Made by a program: the position numbers and the translations under genes. Below the pieces are notes generated by a model, which was given only the letters and a program-made list of their open reading frames with translations, did not search any database and was not told the origin of the DNA. Source: a bacterium (GTDB lineage: Bacteria > UBA8248). Taken from it: a stretch of DNA of 64,000 nucleotides. Of the stretch, positions 1 to 64,000 are shown one piece after another. The DNA is taken from NCBI GenBank assembly GCA_965204535.1, contig OZ241996.1, positions 160,001 through 224,000 of the forward strand, in the 5' to 3' direction. Within the stretch, counting starts at the first letter, position 1, and each line of letters begins with the position of its first letter.

Positions 1-815
1 ATCGCGACGGCCTCTCCGTGGAGCAGTTCGGACGAATAGCCCGCCAGCGCCTCCACCGCGTGTCCGAGCGTGTGGCCGTAGTTGAGTATCTGCCTCAAGC
101 CCGACTCGCGCTCGTCCTCCTCGACGACGCGCGCCTTGATCCGGCAGTTCGCCGCGACGACGCGCGCCATCACGCCCGCCTCGCGCGAGAGAACCTGCGC
201 CTTGTTCTTCTCCAAAAAGGAAAAAAGACGGGCATCCGCAATCGCCGCGTGCTTGACCACCTCGGCCAGCCCCGCCCGGAATTCCCGCTCGGGCAGCGTT
301 TTGAGCGCAGAGGTGTCACTCACCACCGCCGCCGGCTGATGAAACGCGCCCACGAGGTTTTTCCCAAATCTGTGATCGATCGCCGTCTTGCCGCCCACCG
401 CGCTGTCCACCTGGGCGAGGAGCGTCGTCGGCGCCTGGACGTAGGGAACCCCCCTTAAGAATACGGCCGCCGCGAATCCGGCGATGTCGCCCACGACGCC
501 GCCGCCCAGGGCCACGGCGCCGCAGCCCCTGTCCAGCCTCATGGACGCCATCCTGTCGAGAATTCGGGACAACTGCGGCATCGACTTGCTCACCTCGCCC
601 GCCGGAACCCTGAGGGAAGACGCCTGGACACCCTCCGCCGCGAGCGAATCGAGCGCTCGCTCGGCATAGAGCGGCGCTACGTTCGTGTCCGTCACGACGA
701 GCGCCCGCCCGCCCCTGAAATGGCGCAGGCAGACTTTTCCGATATCCCCGAGCGCGTCCGCCCCGATTCTGATCGTGTAGGAGCGCTCTCCCAGATGAAC
801 GCGGACGTTTTTCAT
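1..815 (-). CDS. aroB: 3-dehydroquinate synthase (3' end runs off window)
   Basis: Manual translation from ATG at 815: MKNVRVHLGERSYTIRIG...ALGGGVVGDIAGFAAA...PTTLLAQVDSAVGGKTAI...GKNLVGAFHQP...LNYGHTLGHAVE; ATGA overlap with pilM stop. Confidence 0.95.
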   Translation of the reverse strand, partial: MKNVRVHLGERSYTIRIGADALGDIGKVCLRHFRGGRALVVTDTNVAPLYAERALDSLAAEGVQASSLRVPAGEVSKSMPQLSRILDRMASMRLDRGCGAVALGGGVVGDIAGFAAAVFLRGVPYVQAPTTLLAQVDSAVGGKTAIDHRFGKNLVGAFHQPAAVVSDTSALKTLPEREFRAGLAEVVKHAAIADARLFSFLEKNKAQVLSREAGVMARVVAANCRIKARVVEEDERESGLRQILNYGHTLGHAVEALAGYSSELLHGEAVA

Positions 816-1864
816 ACAGACTCCACCGCGCGATACGCCAGCCCCGCACCGATGGCGGCGGCGGGAGCGAGAGATTCCACCAGACCTGAATCGAACGCCT
901 CTTCGGGCGCTTCCACGTGGCGGAAGGGTTTCAGGATTTCCACGGGCGCATCGAGCGCCGCCGCCAGGCGCTCCGGCAACCCTTCGAGCAGCGCCCCGCC
1001 TCCGGAGAGAACCACCCGCTCCACTTCAGCGGCGGGCGTTATCGGCCACATCAACCGGAACGTTCCATCGAGCTCGTATGCCAGTTTTTGCGCCTCCTCG
1101 CGGAGAACGTCGTCCAGCGCATCGGGGTCGGCGGCGGTCGCCTCCCCTCGCTTGACGGCCTCCGCCTCCTCGCGGGAGATCGCCAGACGATCCGACAACG
1201 ATCTCGTCAACTCCTCTCCCCCGAACGGAACCGCCCTGGTGATCAGCGTGTGCTCGTCGCACACCACGTTCACCAGCGTCTCGGATGCGCCGATGTCCAC
1301 CAGGGCGGTGATTTCCCCTTCCTCGCGCATGCCCGAGAGTTCGAAGGCGCTCTCCATCGCCAGGAAGTTCACGTCGACGACCAGGGGTTCACAGCGAACC
1401 CGCCTAAAAAAAGCCAGCAGCGCATCAAGCGGCTCGCGCCTCACGGCGATCATCAGATACTCATCCAGCCGCTCGGTCCGTTTTTCGATTTGGCCGATTC
1501 GCAGGTGAGACAGGCGCACCTCTTCCAAAGGATATGGCAGCACCTGGGTCGCTTCGGCTTCCAGAGCGTCGACGACGGGAAAATCCTCCTCGGCGGGCAG
1601 CAGCACCGTCCGCACCGTGGCCGCCCGGCCCGAAAGCGCCACGACCACCTTCCTCTCTTCCCCCTCTCCGGCGGGGAGCAATTCCCCCAGCGCCCGCTCG
1701 ACCTCCTCGGGGTCATGCACGAAGCCGCCCCGCACGGCGCCCGGAGCCAGGGGAACCGCGCCCAGACGCGAGAGGACGAGGCGCTCGTCTTTCTTTTCGA
1801 GTTTCACCAGCTTGACGGCGGAACTCCCGATGTCGATGGCCAAAGGCGTGGACTCGTCGGACAC
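812..1864 (-). CDS. pilM: Type IV pilus assembly protein PilM (actin-like ATPase)
   Basis: AIDIGSSAVKLV, LVDIGASET, VLSGGGALL motifs; adjacency to aroB. Confidence 0.88.
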   Translation of the reverse strand: MSDESTPLAIDIGSSAVKLVKLEKKDERLVLSRLGAVPLAPGAVRGGFVHDPEEVERALGELLPAGEGEERKVVVALSGRAATVRTVLLPAEEDFPVVDALEAEATQVLPYPLEEVRLSHLRIGQIEKRTERLDEYLMIAVRREPLDALLAFFRRVRCEPLVVDVNFLAMESAFELSGMREEGEITALVDIGASETLVNVVCDEHTLITRAVPFGGEELTRSLSDRLAISREEAEAVKRGEATAADPDALDDVLREEAQKLAYELDGTFRLMWPITPAAEVERVVLSGGGALLEGLPERLAAALDAPVEILKPFRHVEAPEEAFDSGLVESLAPAAAIGAGLAYRAVESV

Positions 1865-1890
1865 GATGGTTCTCTACCAAGAGAAGAAAG

Positions 1891-2787
1891 TTAAAACAGC
1901 CGAACGGGCGCAAGGGTGAACGTACAAATCAGAATTATCATACACGCAAATCCCCAAAAACGCCTCTTGCGCGTCAGGGGCTCCCACTCGTCCATGAGCG
2001 GCGGATGGCGCCTGCCCAACAGGAGCACGATCACGCTCCAGAATATCCAGCCGGGCCACCAGTATCCCATCGCCAGCAGAACGAGGCCGACGGCGAGGGA
2101 AATCCTCGCGTGCCACCTCCCGAGAAGCGTGTAGACGACGTGGCCGCCGTCGAGCTGTCCGGCGGGGATGAGGTTCAAGGCCGTCACCAGCAACCCGCAC
2201 CAGCCCGCAAAGGCCACCGGGTGGAGAACGATGGTCTGGCCCCTGGGGATAGGGCCGTGCACCAGCCACGCGAGACCGTCGAACAAAAGCGGCGTCCCCA
2301 GCCCGATGCCGGGTGAGGCGCCGCCGGGGGCGAGTCTGGACATCGTCAACCCGATGAGGAGGGCCGGAACCGCCGCGGCCAGACCGGCCAACGGCCCCGC
2401 CACGGCCACGTCCATCAGGGCGTTTCGGTTCAGAATCCCGCCGCGTATGCGGATGACCGCGCCGAACGTCCCCAGCAAAGAGGGGGCCGGCAGGAAATAG
2501 GGCAGCGAAGCGTCCACCCCCCATTTTCGGCTCGCGACGTAATGGCCCATCTCGTGCGCGCCGAGAATCAGGAGCAGCGTCAGCGAATAGGGCAGTCCAA
2601 CCAGCAGCGCCGCCGGCTGTGAGAAGACGGCGTCGGGCGCGACGCCGCGCTGGAGCGCGCCCGCCATCAAGGTGGAGAACAGCGTCAGGACGAACATCAA
2701 CGCGGGTATCCCGACTGTTCGCCAGGAGGGAACCCTCGTATCGGTCACACTCTCGAAAGGAGCAGCGGCTGGGATTGTCATACGCAT
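1891..2787 (-). CDS. Site-2 protease, M50 family membrane metalloprotease (start uncertain)
   Basis: HEMGH, AGP and NLIPAGQLDGG motifs; multiple hydrophobic segments. Confidence 0.88.
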   Translation of the reverse strand: MRMTIPAAAPFESVTDTRVPSWRTVGIPALMFVLTLFSTLMAGALQRGVAPDAVFSQPAALLVGLPYSLTLLLILGAHEMGHYVASRKWGVDASLPYFLPAPSLLGTFGAVIRIRGGILNRNALMDVAVAGPLAGLAAAVPALLIGLTMSRLAPGGASPGIGLGTPLLFDGLAWLVHGPIPRGQTIVLHPVAFAGWCGLLVTALNLIPAGQLDGGHVVYTLLGRWHARISLAVGLVLLAMGYWWPGWIFWSVIVLLLGRRHPPLMDEWEPLTRKRRFWGFACMIILICTFTLAPVRLF

Positions 2788-3050
2788 CTGGTGTGGAAAT
2801 ACCTCCCCATCCGGCCCGAAACCATCCACACGCTCATCGGGCGTCTGTTCCTTGCGCGGGGCCTCGTGGAGAGGACGACCGCGCGGTCCGAAGTTCCCTG
2901 CCTGCTCGTTCAATTGCAGTGTCCACGGCGGATGAAAAGGAGAAATCGCGCATCGCGGGATTCTAACCCAACCCGCGCGGTTCACGCACCTTGACACTTC
3001 CCCGCGCAATTCCTACCCTCGCGTGTGACCCGTCCGCCCGCGAGAAAGAA

Positions 3051-4586
3051 ATGCCCAAAAACATCTGGAAACTCATGGTCGCCGCCTGTGTCGCCGCGTC
3101 GTTCATTTCGGGATGCAAGGCGGCCCTCCCCCCGGACCCGTCCCGAAAGGAAGCCGCGCCCGTCCGGAAGACGACGCCCGCTCCCGAGGCGAAACGCAAG
3201 AGCGAGACGCCGCCCGAGAAGAGCGGCCCCGAATCCGTGGATGCCGCGCAAAAAGCCCCTCCCGCGAAGACGGCGGCAGGGTCCGCTCCCCCGCCGGGGG
3301 AAACCTCCGGGACCGCGCGCGCCGAAGTGCCCCCTCCGAAAAAGATAGAAGAACCCGCCTTGCCGCCGGAGGTGAACGCCGGTCGCGTGGGGGTCATGCT
3401 CCCGCTCTCGGGCGCCCTGGGCGCCGCGGGCGGACGCGTCCACCAGGGAATCCAGTTGGCGCTTCGCCACAGCCTGGCGAAATATCCGGGCCTCAGGATT
3501 CAACTCGCGATTCGCGACACGAAAAGCACGGCGCATTCCGCGGACGACGCGGCGGAAGTCGTCGCCGATCTGATCGAGAAAGAAGGAGCGATCGCCCTCA
3601 TCGGCCCGCTCATCACCGAGGCGGCGGAAGGCGCTGCCCGGGTCGCGAACCGCCTGGAAACCCCCATGCTCACGCCGTTTGCCCTGAGAATGCGCATGAA
3701 CCCCGATTTCCCCTGGGTGTTCCGCAATTCGCTCACGAACCGCCTCCAGGCCCAGGGCGTCGCCGCCTACGCCATCCAGTATCTCGGGATGCGGCGCTTC
3801 GCCGTTCTGTACCCGGCGGAGCGCGACGGGATAGAGCTGACCGACGCCTTCACACAGGCGGTGGATAACCTGGGAGGCGAGGTCGTCAAGATCGTTTCCT
3901 TCCCGGAGAACGCCACCGATTTCAGGGCGCAGATGCTCGCGCTCGGCGGCGTGGACGATCGCCGCCTGAAGAGGCGGAGGCGCTCGCTCGGCCTCAAGAG
4001 AACCGACCCTGACCCAATCAACCTGAACTTCGAGGCGCTCTTCGCACCCGTCCGTCACGAGGAGGCGGTGCTCATCGCGCCGCAGGTCCTCTTCTACAAC
4101 ATGCGCGCGGTCAGGCTCCTGGGCGGCAGCGGATGGAACGACCCCCGCCTGCTCGAACACGGGGAGCGCTACGTGGAGGGCGCGGTCTTCGTCGACGGGT
4201 TTTTCCCGGGCTCGGCGGAACCGATGGTCGCGCGTTTCGTGAACGAGTTCCAAAAGATTTTCGGCCGAACGCCCGACATTTTCTCGGCCCTGGGCTACGA
4301 CGCGGCGCGAATCATCTTCTCGGCCCTCGCCCGAGGGGCGAAGACGAGGGAGGACGTGAGGCGGTATCTCGCCGCCCTCCGGGGCTTCGAGGGCGTCACG
4401 GGCCTCACGGACATGGGAGCGGACAACGACGCCGCGCGCCAGTTGTTCGTGCTGTCCGTGCAGGAGAAAGAAATCCGGCATCTTCAGATGGTCACGCCGC
4501 ACCGCAGGTTCGAGGGCGCCTTGCCCGGCGCGGCATGGCGCGAGGGCGCGCTGCTCCCCCCGGTACCGAACCCCGCGACGCAGTGA
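3051..4586 (+). CDS. LpoA/LppC-like lipoprotein with periplasmic-binding-protein type 1 fold
   Basis: Lipobox (ISGC) after MPKNIWK; Pro-rich linker; VGVMLPLSG, ALIGPL, ALGYDAA motifs. Confidence 0.75.
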   Translation: MPKNIWKLMVAACVAASFISGCKAALPPDPSRKEAAPVRKTTPAPEAKRKSETPPEKSGPESVDAAQKAPPAKTAAGSAPPPGETSGTARAEVPPPKKIEEPALPPEVNAGRVGVMLPLSGALGAAGGRVHQGIQLALRHSLAKYPGLRIQLAIRDTKSTAHSADDAAEVVADLIEKEGAIALIGPLITEAAEGAARVANRLETPMLTPFALRMRMNPDFPWVFRNSLTNRLQAQGVAAYAIQYLGMRRFAVLYPAERDGIELTDAFTQAVDNLGGEVVKIVSFPENATDFRAQMLALGGVDDRRLKRRRRSLGLKRTDPDPINLNFEALFAPVRHEEAVLIAPQVLFYNMRAVRLLGGSGWNDPRLLEHGERYVEGAVFVDGFFPGSAEPMVARFVNEFQKIFGRTPDIFSALGYDAARIIFSALARGAKTREDVRRYLAALRGFEGVTGLTDMGADNDAARQLFVLSVQEKEIRHLQMVTPHRRFEGALPGAAWREGALLPPVPNPATQ

Positions 4587-4722
4587 GGGGAAGATGAAAC
4601 CGGAACATCCGGGCCTGTTGGAAAACCCGCCGCGCACACCCTCGAATGAAGGCCGTAGGGGCGGCCCCCCGTGGCCACCCTCGTCATCGACTGGAAAACC
4701 ACCCCCCCTACCCCCCCTTGTC

Positions 4723-6232
4723 GGGGCTGTTGAAAAACCCTGTTTTGAAGCAGGGGGTATGGCGGCTCACGCGGCTTGGGATAGGAAGCCCAATCGGCGC
4801 GTGAGGCCGCGATATGCGCGCAGACGGCGTCTCCGGGCGGCCCAGGCCCTCCACAGAGCGAATATATCCGCCGCAAAAGCGGCGGCCAGCCGCTTGAGGT
4901 TCACCGCAGTCGCCGTCAGGTAGGCCTGGATCCTCATGTTCGCAAGGCCCCGGCGCACCGCCCGCCCCAGTCCGTGCCGACTCTTCGCTTCGCCGTGGTA
5001 GCCCTCCGAACGCGACATGTGGCGGCGCCACAGCCGGCCCTCCTCCTCCCCCCGGCGCGCGTGCCGCCGGCGCGCGCGCAACAGCGCCGGATATTCATGC
5101 GGAATCAGCACCGTCCTGCTCGTGTGCGACTTGGGCAGACAATCCGACCTCAGCGCGCAGCCCGCGCAATCGCGCGTCCTCGAACCATAGTAGCGCCCCC
5201 GCTCCGTCTCCTTCCGGGGACGCAGCGTCTTGCCGCCCGGACACTTCACCACCTTGTGCCGCTCGTCGTAGCGGAACAACTGCAGCGGAACACGGCTCTG
5301 GGAAGGCTCCTTCTTCGCCGGTATCAGCGCATCAACACCCCGCCGCTCCAATCCCGCATACACCTTCGAGTACGCATAACCACTATCCGCCGTCACCACC
5401 GCGGGCGCGCGACCCGTGAGCTCGCAAACCGCATCCAACTGCGGCTCCATCATCTCCCGCTCGTTCAACGTCCCCGCCGTCACCTCTACGTCGAGGACAA
5501 CGCCCCGCTCGTCGTCCACCACCGCGTGGTGCTTGTAGCTCGGCTCGAACCCCGCCCGAGCGCTCTTGCGCGCCAGGCGCGCGTCGGGGTCCGTACGGCT
5601 CACCGGACCCGAACCCCCGCCCTTCTTCCCCGCCTCATCCGCCGAGTCGTTCTCCCGCACCACCTTCTCCGCGTGGCGCGCCGCCAGACTCTCCCAACTC
5701 ACGTCCGCACGTATCAAAGACGCGTCCATGTGAACCACTTCCCCCTTCGCCACCTGCGCCTCCAGGCACGCCTGAACCGTGCGGCGCAATATCTCCTTGA
5801 ACCGCGCCTCCCCCCACCGCTGGCGAATCCGCGTCAGGCTCGAATGATCCGGCAACTCCTCGTGCAGCTCGTAACCGATGAACCACCGGATCGCCAGGTT
5901 CACCTGCGCCTCGCGAAGCAGATGCCGGTCGTGAACGTGGCCCAGCAGCAGGCCCGCCAGCATCAACCGCACCACCACTTCCGGGTCGATCCCCGGTCGA
6001 CCGTTGTCCGCGCAATAGCACTCCGCCACCTCCTCGCGAAGCCAGCTCAAATCCAGTACGCGGTTCACCCGGAACAATATGTAATCTTCGGGAATCAACT
6101 GCTCCAGCGAACCGGCCACGAACAATTCCATCTGCCCGCGCCTCTTGCGGTCCAACATCGGGGAATCTCCCATCTCGGGCGAGGGGGGATAACTCCATAC
6201 GATCACAAAACCAGGGGTTTTTCAACAGGCCC
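4723..6232 (-). mobile_element. IS1182-family element, copy 1
   Basis: Terminal IRs GGGGCTGTTGAAAAACCC / GGGTTTTTCAACAGGCCC; 5-bp TSD TTGTC at 4718-4722 and 6233-6237. Confidence 0.9.
4767..6158 (-). CDS. IS1182-family transposase
   Basis: GRPGIDP, LPDHSSLTRIR, HMDAS, ADSGY, SEGYHGEAK, C-terminal Cys cluster (DUF772 + DDE type); start taken at MLDRK. Confidence 0.9.
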   Translation of the reverse strand: MLDRKRRGQMELFVAGSLEQLIPEDYILFRVNRVLDLSWLREEVAECYCADNGRPGIDPEVVVRLMLAGLLLGHVHDRHLLREAQVNLAIRWFIGYELHEELPDHSSLTRIRQRWGEARFKEILRRTVQACLEAQVAKGEVVHMDASLIRADVSWESLAARHAEKVVRENDSADEAGKKGGGSGPVSRTDPDARLARKSARAGFEPSYKHHAVVDDERGVVLDVEVTAGTLNEREMMEPQLDAVCELTGRAPAVVTADSGYAYSKVYAGLERRGVDALIPAKKEPSQSRVPLQLFRYDERHKVVKCPGGKTLRPRKETERGRYYGSRTRDCAGCALRSDCLPKSHTSRTVLIPHEYPALLRARRRHARRGEEEGRLWRRHMSRSEGYHGEAKSRHGLGRAVRRGLANMRIQAYLTATAVNLKRLAAAFAADIFALWRAWAARRRRLRAYRGLTRRLGFLSQAA

Positions 6233-6407
6233 TTGTCAGGGGGGTAAAAAGAAACAAAAGTCCGCTTGTCAGGGGGTATCAAAAGGCGATGCGCCCCCGC
6301 CGGGCCGAGGGGGTTTTGCTTTTTATTGCCCCCCTGACAAGGGGGGGTAGGGGGGGTGCCTTTATGAGATTTCCCTCTCAAGGGGAGTTTTTCAACACCC
6401 CCTCAAG

Positions 6408-7920
6408 GGGGCTGTTGAAAAACCCCGTTTTGAAGCGGGATGTATGGCGGCTCACGCGGCCTGGGAGAGGAAGCCCAATCGGCGCGTGAGGCCGCGATAT
6501 GCGCTCATTCGGCGTTTCCGGGCGGCCCAAGCCCGCCACAGAGCGAATAAACCCGCGGCCACAGCGGCGGCGAGCCGCTTGAGGTTCACCGCAGTCGCCG
6601 TCAGGTAGGCCTGGATCTTCACGTTCGCAAGACCCCGGCGTACCGCCCGCGCCAGTCCGTGCCGACTCTTCGCCTCGCCGTGATAGCCCTCCGAGCGACC
6701 CATGTGGCGCCGCCACAGCCGACCCTCCTCCTCCCCACGGCGCGCGTGGCGACGGCGCGCGCGCAACAGCGCCGGATACTCGTGCGGAATCAGAACCGCC
6801 CTGCTCGTGCGAGACGCCGACAGACAATCGGCCTTGAGCGCGCACCCCGCGCAATCGCGGGTCCTCGATACATACCAGCGCCCCCGCTCCGTCTCCTTCC
6901 GGGGGCGCAGCGTCTTGCCCCCCGGACACTTCACCACCTTGTGACGCTCGTCGTAGCGGAACAGTTGCAGCGGAACACGGCTCTGGGAAGGCTCCTTCTT
7001 CGCCGGTATCACCGCGTCCACCCCCCGACGCTCCAATGCGCCGTACACCTTCGAATACGCATAACCACTATCCGCCGTCACCACCGCGGGCGCGCGACCC
7101 GTGAGCTCGCAAACCGCATCCAGCTGCGGCTCCATCATCTCCCGCTCGTTCAACGTCCCCTCCGTCACCTCTACGTCGAGAACCACCCCACGCTCGTCGT
7201 CCACCACCGCGTGGTGCTTGTAGCTCGGCTCGAACCCCGCCCGAGCGCTCTTGCGCGCCAGGCGAGCGTCGGGGTCCGTTCGGCTCACCGGACCCGAACC
7301 GCCGCCGCCCTTCTTCCCCGTCTCATCCGCCGAGTCGTTCTCCCGCACCACCTTCTCCGCGTGGCGCTCCGCCAGACTCTCCCAGCTCACGTCCGCACGT
7401 ATCAAAGACGCGTCCATGTGAACCACTTCTCCCTTCGCCACCTTCGCCTCCACGCAAGACTGAACCGTGCGCCGAAATATCTCCTTGAACCGCTCCTCCC
7501 CCCAGCGCTGGCGAATCCGCGTCAGGCTCGAATGATCCGGCAAATCCTCGTCCAGCCTGTACCCGATGAACCACCGGACCGCCAGATGCGCCTGCGCCTC
7601 GCGCAGCAGGCGGCGGTCCTCCGCGTAGCCCAGCAGCAGGCCCGCCAGCATCAACCGGATCACCACTTCCGGGTCGATCCCCGGTCGACCGTTGTCCGCG
7701 CAATAGCACGCCGCCACTTCCTCGCGAAGCCAACTCAAATCCAGTACGCGGTCCACCTGGCGCAATATGTGATCTTCGGGAATCAACTTCTCCAGCGGGC
7801 CGGCCACGAACAAGTCCATCTGCCCGCGCCTCTTGCGGTCCAACATCTCCGGAACTCCCATCTCGGGCGAGGGGGAATACATCCATACGATCACAAAACC
7901 AGGGGTTTTTCAACAGGCCC
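6408..7920 (-). mobile_element. IS1182-family element, copy 2 (diverged isoform)
   Basis: Same IRs at 6408 and 7903-7920; flanks are not a direct repeat. Confidence 0.88.
6452..7846 (-). CDS. IS1182-family transposase
   Basis: Paralog of the copy 1 transposase with the same motifs. Confidence 0.9.
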   Translation of the reverse strand: MLDRKRRGQMDLFVAGPLEKLIPEDHILRQVDRVLDLSWLREEVAACYCADNGRPGIDPEVVIRLMLAGLLLGYAEDRRLLREAQAHLAVRWFIGYRLDEDLPDHSSLTRIRQRWGEERFKEIFRRTVQSCVEAKVAKGEVVHMDASLIRADVSWESLAERHAEKVVRENDSADETGKKGGGGSGPVSRTDPDARLARKSARAGFEPSYKHHAVVDDERGVVLDVEVTEGTLNEREMMEPQLDAVCELTGRAPAVVTADSGYAYSKVYGALERRGVDAVIPAKKEPSQSRVPLQLFRYDERHKVVKCPGGKTLRPRKETERGRWYVSRTRDCAGCALKADCLSASRTSRAVLIPHEYPALLRARRRHARRGEEEGRLWRRHMGRSEGYHGEAKSRHGLARAVRRGLANVKIQAYLTATAVNLKRLAAAVAAGLFALWRAWAARKRRMSAYRGLTRRLGFLSQAA

Positions 7921-8151
7921 TTGAGGGGCCGTTGAAAAAGTCTTGCAGGCCGGGCCAAGACTTTTTCCCCTTGCAGAGCGTCCAACAACCACTCCCCCCT
8001 TGAGGGTCTGGCTTCCCGAGGGGAAAGCCAGCCGGTGAGGTGAGGAGGATTTTCCCCGAAACCGAACCGGTGGGGGGAGTTTTTTCTGTGGCATGTCCCC
8101 CCACCGAATCGGCCTTCGCCCAAGGGCTCGGCCTCTTCGACTCCCCCTCAA

Positions 8152-9664
8152 GGGGCTGTTGAAAAACCCCGTTTTGAAGCGGGATGTATGGCGGCTCACG
8201 CGGCCTGGGAGAGGAAGCCCAATCGGCGCGTGAGGCCGCGATATGCGCTCATTCGGCGTTTCCGGGCGGCGCAGGCCCTCCACAGAGCGAATATATCCGC
8301 CGCAAAAGCGGCGGCGAGCCGCTTGAGGTTCACCGCAGTCGCCGTCAGGTAGGCCTGGATCCTCATGTTCGCAAGGCCCCGGCGCACCGCCCGCGCCAGT
8401 CCGTGCCGACTCTTCGCTTCGCCGTGGTAGCCCTCCGAACGCGACATGTGGCGGCGCCACAGCCGGCCCTCCTCCTCCCCCCGGCGCGTGTGCCGCCGGC
8501 GCGCGCGCAACAGCGCCGGATACTCGTGCGGAATCAGCACCGTCCTGCTCGTGTGCGACTTGGGCAGACAATCCGACCTCAGCGCGCAGCCCGCGCAATC
8601 GCGCGTCCTCGATACATACCAGCGCCCCCGCTCCGTCTCCTTCCGGGGACGCAGCGTCTTGCCGCCCGGACACTTCACCACCTTGCGCCGCTCGTCGTAG
8701 CGGAACAACTGCAGCGGAACACGGCTCTGGGAAGGCTCCTTCTTCGCCGGAATCACCGCGGCGACGCCACGCCGCTCCAATGCGCCGTACACCTTCGAGT
8801 ACGCATAGCCCGAATCCGCCGTCACCACCGCGGGCGCGCGACCCGTGAGCTCGCAAACCGCATCCAACTGCGGCTCCATCATCTCCCGCTCGTTCAACGT
8901 CCCCGCCGTCACCTCTACGTCGAGGACAACGCCCCGCTCGTCGTCCACCACCGCGTGGTGCTTGTAGCTCGGCTCGAACCCCGCCCGAGCGCTCTTGCGC
9001 GCCAGGCGCGCGTCGGGGTCCGTACGGCTCACCGGACCCGAACCCCCGCCGCCCTTCTTCCCCGCCTCATCCGCCGAGTCGTTCTCCCGCACCACCTTCT
9101 CCGCGTGGCGCGCCGCCAGACTCTCCCAACTCACGTCCGCACGTATCAAAGACGCGTCCATGTGAACCACTTCCCCCTTCGCCACCTGCGCCTCCAGGCA
9201 CGCCTGAACCGTGCGGCGCAATATCTCCTTGAACCGCGCCTCCCCCCACCGCTGACGGATACGCGTCAGGCTCGAATGATCCGGCAACTCCTCGTGCAGC
9301 TCGTAACCGATGAACCACCGGATCGCCAGGTTCACCTGCGCCTCGCGAAGCAGATGCCGGTCGTGAACGTGGCCCAGCAGAAGACCCGCCAGCATCAACC
9401 GCACCACCACTTCCGGGTCGATCCCCGGTCGACCGTTGTCCGCGCAATAGCACTCCGCCACCTCCTCGCGCAGCCAGCTCAAATCCAGTACGCGGTTCAC
9501 CCGGAACAATATGTAATCTTCGGGAATCAACTGCTCCAGCGAACCGGCCACGAACAATTCCATCTGCCCGCGCCTCTTGCGGTCCAACATCGGGGAATCT
9601 CCCATCTCGGGCGAGGGGGGATACATCCATACGATCACAAAACCAGGGGTTTTTCAACAGCCCC
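8152..9664 (-). mobile_element. IS1182-family element, copy 3
   Basis: IRs GGGGCTGTTGAAAAACCCC / GGGGTTTTTCAACAGCCCC; 5-bp TSD CTCAA at 8147-8151 and 9665-9669. Confidence 0.9.
8196..9590 (-). CDS. IS1182-family transposase
   Basis: Paralog, apparently mosaic of copies 1 and 2. Confidence 0.9.
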   Translation of the reverse strand: MLDRKRRGQMELFVAGSLEQLIPEDYILFRVNRVLDLSWLREEVAECYCADNGRPGIDPEVVVRLMLAGLLLGHVHDRHLLREAQVNLAIRWFIGYELHEELPDHSSLTRIRQRWGEARFKEILRRTVQACLEAQVAKGEVVHMDASLIRADVSWESLAARHAEKVVRENDSADEAGKKGGGGSGPVSRTDPDARLARKSARAGFEPSYKHHAVVDDERGVVLDVEVTAGTLNEREMMEPQLDAVCELTGRAPAVVTADSGYAYSKVYGALERRGVAAVIPAKKEPSQSRVPLQLFRYDERRKVVKCPGGKTLRPRKETERGRWYVSRTRDCAGCALRSDCLPKSHTSRTVLIPHEYPALLRARRRHTRRGEEEGRLWRRHMSRSEGYHGEAKSRHGLARAVRRGLANMRIQAYLTATAVNLKRLAAAFAADIFALWRACAARKRRMSAYRGLTRRLGFLSQAA

Positions 9665-9765
9665 CTCAAGGGGGGAGTTGATATGAGATTCTCTTTGGTG
9701 GAGGGAAACCTCCGTAGGTGACGTGCACCGGCTTTTCAGGCAACCTCCTCAAGCCGCGCTTGACC

Positions 9766-10539
9766 TCAGATCTGTATCGCCCCGCACGAGATGGTGTAGG
9801 CCTGTCCGGTGATGCCGGCCGACTCCTCGCTCGCGAGGTACAAGGCCATGGCGGCGATCTCATCGGGCGCCAGGAAACGCCCCATCGGGATGTCATCCTT
9901 GTAGCGATTCATCGCCGCCTCCCTCTCCTCGGCATGGTGGGCAAGACCTTCCTTGAAGGCCGTGACCATGCCCGTGTCCACGAAGCCGGGGCAAATTGCG
10001 TTCACGGTGACGCCCGCCGCCGCCACTTCAAGCGCCACCGAGCGCACGAGGCCCAGCACCCCGTGCTTCGCCGCGTGGTAGGCGCTGCGGTTCGGCCCGC
10101 CGATTTTGCCCGAGACCGAACTGATCGCGATGAGGCGGCCCCAGCCGCGCTCGCTCATCTCCCCGACCGCCGCGCGAAAGGCGTAGAAGGCGCCGTTTAA
10201 GTTCACGCGCATCATCTCGTCCCAAAGGGCGTCGGTGGTTTCCTCGAGCCTGGCGTGGAGGAGCGCGCCCGCGTTGGCGACCAGAATGTCCACGCCGCCA
10301 AGTTCCCGGCCCGCGCGCTGAACGGCTTCGTCCACCCCTTTGGAATCGCCCACGTCGCAGAGAATCGCCAAGGAGCGCCTTCCCTTTTCCCTTATCTCAT
10401 CGGCGACCGCATCGATTTCCGAACTCGTTCTCGCAACAACGGCCACGTCCGCGCCCTCGCTTGCGAATCTGAGCGCGATGGCGCGCCCGATGCCCCGTCC
10501 GCCGCCGGTGACGAACGCGCGTTTGCCCTCAAGCCGCAT
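9766..10539 (-). CDS. Short-chain dehydrogenase/reductase
   Basis: TGGGRGIG, NAG, YHAAK catalytic motif. Confidence 0.92.
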   Translation of the reverse strand: MRLEGKRAFVTGGGRGIGRAIALRFASEGADVAVVARTSSEIDAVADEIREKGRRSLAILCDVGDSKGVDEAVQRAGRELGGVDILVANAGALLHARLEETTDALWDEMMRVNLNGAFYAFRAAVGEMSERGWGRLIAISSVSGKIGGPNRSAYHAAKHGVLGLVRSVALEVAAAGVTVNAICPGFVDTGMVTAFKEGLAHHAEEREAAMNRYKDDIPMGRFLAPDEIAAMALYLASEESAGITGQAYTISCGAIQI

Positions 10540-11626
10540 GGGCGCTCTCCCCTGCCCTCATCATGCGAGGGCGCAAGGCCAGATTGTCGAAGAAAGCCTC
10601 CACCTCGCGGAGGACGGCGTCCATATCCTCCATCCGGTTGACTCTCTCGCGCATCGCCGAGCCTCCCCGAAGACCCTTCGTGTAGGCGGGCAGGTGCTTG
10701 CGGCTGTGGAACGTTGCGAGCCGCTCGCCCAGCACCTCTCTCAAGAGCCGCAGGTGGCGAAGCGCCATTTTTTTCTTTTCCATCAGGCCGGGCGGTGCGG
10801 GCAACTCCCCCGTTTTGAGCCAGTGGAGAAGCCTGGAGAAAATCCACGGATTGCCAATGGCCCCGCGCCCGATCATCAGGGCGTCCACACCGGTCTTGCG
10901 AATCATGGTGATGGCGTCCTGTGGACTCAGGATGCTGCCGTTTCCCAGAACGGGCACCCTGACCGCGCACTTGACCCGCGCGATGGCTTCCAGATCCACA
11001 GCACCGCTGAACATGGCCTGTCGCGTCCTGCCGTGCACGGTGATGGCCGCAGCACCCGCTTCTTCCACCGCCCTGGCGAACACCTCCGCCTGGCTTCGCT
11101 CGACCGTGTCCCAGCCGGTGCGCATTTTCACCGTCACGGGGATTCGCACCGCGCGCACCATGGCGGAGACGATTTCATACGCTCGTTCGGGGTATCTGAG
11201 AAGGGAGGAGCCCGCCTGGTTTTTCGTTATCTTCTTGACGGGACATCCGCAGTTCAAGTCGACGATGTCCGCCCCCGCTTCCTCCACCATGGCGGCCGCC
11301 TCGCCCATCTGGGCCGGGTCCGCGCCGAAAAGCTGGATGGAGACCGGCTTTTCCGCCGCGTCGTTCCGCATGAGATCGTAGGTCTTCTTGTGCCGTCGCA
11401 CGAGGGCCTGGCTGCTCACCATCTCGGTGGCCACCATGCCTGCGCCGTGCGCCTTGACCAGCGTGCGGAAGGGCAGGTTCGTGTAGCCCGCCATGGGCGC
11501 CATGATGAGGCGGTTCTCGAGCCTCACGCCGCCGATATAGAGGGGCGCATCGAAACCCGCCGGTGGGGGCGGAACCTTCTCCAGAGGCGCTTCGCTTACG
11601 CTCGGGCCCGCTTCTTCGGGGCGCAT
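10529..11626 (-). CDS. dusB: tRNA dihydrouridine synthase DusB
   Basis: MAPMAG, QLFG, DLNCGCP, TVHGRT, MIGRG motifs. Confidence 0.88.
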   Translation of the reverse strand: MRPEEAGPSVSEAPLEKVPPPPAGFDAPLYIGGVRLENRLIMAPMAGYTNLPFRTLVKAHGAGMVATEMVSSQALVRRHKKTYDLMRNDAAEKPVSIQLFGADPAQMGEAAAMVEEAGADIVDLNCGCPVKKITKNQAGSSLLRYPERAYEIVSAMVRAVRIPVTVKMRTGWDTVERSQAEVFARAVEEAGAAAITVHGRTRQAMFSGAVDLEAIARVKCAVRVPVLGNGSILSPQDAITMIRKTGVDALMIGRGAIGNPWIFSRLLHWLKTGELPAPPGLMEKKKMALRHLRLLREVLGERLATFHSRKHLPAYTKGLRGGSAMRERVNRMEDMDAVLREVEAFFDNLALRPRMMRAGESAHAA

Positions 11627-11647
11627 CAGCTTATCCTCTTGAAACGG

Positions 11648-12772
11648 CTATCCATTCGACGCATCTCCCAGTTCCCAGGAAGGGTCCGCATCCATGTCGG
11701 CGTAATCCATAAAACGCTCACGCCCGCGTATTTTCAGCCTGAAACCGCCTGCGCAGGCGATCATCGCCGCGTTGTCCGTGCAGTATTTGCGCGCGGGGAA
11801 ATGGAGCGACCAGCCCTCCCGCTCCGCTCGTTCGGCGAGCTTCACCCGCAGATACGAGTTCGCGGCCACGCCCCCGCTCACGGAGACGGCAGGCAGATTC
11901 TCCCGGCGGGCCACCCCGCTCACCTTCTCCACCAGAACCTCCACCGCCGCTTCCTGAAAGCCCGCGGCCACGGCGCACGCCACCTCTTCGGGGACGTCCT
12001 GGGGACGCGCCCAAGGGGGGAGGTTCCTGTCGCTCAGGTACAGCCCTCTTTCTTTCTGATAGTTTAACACAGCCGTTTTCAACCCACTAAAGCTGAAAGC
12101 GTAAGGTCTGTCCTCAAGAAACGGCCGGGGGAATACAACCGGAGCAGTACCGCTCCCGTTCGCTTCGAGAAACTTCGCGTGCAGGCGATCGACGATGGGG
12201 CCGCCCGGATAGCCCAACCCCATGATGGCCGCCACCTTGTCGTAGGCCTCGCCCAGGGCGTCATCCAGCGTGCCGCCCAGGTGCGTGACCTCCGAATGCC
12301 CGTCCACGCGGTAGAAATCCGTATGCCCGCCCGAGACCACGAAACCCAGATGGGGAAACGGGGGCAGCGCTTCGCTCCCCTCTCCCGTAGGCAGAAACAA
12401 GGAATGAACGTGGCCGTCCAAATGATGCACGCCGATGAGCGGAACGCCCAGGCTCCACGCCAGTCCCTTGGCGGCGGAGAGGCCCACGAGCAGGGCCACC
12501 ACCAGGCCGGGGCCGCGCGTGACCGCCACGGCGTCGACCTCTTTCGCCGAAATGGATGCTTCCTCCAGAGCCGCCTCCAGCACGGGCGCTATCATCTCCA
12601 CGTGGCGGCGCGCCGCGAGTTCGGGGACCACGCCGCCGTAGCGCGCATGTATCTCGTGCTGTGAGGCCACGACGTTCGAGAGGACTTTCGGGGTGGAACC
12701 ATCCCCGAATTCCAGAACGCCCGCCGCCGTCTCGTCGCAACTCGTCTCCACGCCCAGGATATACACGTTCAT
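11648..12772 (-). CDS. tsaD: tRNA threonylcarbamoyltransferase TsaD
   Basis: LGVETSCDET, GGVVPELAARRH, HHLDGH, VSGGHT, GGVAAN, TDNAAMIA. Confidence 0.95.
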   Translation of the reverse strand: MNVYILGVETSCDETAAGVLEFGDGSTPKVLSNVVASQHEIHARYGGVVPELAARRHVEMIAPVLEAALEEASISAKEVDAVAVTRGPGLVVALLVGLSAAKGLAWSLGVPLIGVHHLDGHVHSLFLPTGEGSEALPPFPHLGFVVSGGHTDFYRVDGHSEVTHLGGTLDDALGEAYDKVAAIMGLGYPGGPIVDRLHAKFLEANGSGTAPVVFPRPFLEDRPYAFSFSGLKTAVLNYQKERGLYLSDRNLPPWARPQDVPEEVACAVAAGFQEAAVEVLVEKVSGVARRENLPAVSVSGGVAANSYLRVKLAERAEREGWSLHFPARKYCTDNAAMIACAGGFRLKIRGRERFMDYADMDADPSWELGDASNG

Positions 12773-12950
12773 GCTCCTCGCTTTGCGCAAACCTCATCAA
12801 ACTCTGGTTCAAGTGGATACGGGAATTTTCGCAGGGAATCAACGTCTGGCGAGGTGTGAAGGCGAGATTCGGGATGTCATTTCACTCTTGAGGGTCTACG
12901 TCGACACCACGGGGGAGTGGCTTTTCCCTTTCGCCGTTGGAAGTTCATCC

Positions 12951-12975
12951 GTAGGGACAGGTCGCGACCTGCCCC
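12951..12975. repeat. GTAG-type REP palindrome GTAGGGACAGGTCGCGACCTG(T/C)CC; further copies at ~14559, ~15786 and ~22505
   Basis: GTAG tetranucleotide followed by GC-rich palindrome, recurring in intergenic DNA. Confidence 0.75.
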
Positions 12976-13030
12976 TGCAACGGGTGCAGTATTCGCCCGT
13001 CATTCCGGCGCATGTTGAATTTACAGAAAT

Positions 13031-13666
13031 CTACACCGTGATGGTGACTCCGCATCTACGTCCCGCCAGACGCACGTCCGAGAGGAACGTCGTGTCGAAC
13101 AATCCATCGCGCGCGCTCAGGATTCGGAAATCCTCAGGCTTTACGCGGTCTCCGAAGAACAGGTATGCGGTGTCCGGATCGCACTGGTTCGAGGTCCAGA
13201 GCAAACCCTCGACGCCGGGGAACCGGTGGTGTACGGCGCTCGCCCATCGGGCGGTCTCGGGATAAAGCTTCGGCGACGTGGCGAGCAGCGAATTCCGGCC
13301 GATGCGCCACCGCCTGAGGTCGGGGCTGCGCAAGGAAGCGAGGCGCAAGTCCCGCAGGACTTCCAGCCGGGCGTTCGCACGGCTTTGCACGAGCGTCCTG
13401 GGAACGGTCTTACGTTTCGCCGTTACGGGAACATCGTGGAAGATCGTTTCATGGATCGCCGCCTCCAGCGTGTCGGCCGCGTAAAGAGACGGGACGCACT
13501 CACCCGCCGCATCGTAGACGGGAGCGAAGCGCGTGGGAGAACCTTTGCAAGGATTGAAGGCGTTCGCGCCGTAATTCCTGTCGTGCACCCGGTGCACGAG
13601 CGCACCGGCTTCGAGCGTAACGAGGTTGGGTTCTGCGAGCGAAGCCGGGGGTTTTCGAATCGTCAT
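13031..13666 (-). CDS. RES-domain toxin
   Basis: R (HRVH), RF, LYAA, E (HETIFH) and S (WTS) of the RES fold; lies downstream of antitoxin. Confidence 0.8.
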   Translation of the reverse strand: MTIRKPPASLAEPNLVTLEAGALVHRVHDRNYGANAFNPCKGSPTRFAPVYDAAGECVPSLYAADTLEAAIHETIFHDVPVTAKRKTVPRTLVQSRANARLEVLRDLRLASLRSPDLRRWRIGRNSLLATSPKLYPETARWASAVHHRFPGVEGLLWTSNQCDPDTAYLFFGDRVKPEDFRILSARDGLFDTTFLSDVRLAGRRCGVTITV

Positions 13667-13680
13667 CCAGCGAACGCGCC

Positions 13681-14355
13681 CTACCCGACCCCTGGGTCGA
13701 CCAACCTCCGGGCGGCATCGACGACGGCGTCCGGATCGGAGAGGCGCTCCTGCGGTTCGGCACCGTCCAGCCAGCCGTTGCCGGATGCGAACCACATGGC
13801 GATTTGCCAAGCGGTCATGTCCTTCGGAAGAGCGGCGAGAATCGCCTTGACCACCGGCTTCGGTGCGCCGTCGGCGAACTGAAAGGCCGGATAGTGGTCA
13901 ACCCCCGAGCGGCGCACCGCGAACAGTTTGCCCTCCCGTTTCCAGCGGGAGGCGGGTTCGCTCTTGTTGCGCGGGTTTAGACCCGAAGCGACGCGAACCT
14001 CGGCTCCGGTCAAAAGGGGCGTTTCTTGAAGATACCGGGAGCGCAGTCTGGCGTTGTCGATTTCGATTTCATTCTCGACCCGGGGGCGGGGCGCGTCCGA
14101 GAGAATGACGTCGAGTATTTTCTCGATATTCGCCTCGGATAATCGGTATCCGCGTTCAGCCGCAAGGGCAGGCAGCGCTTCGAGCGCCCGTTCGAGCAGT
14201 TCCGCCCGCCCCTCCGTGCGTTCGCCCACGAGGAGCCAGGCGCCGGGCAGGGAACCCTTCGGGCGTGAGGAGCCACCGATCCTCCTGCGCAGACTGGCGG
14301 GCAGCCGCTCGATTTCGCCGGGCGTCAGATCGATCAGGGACAACGTTTCACTCAT
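13681..14355 (-). CDS. Xre/MbcA/ParS-like antitoxin
   Basis: YPAFQF and WFASGNGWLDGAEP C-terminal motifs; lies upstream of RES toxin. Confidence 0.72.
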   Translation of the reverse strand: MSETLSLIDLTPGEIERLPASLRRRIGGSSRPKGSLPGAWLLVGERTEGRAELLERALEALPALAAERGYRLSEANIEKILDVILSDAPRPRVENEIEIDNARLRSRYLQETPLLTGAEVRVASGLNPRNKSEPASRWKREGKLFAVRRSGVDHYPAFQFADGAPKPVVKAILAALPKDMTAWQIAMWFASGNGWLDGAEPQERLSDPDAVVDAARRLVDPGVG

Positions 14356-14399
14356 GCGGACATCCTCCAGGACGAGGCGTGAGATCCATTAGATTAAAA

Positions 14400-14428
14400 A
14401 ATATAGGGAATATCATGCATATTGTCAA
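14400..14428 (-). promoter_or_regulatory. sigma70 promoter of the RES-Xre operon
   Basis: Minus strand TTGACA-17 bp-TATATT. Confidence 0.7.
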
Positions 14429-14628
14429 ACCCGCGCGTTCGTGAATGAGGGATGGTGGTCCTAAGCCGTCATTCCGGCACGCGCCAGAATGACGGCAGTG
14501 GTGAAATCCAAGCGAGAAAGGTCTTTTTCAACAGCCGTTTGGGAGTCGGGTCTCACCCGTAGGGACAGGTCGCGACCTGCCCTTCACACCGGAAAACAAG
14601 ATGCCTTCATCTTCACGCAACGGCCGGG

Positions 14629-15570
14629 CTAGTCGCGCCTGGCTCCGAATGCGCCGGAAACATCATGAATATCTCCACCGCCCCCCTCATTTTCAGCAGC
14701 AGACGCCCCGAAACTGAACAAGCCGCCCACTTCCTCATGGTTTTGGCCATAGAACCGGCCGGAAACGCCTCTCCTCTCAGGATGCCGGCTGGCGTCCGCC
14801 TCGCCTTCACTGAGGGGAACGACGCCGAACGATCCGTCCTTGAGCGCCAGCCCTTCCCAGGAAACATCATCGAAACGGACACCCGTTCGTTCGTCTTTCA
14901 TATTCGTGAACTCGACATCGACCAGCAGATCAGGATTTCCTCCTGGACGGGAAACCGTTATTTCGGCATCGCCCCTGACGAAACCATCCGGCTCGGCGAT
15001 ACGGATACCAACCATAATCCCGGACCACGTCGCGGCGCCGCCGGCCAGAACATCCGGATTCGAACCTGTCGCGTTTCCTATCGAATAGGCGCCATAGTAA
15101 TTTGCGGAAACCCGGTTCTCTTCAGACGCCACCTCGATTCCGGGCGTCTTGATGAGGAAAAAACTATGGTCGATCCAGCCGGCCAGGGCGCGGTAGTCGG
15201 CAGCATCGCCCCCTCCTCTTGAAACGCCTGTCCTTTCCGCCAAAGACACGCCGTGACGGCGTTCCATGAAAAGAAAACCGGAAAAGTCAAACTCGCCGAC
15301 CGCCCTGTAGTGAACCGGCCCGAGCCCTCCTTCACATCCGATTAGCAACGCCGCACAGGTAGCATAGCCGGGAGGAGGCGGATCGGCGCCGAATCGAGCC
15401 AGCGCGGGAGGTTTCGAATCGCTCCTCAAGTCGTTCAAAACGCCTTCGATTTCAATCGGCTCCAGAATCGCGGACCCGGCGCCCTGACCGCCGCCTCCAC
15501 AACCGGACAACATCATCAGGAACGACACGACTGCTACAAGAAGTGAAAGCCGGTTCCTCCTGCTCCGCAT
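14629..15570 (-). CDS. Surface lipoprotein with TbpB-like C-terminal beta-barrel
   Basis: Lipobox LSGC+GGGG; C-terminus GRFYGQNHEEVGG...GAFGARR. Confidence 0.65.
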   Translation of the reverse strand: MRSRRNRLSLLVAVVSFLMMLSGCGGGGQGAGSAILEPIEIEGVLNDLRSDSKPPALARFGADPPPPGYATCAALLIGCEGGLGPVHYRAVGEFDFSGFLFMERRHGVSLAERTGVSRGGGDAADYRALAGWIDHSFFLIKTPGIEVASEENRVSANYYGAYSIGNATGSNPDVLAGGAATWSGIMVGIRIAEPDGFVRGDAEITVSRPGGNPDLLVDVEFTNMKDERTGVRFDDVSWEGLALKDGSFGVVPLSEGEADASRHPERRGVSGRFYGQNHEEVGGLFSFGASAAENEGGGGDIHDVSGAFGARRD

Positions 15571-15878
15571 CCTGCGTTCCTCCGGTTGCTCCCGGTTTCA
15601 GATGCACGACCCCGCACGCAGATTGCGCCAGGCTCAAGATGCGTTCCTTTCGAGGCGCACTTGGTCTTGCTTTCGGCATTCTGCCTTTGTTTCGACGGGC
15701 CTGAAGCAGACGGTTCTCCGGCAGGTTAGCTCAGGGCCGGACCCGGAACAACGGGCGGGATGAAGACAGGCAAGCCGGCAAGCTCGGACAGGTCGCGACC
15801 TGTCCCTACAGCACCCCTTTCCCGGTCGGCTCCATATGGAGAATCACGAAATCAGAGCTTTTTCAACAGCTCCTCCCC

Positions 15879-16275
15879 GGTCAGGTCTGATTCCGGAATG
15901 ACGGTGGTTTTTCGCGGTCGATGAAGAGGAGGGTGGGTAGGGGCGCTTCGCGAAGCGCCCGCCTCCTCAGACAAGGGCCGTTCACGAACGGCCCCTACGA
16001 GAACCGGGGCTGGGGCCGGGGTCATAAAACCGGGCGAACACATCGGTCCCCGGACAGGCGCTGGGGCCTGTCCGGCTACGGCGCCAAACCCGAGCAGTGA
16101 CGCCGCGCGTCCCCGGCCTAGGCGCCCATCTTCTTGTCGAGGAACGAATCCTTGAGGTATTTCACGGCGCGCTCGAGCTGAGTGTCTTTCTCTTCCGCAT
16201 CGGGGCTTTTCGCCGGGCCTGCCTGGGGGCCGCTCGCGCCTTCTTCTTTTTTCTCCCCGTCCTTTTCCGCCTCGC
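15879..16275. repeat. 397-bp direct repeat, copy 1 (ctpA 3' end fragment plus downstream REPs)
   Basis: Matches 20237-20633; two substitutions noticed by eye. Confidence 0.92.
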
Positions 16276-16337
16276 AAGGACAGAAACGGAAAATTCTCTA
16301 CAATTACGTTTTCTTTTCAGTGGTTTTGTCTAACAGG

Positions 16338-17723
16338 TCACCGTTTCCCGCCGAACGCAGCGGACAGATCGCTTCTTTCTAGAACACCGCCCATACCTTC
16401 ATGTTCAGGACCGAAAAACGCGCCGGTAACTTCACCCGCATCGCCGCCGGTTTGAACGAACGTGTTGCCGCGCACTCCGATCGAGTAGCCGAGGTCGCCA
16501 TCTCCCCACGTTCCGCCGCCGTCGAACTGCAAATTGGTGAAATCGAGTCGTCCGTCGAAGTCCGCCAGATCGACTGTAAGCTCAGAATCGCCGACGACCA
16601 CTCGCGCAGATGACGCAATGCCCAGAAGCACCCCAATCCATGTCGCGGTCCCCGTCAATTCTTCATTATCCGCCAAGTTCGTCCACGGGGTGGGACCTTG
16701 CGCCCAAGGCTGCGCCAAGTCGTTCCTCGAAGCGACGCCGAAGGAAACCTCGCCACCTGTAACCCTCAAATCCCCGCGAATGTGAAACGACGTGTCGCTC
16801 CACAACCCGAGACTCTCCACCGATATGTCTTCCGGGAGCTCGCCGGGAGAAAATCTACCATAGGCCGCAAGTAGAGCTTCGCCGTCGATTTTTCCCAAGG
16901 CGTATCCAGTAAAATTCCGAGGCGTATGGGGTTTGAGGGTGGCGTTCGGGAATCGCTGCGGATCAACATGACCCGCGAATCCCACCGCATGGAGCAATTC
17001 ATGAACGATGGTGCGGATAGTTCTCTCTTCCGGATAAGATGCAAGCTGTGCGCTGTCAATCAGCACATGAGCGCGTGATGCCCTGACGACCTCTCTCCTC
17101 CCCGTTCGCGGATCCGTACGGGCAAAATACCTTTGTCGCGCAAGTCCAATATACGAGTCTTTCGCTTCATAAGGCCACTCCGCCTGTGGGATAAACTCAA
17201 TGATGATGCTCCCCTCCGGCACGTCAAGGATTGTTTCAGGATCGGGCGCGGGAATAAGGCTGAATGAAAGCCTTTTCTCGTACGGCAACGCCGCATTGAC
17301 GATCTGAACGGCGCGCACTGCATTATCCGTGAACCTCGCACTTGTTCCCACGGCAACGCCGACGACCGACGGCTCCTCAAACGTCCTGAGCCCTACAGCG
17401 TTGCCCTCGGTCGTTCTTGGATGAAGATACTCAATGACGTCCCGCGTTCCCGCGCCATCCCGCACCCGACCGGACGAAACGGAAACCTCGTTGCGCGCGC
17501 CCGTCTCCACGAGCCGGGCTTTGGGCGCTGCAACGTCGGCACCGATACGGAGCGAACCATCAAGATCGGTAATCGGCGCCTGCGGCGCATGAGCAGGCGT
17601 CTGCAGCGGAATTTGAGGAAGAATAGCCGGGCGTCGCGGCACGCTCGAACCGCCGCCTCCACCACAACCTGAAACAAGAATCGTCGCCAAGAAAAACGCC
17701 AGGACGTTCTTAGACATCTCCAC
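16338..17723 (-). CDS. Surface lipoprotein with zinc-metallopeptidase motif and TbpB-like C-terminal barrel
   Basis: Lipobox VSGC+GGGGG; HELLHAVGFAGH; C-terminus GAFFGPEHEGMGG...AAFGGKR. Confidence 0.7.
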   Translation of the reverse strand: MEMSKNVLAFFLATILVSGCGGGGGSSVPRRPAILPQIPLQTPAHAPQAPITDLDGSLRIGADVAAPKARLVETGARNEVSVSSGRVRDGAGTRDVIEYLHPRTTEGNAVGLRTFEEPSVVGVAVGTSARFTDNAVRAVQIVNAALPYEKRLSFSLIPAPDPETILDVPEGSIIIEFIPQAEWPYEAKDSYIGLARQRYFARTDPRTGRREVVRASRAHVLIDSAQLASYPEERTIRTIVHELLHAVGFAGHVDPQRFPNATLKPHTPRNFTGYALGKIDGEALLAAYGRFSPGELPEDISVESLGLWSDTSFHIRGDLRVTGGEVSFGVASRNDLAQPWAQGPTPWTNLADNEELTGTATWIGVLLGIASSARVVVGDSELTVDLADFDGRLDFTNLQFDGGGTWGDGDLGYSIGVRGNTFVQTGGDAGEVTGAFFGPEHEGMGGVLERSDLSAAFGGKR

Positions 17724-17922
17724 TTCCTCCTTTATGACAATGTATTTGGGGCTAACTCAAACCTGGCCAGCCGCAGAACAGGCTGACATCGATTGGGTTC
17801 CTGCTACTGCGACTTTCGGTGAAGCCGCGCCACATTCAGCAGGCGACTAGGAAAATGGATGGATGATCGGAGCCGCTGTAGGTTGAGACATAGGTCGCCC
17901 GGTATTCCCTGCTCTGCATTCG

Positions 17923-18669
17923 TTACCGTCCATGCTTTTTCAACCACTCTTTTGCGAGACGGTTCGCCTCATTTATCTCACCAAGCATCATTCTTTCATA
18001 AAGCCATTCTTTGGCTCTGATTGCCCTTTTTCTCATATCCTTGTCTTTGATTCTGGCGTCTTTTCCTATTGCACCCACGATATTGAACCACATATAAGCT
18101 TTGGTATTATCTTTCTCTATCAATTCTCCTTTGAGGTACAAAAACCCCAGATTCAAAGCTGCGGGTGGATGTCCTTTCTGAGCGGCTTTCGCATACCACT
18201 TAATCGCTTTTTTCTCGTCCCACGGAACGCCTCGTCCGTTCGCATACGCCCATCCCATGTTGTATTGCGCTATCATGTGCCCTTGTTGGGCCGCCCTTTT
18301 GTTCCACTCCGCTGCCGCCTCCTCGTCTTTCTCGACGCCGTATCCTCTCCGATACATGACGCTCAATATATGTTGCGCCGCCCTACTTCCATTTTCCGAC
18401 TTTTTTCGTAACCCCGGTTCCGCTTTACGAAACCATTTCTCGGCCTCATCCTTGTCGAGCGGAAGACCACGTCCTTTTTGATACATGAAACCTATAGCGT
18501 ACTGAGCTCTTGCATTCCCTTCCCTAGCGAGGGGCATCAAAATCTCTACTGCCGCAATGTAGTTTGCATTTCGATATTCATCCCATCCTTTTTTCAAGTC
18601 GTTTGCGATGGAACCTGAAACAAATAGAACGAGAAGAAAAAAAACGACGAATAAGATGCGCTTGAGCAT
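17923..18669 (-). CDS. Secreted Sel1-repeat protein
   Basis: Signal peptide; AQYxxGxxYxxGxGVxxDxxxAxxWxxKAAxxG repeats. Confidence 0.9.
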   Translation of the reverse strand: MLKRILFVVFFLLVLFVSGSIANDLKKGWDEYRNANYIAAVEILMPLAREGNARAQYAIGFMYQKGRGLPLDKDEAEKWFRKAEPGLRKKSENGSRAAQHILSVMYRRGYGVEKDEEAAAEWNKRAAQQGHMIAQYNMGWAYANGRGVPWDEKKAIKWYAKAAQKGHPPAALNLGFLYLKGELIEKDNTKAYMWFNIVGAIGKDARIKDKDMRKRAIRAKEWLYERMMLGEINEANRLAKEWLKKHGR

Positions 18670-18885
18670 GATATTCCTCTGGTCGAGCAGTCGAAATATT
18701 CCCGGCCAAGCCCCTCGCCGGGCCGGTCTCCCAACAACTCACGGATTCATGGTGGGTTCCCACCTATTCCGGCCTCGGGAGAGACCGTTTTGTATTCAGC
18801 GGGCGACCCGGACACAAGGTCGCTCCGCAAGCTGTTGGGAGTAGGGAAAGTGTATACAAGGTGAGTTTGCAGGACAAGCGATGTT

Positions 18886-19434
18886 TTATTGCGCAGAGAA
18901 AATGCCAGGGTTACTTTCTATAAACGGAGACAAAGCAGCTAGGAGGCCCATGTTTTTCACTCTCTCCAAAATGAATTTTGCGAGAGATTCATCTTTTGTT
19001 TTTATGGCCGCTTCAAATGCTTTCATGTAGTTTTCCATCGCTTTTTCTGATGGGCCTGTTTTAGCATATATTTCCGCCATACAATAATAAGGGTGAGGCA
19101 TATCAGTTCCACCCATCTTTAGCACTGTCATGCAGTCCGCAACAGATTTCTCATAATCCCCCATATCCTTATAGGCCATCGCCCTGTTGCTAAGAGCGAC
19201 CAGATCTTGGTTTTTTGATAAATCCCATGCCTTATCCAAGTTCTCAATAGCCCTTTGGTAATCCCCTAAAATTCCATACACCACCCCTCTATTTCGGTAA
19301 GCAACTTGCTGTTCTGACTCATCTCCACTTCTCTCGATAACATTCGTAAGATACCCGAGAGCTTCTAAGTAGTCTTGGGAGTCAAGAGCTGCTTTAGCTT
19401 TTTGAAAATCGCTAGTTCTTTCTGAGTCGCTCAT
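18886..19434 (-). CDS. Tetratricopeptide-repeat protein
   Basis: AYRNRGVVY..LGDYQRAIENLDKA and ALSNRAMAY..MGDYEKS repeats. Confidence 0.85.
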   Translation of the reverse strand: MSDSERTSDFQKAKAALDSQDYLEALGYLTNVIERSGDESEQQVAYRNRGVVYGILGDYQRAIENLDKAWDLSKNQDLVALSNRAMAYKDMGDYEKSVADCMTVLKMGGTDMPHPYYCMAEIYAKTGPSEKAMENYMKAFEAAIKTKDESLAKFILERVKNMGLLAALSPFIESNPGIFSAQ

Positions 19435-19450
19435 ACAAACCTCAACCTTG

Positions 19451-19867
19451 TCAATCTGGGGATCGGATGATATATCCTCGCTCTCTTGCGGACTCAGTAT
19501 CTCTTCTTAATCGATCAACTACTTCTTTAATTTGATCACGCATTTTTTCTGATTCTTGCAAATGCCCTTTGATCTCTTGCGCGTTTTTTCGCGCATCTTC
19601 CATTATCCCCCGCATGCTTATGGAGTTTATCAGTCCTCCTATTGCGAATACGAAAACCGCGATCGTAAATATAAAACCCATAAATCTCAGTAACATTGTA
19701 GAAGATGAGTCACGCAAAGACACGATCTTTTCTGCAAGCTCAATGTCAGCTAGCCGCATTTCTTCTCTGGTGGGGGAAAGATTATCTTGAAGATATTCCG
19801 AAGCGTTTGCATAGAATACAGAGGAAAAGAAGCAAAGTAGGACAAATACAAAGAGATAGTGCTTCAT
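19451..19867 (-). CDS. Hypothetical membrane protein with coiled coil (AT-rich)
   Basis: ORF track; signal-like N-terminus at MKHYLF, one TM segment, charged tail. Confidence 0.55.
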   Translation of the reverse strand: MKHYLFVFVLLCFFSSVFYANASEYLQDNLSPTREEMRLADIELAEKIVSLRDSSSTMLLRFMGFIFTIAVFVFAIGGLINSISMRGIMEDARKNAQEIKGHLQESEKMRDQIKEVVDRLRRDTESARERGYIIRSPD

Positions 19868-20236
19868 GGGCGTTATCCGGGTTGTCAAAAAGTGAGATGT
19901 AATTATTGCATGGACTAGTGGGAGATACAACCACCATATCTCAATCCCAGAAAAAGATTGAAAGAGTCTTAAACTTGGAAATACCGTTTGTTACAGCAAT
20001 TCCTCACCCAGGGCAACTCCTCCTTCACCAGTTAGAAGTGCTTTTTAGGGGACGAATGTAGCTCGATAGTTCGTGAACGCGGAGGCTCGTTTTGCCCGTC
20101 ATTCCGGCGTGTGCCGGAATCCAGGGAATTTGTCTTTTCCTCTTTTGCTTTTCGCCTTTATTCCCATTCGAGCAGAGAGGAAATGAAAAGCCACGACACC
20201 TTCACCCTCCCTGGTGCTGAATTCCGCACCCCCCCT

Positions 20237-20633
20237 GGTCAGGTCTGATTCCGGAATGACGGTGGTTTTTCGCGGTCGATGAAGAGGAGGGTGGGTAGGG
20301 GCGCTTCGCGAAGCGCCCGCCTCCTCAGACAAGGGCCGTTCACGAACGGCCCCTCCGAGAACCGGGGCTGGGGCCGGGGTCATAAAACCGGGCGAACACA
20401 TCGGTCCCCGGACAGGCGCTGGGGCCTGTCCGGCTACGGCGCCAAACCCGAGCAGTGACGCCGCGCGTCCCCGGCCTAGGCGCCCATCTTCTTGTCGAGG
20501 AACGAATCCTTGAGGTATTTCACGGCGCGCTCGAGCTGAGTGTCTTTCTCTTCCGCATCGGGGCTTTTCGCCGGGCCTGCCTGAGGGCCGCTCGCGCCTT
20601 CTTCTTTTTTCTCCCCGTCCTTTTCCGCCTCGC
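20237..20633. repeat. 397-bp direct repeat, copy 2 (includes intact ctpA 3' end)
   Basis: Matches 15879-16275. Confidence 0.92.
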
Positions 20634-21792
20634 CGGGCAGGTGACCGGGCAAATCCTTCTCGCGCACCGCTCGCGTCGGGGCCGAGCCTCTTTCCACCTC
20701 GCTCACGATATCGGGTTCGATTCCCTCGCCCTGGATGCGCTTTCCCTTGGGCGTGAAATAGAGTGCTGTGGTCAGCCTGAGGCCCGAGCCGTCGGAGAGC
20801 GGAACGACGGTCTGCACCGAGCCCTTGCCGAACGTCTTGACCCCGATGAGCTTGGCCCTTTCGAGGTCCTGAAGCGCGCCCGCCACGATCTCCGACGCAC
20901 TGGCACTGCCCGCATTGACGAGCACCGCCATGGGAATCTCGCCGCCCGGCACCTCGTGCGTGGAAGTGAAGCGGTGCTCCTGGTCGGTCATGCGGCCCTT
21001 GGTGTAGACGATGAGGCTGCCCGCCTCGAGGAATATGTCGGACACCGAAACCGCCTGGGAGAGGAGTCCACCCGGATTGTTCCTCAAGTCGAGCACCAGG
21101 GCTCTCGCGCCCTCATCCTTGAGCGAGGCGAGGGCATCCTTGACTTCGCGGCCCGTGCCGTTCTGGAAGCTGCGAACCCGGATGTAGGCGATGTCCTCGG
21201 GCAGCATCCGGCTTCTCACGCTCTTGATGCGGATGATCCGGCGCGTGATGGTGAAGGGGAGCAATTTCTCCTCTCCTTCGCGCCTCACGGAGATCTCCAC
21301 CTTCGTGCCGGGCTTGCCCCGAAGCTTCTTGACGACCTCCTGGAGCGAGAGGTCCTTCGTGGGTTCTTTCTCGATGAGGATGATTTGATCGCCCGCCTGC
21401 ACGCCGGCCTTGTGCGCCGGGGTATCCTCGATGGGCGTCACCACGGTCAGCACGCCGTCGCGGATCGAGATCTCCACGCCCAGGCCCCCGAAGCGGCCCG
21501 TGGTCTCCACCTGCATCTCCTTGAAAAATTCGGGATTCAGATAGGTCGTATGGGGGTCGAGCGTGCGGAGCATTCCCCGGATGGCGCCGCGGATGAGTTT
21601 CTTCGCATCCACCTTGTTGACGTAGTTCTCCTCGACGAGGCTCAGGACCTCGCTGAAGGCTCTCAGTTCGGAATACGCGCCCGTCTCGCTCGCCGCCGGA
21701 TTCACGACGGGGCTCGCCGCCATCCCCGCGACGAGCAGCACCAGGGCGCCGGCCCAAATCATCCATCCCGACAAACGGTATTTCTTCGACAT
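20476..21792 (-). CDS. ctpA: Carboxyl-terminal processing protease, S41A with PDZ domain
   Basis: LDPHT, GGLG, DLRNNPGGLL, SASASEI, FGKGSVQ motifs. Confidence 0.92.
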   Translation of the reverse strand: MSKKYRLSGWMIWAGALVLLVAGMAASPVVNPAASETGAYSELRAFSEVLSLVEENYVNKVDAKKLIRGAIRGMLRTLDPHTTYLNPEFFKEMQVETTGRFGGLGVEISIRDGVLTVVTPIEDTPAHKAGVQAGDQIILIEKEPTKDLSLQEVVKKLRGKPGTKVEISVRREGEEKLLPFTITRRIIRIKSVRSRMLPEDIAYIRVRSFQNGTGREVKDALASLKDEGARALVLDLRNNPGGLLSQAVSVSDIFLEAGSLIVYTKGRMTDQEHRFTSTHEVPGGEIPMAVLVNAGSASASEIVAGALQDLERAKLIGVKTFGKGSVQTVVPLSDGSGLRLTTALYFTPKGKRIQGEGIEPDIVSEVERGSAPTRAVREKDLPGHLPGEAEKDGEKKEEGASGPQAGPAKSPDAEEKDTQLERAVKYLKDSFLDKKMGA

Positions 21793-21928
21793 CTCTCGCT
21801 CCTCTGACAATGCGGCCCAAAGAGATGATTTTACTCCACGGGGCGCGAGAACGCCACACGACAGCGTCGGTTCGGATGCGAGATAAAGAGTCGGCGCGGG
21901 CGCAGACATCTTCGATACGGGCGGCCAC

Positions 21929-23075
21929 GGGGTCAGACATATATGTCTGACCCCTACGGGAGCCTTGTCGTTCGGGAATCACTCCCCCCCTTGTCGGGGA
22001 TAAAGGACAGCCCCTCCTCGGGGCTGTCCTGCCCCCCCTGCCCCCCTTGAAGGGGCTGTTGAAAAAGCCCTGATGAACGCGGGTTTTGCGCGACCGAGGA
22101 GGGGCGGTTTTGTAGGTAGCGCTCCCTGCTTGGGAGCGCTACAGACATGCGGCCCTTGTAGTGGGCAAAAAAAAATCAGGGTCGCATATATGTCGGACAT
22201 ATATGTCCGACCTACATACAAACAAATTTTCCTCTCGGGGCTTTTTCAACAACCCCCTCAAGGGGGGAGTCAACGAGACAAGGGCGAAGCCCGCAGGCGA
22301 GTTGGTGGGGGGACATGCCACAGAGTAAACCTCCCCCCACCGATTCAGCCTTCGCAAAAAACGCTCGGCTTCATCGACTCCCCCTCAAGGGGGGAGTTGA
22401 TTGCATATCTCGCGCGTGAAGGGATGACCCCCAAGGTATTTCACTCCCCCCTTGTCGGGGTTGTTGAAAAAGCCCGATGAGTGAGTGTTCGACGTGAGGG
22501 GGGTGTAGGGACAGGTCGCGACCTGTCCCTACGGACGAATACGGCCGGGGAGGGTCTGGTCGTCCTTTCACCTCGATCCGCAATGTTCCCGTAGGGGTCA
22601 GACATATATGTCTGACCCCGTGGCCGCCCTGACCACGTGGGGCCGCCCGCATCGTATATGTTCATCCCCGTGGTTACGCTCCGCAGGGGCCACGGACAGG
22701 CACGGGGGCCTGTCCCTACGGTGAACAATTCGATGATCGGGATTCCTTCCCCACCGGAGGGTTTTTCAACAGACCCCTCAAGGGGGGAGTGAATATAAAA
22801 TTCTTCTCGGTGGAATAAGACCCCCCTGACAAGGGGCCGTTGAAAAAGCCTAACTCGGGAGCGGGCGGTATTGGGGGTTACGCGGTGGTACTCCCTCCTA
22901 CCGCGCAGACGGCCACAAAACCTCATCCTGAGTAGGCGCGCAAGCGCCGTATCGAAGGATGGGAGGCGTCTCCCGTCGCGCGAGAGGGCATCCTTCGATA
23001 CGCGGCTCCGCCACTACTCAGGATGAAGGAGGTGTGAGGACTTTTTCAACAGTCCCTGTGACAAAGGGGGGGTGG
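21929..23075. repeat. Cluster of REP-like palindromes and three IS1182-ended MITEs (22052-22256, 22457-22776, 22833-23056)
   Basis: Paired GGGG(C/T)(T/C)GTTGAAAAA ... TTTTTCAACA ends with no ORF; internal GTAG palindromes; inserted next to CCCCCTCAAGGGGG / CCCCTGACAAGGGG motifs. Confidence 0.75.
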
Positions 23076-23493
23076 TTTTCGAGCCGGGGCGCATTTGCCC
23101 GCATTTGCCGTCATCCCCAAAACCGCAGACTGCGCTATCGTGCGCGCGACGCGGGGAAGGGGTTTTCCCCGGCGGATTGAGGCGCAGGCGGAGGAGGCTT
23201 TCTCATGGGGTGGGGTGATGGAGCGGGGAAGCGTAACGGGAATGGGTTCAGGGACGGCATGAAAATAAAAATAATGATATTTCCCGTAAAATACGATTAA
23301 TAATTGTCATGAACCCGGTGTCGGCGCGATAGTATGATTGACTACGTATGTCTACGATAACTGATTGTTTATAATACCATATTTCTGTTATTTCGTACCC
23401 AGCTACCCCTTGCATTTTCGCCATACATATGCTTAGATAGCCTCCAGTTTGATGTCGCACGTATGCGTTTTGATTACAGATTCAGGAGGGAAG

Positions 23494-24669
23494 ATGCCGA
23501 AGCGAAGCGATCTGAAACTCACGAAGCGCACCGTCGACGCGCTCGAGGCCGACGGGAAGGACGCGATCTTCTGGGACCGGGAGCTGGCGGGCTTCGGGGT
23601 GCGCGTCCACGCCACGGGCAGGAAGACCTGGGTGGTGCAGTCCCGGGGACCCGGGGGGCCGAAGCGCGTGACGCTCGGCCGTCACGGGGAGCTGGCCGTC
23701 GACGAGGCCAGGAAACAGGCCGCCCTCATTATCGACCGCATCAAGCGCGGCGAGGATTTCAGCGCTGCGGCGCCCGAGGCGGAGACCACCGTGGCCGGAC
23801 TCGCCGAACGCTTCATGCGCACCCACGTGGAGAAACACCTGAAGCCCGCCAGCGTTGCCGCATACCGCACCACGCTCGACAAACACATCCTGCCTGCCCT
23901 GGGCGGTATGGGGCTGGACGAGATCGGCGGGGCGGAAGTCACGGCGCTCCATCACGGCCTTCGCGATACGCCGGTCCTGGCGAACCAGGCGGTCCACCTG
24001 CTCTCGCGCATGTTCGTACTTGCCGAAGCGTGGGAGCTGGTACCGCCCGGGCGGAACCCCTGCCTCGCCGTGCGCCGCTACAGGACGCGGGCGCGCGAGC
24101 GGTTCCTGGCGCCTGAGGAATACCGGAGGCTGGGCCTTGCGCTCAGGCAAACCGAGGCGGAGAGCGGGATATGGCCGCCCGCTATCGCGGCCATCCGGCT
24201 GCTCGCACTTACCGGGTGCCGCAGGGGCGAGATACTGAACTTGCGCTGGGACGACGTGGACCGCACGGCAGGGGACCTGAGACTCAGGGACGCCAAGGCG
24301 GGTCCCCGGATGGTGCCCCTGACGAAGCCCGTGCTCAGGGTGCTGGACGGGGTTCCCCATCAGCCGGAGGTTCCCTGGGTGATCGCGGGCCAAAGGCCGG
24401 GGAGGCGCCTCACGGGCCTGCAATACTACTGGCGGTCCGTCCGGGCGCGGGCGGGGCTTCATGATGTCCGCATCCATGACCTCAGACATTCGTACGCCAG
24501 CCGGGCGCTGGCGCTGGGCGAGAGCCTCTACACGATCGGGAAACTACTCGGGCACACGAGCGTGGCGACGAGCGCGCGCTACGCGCACCTGATGCGCGAG
24601 GCCGAGAGGGAGGCGGCGGTGCGGGTGGGCGGGAGCATCGGCGCGCACGTCACGAGCCGAGGGAGGTAG
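23494..24669 (+). CDS. Tyrosine integrase with N-terminal arm-binding domain
   Basis: WDRELAGFGVRV arm domain; TGCRRGE, HDLRHS, LGH, RY catalytic residues. Confidence 0.92.
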   Translation: MPKRSDLKLTKRTVDALEADGKDAIFWDRELAGFGVRVHATGRKTWVVQSRGPGGPKRVTLGRHGELAVDEARKQAALIIDRIKRGEDFSAAAPEAETTVAGLAERFMRTHVEKHLKPASVAAYRTTLDKHILPALGGMGLDEIGGAEVTALHHGLRDTPVLANQAVHLLSRMFVLAEAWELVPPGRNPCLAVRRYRTRARERFLAPEEYRRLGLALRQTEAESGIWPPAIAAIRLLALTGCRRGEILNLRWDDVDRTAGDLRLRDAKAGPRMVPLTKPVLRVLDGVPHQPEVPWVIAGQRPGRRLTGLQYYWRSVRARAGLHDVRIHDLRHSYASRALALGESLYTIGKLLGHTSVATSARYAHLMREAEREAAVRVGGSIGAHVTSRGR

Positions 24670-24670
24670 A

Positions 24671-25846
24671 GTGAAGATGACGCAGCCCAAAATCAAAACG
24701 CTGTCGAACCGCGCGGTCGGGAAGCTCGCGGTGGAGAAGGACACCGTCTTCTGGGACCGGGAGCTCACGGGTTTCGGCGTGAGGGTCTATCCCACCGGGA
24801 GCAAGGTCTACGTCGCCCAGGCGCGGGGGCCGGAAGGGCCCAAACGCGTGGCCGTGGGCCGCCACGGGGTGATAAACGCCGATGAGGCCAGGAAGCGCGC
24901 CGCCCACATCATCGCGAGGGTCAAGGCGGGCGAGGAGGCGGTGCCCGAACCGATGAAGCCAGCGGGAGGCCCCACGGTGGCCGAACTTTGCGCGCGCTAC
25001 CTCTCCGAATACGTCTCGGTGCGATGCAAGCCGGGCACCGCCGCGCTCTATCGCTCGGTGATCGACCGCCACGTCCTGCCCGCCCTGGGCAAGCTGCCGA
25101 TCGCTGCGCTCTCGCGCGCGCAGGTGGCGGAATTCCACGAGAGCCTCTACGAGACGCCCGCGGTGGCGAACACGGCGCTCCGCATCCTCTCCTCGATGTA
25201 CCGCCTGGCCGCGGGCTGGGGAATGGTCCCCGAGGGATTATCAAACCCCTGCAAGGCCCTGGTGAAATACCCCGAGCGCAGGCGCGAGCGGTTCCTGACG
25301 GATTCGGAGTTCACCCGCCTGGGAGAAGCGCTCGAGGAGGCGGAGGCCCGGAGCGGCGCCTCCGCTTCCACTGTGGCGGCGATCCGCCTTCTCGCGCTTA
25401 CCGGGTGCCGCAGGAGCGAGGTGCTCGGGCTGCGCCGCGAGGACGTGGCGCTCGAAGCGGCCGAGCTCAGGCTGCCCGATTCCAAGACGGGCGCGCGGGC
25501 GGTCCCGCTCCCGCCCCAGGCGGTCGAACTCCTCTCGGGTCTCCTCGGCGCCCACGACGGCCCCTGGGTCATACCGGGCAGGAAGCCGGGGACGCCCTTG
25601 AGGAACATCGACGAGGCCTGGCGAACGATAAGGGAGCGCGCGGGTCTCGAAGGCGTGCGCCTCCATGACCTGCGCCACTCCTGGGCCTCGCGGGCGCTTG
25701 CGCTCGGCGAGGCGCTGCCCGTGATCGGGAAGCTCCTGGGCCACAGCAAGATGGAGACGACGGCGCGCTACGCGCACCTCGCGCGCGACTCGGCGCAGGA
25801 GGCGGCCGAGCGGGTCGCCGAGAGCATCGCCGAAGACATGCTGTAG
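24671..25846 (+). CDS. Second tandem tyrosine integrase (paralog)
   Basis: WDRELTGFGVRV; TGCRRSE, HDLRHS, LGH, RYAH. Confidence 0.92.
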   Translation: MKMTQPKIKTLSNRAVGKLAVEKDTVFWDRELTGFGVRVYPTGSKVYVAQARGPEGPKRVAVGRHGVINADEARKRAAHIIARVKAGEEAVPEPMKPAGGPTVAELCARYLSEYVSVRCKPGTAALYRSVIDRHVLPALGKLPIAALSRAQVAEFHESLYETPAVANTALRILSSMYRLAAGWGMVPEGLSNPCKALVKYPERRRERFLTDSEFTRLGEALEEAEARSGASASTVAAIRLLALTGCRRSEVLGLRREDVALEAAELRLPDSKTGARAVPLPPQAVELLSGLLGAHDGPWVIPGRKPGTPLRNIDEAWRTIRERAGLEGVRLHDLRHSWASRALALGEALPVIGKLLGHSKMETTARYAHLARDSAQEAAERVAESIAEDML

Positions 25847-26073
25847 GGTCACAGCAGGCGCGCGCCGGCCAGGTGTTTGCCCGCGCCCGGAGCCGGTGAT
25901 AAATTCGGGAGTGCCTGAAACTATTTCGTTTCCATAATATTTGACAAATATTTCAAAATAAATATTATTCTCATCCTGCAAAACCTTTCTGGAAAAAATC
26001 AAGCAACAGACTACCCAGGCCACAACCGCCTATGTGTCCAAAAATCTTTTTGGGGTTTAAATAAGGAATTGCA

Positions 26074-26523
26074 ATGAAAAAAGTAATGAGCTTGATCCTT
26101 TCTGCATTCCTGACATTCGGTTGTGTTCCTTCCCCCGATGGTATTTCGGCTGCTTATGTATCTCCCTTGCAATACCGGTCCTTGAAATGTTCTCAACTAC
26201 TTGAAGAATATAGAAGAGTAAACTACAGGGCCATTGAGGTAACAAAATTCCAAAGGGCCGAATCGGAACAAAGTACTGGTGCAATGGCAGTCGGCTTGAT
26301 TCTGTTTTGGCCGGCGCTTTTCTTTGTTAGTGGAACGGACAGGTCTCCGGAATTGGCGAGGTTACGGGGAGAGGTTGAAGCAATAGAAAAAACCGCTATC
26401 AGGAAAGAGTGTTACGAACTTACCGAAACGATTAGAGAAGAACGTTCACGCGCAAAAGTGGAAGCGGAACAAGCCGCAAAGAAACAAAAACAACAGGAAG
26501 AAAAAGAGAAGGAATTGCCATAG
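26074..26523 (+). CDS. Hypothetical lipoprotein (AT-rich)
   Basis: Lipobox TFGC; YVSPLQY..C motif; one TM segment. Confidence 0.65.
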   Translation: MKKVMSLILSAFLTFGCVPSPDGISAAYVSPLQYRSLKCSQLLEEYRRVNYRAIEVTKFQRAESEQSTGAMAVGLILFWPALFFVSGTDRSPELARLRGEVEAIEKTAIRKECYELTETIREERSRAKVEAEQAAKKQKQQEEKEKELP

Positions 26524-26673
26524 TAAAATCGATTGATTTAATTATATAGAAAAACCTTGAAATAAAGTTTCGGCACTATTGTATATAATTCCCATAAATT
26601 TCATTCCATTCAACAGGTTATCCGAATCATTCATCTCAGGTTTTTCACCCGGACGGGGTGCGGGAGGAGTCCT

Positions 26674-26967
26674 TTGCGGAAGATCGACATCATCAGCCTC
26701 GTGTCCGGCGACACGGGCCTCGGCAGGGTCAAGGCCGAAGAAGCCGTCGATGCCATCATCGACGCCGTCAGGGAATCCCTCGCGAGGGGCGAGTCCGTCA
26801 CGTTGAGGCGCTTCGGCTCCTTCAGTGTGAGGGAGAAGAACGCCCGGATGGGGCGCAACCCGAAGACGGGCCTGGAAGCGCCCATCAGCGCCCGCAGGGT
26901 CGTGAGGTTCAAGGCGGGACAAAACTTCAAGGATGCGGTGAACGGGGCCGGGGTGAATTTCCATTGA
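26674..26967 (+). CDS. HU/IHF-family DNA-binding protein
   Basis: GESVTLRRFGSF...GRNPKTG...VRFKAG; GGAGGAG RBS before TTG start. Confidence 0.9.
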   Translation: MRKIDIISLVSGDTGLGRVKAEEAVDAIIDAVRESLARGESVTLRRFGSFSVREKNARMGRNPKTGLEAPISARRVVRFKAGQNFKDAVNGAGVNFH

Positions 26968-27200
26968 TTGGCCGGTTCCGGGGTCGGGAAGGACCGGGCC
27001 GGCAACGTCCGCATCGGCGCAGGGCCCCGCGCCGCAAGACGGCGGGAAAAGCCAGGACACGGCCTTCGTGACGACCGGTGGATTCGCGGGCGGAACCCGG
27101 AGAGGACCGCTCCGCCTCGGCCCGAGCAGCGTCGAAGCCGCGTATCGAAGGGGCCTGTCCCGGGCCCGCCGGAGGGCGAAACCCGCGCCCCCATCCTTCG

Positions 27201-27833
27201 TTACGGCGCTGACGGGTTTGTTGAAGAACGCTTTTCCGAATCCCGGGCAGGCGAAGGCAACAGGGCCTCGGCCTGCCCCAAGACGGATTCCGGAAAGCTC
27301 TCATCGGGAGAAACGCACGCCAGCACCCTGAGGCCGAGAAGCAGACCGAGCAGAGACTTCGCCGTCCGCTCCGGATCGACTTCGGGGGAAATCTCCCCGC
27401 AAGCCTGGCCCCGCTCGATGGAAGCGCAAAAGAACTCCGCCATGCCGGCGAAGGCGTCGGCAACCAGAGAAGCCACCTCCTCATCGTGCGCCCCGAGTTC
27501 CAGGGCGGCCTTGACTTCGAGACAGCCCTCTCGCGAACCACCTCCCGGCGCGGCGGAGGCGGCAGCCCCGAAAACGGCCAGCACCGCTCCGCGCGGCGAG
27601 TCGCCCTTTTCGAGTTCCGCGATCGGCTCCGCGCGATGAATGCGGCCATAATGGCGGAGCGCCCGGAAGAACATCCCACGCTTGTCGCCGAACGCGTGGT
27701 ACAAACTGCCTCGAAAGAGACCCGTCGCCTCCTCGAGATCCCGAATCGTCGTCGCCGAATAGCCGTGACGCCGGAACTGGCTCATGATTTTCGTCAGAAC
27801 CTCGTCCATCCCGTACTTCGGCATTTTCCCCAC
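27201..27833 (-). CDS. TetR/AcrR-family regulator
   Basis: GYSATTIRDLEEATGL..GSLYHAFGDK HTH; GCL C-terminal motif. Confidence 0.88.
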   Translation of the reverse strand: MGKMPKYGMDEVLTKIMSQFRRHGYSATTIRDLEEATGLFRGSLYHAFGDKRGMFFRALRHYGRIHRAEPIAELEKGDSPRGAVLAVFGAAASAAPGGGSREGCLEVKAALELGAHDEEVASLVADAFAGMAEFFCASIERGQACGEISPEVDPERTAKSLLGLLLGLRVLACVSPDESFPESVLGQAEALLPSPARDSEKRSSTNPSAP

Positions 27834-28047
27834 GGGTCCTCTCCTCGTCCGCCCGGTGAAGCATGGAATTCATCATGGCGGTCAGGCGGTTCCAGTCATC
27901 ACCACGCGTCGAAACTTATCACACGGAAAATCCGCTTTCACGAAGAATTGCACCCCATCGGAGCTGTTGCCCCCCTTGGGCCCCGTTTTCAGTGGGACTG
28001 CTTTTCCAGTCGGGAAGGGCGCCGGGCGCCACTCCCGGGGAATCGGC

Positions 28048-30891
28048 CTATAGCTCCAACCCCCGATCCGATCGTGTCTTCTCCATCGCCGGTGTCTGCC
28101 TCTCCATTGCCTGGGTCGCCTCGTTCGACTTCTCCACACCTATGCTCTCCGCCTTGCCCGCTCCTATCGCCTCCAGAGCCGCGATGCGCTCCCCCGTCGC
28201 GGCTTCGAGGCGCTCGCACAGGGCCTTCGCGTCGTCGGTCACGAGTTCCGCCCGGTCCCGGGCGCGGCTGATCTCGACGTATAGCGTCTTCTGGTTGGTG
28301 AGCTCGGGGTGATTGGCCTCCATGGCGGCGATGACGGTGTCGACCGTCCGGCCCTGGAAGGCGTGGACGGTCGAGGCCCATGCGCGGTCGACGTGGCGAA
28401 GCTGGGGAACGCCGGCGGTCATGCCGATCGTGCGCCCGTCCTCGACCCGGAAGGTGACGCGGCCGTTCCTGACGCTCGTCACCTCGGCGGCCTGGCTGTT
28501 GACCAGGCCGAGGTCCTTGTCGTTGCGTGTCCAGCGGACCTTGTCGCCGATGCGCAGTTCCATCCGCTCGACCTTGTAGACCTCGACGCCGCCGCTTCGC
28601 GCCGCGATGCGGCGGGGCTCCCAGCGGATTTCCCGCCCGTGCCCCCCTTGCAGGATGACCGCGCGGGCTTCGTGGTCGACGCCTTTCACGCGCAGCTCGT
28701 CTCCCTTCTCGACGCCGAGGCGCTTGTAGCGGCGGTGGAAGGCGACGACGTCGCCGGGTGAATAGTTCGCGGCGAGCGATTTCTCGGGGTTCGTGTAGCC
28801 GCGCGAGACGAGGCGATTCGTGAGGAAGACCGGGCCGCAGACGGCGCCCTCCCGGACCAGGCGATCGCGGACGATGGCGTTGATCTTCTCGCGGATCTTG
28901 TGGCTCGGCGCCATGAGCCCCGCGTTTGCGCGTTCTTCAGGGGAAAGCGCCAGCCAGCGCGCGGCGGCGGCGCCCGCGAGGTTGTCGGGTTTCACTTCGG
29001 CTACGTTGGATCCCAGCTTGTCGAAGGCGCGCTTCACGTCGCCCGCGAGCGTGGCCTCGACGGCGGCTTTGAGGTCCTGGTCGCGCTGGCGCATGATCTC
29101 GTCCATGGTCGCCGTCTTCATGCCCGCGGCCTGCAGCTGCGCGAAGGGCTTGCCGGCGTCGACGGCGTCGAGTTGCTTCGCGTCGCCCACGAGCACGACC
29201 CGGGGCAGGCGCAGGACCTCCGAGATGCGGAAGAGTTCGCGCATCTCGCGCGTGGAGGCGAGGGAGCCCTCGTCCACGACGAGGGCGGTCCTGCGCCAGG
29301 CGGAGCGCATCTTTTGCTCGGTCGTTCTCGTGAGGCGGCCTTCGGCGACCCCTGCGTTACGAGCGAGGAAGCGCTGGAGCGTCTCGCTCTCGATGCCGGC
29401 CTCCGCTTCGAGCGTCCGCGCGGCCGAGGCCGAGGGCGCCAGGCCCCGGACCTCGTAGCCGCGCTTCTCGAATAGCGCGCGGGCGCGCTTCAACATCTTC
29501 GTCTTGCCGGTGCCGGCATAGCCCTGCACGCCCACCACGCGGTCCTTCTCCGCGAGGATGAGCTTGACGGCCTCGCGCTGGCCATGCGTCAGCGGTCCCT
29601 TGCGCAGGTGCGCGCTCACCATCCAGCCCCGCATGGCGGGCGCGCCCCGCCCGCGTCCTGCCTCCACCAGGGCGATGGTCTCGCGCTCCGCCGCCGCGGC
29701 CTTCTCCGTCGTGAGCATGTCCTTCGCTCCGGGCAGATCCGCCGCGTGCAGGGCGCCGGTTTTTTCGAGTCTCGCCACCTCGCGCTCCGCTCCCGCCATC
29801 GACACCGCGCCGGGCCGCCAGGCGAGTGCGCCCGCGAGCAGGGCCGCGCGGTCGAAGACGGCCTCCCGCTCCGAGAGGTGCGCCACGGACCATTCCACGG
29901 CCTCGCGGGCGGGTTCCGTTTCTTTGGCTGGAGCGCTCCGGCCGGCGTCGCGGGACAAGCCGCTCCTCGCCATCGCCCGGTCCTTGAGGGCTACGGCGTC
30001 GAAGCCGAGATCAGCGGCCTGTTTTTGCCAGGCGGCCATGAGCGTCCCCTTGTCGGCCTCCCGCTTGGGGTCCCGCGTCATGAGCGTGACCCGCTGGGCG
30101 GCGCGCTGGTTCTCCGCCGTCGCGCCGAGTCCGCGCTCTGCCATGGCCCTCTCGATCTCGGCCCGCCGGGTCGAGAACGCCTCGATCACCTCGCGCGATA
30201 CGCCCTCGACCTCGAAGCGCCCGTCCGCGTGGGTCTTCTCCACCCGGTAGCCGAACCCTTCGAGACCCCGGGCGAGTTCGGTCCGGTAGAGGGCGCCGAT
30301 CAGCATCTTGTTCGCATAGAGCTTCTCATTCGACATGGTCCTCCACTTGCCGTCCGTCCCCCGGACCATGTTGGCGATTACCGCGTGCGTGTGGAGCAGG
30401 GGGTCGAGGTTGCGCGAGGTGTCGTGCCGGAAGGTCGCGACCACGCTCTTCTGATCGCCTGCCCGCACCATTCGCCCGGTCCCGGGCTCGCTCATCCTGG
30501 TCTCGGCGACGTTCCGCTCGACCCATTCCAGGGTGCGCGCCACGGCCACCTGGTGGGCCCACATCGCGCGCCCGTCGCCGCCGAGGTAGGCCAGCAACGA
30601 GACGGACTTGGGCGCCGAGAGGGTCAAGTCGCGGCCGGGACGGTGATGGATCACGCCGTCCTTGCCTCTTTTCCCGAGCCTGCGCCCCGAACCGTCCGGC
30701 ACCACGCCTTCGAGCACCGCGCGGAGGGTGTCGGGGTCGACCGGGCCCGACAATCCCAAATCCTCGGCGCCCCTGCCGCGCCAGGCGCTCGCCTCCCGGT
30801 GGTTCGGATCGTCTTTCACATAGTAGTCGTCGCGCTCGAAGTAGGACACGCACTGCGCGGGGGAGACTACGGCGCCTATCGACGCGACCAT
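28048..30891 (-). CDS. MOBF (TrwC-like) conjugative relaxase-helicase
   Basis: YF..DDYY, DLTLSAPKSVS, HDTSRNLDPLLHTH, GYAGTGKT, DEGS, STVHAFQG; RBS before MVASI. Confidence 0.93.
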   Translation of the reverse strand: MVASIGAVVSPAQCVSYFERDDYYVKDDPNHREASAWRGRGAEDLGLSGPVDPDTLRAVLEGVVPDGSGRRLGKRGKDGVIHHRPGRDLTLSAPKSVSLLAYLGGDGRAMWAHQVAVARTLEWVERNVAETRMSEPGTGRMVRAGDQKSVVATFRHDTSRNLDPLLHTHAVIANMVRGTDGKWRTMSNEKLYANKMLIGALYRTELARGLEGFGYRVEKTHADGRFEVEGVSREVIEAFSTRRAEIERAMAERGLGATAENQRAAQRVTLMTRDPKREADKGTLMAAWQKQAADLGFDAVALKDRAMARSGLSRDAGRSAPAKETEPAREAVEWSVAHLSEREAVFDRAALLAGALAWRPGAVSMAGAEREVARLEKTGALHAADLPGAKDMLTTEKAAAAERETIALVEAGRGRGAPAMRGWMVSAHLRKGPLTHGQREAVKLILAEKDRVVGVQGYAGTGKTKMLKRARALFEKRGYEVRGLAPSASAARTLEAEAGIESETLQRFLARNAGVAEGRLTRTTEQKMRSAWRRTALVVDEGSLASTREMRELFRISEVLRLPRVVLVGDAKQLDAVDAGKPFAQLQAAGMKTATMDEIMRQRDQDLKAAVEATLAGDVKRAFDKLGSNVAEVKPDNLAGAAAARWLALSPEERANAGLMAPSHKIREKINAIVRDRLVREGAVCGPVFLTNRLVSRGYTNPEKSLAANYSPGDVVAFHRRYKRLGVEKGDELRVKGVDHEARAVILQGGHGREIRWEPRRIAARSGGVEVYKVERMELRIGDKVRWTRNDKDLGLVNSQAAEVTSVRNGRVTFRVEDGRTIGMTAGVPQLRHVDRAWASTVHAFQGRTVDTVIAAMEANHPELTNQKTLYVEISRARDRAELVTDDAKALCERLEAATGERIAALEAIGAGKAESIGVEKSNEATQAMERQTPAMEKTRSDRGLEL

Positions 30892-31333
30892 ATCAGCAAC
30901 TCCTCGGGCGGTTGACTTGCGGACCCGCGCGTCCGGCCGCATCGCTCACGCGGCGGTGCTCCCGTACACCCAAAACGTTCCCGACATTCCCGTTCATATG
31001 CGTCTCTCCTTCGTGTTCGAACCTTTCACCCCGGTCCTCCGGCGTCATGCGGGCGGGGGCGTCCATCGCCCGCATGCAGAGCGTAAATAAAGCAAAAACA
31101 ACTCGTCTGCAAGAGTTTTCGATAGCGTATTGCCAACGCCCGCGCGCCATGCGCGGTCACGCATGCGACCGGCTGCGCGGGGATATGACAAAAAAATTTT
31201 CCGCATCGCGCCTCACCCAGGCCCCGCGCCGGCGAGAGGCGGAGCCGGGCCGGGAGGCGGGTGCGGGAGCCGGGGTCTGAGAGGCCGGGCGGCGCACGCG
31301 ATTCCCTTTCTCACAATCCCGGAGGCGCGACTC

Positions 31334-31675
31334 ATGAGTAACCGAAAACCATCCCGATACACCCGTGCCCTCGTCTTCGCGGGACCCGCCCTGGCGCTCC
31401 TCGCCACAATCCTCTCTCTCGCGGCAGGCAGCGGCCTCCGCCCCCTGTGGGCCGTCTGGGCCTGTGCAGCTCTCTGGAGCCTCCTCACGGCTCTCTCCTG
31501 CGTCCTGTGGCGGGGGTCCCGCCACGGGGACTGGTCCGCCTTCGCTCGCTACGAACTGCCCGACGGGAAAGAAGAGGACTTCGAGTGGTCCGCCCGGACG
31601 GGACGCTACGCCTGGCGCCGTGAGCTGGAGGAGGAGGAACTGTTCGGCCAGGACCCGGACGCACACTTCCCCTAG
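31334..31675 (+). CDS. Hypothetical membrane protein
   Basis: GGAGG RBS before MSNRKP; two TM segments and acidic tail. Confidence 0.6.
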   Translation: MSNRKPSRYTRALVFAGPALALLATILSLAAGSGLRPLWAVWACAALWSLLTALSCVLWRGSRHGDWSAFARYELPDGKEEDFEWSARTGRYAWRRELEEEELFGQDPDAHFP

Positions 31676-31865
31676 AAGGCCCCAGGCCGAACGAAGACCA
31701 CCCTGAACAACCGGACCGCCGTCTTTCCCGCCGACGGTGGCTCTGCGTCACCGGGAGGCCGAGTCCGGCCGGGAGGGGGCGGCGGAGGGGAGCCGGGAGG
31801 GAGTCTTCTCGCGTTCGAGGCTCGCCTTCGCCGCCATCATCCATCCCACAACAAGGAGGCGCGCG

Positions 31866-32165
31866 ATGCGGAAACCCAAACCCGAAGCGAGTACCTTCCT
31901 CACCCATCTCTTCACCCTGGGCCTGGCGGACGAGAGATACGCCGTGGAACGCTACAGATCCGCAGAGGGGGGCGAGATCAGGCCCGTGCCCGCCCGGGAC
32001 AAGGCAGGCCGCAGAAGGAAACGCGTGACCGCCTCGCGCCGTACGGTCCGCGAGATGCGGCCCGCGCGCGACGAACTCATCGTCTGCACCGGGCTCCGGG
32101 TCCCCGGCAGCGGGCTGCAGTTGTGGGGCGAGCACCTCGTGTGGGCCCGGATGCTCACCCGGTGA
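31866..32165 (+). CDS. Hypothetical protein
   Basis: AAGGAGG RBS before MRKPKP. Confidence 0.55.
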   Translation: MRKPKPEASTFLTHLFTLGLADERYAVERYRSAEGGEIRPVPARDKAGRRRKRVTASRRTVREMRPARDELIVCTGLRVPGSGLQLWGEHLVWARMLTR

Positions 32166-32258
32166 GGAAATCCCCCCGGGGAGGACTTCCGCCCGCAAGA
32201 CGTCTCGCCGGCCCGGCGCCGGCCGCACGATTCCATCCACCCCAGGGAGGGAGGCGGG

Positions 32259-33065
32259 ATGCCCTACAAGGACCCGGAGATGAGGCGCAAGTTCGATCGC
32301 GAACGCCACCGCAAACGCACCGCCGACCGACTCGCGCGTGGTCTGTGTCCCCGGTGCGGAAAGATTCCTCCCGCGCCGGGGCGCAGTCTGTGCGAGCCCT
32401 GCCTCGAGAGGGACCGGGAGACCCGACGCGCCCGATACGCCGAAGCCCGAGCGGGGGGAGCCCCATATGGCGGCCGCGACCCCGAGAGCCGCCGGCGCAT
32501 GGCGCGCGAGAGGGCGAGGAAGCGCAGGCGCGAGCGGGTGGAGGCCGGCTTGTGCCCGCGCTGCGGACGCGAGCCCGTCGAGGACGGCGCCGTCTGCGAA
32601 CCCTGCCGGGAGGCGAGGCGGGCTGAAGAGCGAAAGCTCTACGCCGCCAGGAGAGCGAAAGGGCTTTGCGGACGGTGCGGGGAGCCGACGTTCGCAGGCG
32701 CCGCGCTATGCGGTCCGTGCGCCGCGCTCGCGGAGGGACGCGCTCCAAAGAAGAACGCCGCGAGCAGGAAACGCTATCGCGACAGGCGGGCCCGGGGGCT
32801 TTGCGTCGACTGCGGCGCCCATGCGGACGCAGGGGTGAGATGTACTCCCTGCGCGCGGCGTTCGTATCACTCCTCGGCAGAGCACAAGGGGATGCCCATC
32901 CATCCGCCGAGCTACACCGTGGTCGAACTCGCCACGGGCATCGAGCACGGACCCCTCGACTCCTGGGAGGAGGTTGCCATGTGCCTCGCGTTCAGCAAAC
33001 TCTCACGGGATGAGGTCGAGGTGGTTACGGACAGCCCGGTGATGGCAACTCTCACCGGCTACTGA
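32259..33065 (+). CDS. Basic protein with four GLCxxCG-x-CxxC repeats (putative zinc-binding)
   Basis: GLCPRCG..CEPC (twice), GLCGRCG..CGPC, GLCVDCG..CTPC; GGAGG RBS. Confidence 0.7.
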   Translation: MPYKDPEMRRKFDRERHRKRTADRLARGLCPRCGKIPPAPGRSLCEPCLERDRETRRARYAEARAGGAPYGGRDPESRRRMARERARKRRRERVEAGLCPRCGREPVEDGAVCEPCREARRAEERKLYAARRAKGLCGRCGEPTFAGAALCGPCAALAEGRAPKKNAASRKRYRDRRARGLCVDCGAHADAGVRCTPCARRSYHSSAEHKGMPIHPPSYTVVELATGIEHGPLDSWEEVAMCLAFSKLSRDEVEVVTDSPVMATLTGY

Positions 33066-33217
33066 GCGCCGGCTCACGGCCGGGTCTGCACTTGCAGCCG
33101 GCCTGCCGTCCGCCGGGGCACGTGCCGCCGTCCGCCCGCCGGCGGGTTACTTGCAGCCGTCCGGCCGGGGCGGAGGGAAGGACAGCGCCGCCCTGCTGCG
33201 CAGCCGCCGGACCGCCG

Positions 33218-33598
33218 TCACCGGCCCCGGACGCACCACCTCGCGAGCCACCACCAGGCCACCCAGGCCGGCAGGCTGAGAAGGACCGTACAGGCGGCTA
33301 TCGCGAGCGGACCGGAGAGTCCCGCCACCAGCGGCGCCGTCACACCACCCAGCACCGCACCCATCGCCCAGGCGCCGCCGCGCCATCCCAGCCGCCACAT
33401 CCGTCGGCACGCCAGGGCGAGCGGCAGGCCGCACGGCGCAAGCGTTGCCGCCGAGGAGGGCAGCATCGGCGTCCAGCCCTCGGGATCCGCCCAGAAGCGC
33501 ACGGCGGCGGTCACGACTGCCCCGACAGGCAGCCACAAGAGCGCGAGCGGCCAGAAGCCGCGCCGTCTGTGCTGCTCCCCTTCGATGAGCATGTCCCA
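33218..33598 (-). CDS. Hypothetical membrane protein
   Basis: Hydrophobic multi-TM ORF; start uncertain. Confidence 0.45.
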   Translation of the reverse strand, partial: WDMLIEGEQHRRRGFWPLALLWLPVGAVVTAAVRFWADPEGWTPMLPSSAATLAPCGLPLALACRRMWRLGWRGGAWAMGAVLGGVTAPLVAGLSGPLAIAACTVLLSLPAWVAWWWLARWCVRGR

Positions 33599-33776
33599 TC
33601 TGACCCGAATCCCAAGGCGGGCGCAAGTCCGGCATGGCCGGCGGGCGGTCCCCATCGGCTATGAACCTCCCTGGGAGAGGTGAAGCGAAGCTCGGGGCCG
33701 GGCAAAGGCCCGGCAGGCGAGAGGGAGACGGTCTCCAGCTCCCGCCGCCGGCGACAACCCGATAGGAGGCTTGGCC

Positions 33777-33908
33777 ATGTACGAGAACGACTTCGACGTC
33801 GACGTTCCCACCACGGACGAACTGCTCGCAGAACTCGGACTCGACGCGTACACGATCCGCAAGATCCGCGACGAGGCGGGGGGCGAGGAGGAGTTCAGGA
33901 GGGAATAG
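33777..33908 (+). CDS. Small acidic protein (43 aa)
   Basis: AGGAGG RBS; MYENDFDVDVPTTDELLAELGLDAYTIRKIRDEAGGEEEFRRE; below ORF-track cutoff. Confidence 0.55.
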   Translation: MYENDFDVDVPTTDELLAELGLDAYTIRKIRDEAGGEEEFRRE

Positions 33909-33989
33909 GGCAGATCGGGGGATCGGGGAGAGAGGCTCCCCGGCCCCTTCCACTTCATCATCCACACCACACCATGAAGGAGTACTACA

Positions 33990-34424
33990 ATGGCATTCGG
34001 ACTTAACCGCGCGGAACTGATCGGGCGTCTCGGCGCCGACGTCACCATCAACCACCTCGCGAGCGGCGGCCGCGTCGCCAACCTCTCGATCGCCACGGAT
34101 GAGGGCTACGTCGACAAGCAGTCCGGCGAGCGGGTGGACAAGACCGAATGGCACCGGGTCGTCACCTTCCAGCCCGGGCTGGTGGACATGTTCGAGAAGC
34201 ACGCGAAGAAGGGCCGCCTGGTCTACGTCGCGGGCAAGCTCCAGACCCGCCGCTGGAAGAAGGACGATGAGGACTCGGACCGGTTCTCGACCGAGATCCT
34301 CATCGCGCCGGGCGGGCGCGTCCAGTTCCTCGACAAGGTGAACGGGAACGGCAATGGTAACGGCGCGCACCCCGAGACGACGGCGGTGGCGGCTGGCGTA
34401 GCCGGGGACGACATCCCGTTCTAG
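33990..34424 (+). CDS. ssb: Single-stranded DNA-binding protein
   Basis: LNRAELIGRLG, TEWHRVV, KKG..VYV.GKLQTR, C-terminal DDIPF. Confidence 0.95.
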   Translation: MAFGLNRAELIGRLGADVTINHLASGGRVANLSIATDEGYVDKQSGERVDKTEWHRVVTFQPGLVDMFEKHAKKGRLVYVAGKLQTRRWKKDDEDSDRFSTEILIAPGGRVQFLDKVNGNGNGNGAHPETTAVAAGVAGDDIPF

Positions 34425-34433
34425 GCTCACCAG

Positions 34434-34466
34434 GGGTCGGCGCTTCGGCGTCGGCCCCTTTTTTTC
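34434..34466 (+). terminator. Intrinsic terminator after ssb
   Basis: GGGGTCGGCGC-TTCG-GCGTCGGCCCC followed by a T run. Confidence 0.8.
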
Positions 34467-35029
34467 TGCTCCTTATCCAGAGGAAGTCCGCCCTGCCTGC
34501 TCTCTCATCTACCGGGAGCACCCGGTAAATCTCCGGTTCCGTGAACGATAAACCGTGTTCCCGGAAGATCGGCATGCTCCTGCCAATCATCCCATAATTC
34601 CAGATAGTGGCTCGGTCCACCCCCCGCTGCGGGAATTTCGGGCCGGAAAAAACGGCCCGAAATGACCCTTTCCGCAGCATGAGAGACTGTTTCCCGATGA
34701 GCTTCGCCTTCATCGTGAAACACCAAAGGCTCTTGTGTCCCGGTGGCGGTACTACCCTCTCTCTCTTAGCGTCCTCATTTTAGCACGAACGCCGAGCGAA
34801 TAAAGGGTGGCCGCAGGCGGCCATCATTTGCCGGTGCCCCCCAAAAAACGTCGAGCGACGAAAAACAGGAGCGCCGCTCTATGAAGCGTGTTTTTCGGGA
34901 ACCCCCCGGAAAATGACAAGCCCTTGATTCGCCCGCCTACGGGCATCGGTAACACCGTCCGATGCCCTTACGTGCTGAAAATGGGGCGCTAAGAAGCGCA
35001 TCCGTTAACTCTCTACGAAGGAGAAAGGC

Positions 35030-35404
35030 ATGGAAACCACCGTGGTGAACCTGAACGACTACGTTGCGCCTCAATTCGGCGGCGGATTGCTGGTCAGGAT
35101 CGACCGCATGACCAAGTGGGGAAACCCCTTCCGCATCGGCCAGGACGGCGAGCGCGCCGAGGTCATCGAGAAATACCGGCGATGGCTCTGGGAAAGAATC
35201 CGGCGCGAGGAGCAGGACCTCTACGAACTCGCCGACCTGCAAGGCTGCGAGCTCGGCTGCCACTGCCATCCCCTCCCGTGCCACGGCGACGTACTCGCAC
35301 GCGCCGCCGAGTGGGCCGCCAGGTATCTCGACGGGATGCCGAAAGAAGTGGGGCGCAACGAGCGTGGCTACGCTCTTCCCGAATTCAATCATCCCCTCGC
35401 CTGA
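35030..35404 (+). CDS. DUF4326-like protein
   Basis: IDR.TKWGNPF..G.DG.R..VI..Y; LGCHCHPLPCHGDVL. Confidence 0.8.
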   Translation: METTVVNLNDYVAPQFGGGLLVRIDRMTKWGNPFRIGQDGERAEVIEKYRRWLWERIRREEQDLYELADLQGCELGCHCHPLPCHGDVLARAAEWAARYLDGMPKEVGRNERGYALPEFNHPLA

Positions 35405-35425
35405 GGACAACGAAAGGAGTGAACG

Positions 35426-36385
35426 ATGACTGCCACCGCGACACACGACCACAAGGAGAGCATCATGCACGAGGTTGACAACATCGAAGCGCAGAACGAA
35501 TCCTTCACCGCCATGGTCTGCGAGCAGGCCGCCCTCTTCGGCGCGACCCCCGGCCCTGACGAGTTCGACAACCGCCCCGTGTGGGGCGAGGCGGAGTCCA
35601 CCGCCGCCGTCCTCAAGGCATTCCACCTGCTCGCCGAGGCCGCGCCCGACGGCACGCAACTGGCCGACGAGCGGGCGAGTCTCCTCTGGGGCTTCGTCAA
35701 CACCCTCGACGCCCAGACACAGCGGCTCGACCGCGCCGCCGACAAGCTCATCCCCGGCATCCGTGAACTGCAGCGCGAGCAGGACGGCTCCGAGATCAGG
35801 TCGCGCGAACTCGAACTCGCCACCGACCGGGCCGAGAATCTCACCGCCCGCCGCGACGCCTTCGAAGGATTGCGCGACACGGCCGCAGAGGCCTACCGCG
35901 TCGAGACCGGCGAGGTATGGCGGCCCAGGCGAGGGTCGCACGTCTCTCAGACCGGCAAGCTGACCTCTGCGGTGATCGAGGCGCGTGACTTCCAGCGCGC
36001 GAAAAAGGACCGCGAGAACACGGCCCACCTCCCCCAGGGAACCCTCGTCGCCGTCGCGGGAGGCAAGGAAGCCACCGACGCGGGCAAGATCATCGGCCAG
36101 CTCGACAAGCTGAAAGCCAAGTACGCCGACGTCGTCCTCGTCCACGGCGGCGGCCCCGGCGCCGAGAAGGTCGCGGCGGGATGGGCCGAACGTAACGGCG
36201 TCCACCAGATCGTCTGCAAGCCCGACTGGGACGCCCACGGCAGGGCCGCTCCCTTCAGGCGCAACGACGAGCTGCTCTCCCTCCTTCCCAAGGGCGTGAT
36301 CGCGTTCCCGGGTTCGGGCATCACGGACAACCTCGTCGACAAGGCCAGAGCGCTCGGCATCCCCGTCCAGAAAATCGCCGCCTGA
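35426..36385 (+). CDS. DUF2493 / YspA-like SLOG-domain protein of mobile elements
   Basis: VAVAGG, LVHGG.PGAE, HGRAAPFRRND, AFPGSGIT motifs. Confidence 0.78.
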   Translation: MTATATHDHKESIMHEVDNIEAQNESFTAMVCEQAALFGATPGPDEFDNRPVWGEAESTAAVLKAFHLLAEAAPDGTQLADERASLLWGFVNTLDAQTQRLDRAADKLIPGIRELQREQDGSEIRSRELELATDRAENLTARRDAFEGLRDTAAEAYRVETGEVWRPRRGSHVSQTGKLTSAVIEARDFQRAKKDRENTAHLPQGTLVAVAGGKEATDAGKIIGQLDKLKAKYADVVLVHGGGPGAEKVAAGWAERNGVHQIVCKPDWDAHGRAAPFRRNDELLSLLPKGVIAFPGSGITDNLVDKARALGIPVQKIAA

Positions 36386-36876
36386 CGTGAACGATCAACG
36401 GGCCGCGTCGCCATCCCCGCACCACCGGCGGCGCGGCTCGTTGCTTCCCGTGTCGTTCGCCTGCTTGTGATGTAAAGCGCAAGCTGCAGCGCCCCGTGCG
36501 TCCGCCGCTTGTGAATCCAGGCGCAAGCTCCGGCGCCCTCACTCCCTCTTGCCACTCGCTCTGTCCGCTCAATCGCCGCTACGGCTCCCGCTCGCCATTC
36601 TCTCCGGCGAAAGTTCCCCCGACTCGTGTTCCATAAAATCCCTCCACCTGACGCCCTGCGGCGTTTCGGGTTGTACACCGGACGCATCGCTGATGCGGGT
36701 GTCGCGTTGGTGCGACTGCCCGCGATATGCTGTGAAAATTCGCATCCCCGGGTAGCCCTGTCGTGTCGGAAAAAGCAATACCATTCTGGTATCATGCTAT
36801 CTCCTTGAAATCCGTGCACTTAAAAATGGCGCAGGCTCATTGTAATACGATGTAATACGGAGATTCTATGCAAGAT

Positions 36877-36932
36877 ACCAGATTGGTAGCACCCGGAGGT
36901 GCGCTGCGCTATGATGGCTACCATTTTGGTAG
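36877..36932. promoter_or_regulatory. Candidate MOBF oriT/nic region
   Basis: GCACC-CGGA-GGTGC hairpin followed by GCTGCGCT-ATG, resembling the R388 nic layout; flanked by TACCA-N3-TGGTA palindromes; next to RHH gene. Confidence 0.5.
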
Positions 36933-37063
36933 TTCATGAAACGGCGTCACGGGTATCATTTTGGGACCCGATGCGGGTGTGTTTGGTGCAGAAAATGAGA
37001 ATTTTTGCGGTCGTTTTGCGACCGGAAGGGATGAAAATTTTCTCGAAATGAGAGACGAAACGG

Positions 37064-37414
37064 ATGGTTCAGACGATACAGAAGAACATCAGGGTCACGC
37101 CGGAACAGTGGAAACGAATTGAAAGTGAGGCCGAAAAACGCGAAATGTCGCCCAACCGACTGGTGGTAGAGCTCGTGATGGAAGCCCTGGAGCGCCGCGA
37201 ATGGCCCCGTACGGAAGCGGAAATCCATCTCCTGCGATCGGCAATGTACGTTGCGCAGGCCATCATCCGCGAAATGGAAAGGACCGGGCGAGAAGAGGAA
37301 ATCCAGCAAATCAGTCGAACCATCTCCGAAGTCGCACCGGAATTGCCGGGCAAATCGACGAACAAAGGATCAGCTCAGTCTAAGCCCTCAAGCTCCACGG
37401 ACGACAATATGTAA
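37064..37414 (+). CDS. Ribbon-helix-helix protein (TrwA/MobC-like relaxosome accessory)
   Basis: QKNIRVTPEQWKRIESEAEKREMSPNRLVVELVMEAL RHH pattern. Confidence 0.65.
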   Translation: MVQTIQKNIRVTPEQWKRIESEAEKREMSPNRLVVELVMEALERREWPRTEAEIHLLRSAMYVAQAIIREMERTGREEEIQQISRTISEVAPELPGKSTNKGSAQSKPSSSTDDNM

Positions 37415-37453
37415 GATATTGGCTCGAATTACCGCTAGTAAGAAGCAAAAAAT

Positions 37454-38867
37454 GGTTAAGTCCTAAACTTGCTGGAAACTTTGGAGGGGTGCATCCTCGG
37501 CAGAGGCATCACAAAACCGTGCCGGTAAGCGCCGGCACCAAACCGAGGAGGCACCCCATGAAGAAGAGATTACAGGCATCGACGCACACTCGCCAAGCCC
37601 TGTCCGCCCTGATCGAAGGCCGCCTGTCGAGTCCCGATGCGCGGGCCGACCTGGTGAAGCTCGCCACGCGGCTCATCGTGGAAGAAGCGCTGGAGGCGGA
37701 GAGCCGCGACGCTCTGGGCCGGGAATACTACGAGCACGGAGCGAAGCCCGGCCAGGGCTACCGCAACGGCCATCGTGCAGGTCGTCTCAAGACGGCGGAA
37801 GGGTTCGTCGAGTTCGCGGCGCCTCAGATTGCCGGGCGCGAGGAAGCGTTCCGCTCAGCGATTAGAGACAACCTCAAGGGGCGCACCGAGGGGCTCGAGG
37901 AGTTGGCGGTGGAGCTATTGGCGCGCGGTCTCTCGGTACGGGACATCGAGGACGTCTTCAGCGACGAGAGCGGCCGTTTGCTGCTCTCTCGCACGGCGGT
38001 CTCGGAGCTCGGCGAACGGTTGTGGTCAGAATACCAGGAGTTCGCTTTGCGGGATTTGGGCGAGTACGAGGTTGTCTATCTGTTCATCGACGGGATCGCC
38101 GAGCGGATCCGCCCGGGGAGCAAGCGCGAGCCGGTGCTGGCGGCCTGGGGAATCACGGCGAACGGCGCCAAGGTGCTGCTGCACCTGATGGCGGGTTCGA
38201 AAGAAGACGCCGAAACGGTGAGCGCGTTCTTCCAGGACATGCGCACCCGCGGCCTGGGCGACCCGCTGGTGGTGGTGAGCGACGGGGCGCCGGGCATCAT
38301 CAAGGCGATCGAGACGTGCTTCCCGCGATCGGAGCGGCAGCGCTGTCTGGCGCACCGCATGCGGAACCTCGCGGCGAAGGCGCCCGAGGACCTCTGGCCG
38401 GAGTTCAGGGAGCGGGCAGCGGCGGCCTACCAGGCCCCCTCGCGCGCCATCGCCCGGGAGTTAGCCGATGGACTCGCCAGGGACTACGAGTCGAGGCTGC
38501 CGAGCGCCGTGGCTTGCTTCCGCGATGACTTCGAAGCCTGCATTGCGCACCTGCGTGCGCCGGTCAACCATCGCCGGGCCGTGCGCACCACGAACCAGCT
38601 GGAGCGTTTGTTCGTCGAGGAGCGCCGAAGGCTCAAGATCATCCCGAATGCCTTCGGTGAGAAGCCGGTGCTCAAGCTCATGTTCAGCGCCATGATCCGG
38701 GCCGCCGAAAGGTGGCGCGCGCTCAAGATTACCGGCTTCGAGCGACGCCAGATGGAAGCCCTGAGACGGGAACTGGACCAGAACTACGAGGAGGAAAACG
38801 AACTCAATCGCAGGCCCTCAGCCGATATGCGCCAAAAGAAAGTTTCCAGCAATTCTCGGACTTGACC
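37454..38867 (+). mobile_element. IS256-family element
   Basis: Imperfect 27-bp IRs GGTTAAGTCCTAAACTTGCTGGAAACT / AGTTTCCAGCAATTCTCGGACTTGACC; 8-bp TSD CAAAAAAT. Confidence 0.92.
37558..38865 (+). CDS. IS256 (Mutator-like) transposase
   Basis: YRNG, GLSVRDI, FIDG, VSDG, QRCLAHRMRN, TTNQLE motifs. Confidence 0.92.
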   Translation: MKKRLQASTHTRQALSALIEGRLSSPDARADLVKLATRLIVEEALEAESRDALGREYYEHGAKPGQGYRNGHRAGRLKTAEGFVEFAAPQIAGREEAFRSAIRDNLKGRTEGLEELAVELLARGLSVRDIEDVFSDESGRLLLSRTAVSELGERLWSEYQEFALRDLGEYEVVYLFIDGIAERIRPGSKREPVLAAWGITANGAKVLLHLMAGSKEDAETVSAFFQDMRTRGLGDPLVVVSDGAPGIIKAIETCFPRSERQRCLAHRMRNLAAKAPEDLWPEFRERAAAAYQAPSRAIARELADGLARDYESRLPSAVACFRDDFEACIAHLRAPVNHRRAVRTTNQLERLFVEERRRLKIIPNAFGEKPVLKLMFSAMIRAAERWRALKITGFERRQMEALRRELDQNYEEENELNRRPSADMRQKKVSSNSRT

Positions 38868-39084
38868 CAAAAAATTGTTGCTCAATCTTAAATCCTCAAC
38901 TATTGGTGCGCTCCGAGAGCATGTTCACTCACAAACTTCACGTAGTTATTTAAACGGCTTTGTATGAAAAGCAACCAGGCATCGATCAGCTATAGTTTGC
39001 TATTCTTATACATTATCAATATCCCCCAACACGCTCAGGGGACGAAAGTGTCCGTCGATCCCCTGGGGAAACTGGAGGCCGCCC

Positions 39085-39978
39085 ATGATTAAACGAATCG
39101 TCGAAATCGGAAGTCCCGCCCGTCTCTCTCTCAGCCGCAAGCAACTGAAAGTGGAACGGGAGGAATACGCCGCAGAGTCTCTCCCCGTGGAGGATCTGGG
39201 CGTCCTGATTCTGGATCACCCGGCCATCCGCCCCTCTCAAGGGTTGTTGTCCGAGTGCATGAAGAACAACGTCGCCGTCGTGATGTGCGACGAGAAGCAC
39301 CTGCCCGCCTCCGTCCTGCTCCCGCTGGACGGACACACCCTGCACAGCAAGATCGTGAAGGAACAGGCCGCCGCCACTCCCGGCAGGCTGAGCCGCCTCT
39401 GGCGGGCGGTCGTGCGCGAGAAGATTCTCGCCCAGGCCGACGCGCTCGACGCCTTCGACGAATACGGCGAGCCGCTCCGAGCCGTCGCCGGGCGCGCGGC
39501 CCGGAAAAACCCCGCCCAGGCCGAGGCCCGCGCCGCGAGAACGTACTGGCCGAGAATGTTCGGACCGGATTTCCGGCGAAACCGCGCGCTTCCGGGGGTG
39601 AACCGCCTGTTGAACTACGGCTATTCGCTCATCCGCGCGGCCACGGCGCGAGCCATCGTCGCGGCGGGCCTGCACCCCGCTTTCGGCCTGCACCATCACA
39701 ACCAGTACGACGGCTTCTGTCTGGCGGACGACCTGATGGAGCCGCTTCGCCCGCTGGTGGACCGCCGGGTGCGCCGGATGCGTGATGAGCCGGAGTTTTG
39801 GGGAGAGGAACTCGAACTGGAGAAGGAGGAGAAGCGCGAGCTTCTGGGCGTGCTGGCCGAAGAGGTCCGGTTCGGCGGAAAGACCTACCCCCTTCTCACC
39901 GCCCTGCAATACTACGCCGCGGGCGTTCGCCGCGTCCTTTGCGGGGAAGAGAAGGAGACGGAAATCCCCCGGCCATGA
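39085..39978 (+). CDS. cas1: Type II CRISPR-associated Cas1
   Basis: PVEDLG, CDEKHLP, EARAARTYW, NRLLNYGY, GLHH, LADDLMEPLRP. Confidence 0.96.
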   Translation: MIKRIVEIGSPARLSLSRKQLKVEREEYAAESLPVEDLGVLILDHPAIRPSQGLLSECMKNNVAVVMCDEKHLPASVLLPLDGHTLHSKIVKEQAAATPGRLSRLWRAVVREKILAQADALDAFDEYGEPLRAVAGRAARKNPAQAEARAARTYWPRMFGPDFRRNRALPGVNRLLNYGYSLIRAATARAIVAAGLHPAFGLHHHNQYDGFCLADDLMEPLRPLVDRRVRRMRDEPEFWGEELELEKEEKRELLGVLAEEVRFGGKTYPLLTALQYYAAGVRRVLCGEEKETEIPRP

Positions 39979-40304
39979 GCTTCGGGAGGTGGCGCAGCAT
40001 GTGGCTCATGGTGATGTTCGATCTGCCGACGGATACGAAGGCGGCGCGCAAAGCCTACCAGGAGTTTCGCGGCTTTTTGCTCGAAGACGGCTTCACCATG
40101 CTCCAATACTCGGTGTACGCCCGGCATTGCCCGAGTTCCGAGAACGCGGAGGTGCACGAGAAGCGCATCAACGCCGCGCTTCCCCCGGACGGGGAGGTGC
40201 GGCTTTTACTCTTCACGGACAAGCAGTTCTCGCGGATGAAGATTTTTTATGGAAAAACCCGCAAGGCGACGGAAAAGGCTCCCGAGCAGATCACGCTGTT
40301 CTGA
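39975..40304 (+). CDS. cas2: CRISPR-associated Cas2
   Basis: MWLMVMFDLP, DGFTMLQYSVYAR, TDKQF; ATGA coupling to cas1. Confidence 0.95.
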   Translation: MSFGRWRSMWLMVMFDLPTDTKAARKAYQEFRGFLLEDGFTMLQYSVYARHCPSSENAEVHEKRINAALPPDGEVRLLLFTDKQFSRMKIFYGKTRKATEKAPEQITLF

Positions 40305-40350
40305 CCCGTCCCGGGAGCCTTGAGCAGATCGGTTACAGCAGGTTGGAATA

Positions 40351-40467
40351 CAAAAAGCCCCCGTCCTGAAACGGGGGCCTCTGCCGGTAGTGCCCTTGGG
40401 TTACCGAGCCCGCGCGAAGGGGCGATTGCTGTGATAAGCGAATCGGCCACTCCTCGACTTGCTATGA
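40351..40467 (-). ncRNA. tracrRNA
   Basis: Anti-repeat UAGCAAGUCGAGGAGUGGCCG...AUCACAGC (40464-40428); downstream hairpins and GCCCCCGU/ACGGGGGC-U5 terminator; upstream TTGCGT-17-TAGCAT promoter. Confidence 0.88.
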
Positions 40468-40515
40468 AACGTATGCTAACACTTGGCGATTGCAAACGCA
40501 ATGGAGGACCCACTC

Positions 40516-43500
40516 TTGGAGCGTATTTTTGGATTCGACATCGGGACGACCTCGATAGGCTTCGCCGTGATTGACCACGATCCGGATGCGGCGACGGGCG
40601 AGATTAAGCGTATGGGCGTCCGCATTTTTCCCGAAGCGCGCGATCCGAAGGGCGCGCCGCTCAATCAGGAACGGCGAGCGGCGCGTATGCGCCGTCGCCA
40701 GTTGCGCCGCCGTCGCGAAAGAAGGCGTTCGCTCGGCAAATTGTTGTCCGAAGCCGGTCTACTCCCCACTTACGGATCCCCCGAATGGGACAAGGCAATG
40801 AAGTACGACCCCTACGATCTCAGAAGGCGGGCTTTCGATGGCGCGCCTATCTCCCCGCATGAGTTCGGGAGGGCGATCTACCACCTTGCCCAGCGTCGTC
40901 ACTTCAAGGGGCGGGACGTCGACGAGATTTCCGATGATACCCAGACGGAGGATCGGAAAGAGGAAAAAGCGGACGCCGATGAAAAGAAAGCCAAGGGCAA
41001 GCGCGAATCAACCATAGCAATACTGAAAGACGAGAATAAGACGCTCGGCGCGTGGCTGGCGGAGCGCGGGCCGCATGAACGCAAGCGAGACGAGCATGCA
41101 ACGCGAAAAATCGTCGAGGATGAGTTCGAGAAAATTTGGGAAAAGCAGAAGAAGCATTTGTCTGTGCTTCAGGACGAGGAATTGAGGGACTCCATCCGCG
41201 AGGCGATTTTCGCTCAACGCCCCGTGTTTTGGCGCAAAAATACGTTGGGGGAATGCCGTTTCGTCCCCGAAGCGCCCTTGTGTCCGAGGGGCGCATGGCT
41301 CTCTCAACAGAAGCGGATGCTGGAGAAGGTCAACAACCTCTCGGTGGGCGGCAGCGCCCGCTGCCTCGACGCAGAAGAACGCCGGGCGATTCTCGACAAA
41401 CTGCAAACGCAGGCGTCCATGACCTGGAGCAGAGTTCGGGGCGCGCTCAAGCCGCTTTATGAACAGCGCGGTATGCCGGGCGAGGAGAAGCGCCTCAAGT
41501 TCAATTTGGAAGACAGTGAGAAAAAGCTCATTGGCAACCCGCTCGAAAAGAAACTCGCGGACATTTTCGGTAAAGATTGGCCAGCGCATTCGCGCAAGCA
41601 GGAAATCCGCGACGCCGTGCATGACAGACTTTGGCATGCGGATTACGGGGAAACCGGCTCACAGCGCGTAGTCATTCTCCCAGCGAAAGAACGCAAGAGG
41701 AGGCGCGCAAAGGCGGCGCATGGTTTTGTGGATGATTTCGGCGTCACCGAAGCTCAGGCCGAAAAGCTCAAAGACCTCAAGCTACCCACGGGATGGGAGC
41801 CTTATTCGGTCGCGGCGTTAAAAGCATTTTTGCCCCATCTCGAAGAGGGCGTGCGGTTCGGTACGCTGGTGAGCAGTCCTGAGCCCAAATGGGAAAATTG
41901 GCGAGAAAAAACCTTTCCGCGAATGGAGCAGCCGACGGGCGAAATTCGGGATCGTTTGCCCAGTCCGGCGGATCCGGAGGAAAGGGCGCGCGTCGCTAAA
42001 TTGCGCAATCCCACGGTCGCGCGGGCGCGCAACGAATTGCGCAAGGTCGTCAACAACCTCATCGACAAGTTCGGAAAACCGGACCTGATCCGCGTGGAGT
42101 TGGCACGCGAGGTCGGCATGTCGAAGCGCCAACGCGAGGATATGTCGATCGGTATGAGGCGACAGGAAGGACGACGGAAAAAGGCGAAGGAAGCTCTCGA
42201 AGAAAGAGGGATACCCAACCCTTCGCGCGATGACGTCGAAAAATGGATGCTCTGGGAAGAGTGCGGGCATTTCTGTCCTTACACCGGAAAGGGTATCGGT
42301 TTCGAGGCCCTGTTTCACGAAAACGAATTTCAGGTCGAACACATCTGGCCGCGTTCCCGCTCTTTCGACAACAGTTTCAGAAACAAGACTCTGTGCCATA
42401 AGGACGAAAATCTCAGGAAAGGCAATCACATTCCATTTGAATATCTGAGTAGCGATGAAGAGAGTTGGGATCGGTTGGTGAAGCGACTGGAAGGAATGAA
42501 GGCGACCAAGAGCGGGGTCGGCATGTCGCCGGGCAAGGTCAGACGATTTCTCGCGACTGAGATACCGGAGGACTTCGCCGCGCGCCAACTCAACGACACC
42601 GGATACGCCGCGCGCGAGGCCGTGTCTTTCCTCAGGCAATTGTGGCCGGACGCGGGACCTGAAGCACCCATGACGGTGCAGGCCGTATCCGGCCGCGTTA
42701 CTGCGCAGCTTCGCTGGCTCTGGGGTTTGAACGACATTCTTGGCGAGAGCGGCAAGAAGACGCGATCCGATCATCGCCATCACGCGATTGACGCGCTGGC
42801 AGTCGCCTGTACGCATCTCGGCATGACGCAGAAGCTCTCTCGCTATTGGCAGGTCAGGGACTTACGGATCAAAGAAACCTCACACGCCCGAAAGCCGCGT
42901 CTGGAGCGGCCTTGGGAGACGATTCGCGCCGACGCGGAAAAGGCCGTCGCTGATATCGTCGTGTCGCATCGTGTTCGCAAGAAAATATCCGGGCCGCTGC
43001 ATTTGGGGACAATTTACGGCGATACCCGTAAAGACGCAGTTACCAAATCTGGAACCCACCGCTATTTCGTTACGCGCAAGAAGGTCGAAGAACTAAGCAA
43101 GAGTGATTTGGCGGATAAGAACGAAGACATGTGGCCGGATAAGAGAGTGCGTAAAATCGTCAAAGAGTGGGTGAACACTAATGGCGGAGACTCGAAAAAA
43201 GCATTTTCCTCCGGTTTTCCGCTATGCGGGCGGAACGGTCCTGAAATCCGCAAGGTGCGCTTACGAAAGAAACAGCAGTTGAAACTGATGGCGAAAGCCG
43301 GGACCGGCTACGCCGACCCAGGCGAGAATCACCACATGGCGATTTACCGCCTGCCCGACGGCGAGATCGATTTCGAGGTCGTTTCTTTGTTCGATGCGGC
43401 GCAGCGTCTGGCAAGACGCGAAGACATTGTGCGGCGCAAGCGCGAGGACGGTGCGTGCCTCATCATGTCGCTTTCAAAAGGCGACGCATTGCGGTTTCCT

Positions 43501-43686
43501 GACAACGACCAAGCCAAGGTGCGAATTGTCGAGAGCATTTGGGCGGCTGGCCCGGTAGTAATGGCTGACCACAACGACGCTACTGGAACGACTCGATTTC
43601 GACCTAGTCCCAATCCTATTATAAACAGCGGCGCGAAAAAAATTTCTATCGATCCCATCGGTCGCATACGTCCAGCCAAAGATTGA
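40516..43686 (+). CDS. cas9: Type II-C Cas9 (~1056 aa), Parvibaculum lavamentivorans-like
   Basis: RuvC-I GFDIGTTSIG, Arg-rich bridge helix, RuvC-II IRVELAR, HNH EHIWPRS..DNS..NK, RuvC-III HHAIDA; TTG start after GGAGGA. Confidence 0.97.
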   Translation: MERIFGFDIGTTSIGFAVIDHDPDAATGEIKRMGVRIFPEARDPKGAPLNQERRAARMRRRQLRRRRERRRSLGKLLSEAGLLPTYGSPEWDKAMKYDPYDLRRRAFDGAPISPHEFGRAIYHLAQRRHFKGRDVDEISDDTQTEDRKEEKADADEKKAKGKRESTIAILKDENKTLGAWLAERGPHERKRDEHATRKIVEDEFEKIWEKQKKHLSVLQDEELRDSIREAIFAQRPVFWRKNTLGECRFVPEAPLCPRGAWLSQQKRMLEKVNNLSVGGSARCLDAEERRAILDKLQTQASMTWSRVRGALKPLYEQRGMPGEEKRLKFNLEDSEKKLIGNPLEKKLADIFGKDWPAHSRKQEIRDAVHDRLWHADYGETGSQRVVILPAKERKRRRAKAAHGFVDDFGVTEAQAEKLKDLKLPTGWEPYSVAALKAFLPHLEEGVRFGTLVSSPEPKWENWREKTFPRMEQPTGEIRDRLPSPADPEERARVAKLRNPTVARARNELRKVVNNLIDKFGKPDLIRVELAREVGMSKRQREDMSIGMRRQEGRRKKAKEALEERGIPNPSRDDVEKWMLWEECGHFCPYTGKGIGFEALFHENEFQVEHIWPRSRSFDNSFRNKTLCHKDENLRKGNHIPFEYLSSDEESWDRLVKRLEGMKATKSGVGMSPGKVRRFLATEIPEDFAARQLNDTGYAAREAVSFLRQLWPDAGPEAPMTVQAVSGRVTAQLRWLWGLNDILGESGKKTRSDHRHHAIDALAVACTHLGMTQKLSRYWQVRDLRIKETSHARKPRLERPWETIRADAEKAVADIVVSHRVRKKISGPLHLGTIYGDTRKDAVTKSGTHRYFVTRKKVEELSKSDLADKNEDMWPDKRVRKIVKEWVNTNGGDSKKAFSSGFPLCGRNGPEIRKVRLRKKQQLKLMAKAGTGYADPGENHHMAIYRLPDGEIDFEVVSLFDAAQRLARREDIVRRKREDGACLIMSLSKGDALRFPDNDQAKVRIVESIWAAGPVVMADHNDATGTTRFRPSPNPIINSGAKKISIDPIGRIRPAKD

Positions 43687-43728
43687 ACCAGTTATAAGAT
43701 ATCCGCGAGATTGTAAGGAAATGGTTTC

Positions 43729-43772
43729 TTCCGCCCGATCGGCTGGATTTTTTTGTCGCCGATCAGGCGGAA
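43729..43772. terminator. Inverted repeat in the CRISPR leader; probable terminator between convergent cas9 and crRNA transcripts
   Basis: TTCCGCCCGATCGGC ... GCCGATCAGGCGGAA. Confidence 0.5.
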
Positions 43773-43804
43773 ATGGCCTTTTTTCAGTACCTTACGAAAA
43801 AGCG

Positions 43805-45290
43805 ATTGTAGCAAGTCGAGGGGTGGCCGCAAACCACAGTCTGCGAGCTTGCCGATTGATTCCGCGCATTATTGTAGCAAGTCGAGGGGTGGCCGCAAAC
43901 CACAGTCTACCATCACTCCGGGCTTTGCTACAAAAGATTGTAGCAAGTCGAGGGGTGGCCGCAAACCACAGTAAGATCGTGAAAAAGCATCGTGAAAACT
44001 CGATTGTAGCAAGTCGAGGGGTGGCCGCAAACCACAGTTTAGGACGGGAAGCGTAGACAACCCGATCCATTGTAGCAAGTCGAGGGGTGGCCGCAAACCA
44101 CAGTGAATGAAGTTGCGCCTTCAAGCCGTCACCGATTGTAGCAAGTCGAGGGGTGGCCGCAAACCACAGTGCTCCTCGTCTTGTGGACCGCAAAGAGCCC
44201 ATTGTAGCAAGTCGAGGGGTGGCCGCAAACCACAGTACGCGGCATCGAGGCTCACCTGCACCCGGTATTGTAGCAAGTCGAGGGGTGGCCGCAAACCACA
44301 GTCCAGCGTGGTGCTTCCTCATGCTCGCATCGATTGTAGCAAGTCGAGGGGTGGCCGCAAACCACAGTTGGTGCAGGTTCTTCACGCTCACGCGTCCGAT
44401 TGTAGCAAGTCGAGGGGTGGCCGCAAACCACAGTTAGAATGCGTGCAGATCCACCTGCTTCTTGATTGTAGCAAGTCGAGGGGTGGCCGCAAACCACAGT
44501 GTGTCTCGAAGGATGTGGACGACAGGAATATTGTAGCAAGTCGAGGGGTGGCCGCAAACCACAGTAAGAGTCAGGGGATTACGGAACTCAAGCAAATTGT
44601 AGCAAGTCGAGGGGTGGCCGCAAACCACAGTCATGGGCCTCTGTTGGTTATTCTTGGCCTGATTGTAGCAAGTCGAGGGGTGGCCGCAAACCACAGTCGT
44701 TTCTTCACCGAATCACTGCCGAAAATATTGTAGCAAGTCGAGGGGTGGCCGCAAACCACAGTCCTGATCATCGAGGAGCGCTACGCCCACCGATTGTAGC
44801 AAGTCGAGGGGTGGCCGCAAACCACAGTGCTTCATTTACAGGAGCAACAACCGGATTTATTGTAGCAAGTCGAGGGGTGGCCACAAACCACAGTGAAGGA
44901 GGCGCGATGTCATGGCCAGACGAAATTGTAGCAAGTCGAGGGGTGGCCGCAAACCACAGTATCTAAAGTATCGGCATCTACATCAAGATCATTGTAGCAA
45001 GTCGAGGGGTGGCCGCAAACCACAGTTACTAGGCGTTTTCGTATAGAATGCCTTTAATTGTAGCAAGTCGAGGGGTGGCCGCAAACCACAGTGAGCACCG
45101 CAGCGTAAGCCCGAGCTTCGCGATTGTAGCAAGTCGAGGGGTGGCCGCAAACCACAGTTCATAGGTGGATTCGCCTATAATGCCTCTAATTGTAGCAAGT
45201 CGAGGGGTGGCCGCAAACCACAGTAGCTAGACGTTTTCGCGTATGCTCTTCTCAATTGTAGCAATTCAAGGGGTGGCAGCAAACCACTCG
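43805..45290 (-). CRISPR. Type II-C array: 23 repeats of 36 bp (last one degenerate), 22 spacers of 29-30 bp
   Basis: Repeat ATTGTAGCAAGTCGAGGGGTGGCCGCAAACCACAGT; minus-strand form ends in TGCTACAAT (repeat-embedded extended -10) and pairs with tracrRNA. Confidence 0.98.
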
Positions 45291-45854
45291 TTGCGAAAGG
45301 CTGGATTCATAAAGGGAATCGTCATATCTTTGTGCATGGTGGCGCATCTCTTATTTACTGAATGATCGGGCTTCTGACAACCCTATTTCAGCAGGAATGC
45401 GCCGTCTTCTTCAATTCAGCCCACACACAAGATCTGAGGGTAACTCTGCATAAAGTTTATGCAGGACAATGACTTATTGCTCTCATAATCATTGTCAAGT
45501 GAAGTGGAACGTAGCCGGGGAATGGTCTGTATCTGTGGATAGTTCAAGTGTGTGCGATTCATCGGCAACTTTTTTCCGAGTCCTAAGTCAGGTTGCGATC
45601 GGGTGATGCTGGGCATGAATCTGTAAATTGAGCGGTGTGGTCAGTTCCCAGATGTGTCGGTACGGAAGCTGAAGGTGAATAAGTTGCTGGATCGGACTTG
45701 CGCCTAAGAGCACCCAACGGTTTCCTCGTTGCGGGGTAGACTTGCTGGAAGCCACACAACCGAAGGCACCAGTAGTCGCAGGCGGCTCGGCGGTTCTTGT
45801 GCCAGGTCCGAACTGGTCGGGGACACGAGCAAATCAATGCTTCTGATTTGGCAC

Positions 45855-45884
45855 TTGACACTGTAGTGTGAAGTGCACTACATT
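45855..45884 (+). promoter_or_regulatory. TA operon promoter with palindromic operator
   Basis: TTGACA-18-TACATT overlapping TGTAGTG-N7-CACTACA. Confidence 0.65.
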
Positions 45885-45905
45885 AGCCTTGTGAAAGGGG
45901 CGGCC

Positions 45906-46214
45906 ATGTTAGACTTTGACATATCATCAAGTTCTTCTACCAAACACACTAGAACCACGCAGGTGCGTCACGATGATCGACTAGCGACCCTGATTGAGCG
46001 TGCTGCACTGTCGCTAGCTGTGCATAAATCGGTCTTCCTGCGCGCAGTGATTGAGCGCGAGGCAATACATGTGCTTGAAGCGCAATCCCGACATGTTCTG
46101 ACACCGGAGGACGCCGAGCAGTTCGCTGCGGCCCTTGATTCCCCCCCCGCTCTGACTCCACGCGCTCGGGAGGCGGCACGAAACTATCGCGCGCGCGTGG
46201 TTCATGCCGACTGA
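45906..46214 (+). CDS. DUF1778 (RHH) antitoxin
   Basis: IERAA...FLRAVIEREA...LTPEDAEQFAAALDSPP; overlaps the GNAT gene. Confidence 0.85.
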   Translation: MLDFDISSSSSTKHTRTTQVRHDDRLATLIERAALSLAVHKSVFLRAVIEREAIHVLEAQSRHVLTPEDAEQFAAALDSPPALTPRAREAARNYRARVVHAD

Positions 46215-46749
46215 AACACCTGCCCTTAGAATCGAATCTTTTGATCCAGCACGGCATGACCGCGTCGGTTTCGATTGCGGTGTTGATCGCCTGAACAACT
46301 ACCTCAAGCTGAGCGCAAAGAAGCAACAGAAAGACGACATGACCCGCGTCTATGTTGTTGTCGAAGAGGGGAGCACGCGCATCCTCGGCTACCATGCGAT
46401 CAACGTGGGCAAGATGAACGTGGACGAGCTCGAGCATCGACCGCGCGGGACACCGAAGCATGGAGAGATCCCGGTGCTGTTCCTGGGACAGGTCGCAGTG
46501 GACAAGCCGTCGCAAGATACAGGTCTTGGCGGCATCCTCATGTACCATGTCTTCGAAAAAGCATGCAAGATTTCCGAAATGGCCGGTTGCCATGCAATCA
46601 TCCTTGATGTCATCTCGGATGGAGGGGAAGAAGCACTTGCGCGTCGTAGAGCGTGGTACGAAAACTTTGGTTTCACTTCCTTCTCCAGCAATCCTGCACG
46701 CATGTTCCTTGTGATGAAACAGGTCCGCGCGGTGACTCGGGCAAAGTGA
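46204..46749 (+). CDS. GNAT acetyltransferase toxin (TacT/AtaT-like)
   Basis: HDR..FDCG...LNNYL, LGQVAVD..Q..GLG, WYENFGF. Confidence 0.88.
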   Translation: MPTETPALRIESFDPARHDRVGFDCGVDRLNNYLKLSAKKQQKDDMTRVYVVVEEGSTRILGYHAINVGKMNVDELEHRPRGTPKHGEIPVLFLGQVAVDKPSQDTGLGGILMYHVFEKACKISEMAGCHAIILDVISDGGEEALARRRAWYENFGFTSFSSNPARMFLVMKQVRAVTRAK

Positions 46750-46965
46750 CGAGAAGCGACCGCTTCGTCTTTCGTTGGTTCGGCTAGTCTGAATCGGGGA
46801 CGTAAGTTGCCAAGGAGTTGAAACCCGAGAGAATCGGCATCAAGATGAGCAAAAGAAAGCTCAATAAAATCCTCATCCCCTTCAACTTCCATGGATTTCA
46901 GGACAATAGCCTTCGAAATCAATTCACGATGAGGAGGCAGGGCTTGGAGCGTTCCAAGACCGGCA

Positions 46966-47730
46966 ATGAGGAGCACGATGTTGACAGGGTTACTTGAACT
47001 TGATCGGCCCAAGGCATGGCCACCAGAATTGTGTGCATATCTTGGTGAGTATTACGATTTGTTCCTGGGGTGGGAGACCAAACAAGATAAGCCCTCCGCT
47101 TCCGCGTATGATTGTGCCCTGCAAGGATTGATGGGTATCTTACAGCCGTATGTGATCTTGGGTTGGCATTGCACGCGGATCACAGCTGCAGAAGCAGACG
47201 ATATCCTACGTAGCGGCATACAAATGCCCGATGCCGCCATGCTGGAACGCCGCATCGATGCTCTTGTGGAATCCAATGAAATCGCCCCTGATCTCGCATG
47301 TCTACTCAAGAGTAAGAATCAATCGGATGAGAAGAACCGTGCTGGAAAGGTCTGGTTCTGCTTTTTTCCGCCGAGGAAGGCGGGAGAGGGGGGAATCGAA
47401 CGGTTCTTCCGCCACTGGGGAGGTGAGGCTCTTTACAATTCTCACGAGGATGATCCTGTTACGTCACCCGCTATCCGCGATGTAGGGACACCTTGCATCG
47501 TCGAGGTTGATGTGCCGGTTTCGTCACTTGCGAGACACGAACCTCTTGCTCTCAATATCGTCCGTCGATTCCTGGCCAGCCGAGACCACCGCATGACAGA
47601 GTCAACTGACTACGAAGATCGAATAGTGCAACCGTTATCGGCTACGAATGTTCGTCGCGTAATTCGCTTTCCTGATCCGGATTTCTTTGCCCTCACGGGT
47701 TGTGCAGAATGGCGTAGGCCGATCGTATAA
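46966..47730 (+). CDS. Hypothetical protein (possible ADP-ribosyltransferase-like fold)
   Basis: ORF track; GWHCTR, G-I, VWFCF, GGE motifs. Confidence 0.55.
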   Translation: MRSTMLTGLLELDRPKAWPPELCAYLGEYYDLFLGWETKQDKPSASAYDCALQGLMGILQPYVILGWHCTRITAAEADDILRSGIQMPDAAMLERRIDALVESNEIAPDLACLLKSKNQSDEKNRAGKVWFCFFPPRKAGEGGIERFFRHWGGEALYNSHEDDPVTSPAIRDVGTPCIVEVDVPVSSLARHEPLALNIVRRFLASRDHRMTESTDYEDRIVQPLSATNVRRVIRFPDPDFFALTGCAEWRRPIV

Positions 47731-48368
47731 GCCGAGGTACCTTCATGCTAGAAGGGTTTGCGTCCCGCATCGCCCTGTTTTGAATATGATTTTACTACAG
47801 GTCGACTACACTCAAGTCGCGCTCAGAAGTCGTCTTTAGGCGCGGATCGGAGCTTTTGGTATAAGTTGCGGTGTGCCGACGCATAACTCTGAACGAGCCA
47901 TTGCAGGTTGAACTATAGAGTACGACTGCTCAATAGTAGCGGTAGTGTCATGGAGTGATAATGCCGCAAGACTCAGAAGCAGTTATTAGTATGGCACTGC
48001 GTATCCGATTGGGTCGACGAATTTTTGATGCTCATAACCCTGCGACCGAACGGATACTTGATCGCTTACGACCGTAGCTCGCAGGGCTGCGCTGGAGTTA
48101 TAATTCATCCGCTTTCGATTTGATTACAAGTTGCGGAAAGCAAGCCCCCAACAAAACTCGCAAAAAACAAATACCCACAACAGTTTCAACAAACTATATA
48201 GACCTCATAGCTATTGGCTCAACCCTAACGTTTGAACCACGCGACACGGTGAATCTAGCTAGATGAAGTCAATATAAAAGATAGATCGGTGGCTCTTAGG
48301 CAAAATACAATAGGAGTCTGTCGACTGCTTTTCTGTTACAATTCGATACATTAAACAGGAGGATAGAC

Positions 48369-49214
48369 ATGGCACTTGGAGATGGAATACGAAGAAATAT
48401 CGCTCATGTTTCAACAGTAGAGCGAGTACGCTTCAGAGATGCGATTATTGAGCTCAACAGTAGATATTATCCTGACAATGTTTCGAAGTGGGTCAAGCAA
48501 GACCAAATCCATCAGGATACTTATGTTCACCACAAGCCGTCGTTCTTGCCTTGGCACCGAGAGCTCTGTAACCGTTTCGAACAGCTACTGCGAGAAGGCG
48601 ATGAGGAGCTATCGCTACACTATTGGGACTGGACAGAAGATCCACGACGGGCGGGCGATGGAGCTGGTGGCACGATAGATCTGTTTACGGCGGAGTTCAT
48701 GGGAGCGGCGTTCAGAAGCGTCGGGTCGCCTTTCACCGATTTTCCTGCATTTGCTCGAAAGGTGGCAGGGGGAAAAAACGCCCCTGCCCCGACTGGCACA
48801 GACACTGATTCGTCAATCATCAATTCGACGAACGGAGTTGCTCGAGGCGATCAGTGGAAGACATTCCGGCAAAAGATTGAAAGTCCTCCAAACCATGATT
48901 CGATTCACGCGTACATAGGCGGCTCAATCGGCAATGAACACACGGCCTTCGAGGATCCGTTCGTCTTCCTGCTCCACTCCAACGTGGATCGTCTCTGGGC
49001 AATGTGGCAAACAGTGAGCGGAGAGGAATGGCGCCTCGATCCCCAAAAAATCTATGGGAACGAAGGCTCTGACTCTAACATCTTAGAGAACCTTGAACCT
49101 TGGGCAGGCGGACGCGGTTTACGCCCTTGGGGACCGCCAGAAAATCAGCAGGTTGTCAAGAACTCCAAGCATACGACAATCGTGATACCGCCACGTTACG
49201 ACACGTTGCCTTAG
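48369..49214 (+). CDS. Tyrosinase-family type-3 copper protein
   Basis: H..HH..SFLPWHR, YWDW, HDSIH..IGG, DPFVFLLHSNVDRLW; AGGAGG RBS. Confidence 0.9.
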   Translation: MALGDGIRRNIAHVSTVERVRFRDAIIELNSRYYPDNVSKWVKQDQIHQDTYVHHKPSFLPWHRELCNRFEQLLREGDEELSLHYWDWTEDPRRAGDGAGGTIDLFTAEFMGAAFRSVGSPFTDFPAFARKVAGGKNAPAPTGTDTDSSIINSTNGVARGDQWKTFRQKIESPPNHDSIHAYIGGSIGNEHTAFEDPFVFLLHSNVDRLWAMWQTVSGEEWRLDPQKIYGNEGSDSNILENLEPWAGGRGLRPWGPPENQQVVKNSKHTTIVIPPRYDTLP

Positions 49215-49309
49215 CTGATCGCAACTGTATGACAGAATTGGATATTTTGCCGACCAATAAGGGGTCGCAAAGGCTGTCGGGAGTTACCCTCAGATCTTGT
49301 GTATGGGCG

Positions 49310-49506
49310 GAATTGAAGAAGGCAGCGCTGAGCCTCGTGCATTACTCACCATGAGCGCCGAGAAGCGATGGCGCCGCCTACGAGGCTTCCGTCATCTGGC
49401 CGATGTGATCGCCGACGTGAGGTTCATCAATGGTGTGGGCGAAAAAGAAACGGGCAGGAGGGCCGCTGAATTCAGGACGGCCATACACAAGATTTGACAG
49501 TAACTC
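49310..49506 (+). pseudogene. IS256-family 3' remnant
   Basis: SAEKRWRRLRGFRHLADVI..VRF.NGV C-terminus followed by an IR-like end. Confidence 0.65.
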
Positions 49507-49532
49507 AAAGATTCATTTTGACATAGAATAAT

Positions 49533-49991
49533 TTATTTGCTTCTCATCTTACCTGGAACTTCAATACAACCCGTTTTGTCTTGATCACAATTTGCTAAAG
49601 ACAAATTTTCAACCTTAAGACATCGACGAAGATCAGTTATAAAAAAATCCGAATAATGAGGTATTGTTCTATCTTGATTTCCCAATTCATAAAATCTAGT
49701 AGCTTCTAATACACAACGATCAATGGCTTTTTGTTTGCTCTTAGAACAAGTCTCTTTTAAACATTCAGATACAATTACCCCTGGATGTACAGGTGCATAT
49801 TTATATGAAAGAAAAATATGTAACTGCGAGTAAATTACCAGAGCACTTAAAAGTACACATATTATCCAAAACCATCTCCCCTCCTTGAAAATAAATTTGA
49901 ATCCTGAAATTATCTTATCTTTATAATTCCAAACTGTCATGACAATAAGACCTACAAAAATCCAATAAAGAAACTCAAGTATTGTTTTCAT
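49533..49991 (-). CDS. Very AT-rich hypothetical membrane protein with Cys-rich C-terminus
   Basis: ORF track; two TM segments. Confidence 0.6.
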   Translation of the reverse strand: MKTILEFLYWIFVGLIVMTVWNYKDKIISGFKFIFKEGRWFWIICVLLSALVIYSQLHIFLSYKYAPVHPGVIVSECLKETCSKSKQKAIDRCVLEATRFYELGNQDRTIPHYSDFFITDLRRCLKVENLSLANCDQDKTGCIEVPGKMRSK

Positions 49992-50154
49992 TTTCTTCTC
50001 TTTTAACGTAGAAAAATTAAATCACGAATAAATATGATGGATAATAATATTATTCAGATTCTCAAATATATTAAGAAATTGCCACCTCAAAAATAAGTGA
50101 ATTTTGTTAACTTTGCTTAATTAATCCCTTTATGATTCGCAGTCGAAGAGAAGA

Positions 50155-51042
50155 ATGAAGACAACCGAGGAAGCTACCAAGGGCCTTTTTGTACTGGCTG
50201 GACGGGTGCCATTGAATATTGCGCCTGAGAAAGCCGAAGAACTAGTAAAGGAGGTGTTCGGCAACGATGAATGGGAACTGCGACCAAGCCGGACTAAAGC
50301 CAATTTCTACGCTGTAGTCGAAGAGCGGGCAGTATATCTGTCGTTCGCTGGGTTAGCGAGTCTGTGGTGTCTAACATTCACTGCATATTGTGTAATGGAT
50401 ATTGCCTCTCGAAGTACACGTGACAATGACTTTCAGGGGTCTCAAATCGATATCAGCAATCAGTGGAACGAACTGAAGCTTGATGCTTACCTGAACTATG
50501 CCCGCCGCCTTTTCCGCGCTGATGAGCAGTGGCCGGAAGGACTCAGAGCGCCAGTAAGTGATGCAGAATTTGACTCTGTTGATGGGCGAATCAACAATCT
50601 TTTTTATGGCTCTCTAAGTTGGATTCTGCTTCACGAAATTGCTCATATTTATCACGGAGATTTGCGGTTACTGCCGGCTTCGATGAAAGTTGTGCAAGAG
50701 TTTCGAGCGGATGAATTCGCTACGAATTGGATTTTAGATAATGCTGGTTCTGGCCGTCAGCGAGAGTTTCGAGCACTTGCGATCACAGTTGCCCATGCTT
50801 GGCTCTTGTTGCATGAGGCAACGATAGGCCGAGGCTATGACCATCCGTTGGCGTTACAACGATTTTTAGGAGCTGTAAATCAGTTGGAATTGAAAAATCG
50901 AAGCACCGCGCTGGAAAATGCCGCCTATATGCTAAAGGCGATCTTCGATCCCGAATCAGTGATGCCGACGGCGTTGTTGGCGCATGAAGCATTCGAGTGG
51001 GTGAGTAAACGGATTGCCGAGCAGTTCAGAGAGACACATTAG
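50155..51042 (+). CDS. lit: Lit-like phage-exclusion peptidase (U49)
   Basis: WILLHEIAHIYHGD...EFRADEFA...HP...R. Confidence 0.72.
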   Translation: MKTTEEATKGLFVLAGRVPLNIAPEKAEELVKEVFGNDEWELRPSRTKANFYAVVEERAVYLSFAGLASLWCLTFTAYCVMDIASRSTRDNDFQGSQIDISNQWNELKLDAYLNYARRLFRADEQWPEGLRAPVSDAEFDSVDGRINNLFYGSLSWILLHEIAHIYHGDLRLLPASMKVVQEFRADEFATNWILDNAGSGRQREFRALAITVAHAWLLLHEATIGRGYDHPLALQRFLGAVNQLELKNRSTALENAAYMLKAIFDPESVMPTALLAHEAFEWVSKRIAEQFRETH

Positions 51043-51189
51043 AAGAGTCCAATCTCTTCTATATGTACCGCTCGGTAGCCAACCGACGGGAGATTCAGTT
51101 TACTTTATTCATGAATAGTACCGCAATCAATCGTGCATTCCGAGAGTCTCGTGGCATTGAAGTCTACCTTTGGACGCATCATGTTCTGC

Positions 51190-51422
51190 GCGTTAAACTT
51201 GGCACCGCAGCAGCGACTCCAGAAAGCCCAATACCTTCCCCCGCGTCAGCTTCTTGCGGAACGCGACAGACCCGTCCGGGCGCGCCCCGTCGATTTGAAA
51301 ACCCGTTTCGCCAGAGCGATCCCGAAGATGTGTAACTGTTCATGAATTCCCTTCCTGCAGGGCGGTAAACTATGTCGCCTTACCACAGTGTGATATTGCG
51401 AGGAGGGCACGTCCACCCCATC
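51190..51422 (-). pseudogene. IS110 (IS1111-type) 5' remnant, frameshifted
   Basis: Minus strand reads FGIALAKRVF then, after a frameshift, DGARPDGSVAFRKKLTRGKVLGFL; end motif GTCCACCCCATC. Confidence 0.65.
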
Positions 51423-51764
51423 GGATACGGACAGGAACCCTCCGAGATGCGCAGGAGTTTGAATTCATCCGCTTCCGATTTGATTACTTCTTACAGAGAG
51501 CTAATTCCGATCAAGATCAAGAACCACACATATTTCTCAATAATATCAACGGAATAGCGGAATTCCCTACCTGCCGAAAATCCCCCACCCTCTCTAACCA
51601 CGCGGGAGAGCGGGATTCGCCGAAGGTCTCGCGCCGTGATTTCGCTTGGACGGTACGCTTGATTCGGGGACCGGGCCGGTCTATGATGGAGGCCACGTTC
51701 ACGAGCAGTCTGTGGACCGGAACCGTGCAGGGGATACCAGACCACCCGCCCGCAAGGCGAACGA

Positions 51765-52682
51765 ATGACCGGAGAGCTTCCCTTCGACACTTCCGATCTG
51801 GAATCGTCGGCGATTTCCCCCTTCAGGGAGCTGGGCGCCTACGAGGCGCTCTGGAACGAGGAGGGGATGTCTTTCCGGAAACTCGCGGAAAGGCGCCGCC
51901 GGCGGCCCGGTTCCATGCTGTCCGATTTCGTGTCGAGGTCGGACGCCCGCGACTTCGCCCACCGCGTTCGCGACATGCTGTCCGAGGCCGGAATCGAGGG
52001 GTTCGGCATACGCGTGCACGGCGCGGGAGAATACCCCCTCAAGCTCAGGGATGCCGCGAACCCCGTGGAGTTGCTCTATTACCGGGGCTGGTGGGACCTG
52101 GTTCATACGCGCTGCGTGGCGGTGGTCGGCGCGAGGAAAGCCTCACCGGAAGGGATCGCGCGCACGCGCCGTCTGGTCGGGAAGCTCGTCGCCGACGATT
52201 TCACGGTTGTTTCGGGACTGGCCGGAGGGGTCGATGCGGCCGCGCACGCCGCGGCGATCGACTCGGGCGGCAGGACGATAGGGGTGATGGGAACGCCGAT
52301 ATCCCGGGCCTACCCGCAAGCGAATGCGGAACTCCAGGAGCGGATCGCCGCCGGGCATCTGCTGATCAGCCAGGTTCCCGTCTGGCGTCATTCCCGGCAG
52401 GGCCCGAAGAGAAACAGGCTTTTCTTCCCGGAGCGCAACATCACGATGTCGGCCCTCACCGAGGCGACCGTCATCGTCGAGGCCGGCGAGACGTCGGGGA
52501 CGCTGATCCAGGCGCGCGCCGCGCTGCAACAGGGGCGGAAGCTGTTCATTCTCGACAACTGCTTCCAGAATCCGAAACTCGCGTGGCCCGCGAAATTCGC
52601 CGGGAAAGGCGCCGTCCGGGTCCGGGAATACAGCGACATCGGGCGGCATCTTGACGACGCTCAGACTCTCCAGGATCGATGA
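51765..52682 (+). CDS. DprA/Smf (SLOG) protein, ShosA-like
   Basis: YP..L, VAVVGAR, VVSGLAGGVD..AH, F..RN..MSAL, VEAGETSGTLIQA. Confidence 0.85.
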   Translation: MTGELPFDTSDLESSAISPFRELGAYEALWNEEGMSFRKLAERRRRRPGSMLSDFVSRSDARDFAHRVRDMLSEAGIEGFGIRVHGAGEYPLKLRDAANPVELLYYRGWWDLVHTRCVAVVGARKASPEGIARTRRLVGKLVADDFTVVSGLAGGVDAAAHAAAIDSGGRTIGVMGTPISRAYPQANAELQERIAAGHLLISQVPVWRHSRQGPKRNRLFFPERNITMSALTEATVIVEAGETSGTLIQARAALQQGRKLFILDNCFQNPKLAWPAKFAGKGAVRVREYSDIGRHLDDAQTLQDR

Positions 52683-53274
52683 CCTGACGCGCGGGGACCA
52701 CTCGCGCCTCGAGCGTGAAGACCGGTGTTATTTCCTCGGGGAGTACACGCCGCGGGAGGGGTTTTCCTTCAGCGATACGAACGGCCTCGTATCGGATTTC
52801 AAGAAGCCGGTGACGAAAAAAGGGAAACCCGAATGGAAATGGAAAGAGCGCGCGATCCGCGAGGTGGCGGCGCTGTTTCGGAAATCGATTCCCCTGAACC
52901 CTCTCCGGAACATGACCCTGGTTCCCATCCCGCCGTCAAGGGCGAGAGACGATCCGGAACACGACGACCGGATGCTGCGCGCGCTCCGTCAACTCGGAAG
53001 AGGAGAGGAGTTCGACGTTCGTGAGTTGATCCTGCAGCACGAAAGCACGGAGGCGGCCCACACGAGCGCGCGCCGGCCCGGCGTGGGGGATCTCGTCGGC
53101 AACTACCGCATCGACGAGAGCCTGGCGGAACCGCCTCCCCGAGACGTCGCGCTGTTCGATGACGTGCTTACCAGCGGCGCCCATTTCAAGGCGGCGCAAA
53201 GCGTTCTCCGTGACCGGTACCCGGATGTTTTCGTCGTCGGGATTTTCATCGCCCGGCGCGTGATAAACAGATGA
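52651..53274 (+). CDS. Phosphoribosyltransferase-like protein, ShosT-like
   Basis: LVPIPPS and LFDDVLTSGAHF PRPP-binding motif; overlaps the dprA-like gene. Confidence 0.75.
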   Translation: MTTLRLSRIDDLTRGDHSRLEREDRCYFLGEYTPREGFSFSDTNGLVSDFKKPVTKKGKPEWKWKERAIREVAALFRKSIPLNPLRNMTLVPIPPSRARDDPEHDDRMLRALRQLGRGEEFDVRELILQHESTEAAHTSARRPGVGDLVGNYRIDESLAEPPPRDVALFDDVLTSGAHFKAAQSVLRDRYPDVFVVGIFIARRVINR

Positions 53275-53454
53275 TACGCCGCAGGACGACTCCGGGATGA
53301 ACGCGGCGTTGCGCGCAAGGATGCCGCGCCCGCTGAAAATCCCCCACCCTCTATAAACACGCGGAAGAGCCGGATGCGCGCCCCCTCCCGCCGGGAGGGG
53401 GGCCGCGATGAAGCGGGGCGGGAGGAACGGCCCGCGCTTCCCCCGGGTCCGCCC

Positions 53455-56400
53455 CTACCACCGCATCGAGCCCCTGAGCGCCACGCCGTGGACGGAAGCG
53501 CCCCCGTCCCTCTCGCGCAGGTCGCCCTCGAGGCTCATGGTGAGGGACTCGGCGAGCCGGAAGCGCCCGCCGGCGCGGTACGTCTCCCCGCTCCCGGTGA
53601 GGGTGAAGCCGGTGTAGGGCGTCAGGAGTCCGCCCCAGGCGTCGAGGCCCCAGCCCGCCTCGGCGTCGAAGCCCGCCACGGGGTCGAACGCTCCTCCCGC
53701 GAAGCTCCCCCCGGCCCGGGACCAGAGCCGCTCGGCGCCGCCCGCGGCCGCGCCCCAGGAAGAACCCGCCCGGAGCGTGAGGCCCCGTCCGTCCGAACCC
53801 GGCGCGTACCCCACCGAGGCGCTCACGCCCCATTCCTCATAACCGCCCTCGTTGTGGGAGATGAGGCCGCGCGCTCTCACCTCCGCCGTCAGGGCGCCCG
53901 AGGACCAGCGCAGGCCGCCGCCCGCCTCGACGCCCCCGCCCGTCTCCGCGTCGCCCGAATCGTTCCGGAACCCTATCTCCACCGAGGGCGTCAGCACCGC
54001 ATCGCCCATCTTGTACGAGCGCGAACCCTCGAGGGCGAGCCGCACCCGGCTCGTCCCCGCTTCGGTCTCCGCCAGGCCCGCCGCGGCGTCCGAGCGCGTG
54101 TCCGTCACGAGGACGTCCGCGCGGAGCGCGAGCTCGAACCCGCCCGGCGCCCGCGCGGGCAGGAGGACGCCGCGCGCCCCTCCCGCCGCCACCCCCATAT
54201 CGAGGTCGGCGTCCATCGACTCAGCCCCCCCGGGCGTGAGCGTCATCCCGCCCGAACCCAGGCCCACCACGCCCCAGAGCGAGAACGACCCGCTCACCCG
54301 GTAGCGCGCGTAGGGCCAGACGCCCGTGAGGGTGCTCTCCACCTCGCCCGCGCAGCCCGTATCGCACGCGCCGCCCATTTTGTACGAGCCGTCGCCCGAA
54401 CTCCGCGAGAGCGCCACGCCCACCAGCCAGCGCGACCGCTCGTAGTCGAAGCCCACGGTCGCCGTCGTCACGTCGCCCTCGAGCGAGAGACCGCCCCCGG
54501 CGCCCTCGAACGAGGAGCGCGCCCCGCGGCCCCACAGCGACCAGCGCGAGCCGGCGTCCATATTCTCCGCCGAGGCCATGTGAAACGAACTCGCGAGCAG
54601 GAGGTCGCTCATCGAGACCTCGCGCACCGAAGGCGCCGGCATCTCCTCGCCGCGCCCGAGACGGGCGTCCCTCTCCTTCAAGAGGGCCTCGGCGAGGCGC
54701 GACTCGATGGCCTCGCGCTCCGCCTTGCCGCCCGTGAGGCTGTGGCCGCCCAGCACGACGCCCGCGGCGGCGCCGCCCCCGATGCGCGCGCCCACCGCTT
54801 CCACCACGTTCTCCGCCGCCGTGCGCCCGAACCGCGACAGCCACATCGCCTGCAGCGGGTCGTCGTTCCTGATGACCCCCTTCGCCTCGCGGTGCATCTT
54901 GCGCAGATACGCCCCCTGCGGGTTCGAGAGCGTGAGACTGAACGTCTCCTTGCCCTCGTCATGCGAGTCGTCGAGCAGCGCCACCGAGACCGTCTTCGCC
55001 GTCTCGCCCGGCGCGAAGGTCAGCGTGCCGGACGCGGCCGTGTAGTCCGCCCCCGCCGCCGCCGTGCCGTCCTTCGTCGCGTAGTCCACCGAGACCTCGT
55101 GCGACGCCGCGCGGCTCAGCGTCACCGCGAAGTCGAGCGAGGCGTCCTTGCCCTCCTTCGCCCGCGCGTCCGCGACCCGGATGCGCGCCGGGCCCCGGAC
55201 CTTCGCCGACGCCTCGCCGAGCGCGATCTTCACGTCCTTCCAGGAACTCGGCGCGACGCGCACCCGCCACAGCACCGGGTCCAGCGGCTCCACGCCCGTG
55301 ACCGTCCCGGCCGTCACCGTGAACGCCTCCGGGGCCGGCTTCGAGCCCGACTGCACGTCCAGCGCGAACGCCGTCCGCCCGTCATGCTCCGCCGGGACCT
55401 TGCCGAACGCCACCGTCACGGTCTGGGCCTCTTCTTCCGGCGGGGTCTGTTCCTCGGGCACCTGCGCCTGCACCTGCGCCTCGGTCACCTCGATGCGGTA
55501 GTCCGTGGTCGTCAACCCCGGTTGGAGCACCGTCACCTCCAGCCTGGTCGGGCCGTCCGGCGACAGCGGCAGCGCCGCCGCCGTGCCGGAGCCATGGACC
55601 CGCTGCCGCGACAGAAGCGTCAGATGCGGCGCCGGCCGGCGCGAGCGCGCCCACACGGTCGGCGCGGCCGCCGCGCCCCACGACGGTTCCAGCGACACCT
55701 CACGGGTCCCCGCCGGGACCTCCGCCCGGTACGACGTCACCCCCGGCGAGAAGGCCGGAACCAGCGCCACCGCCTCCGAGCCCGCCGTGAGCGCAAGACC
55801 GCTCAGCGGACCGCCCGCCGCCGCCGTCTGCGGCGCCGCCGCCCCGGCCACCTCGATGCGGTACGTCGTGGTCGTCCCCTGCCGCGGCTTCCCCGAACCG
55901 TCCGGCTCGATCACCGTCACCTCCAGCCCGGTCGGGCCGGACGGCGACAGCGCCAGCGCCGCCGCCGTGCCGGAGGCATGGACCTGCGTCTGCGCCAGAA
56001 TCGTCGCCCCCCCGCTCGAAAGCAAGACCACGCTCGGCGAGCCGCCCAGCGCGGCCTCCGCGCCCCACGACGGCGCCAGCGACACGCCCGCCGTCCCCGC
56101 CGGGACCTCCGCCCGGTAGGACAGCACATTCGGCGAGAAGGCCGGGACCAGCGCCACCGCCTGCGAGCCGGCCGAGAGCGCAAGACCGCTCAGCGGACCG
56201 CCAGCCGCCGCGCGCGCCGCCGCCAGCCGCTGCTTCTCCGCCTCCGCGGCCGCCTCCGCCGCGAGCCGCGCCGCCTCCGTCTCCGCGTCCTCGTGGTTCG
56301 TAATCCGCAGGGTGAGCTCGGCAGCGCCCATGTAGGTCAGCAGGCTTGTCCGCCTGCTGCACGTCGGGCAGTTCTCTACTTGCCCGCCGGTGTACTGAAT

Positions 56401-57909
56401 ACCCGCATGGTCCGCCCTGACGCCGATGTCGATCGTCTCGCCGGAGTCCTCGTGCGGGTCGTCGACGACGTGAATCTCGAAGCTCGCGCTCCGGCTCCCC
56501 GAAGGGATGTGCAGCAGGTTCGCGGCCTGGACGGTCTCGGAAGACGTCCTTCCGAACCAGCCTTTGCCCTCGTTGCGCACCGGCCTCCTGTAATCGTCAT
56601 ATTCCGGGCCGGCCGGTACCGGCGTGCGGTAGTCCTCCCCCCAGGTCGCCGTGCCGCCGAGGTTGACGGTCACATTCACGCCGCCGTCAAGCGCCGGCTC
56701 GGGCAGCGTGACCGTCACCGTGACCGGCGCGGCGCCCTCGCGCGGCGCGCCGCTCGCGCTCAGGGCCGGACCGCTGGCGCTCAGGGCCGGCGAGGGGTCC
56801 GGCGCCGTCAGCCTCAACCCGACCTGCTGGCCGTCGCTCCATTGCGCGTTGACATTGTCCCATCGGAAAGTTCCTGCGGGGGCTGAACCAACGGTTAGCC
56901 GGGTTCCACCGAGATGCAACTCCAGCCCGGCAAGTCTCGACTGTGCTGCCGGGGTGGTTCTCAGAAATATCCTTTTAGTATTAGAGGCGTAATATAGTGC
57001 TTGGACTCGATAGGTCAGGCCCTCGTACACGAAGTCATCGTCCGTGAGCGCCACGGAGCAGTTTTCTTGCGTAGCGGTTCTATCGCAGCCAAGAAACACG
57101 CCGTCCTCATCGGCTGTCAGCGTCGAGCTCCAGACGGTGTTCCGCCCCGCGCCCGGGTCGACGTAGGGCACGCTGGGGGCGGGCATCTCCAGACTCACGC
57201 GAACCCGGCCCGACGCGGGCAGCGAGCCCAACCAAGAGTAGCCGTTTTCGCTTGGAGAGGCGTCTTCGACGCCATTCCGGTAGACGGAGAAACCGCCCAC
57301 AGCGCCGTCCGCCAGCGACCAGCGCGTGCTGCCGACAACCAGCGTCGCGCGCTGCGCGAAGGCAGCGGGGATGTTCCGATCCAACGCGATGTCGATCTGG
57401 TTTCGTCGAGTACCCGAGAAGAGATAGCTAGTAGACTGGAGAACCGCGACCCGGTAGGTCTGGCCGCCATAGCTGAAGCTGTCGTCCGTCAGCGCACCCC
57501 GGCAGCGATAGGTTGTTGAGACGAATCTCGGCTCCGTGCAACCGCGACCGACAATGTGACCGAAATGAGCCCGTGTGTAGTCGTAGTTCTGCACGTCCAG
57601 CATGGCGGACCAGAGGGTGACGGTATTCTGCGCCTGGGCCGGCGCGGCCGCGAACAGGCCGAGCGCGCCGAGCAGCAGCGCCAGCGCGGGGAGGAGGGCG
57701 AGGCGGCGCCACGGGGACGCTGACCGGCGCGCCGGGACCCTGCCGCCCCGGACTCGACGAAGCAGCCGCCGGATGGGGGAAGAGGGAGAGGAGCTTGCGT
57801 GCGCGCCCGCGAGGGCGGCGGCAGGCTCAGGCGGGAGGGAGCCCCTCGACAAACCCGGGACGGGCTCCGCCGGGGTTCGGGAAGCCGGCTTGCGGCGCCC
57901 GGGGCTCAT
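53455..57909 (-). CDS. Large autotransporter-like adhesin (Calx-beta, two cadherin-like repeats, C-terminal beta-barrel)
   Basis: Signal-like ..AAPAQA; duplicated LSGLAL..LVPAFSP.V.SYRAEVP; VSVDYAT.DGTA.AG.DY..ASGTLTF.PGET.KTV; amphipathic C-terminus ending in W. Confidence 0.85.
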   Translation of the reverse strand: MSPGRRKPASRTPAEPVPGLSRGSLPPEPAAALAGAHASSSPSSPIRRLLRRVRGGRVPARRSASPWRRLALLPALALLLGALGLFAAAPAQAQNTVTLWSAMLDVQNYDYTRAHFGHIVGRGCTEPRFVSTTYRCRGALTDDSFSYGGQTYRVAVLQSTSYLFSGTRRNQIDIALDRNIPAAFAQRATLVVGSTRWSLADGAVGGFSVYRNGVEDASPSENGYSWLGSLPASGRVRVSLEMPAPSVPYVDPGAGRNTVWSSTLTADEDGVFLGCDRTATQENCSVALTDDDFVYEGLTYRVQALYYASNTKRIFLRTTPAAQSRLAGLELHLGGTRLTVGSAPAGTFRWDNVNAQWSDGQQVGLRLTAPDPSPALSASGPALSASGAPREGAAPVTVTVTLPEPALDGGVNVTVNLGGTATWGEDYRTPVPAGPEYDDYRRPVRNEGKGWFGRTSSETVQAANLLHIPSGSRSASFEIHVVDDPHEDSGETIDIGVRADHAGIQYTGGQVENCPTCSRRTSLLTYMGAAELTLRITNHEDAETEAARLAAEAAAEAEKQRLAAARAAAGGPLSGLALSAGSQAVALVPAFSPNVLSYRAEVPAGTAGVSLAPSWGAEAALGGSPSVVLLSSGGATILAQTQVHASGTAAALALSPSGPTGLEVTVIEPDGSGKPRQGTTTTYRIEVAGAAAPQTAAAGGPLSGLALTAGSEAVALVPAFSPGVTSYRAEVPAGTREVSLEPSWGAAAAPTVWARSRRPAPHLTLLSRQRVHGSGTAAALPLSPDGPTRLEVTVLQPGLTTTDYRIEVTEAQVQAQVPEEQTPPEEEAQTVTVAFGKVPAEHDGRTAFALDVQSGSKPAPEAFTVTAGTVTGVEPLDPVLWRVRVAPSSWKDVKIALGEASAKVRGPARIRVADARAKEGKDASLDFAVTLSRAASHEVSVDYATKDGTAAAGADYTAASGTLTFAPGETAKTVSVALLDDSHDEGKETFSLTLSNPQGAYLRKMHREAKGVIRNDDPLQAMWLSRFGRTAAENVVEAVGARIGGGAAAGVVLGGHSLTGGKAEREAIESRLAEALLKERDARLGRGEEMPAPSVREVSMSDLLLASSFHMASAENMDAGSRWSLWGRGARSSFEGAGGGLSLEGDVTTATVGFDYERSRWLVGVALSRSSGDGSYKMGGACDTGCAGEVESTLTGVWPYARYRVSGSFSLWGVVGLGSGGMTLTPGGAESMDADLDMGVAAGGARGVLLPARAPGGFELALRADVLVTDTRSDAAAGLAETEAGTSRVRLALEGSRSYKMGDAVLTPSVEIGFRNDSGDAETGGGVEAGGGLRWSSGALTAEVRARGLISHNEGGYEEWGVSASVGYAPGSDGRGLTLRAGSSWGAAAGGAERLWSRAGGSFAGGAFDPVAGFDAEAGWGLDAWGGLLTPYTGFTLTGSGETYRAGGRFRLAESLTMSLEGDLRERDGGASVHGVALRGSMRW

Positions 57910-57920
57910 GCCGTTCTCTT

Positions 57921-58008
57921 CGGATGACGGATGACGGATGACGGATGACGGATGACGGATGACGGATGACGGATGACGGATGACGGATGACGGATGACGG
58001 ATGACGGA
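57921..58008. repeat. Heptanucleotide tandem repeat (CGGATGA) x12 plus partial unit
   Basis: Directly visible. Confidence 0.97.
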
Positions 58009-58265
58009 CTGTAGCCGATGCCGACTCCGCTTGCAAGTCCCGGTTGGCTTCCCTAGAGCGCTGTCTCATTTTCCTGCTCCTCCCTCTTTCCCGGTATTGT
58101 GATTTCTCGCGATGAGGACACCCGGCTCCCTTCAGTCGGAAGGAAAGCATCCCCCAGACACCATAACCACCCGATATATCTGCCTGCACGTGCATGGAAT
58201 TATACAAGTGTGATATGTATTTAATGTGAGGTTTTGGGCTTCAGTCGTGTTATTTTCATGAGAAA

Positions 58266-59597
58266 ATGCGGTTGGATGCGTCGCCGCTCCCGAATTCGGC
58301 AGAAATGCTCCAGTTCTTCCGCATCATCAACGAGCAGGCCGACCACATGCGGGACCTGATCAGCAACCTGCTGGACGCGGGGCGCATCGACGCGGGCACG
58401 TTGTCGGTCGCGCCCGAGTCCTCGGAGGTGGCGGCGCTGGTGGACCAGGCAAGAAACACGTTCCTGAGCAGCGGCGGCCGACACCCCCTCCTCATCGACC
58501 TTCCGCCGGATTTGCCCCGGGTGATGGCGGACCGCCAGCGCATGGTCCAGGTTCTGAACAACCTCTTGTCCAACGCGGCGAGGCATTCTACGGAATCCTC
58601 CCCGATTCGGATCGCCGCGGAACACAAGGAAGAGTACGTCGCGGTCTCGGTCTCCGACGAAGGCCGGGGCGTAGCGCCCGAACTGCTGCCCCGCCTGTTC
58701 GAGAAGCACGCCGGCGTCGCCAACGCAGACGAGGCAGGCGGGTTTGGCCGGAGCGGCTTGGGCCTTGCCATCTGCAAGGGTCTGGTCGAGGCCCACGGGG
58801 GCCGCATCCGGGCGGAGAGCGGCGGTCCGGGCCAGGGAACCTGCTTCACCTTCACCATCGCGACGGCAGGGGAGGCGGGCGAGGGCGCTGACGAGCGGCC
58901 GCCCCGGGAAGCGCGTGAGCCGACGCGCATTCTCGTGGTGGACGACGACCCGCAGACGCTGCGTTTCGTTCGCGACACGCTTACGGAGGCGGGTTACGCC
59001 CCGCTCGTCACGGGCGAGGCGCGGGAGCTCTCCCGGCTCATCCGGGCCGAGAATCCCCAGCTGGTCCTGCTGGATCTGGTGCTGCCGGGGGCCGACGGGA
59101 TCGAACTGATGGAAAGCGTCCCGGAACTCGCCGACCTGCCTGTGATCTTCATCTCGGGCTACGGACGGGACGAGACCATCGCCAAGGCCCTGAAGAGCGG
59201 AGCCGCCGACTATATCGTCAAGCCCTTCTCGGGGACCGAGCTGACGGCGAGGGTCGGGGCAGCCCTGCGCCACAGGGTCGAGCCCGAACCCTTCCTCATG
59301 GGGGAGCTGGCCATCCACTACGATCTGCGCCGGGTGACCATGGCTGGGCGCCGGTTGGAACTGACGGCGACCGAATACGAACTGTTGCGCCTGCTCTCAC
59401 TCCGCGCGGGGCGGGTATTGACCTGCGATTCGTTGCTGCGCCAGATATGGGGCATACACGACCCGGACGACCCAAAGCTGGTGCGCACGTTCGTGAAGCA
59501 GCTCCGCCGGAAGCTCGGCGATGACGCGGCCCGGCCCACCTGGATCCTGACCGAGCGCGGGGTCGGCTACCGCATGGCCGCACCCGAAAACCCCTGA
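58266..59597 (+). CDS. N-terminally truncated HATPase-receiver-winged helix fusion (hybrid two-component protein)
   Basis: NLLSNA, DEGRG, GLGL boxes; ILVVDDD/LDL/KPF receiver; LTATEYELL, LRRKL, RGVGY output; H-box absent. Confidence 0.75.
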   Translation: MRLDASPLPNSAEMLQFFRIINEQADHMRDLISNLLDAGRIDAGTLSVAPESSEVAALVDQARNTFLSSGGRHPLLIDLPPDLPRVMADRQRMVQVLNNLLSNAARHSTESSPIRIAAEHKEEYVAVSVSDEGRGVAPELLPRLFEKHAGVANADEAGGFGRSGLGLAICKGLVEAHGGRIRAESGGPGQGTCFTFTIATAGEAGEGADERPPREAREPTRILVVDDDPQTLRFVRDTLTEAGYAPLVTGEARELSRLIRAENPQLVLLDLVLPGADGIELMESVPELADLPVIFISGYGRDETIAKALKSGAADYIVKPFSGTELTARVGAALRHRVEPEPFLMGELAIHYDLRRVTMAGRRLELTATEYELLRLLSLRAGRVLTCDSLLRQIWGIHDPDDPKLVRTFVKQLRRKLGDDAARPTWILTERGVGYRMAAPENP

Positions 59598-59716
59598 GAG
59601 CCCTGCGCTTCGGGCCAGGGCGGGCAGCCCCGCTCTGTTCCGGATGTCCGAAGTCGCAGCCTTTGACGCACAGGATGTGAATCCGCTGCGGCAAGACGGA
59701 TCAGGAGGGTAGGGGC

Positions 59717-60079
59717 GTGGTGCAGTTTCTGGGCGAGCCGACGGTGGCGCGCGTCCGGGCCTGGCTTCTGGAGGCAGGCCTGACGAAGGGGCCGCTGTTC
59801 CGGCCGCTGTTCAAGTCGGGCCGGCTGCGGGAAGGGCGCCTGACGGAGAGGAGCATCCGCCGCATCATCATCCAGCGCGCCCGGGACGCGGGCGTGGAGG
59901 GGCGCATCAGCGGGCACAGCCTGCGCGTGGGCAGCGCATTGAGTCTGGCGAGCGCCGGGGCTTCCCTGGCCGGGATGCAGGTCGCAGGCCGCCAGCGATC
60001 GCCGGCCATGCCGGGGCGCTACGCCCAGGGACAACTCGCGAAACAGGGCCCGATGGCGAGGCTGCGCTACGGGCGGTGA
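59717..60079 (+). pseudogene. C-terminal fragment of a tyrosine recombinase
   Basis: GPLFR, SGHSLRVG, RY; lacks N-terminal domains and the first catalytic Arg. Confidence 0.7.
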
Positions 60080-60108
60080 GGTCCGCCCGTCTTCTCCCGA
60101 ATATCTCC

Positions 60109-60828
60109 CTACCGCCTCTTCTTTCTCCGGGCGGCTCTCTCCTCCGGCGCGAAAGTCCACCTCCGGGCGGAGGCCCACTTCTCGAGGTCTTCGAGCAGGT
60201 AGCGCACCCGGTATCCGGTGCGAAGAAAATCCGGCCCCTCGCCGCTCACGCGGTAGCGCTCGAGCGTCCTGGGCGAGAGGCCGAGCCAGGCGGCCGCCTC
60301 CCGCGTGTCCAGGCGGTTCTCCCCCGTGCGCTCATCGACGCCTCCCGCGGCCCCGGGTTCCACCGCGGCGTCCCACGTCCCGTCGAACGGATCGGGCAAG
60401 TCCGCGAGCCTCTCGCGTATGGCGCGGACCTCCTCTCGGGTCGCGCCCGCCGCCATCCAGGCGCGCACCCGGTCGAAGGTCCTGAGATACGGCGAGGCGC
60501 CCCGGCGCAGCCTTCCCACGAAGGAGGGGTTCCCCACGGCCTCCTCGCCCAGGATCGAGACCTTGGTCCCGCTCACCGCGAGAAACGCCTCGACCTCGGC
60601 CCGCAGGAGCGGTCCCAGGGACGGGTACCCCATGAACGCGAGCACCCGGTCCGCCGTGTCGACCCGCAGGGGCCGCCCCCGGGCCTGCAGTCCCACGAAG
60701 CCGGGAACCCCCGGCGCGCCCACCCCGAAGCGCCTCGCGCTCATCCCGCGGCGCGCGCGCCAGAGCGCAATGCTCCGGCGCAGCCGCTCGTCCAGCGGGG
60801 CGCCGGTATCGTCGTCGAACGCGGTCAT
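60109..60828 (-). CDS. Excisionase-like HTH protein with duplicated N-terminal domain
   Basis: LDTREAAAWLGLSPRTLERYR..G.GP.F...VRY...DLEKW; two P.FV..L..G...R.T.DRV..M repeats. Confidence 0.75.
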   Translation of the reverse strand: MTAFDDDTGAPLDERLRRSIALWRARRGMSARRFGVGAPGVPGFVGLQARGRPLRVDTADRVLAFMGYPSLGPLLRAEVEAFLAVSGTKVSILGEEAVGNPSFVGRLRRGASPYLRTFDRVRAWMAAGATREEVRAIRERLADLPDPFDGTWDAAVEPGAAGGVDERTGENRLDTREAAAWLGLSPRTLERYRVSGEGPDFLRTGYRVRYLLEDLEKWASARRWTFAPEERAARRKKRR

Positions 60829-61735
60829 GGCGCGCGAACATAAGGAAAGGACGAGCGCCCGTTCAATCGTTGTTTCCAGCGCGGAAGGTACACCCGGGAA
60901 GAGTCCGCGCCTGCGTCCGTGCGCGGGTCGCTCATCGGTTCAGCCTGAAATCAAGGGCGTTTCCCGGAAAACGAGGGTCGCCGGAGAACGCGCAGCGAGA
61001 CGCTACGGAAAAAAAGGAAGGACGCCGCCTCCCGGGCGAGAGCTCGAAAGCCTCTTTCGTTCACGCCGCAGTGGGCTGTTTCGCGAGTCGTCCCTGCGAA
61101 TGGCGGTGAACGGTATCTCGAACTGCCGCTGTTCGGGAACTTGCTGTTACGGCCTGGCTGAATGATTGGCTCGAGCGCTCACGGACGATAGCCCGCAGGG
61201 ATGCGCAGGGGTTATAATGAATCCGCTTGCGGCTTGATTACAGGCTCTGCGGGGCCGGTTCGGAATCGGTTCGGGATCAGGTCGGAAAATGAGTAAACTG
61301 AAATAATATCAATACGATAAAGGAATCCTGCACATGACGGAAAACGCCTAGCATTTCCAAATTCCTAGATAATACGATAAATTCACGGGGTTTTTCGATA
61401 AATTCCCGAAAATTTCTGACTATGCAAATGATTGTAATAAAAGGAGTTACCATATAAATCTGAGCGTTCCGCACTCAGATATGGCGCAAAAAAAAGTTTT
61501 TGGAACCCGCGCATTTGCCCGCAAGCGCCCGCATTTCCTCCCGCACCGCATCACGCCGGCAAAGCCTCATTCATCAATCGGCCTTGACCCCCGCATTCGC
61601 GCGCGATTGCCCGCCGTTGCGCACTCGCTCAGGGTATGCGCCGGGGGCGCAGGCGCAAGCGCCCGTCCATAGAGGATGTCATCCTTTTTCGGGCGCGCCG
61701 CTCCGGGGTGTGGCGCCATGAGCGGTTGAAACCGC

Positions 61736-62512
<777 letters not shown>

Positions 62513-62747
62513 TTGGTCGAACTCCTTTTGCGTTGCGTATGTGAGATTCCCCGTCCTGGGGAGAGGTACGTAAGCCCTGATTCGGCGAGAAGATAGCCTA
62601 TGGCGCGGCGTTCGTCATCCGGCGATGCGGCAGGCGGGATGATCGCCGGGGATCTCAGAACATTTTCTCGCGCCGGGTTCCCCGCCCGATCGATAGCGCA
62701 TCCCTAAATAAAGAAGAATCAGCGATTTGGAAGGCGGATCCGTGCTG

Positions 62748-62774
62748 TTAGCAGCCGAGCGGCTTGAGTGCTAG
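62748..62774 (+). promoter_or_regulatory. Degenerate CIRCE (HrcA operator), followed by a TTGACA promoter at 62781
   Basis: TTAGCAGCC-N9-GAGTGCTAG upstream of groES. Confidence 0.75.
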
Positions 62775-62923
62775 TAGCGCTTGACAAACATTCTCGTTTT
62801 CCATATACACTCGCTCAGATATATGGGGCTGTGTGTTCGGGTAGCGCTTTTCCCCGAAGACGACCCCGTAGTTCCAAGTTTTTGGTTCGCATGGCAACAA
62901 TTACAATCCATAAGGAGGAAGTG

Positions 62924-63226
62924 ATGGCAAAGACCAAAACCAGGATACAGCCTCTTCAGGATCGCATTTTGGTGAAGCGTCTGGATGAGGAAGAGGAACA
63001 GATCGGCGGGATCATCATCCCCGATTCCGCGAAAGAAAAACCCCAGGAGGGGGAAGTAATCGCCGTCGGCCCCGGCAAGGTGACCGATGACGGGAAACGG
63101 CAGGCGCCCGAAGTGGGCGAGGGCGACAAAATTCTTTTCGCCAAGTATGCGGGCACCGAGGTGAAGTCCGATGGCGAAGAGTATCTGATCATGCGCGAAG
63201 ACGATGTGCTGGCGGTCATCAACTAG
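62924..63226 (+). CDS. groES: Co-chaperonin GroES
   Basis: [38 protein letters not shown]. Confidence 0.97.

Positions 63227-64000
<774 letters not shown>

Follow-up and report, generated by a model that had tools for sequence, protein, structure and literature searches.

Cas9 guides aimed at promoter DNA have been described in several bacteria. The tracr-L RNA of S. pyogenes, the scaRNA of F. novicida and the crlRNAs of mini-arrays are dedicated or degenerate guides that recognize host or cas promoters through partial matches, and matches of ~11 bp are reported to repress transcription in the tracr-L and scaRNA systems (10.1101/2023.03.03.530964). Spacers of immune systems may also gather at promoters: the type III-A system of S. 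thermophilus shows a hotspot at early phage promoters near cro-like genes, where RNA is targeted just downstream of the promoter and no PAM is needed. [quoted passage not shown] In type II-C arrays, crRNAs are described as arising from promoters within the repeats, with base 6 of each spacer as their start (PMC12477760), and transcription as running from the conserved end of the array (PMC5524643). The group of PlCas9, Cme4 and Ghh2 is among the known systems closest to the locus studied here.

The window, by which we mean the whole 64,000-nt stretch of bacterial DNA analysed, carries what is, judged from its genes and sequence, a type II-C CRISPR-Cas locus (Table 1): cas1, cas2 and cas9 are the only cas genes between a transposase and a toxin-antitoxin (TA) pair, csn2 and cas4 being absent from the locus, and a tracrRNA with an anti-repeat is predicted. 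The RuvC and HNH catalytic motifs of Cas9 are intact on inspection. Within the predicted tracrRNA, for which an Rfam search gave zero match, the anti-repeat lies at about 40428-40464 and a terminator hairpin at 40357-40378, followed by a U-run. A type II-C system is in itself of a known kind, and this one shares with the PlCas9/Cme4/Ghh2 group its cas1, cas2, cas9 and tracrRNA, a 36-nt repeat of the same family and 30-nt spacers. The C-terminal 248 aa of its Cas9 are 56% identical to a Parvibaculum sp. Cas9 and 41% to Cme4 (locus L122). The gene order here is cas1-cas2-tracr-cas9-array, whereas in most related loci the array lies ~1.3 kb behind cas9. The locus also differs in its predicted PAM, which would end in A where the assayed members PlCas9, Cme4 and Ghh2 have T or C, and in its promoter-register spacers, which related II-C arrays lack.

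Table 1. Features of the CRISPR-Cas locus, in window coordinates.
Feature	Position	Strand	Evidence or content
cas1	39085..39978	+	PF01867
cas2	39975..40304	+	PF09827
Predicted tracrRNA	40352..40468 (ends approximate)	-	Sequence and duplex with repeat
Cas9, type II-C, Parvibaculum/clade IX-like	40501..43686	+	Pfam RuvC_III, HNH_4, Cas9_a; homologs; motifs
CRISPR array, 23 repeats of 36 nt, 22 spacers	43805..45290	-	Repeat/spacer parsing
S19	45027..45056	-	On + strand: operator-like palindrome 45030-45045, -10-like hexamer 45044-45049
S20	45093..45122	-	Unrelated to the S19/S21/S22 family
S21	45159..45188	-	On + strand: operator-like 45162-45177, -10 45176-45181
S22, terminal spacer	45225..45254	-	On + strand: operator-like 45228-45243, -10-like 45242-45247
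Degenerate terminal repeat, likely old end	45255..45290	-	Array parsing

The original prediction for this array had taken the crRNAs to be minus-strand, and two observations back this: the minus-strand anti-repeat ends in a terminator-like hairpin and U-run, and the homologous repeats of Cme4 and Ghh2 are given in the corresponding direction (PMC7606464, supplementary file 7). The energy of the repeat/anti-repeat duplex cannot by itself tell the crRNA strand. On the minus strand, an extended -10-like TGCTACAAT closes every repeat. Given minus-strand crRNAs, starts embedded in the repeats and transcription from the conserved end, the PAM would lie left of each spacer as written, the guide would span about positions 1-24, and S19 to S22 are likely the oldest spacers; the degenerate repeat next to S22 agrees with their predicted place at the likely old end. 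Folding gives the S21 guide a hairpin of -6.2 kcal/mol, the strongest among the 22, which could weaken this guide. The idea that the spacers act as antisense promoters within the array was rejected: the repeat provides no -35, and none of the three spacers was called as a promoter. Only four public runs contain the region, one of them labelled as a sponge metagenome; in contigs of runs X1-X3 the first repeat is joined directly to S22, possibly through assembly collapse, and run X4 does not reach the spacers.

Three of the four terminal spacers are alike in identical register, as had been claimed, and their sequences are as originally quoted. The ungapped identities of S19 with S21 (21/30) and with S22 (17/30) are the top two among 231 spacer pairs, S21 and S22 agreeing at 14/30. 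A best pair of at least 21 arose in 3 of 20,000 shuffled arrays and one of at least 17 in 4.8% of them, which makes S22, taken alone, the weaker case. Twelve columns are invariant across the three spacers; among 2,000 shuffled arrays, one contained a triple that reached this number. The occupation of three among four adjacent positions has P=0.04 for any four adjacent spacers and 0.003 for the oldest four. Each spacer also has the predicted -10-like hexamer at positions 18-23 (TAGAAT in S19, TATAAT in S21, TATGCT in S22); S13 (window 44632-44661) has a 4/6 hexamer there too, without the family operator. The imperfect palindrome that was thought to overlap this hexamer (TAGRCG-N4-CGYNTA) held in part: half-sites agree at 4/6, 5/6 and 4/6 in S19, S21 and S22, but S5, an unrelated spacer, also reaches 5/6, so the palindrome by itself does not set the three apart. 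We also dropped the view, based on motifs compared by eye, that it is dif-like or KorC-like.

How general such spacers are was assessed in 75 related loci, whose 41 arrays hold 531 unique spacers. A -10-like hexamer at position 18 is found in 4 of the 22 window spacers (3 of them in the family) and in none of the 531, where other positions give 0-4 (Fisher P=2e-6 and 5e-5, post hoc); none of the 531 resembles the S19/S21/S22 family beyond 17/30. Promoter-register spacers are thus not clade-wide. These arrays also bear on the idea that the three spacers are decayed duplicates of one, which the original prediction had itself considered, or alike by chance. For this idea, S19 and S21 share 6 of their last 7 bases, which are not conserved in the phage class described below, and S22 alone is borderline. 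Against it, repeats 18-22 are unchanged while the spacers between them differ at 9, 13 and 16 of 30 positions, and these differences spare operator and -10; variant spacer pairs in the related arrays agree at 26-28/30, with none at 20-25 among 9,052 pairs; and chance likeness has a shuffle P of ~1.5e-4. We therefore regard duplication or chance as very improbable. As a separate observation, locus L024 (13300-13470; genome G014) has, just behind an array built from repeats of a different type, two orphan repeats of the window type with one spacer; nearly the same 30 nt stand at the end of both arrays.

It had been suggested that searches of host, metagenome, viral and plasmid sequences would return intergenic protospacers with TTGNNN directly upstream. 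Such searches found no protospacer of S19, S21 or S22 in the host, its relatives, or the phage, plasmid, viral and metagenome collections. The best identity outside the array, 24/30, is a chance match inside a coding region. In the host genome, no self-target exceeds 25/30 for any spacer or 21/30 for the three, and seed, PWM and seed-plus-PAM scans for them were negative; when the whole array was compared with 42 genomes of the host family, only repeats matched. Named phage and plasmid collections gave chance matches only, the metagenome scan for spacers gave zero matches, and a GTDB scan gave three loci, two coding and one an intergenic TTGACA promoter at 17-20/30. Two viral scans returned zero loci and a further one a single coding match; a relaxed viral scan returned four loci, three of them promoter-family sites and the fourth a coding chance match, and pointed to the immunity region of a phage, in which TAGGCG-N4-CGCCTA sites recur.

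These sites belong to a phage promoter class that matches the spacers in register. An unanchored scan found 17 viral loci, with TTG exactly three bases outside the palindrome in 7 (6 of 12 distinct sites); in 5 of the 6 distinct TTG sites, TTG lies on the far side of the palindrome, so the TATAAT behind the palindrome is not always a -10, and in phages it frequently represents the -35 side in reverse complement. S19, S21 and S22 have no reverse -35 at positions 26-28, so the forward promoter reading applies to them. Anchoring the pattern as TTGACA-NNN-TAGRYG-N4-CGYN-TA, itself derived from the spacers, gave 69 viral loci (43 distinct sites) against 20 for a permuted control, so that ~20 of the 69 may be background; some mechanical ORF of at least 100 aa runs across 19 of the 43 sites. 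At positions that the pattern leaves free, the -10 consensus is followed at T20 (24/43), A21 (23/43) and T23 (27/43), with no enrichment at A22 (13/43), and S19, S21 and S22 fit the class consensus at 7 of 9 of their free positions 20, 21 and 23. Palindrome positions 7 and 16 covary (21 G-C, 14 A-T and 8 unpaired; Fisher P=8e-5, counting related phages that are not independent). The anchored site most like any spacer agrees at 21/30: these sites are relatives of the targets and not the targets themselves.

Three lambdoid phages (G066, G067 and G068), chosen because each carries one TTGACA-anchored site, show the arrangement of the class. TTG stands in register at 4 of 12, 8 of 13 and 5 of 10 of their operator sites, respectively; over their 59 operator matches, TTG occurs at the spacer register in 17 and at the next-best offset in 7, and among spacer-shaped sites (TAnnnT, no reverse -35) it is in register in 11 of 15. 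Within one phage, the 30-mers behind the -35 are 12-23/30 alike, a likeness similar to that among the three spacers. Operator copies cluster around a CI-like gene with HTH_3 and S24 domains, several of them flanking it, and this clustering suggests that a CI-like repressor binds the operator. Lambdoid CI-repressed promoters with overlapping operators (XRE plus S24 repressors) are the known counterpart: the spacers reproduce a -35-to-+1 stretch with a palindrome between -35 and -10. In the literature accessible to our search, no description of the operator TAGRCG-N4-CGYYTA was found. The prediction that the spacers match a family of repressor-controlled promoters thus has indirect support from the existence of such a family, in which TTG occupies exactly positions -6 to -4 relative to the spacer register, and none from a protospacer; no link of the spacers to acr-aca promoters or a helper element was seen. 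Among 51 genomes of the host's class we found neither a close CI homolog nor a TTG-flanked operator, so nothing ties phages of the G066-G068 type to this host.

If the -35 box of these promoters is to serve as PAM, it would read NNNCAA on the bottom strand, the complement of TTG, as had been proposed. The C-terminal region groups the window Cas9 by homology with Parvibaculum-like Cas9s, and its PAM-interacting region and repeat family are homologous to those of PlCas9-like clade IX enzymes. For P. lavamentivorans Cas9 the PAM is NNNCAT (PMC6859307; table in PMC4736575), as the original prediction had stated; Cme4 likewise uses NNNCAT, with 6% A at position 6, and Ghh2 NNNCAC, with 0.01% A there (PMC7606464, supplementary files 7 and 8). 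The PAM loop reads W-x-AGP in the window Cas9 and W-x-SGQ in Cme4, and the AGP loop may set PAM position 6. Two related arrays with an AGP Cas9 (L130, read from 7 of 31 records, and L080) served as proxies through targets matching at 26-28 of 29-30 positions, three weak matches (21/30, 24/30 and 25/30) being excluded. For L130, the flanks are CAG and GAG for spacer 62, CAA and AAA for spacer 53, and CAT, CAT and CAC, one base further out, for the 29-nt spacer 24; L080 gives CAA and CGA. L130 spacers had zero matches in plasmids, and comparison of overlapping spacers gave no PAM. Clade PAMs, by analogy, would support NNNCA for the window Cas9 but speak against a final A: at position 6, all three assayed relatives favour T or C, the CAA flanks of two relatives being the evidence on the other side. 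A relaxed sixth position is plausible, and the window Cas9 likely uses the -35 box as PAM. Apart from this question, at least three L130 spacers match major capsid genes of Microviridae at 26-28 of 29-30 positions.

With an NNNCAA PAM, a spacer would start at the base after TTGACA, and by register comparison S19, S21 and S22 each start exactly where the class -35 ends. The array alone thus yields the PAM prediction. The explanation that we favour, and consider probable, is that these are ordinary Cas9 spacers whose source was three copies of a single class of repressor-controlled sigma-70 promoter (TTGACA-NNN-TAGRCG-N4-CGYN-TAnnnT) in one temperate phage or phage lineage. A PAM located in the -35 box would force each spacer to begin at the following base and so account for the alignment of the three in register. 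The seed would then lie over the left half-site of the operator, with the guide of ~24 nt extending through the -10. The nuclease-intact Cas9 would cut these promoters; the spacers were likely enriched or kept because the usual escape, a single base changed in PAM or seed, would harm either the promoter or the site of the repressor.

Whether selection or uptake brought the three together is where the main rival parts from this account. Drawing all 22 spacers from NNNCAA sites chosen at random in one such phage would give three promoter matches with P ~1e-5 to 5e-5 (post hoc), so some bias in uptake or retention is needed. The same phage-promoter origin could thus go with enrichment at acquisition, through an early, exposed or first-injected region or through uptake that was repeated or primed during one epidemic, with persistence at the old end a matter of neutral history. 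The three spacers do lie within four adjacent positions, as one episode would give; the type III peak of uptake at early phage promoters (PMC13575424) offers a precedent, and a bias towards genome ends has been described for type II (PMC5524643). Yet the type II spacers of PMC13575424 have no such promoter bias, and related arrays have no -10 enrichment at position 18. We consider acquisition bias in one epidemic the main rival, and rather unlikely.

Cas9 might also not need to cut. Bound to partly matched promoters of the class by way of the -35 PAM and the seed shared in the operator, it could block RNA polymerase at early phage promoters, the guides then acting as broad, cleavage-independent silencers; the PAM-proximal TAGRYG is common to the whole class, and the ~11-bp repression by tracr-L and scaRNA lends the idea some credit. 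However, variation across the class affects both the three bases next to the PAM and the central 4 nt of the operator, so that seeds would rarely match at least 10 nt, Cas9 is nuclease-intact, and the spacers sit in a normal array between normal repeats. We judge broad silencing to be improbable. More speculatively, a Cas9 whose PAM is the complement of the -35 might keep its guides on phage repressor promoters, so that PAM and seed would lie on bases needed by the phage, giving escape-resistant immunity and possibly cut-free silencing of an entire promoter class; the operator, copied downstream of the repeat promoters, might let a prophage repressor both shield its promoters and switch off the guides, so that lysogens would be tolerated and lytic entry attacked. 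This fuller scheme is offered tentatively, as an unlikely one.

The remaining reading gives the guides a role in regulating host genes or the cas operon, in the manner of scaRNA or tracr-L. The window guides share with tracr-L, scaRNA and crlRNAs a predicted aim at promoter DNA, but they are full-length spacers in the main array between perfect repeats, and they have no host target. Neither the host genome nor the cas locus promoters contain a seed of at least 11 nt with the predicted PAM. Across 51 genomes of the host's class, the motif occurs less often than its reversed control and in no case beside TTG; when 42 family genomes were scanned with TTG as anchor, 2 coding matches were obtained against 5 for the control, and motif scans of family and class were at or below control throughout. 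One operator-like site in the host genome (G000:C2:2516591) and the possible incompleteness of the host assembly (95.7%) can be set in its favour, but that site has no TG on either side and is at most ~18/30 alike. The host-regulon option of the original prediction has thus fallen away: regulation of host genes or cas is largely refuted and, in our estimate, extremely unlikely. In the region around the site (L278, G000:C2:2516490-2516950), a stretch of operator plus -10 is identical over 20 nt to one in phage G067. An IS1595-like transposase stands on one side of this stretch and a second, short tRNA-Ser(TGA) on the other; a TTG -35 is absent, and the operator part was not found in 41 family genomes. 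The stretch is possibly a mobile-element relic.

In the literature covered by our search, we found no prior description of guides held to one class of promoters by a PAM coincident with the -35 box. In contrast to the type III-A hotspot, it is a PAM within the -35 that would set the register here. If the coincidence is real, PAM and seed would both fall on bases that purifying selection preserves, which would be nature's own design for guides that resist escape, and it would provide a testable reason for PAM diversification and for the persistence of some old spacers. This perspective comes from one array, with the target phage not found and related systems showing no sign of the same; the finding also points to a widespread phage operator class.

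Several further features of the locus and its genome deserve mention. Directly behind the array (window 45855-46749) lies a pair of TacA-like antitoxin and GNAT toxin genes, whose TTGACA promoter is overlapped by a palindrome of its own, unrelated to the spacers. A short element beside the array (window 45385-45446) has a second copy at 49481-49506 and occurs in several other contigs of public runs with different flanks. The same genome holds a second type II-C locus (G000:C2:2097881-2103076) with four repeats and a distant Cas9 (35% identical). The closest relative of the window Cas9 (71%) is found in another genome (L020; G001:C1, ~2655100-2658600, minus strand), together with a tracrRNA-like region, a mini-array with one spacer only and a duplicated host segment flanking the locus; there is no space for adjoining cas1 and cas2, and its PAM-interacting region is unlike that of the window Cas9. 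Finally, window segments 23067-37837 and 40713-55427 recur at both ends of host contig C2 (G000:C2) at 99.6-99.9% identity, with an identical array and without the transposase-cas1-cas2 segment, as a strain variant or an assembly duplicate.
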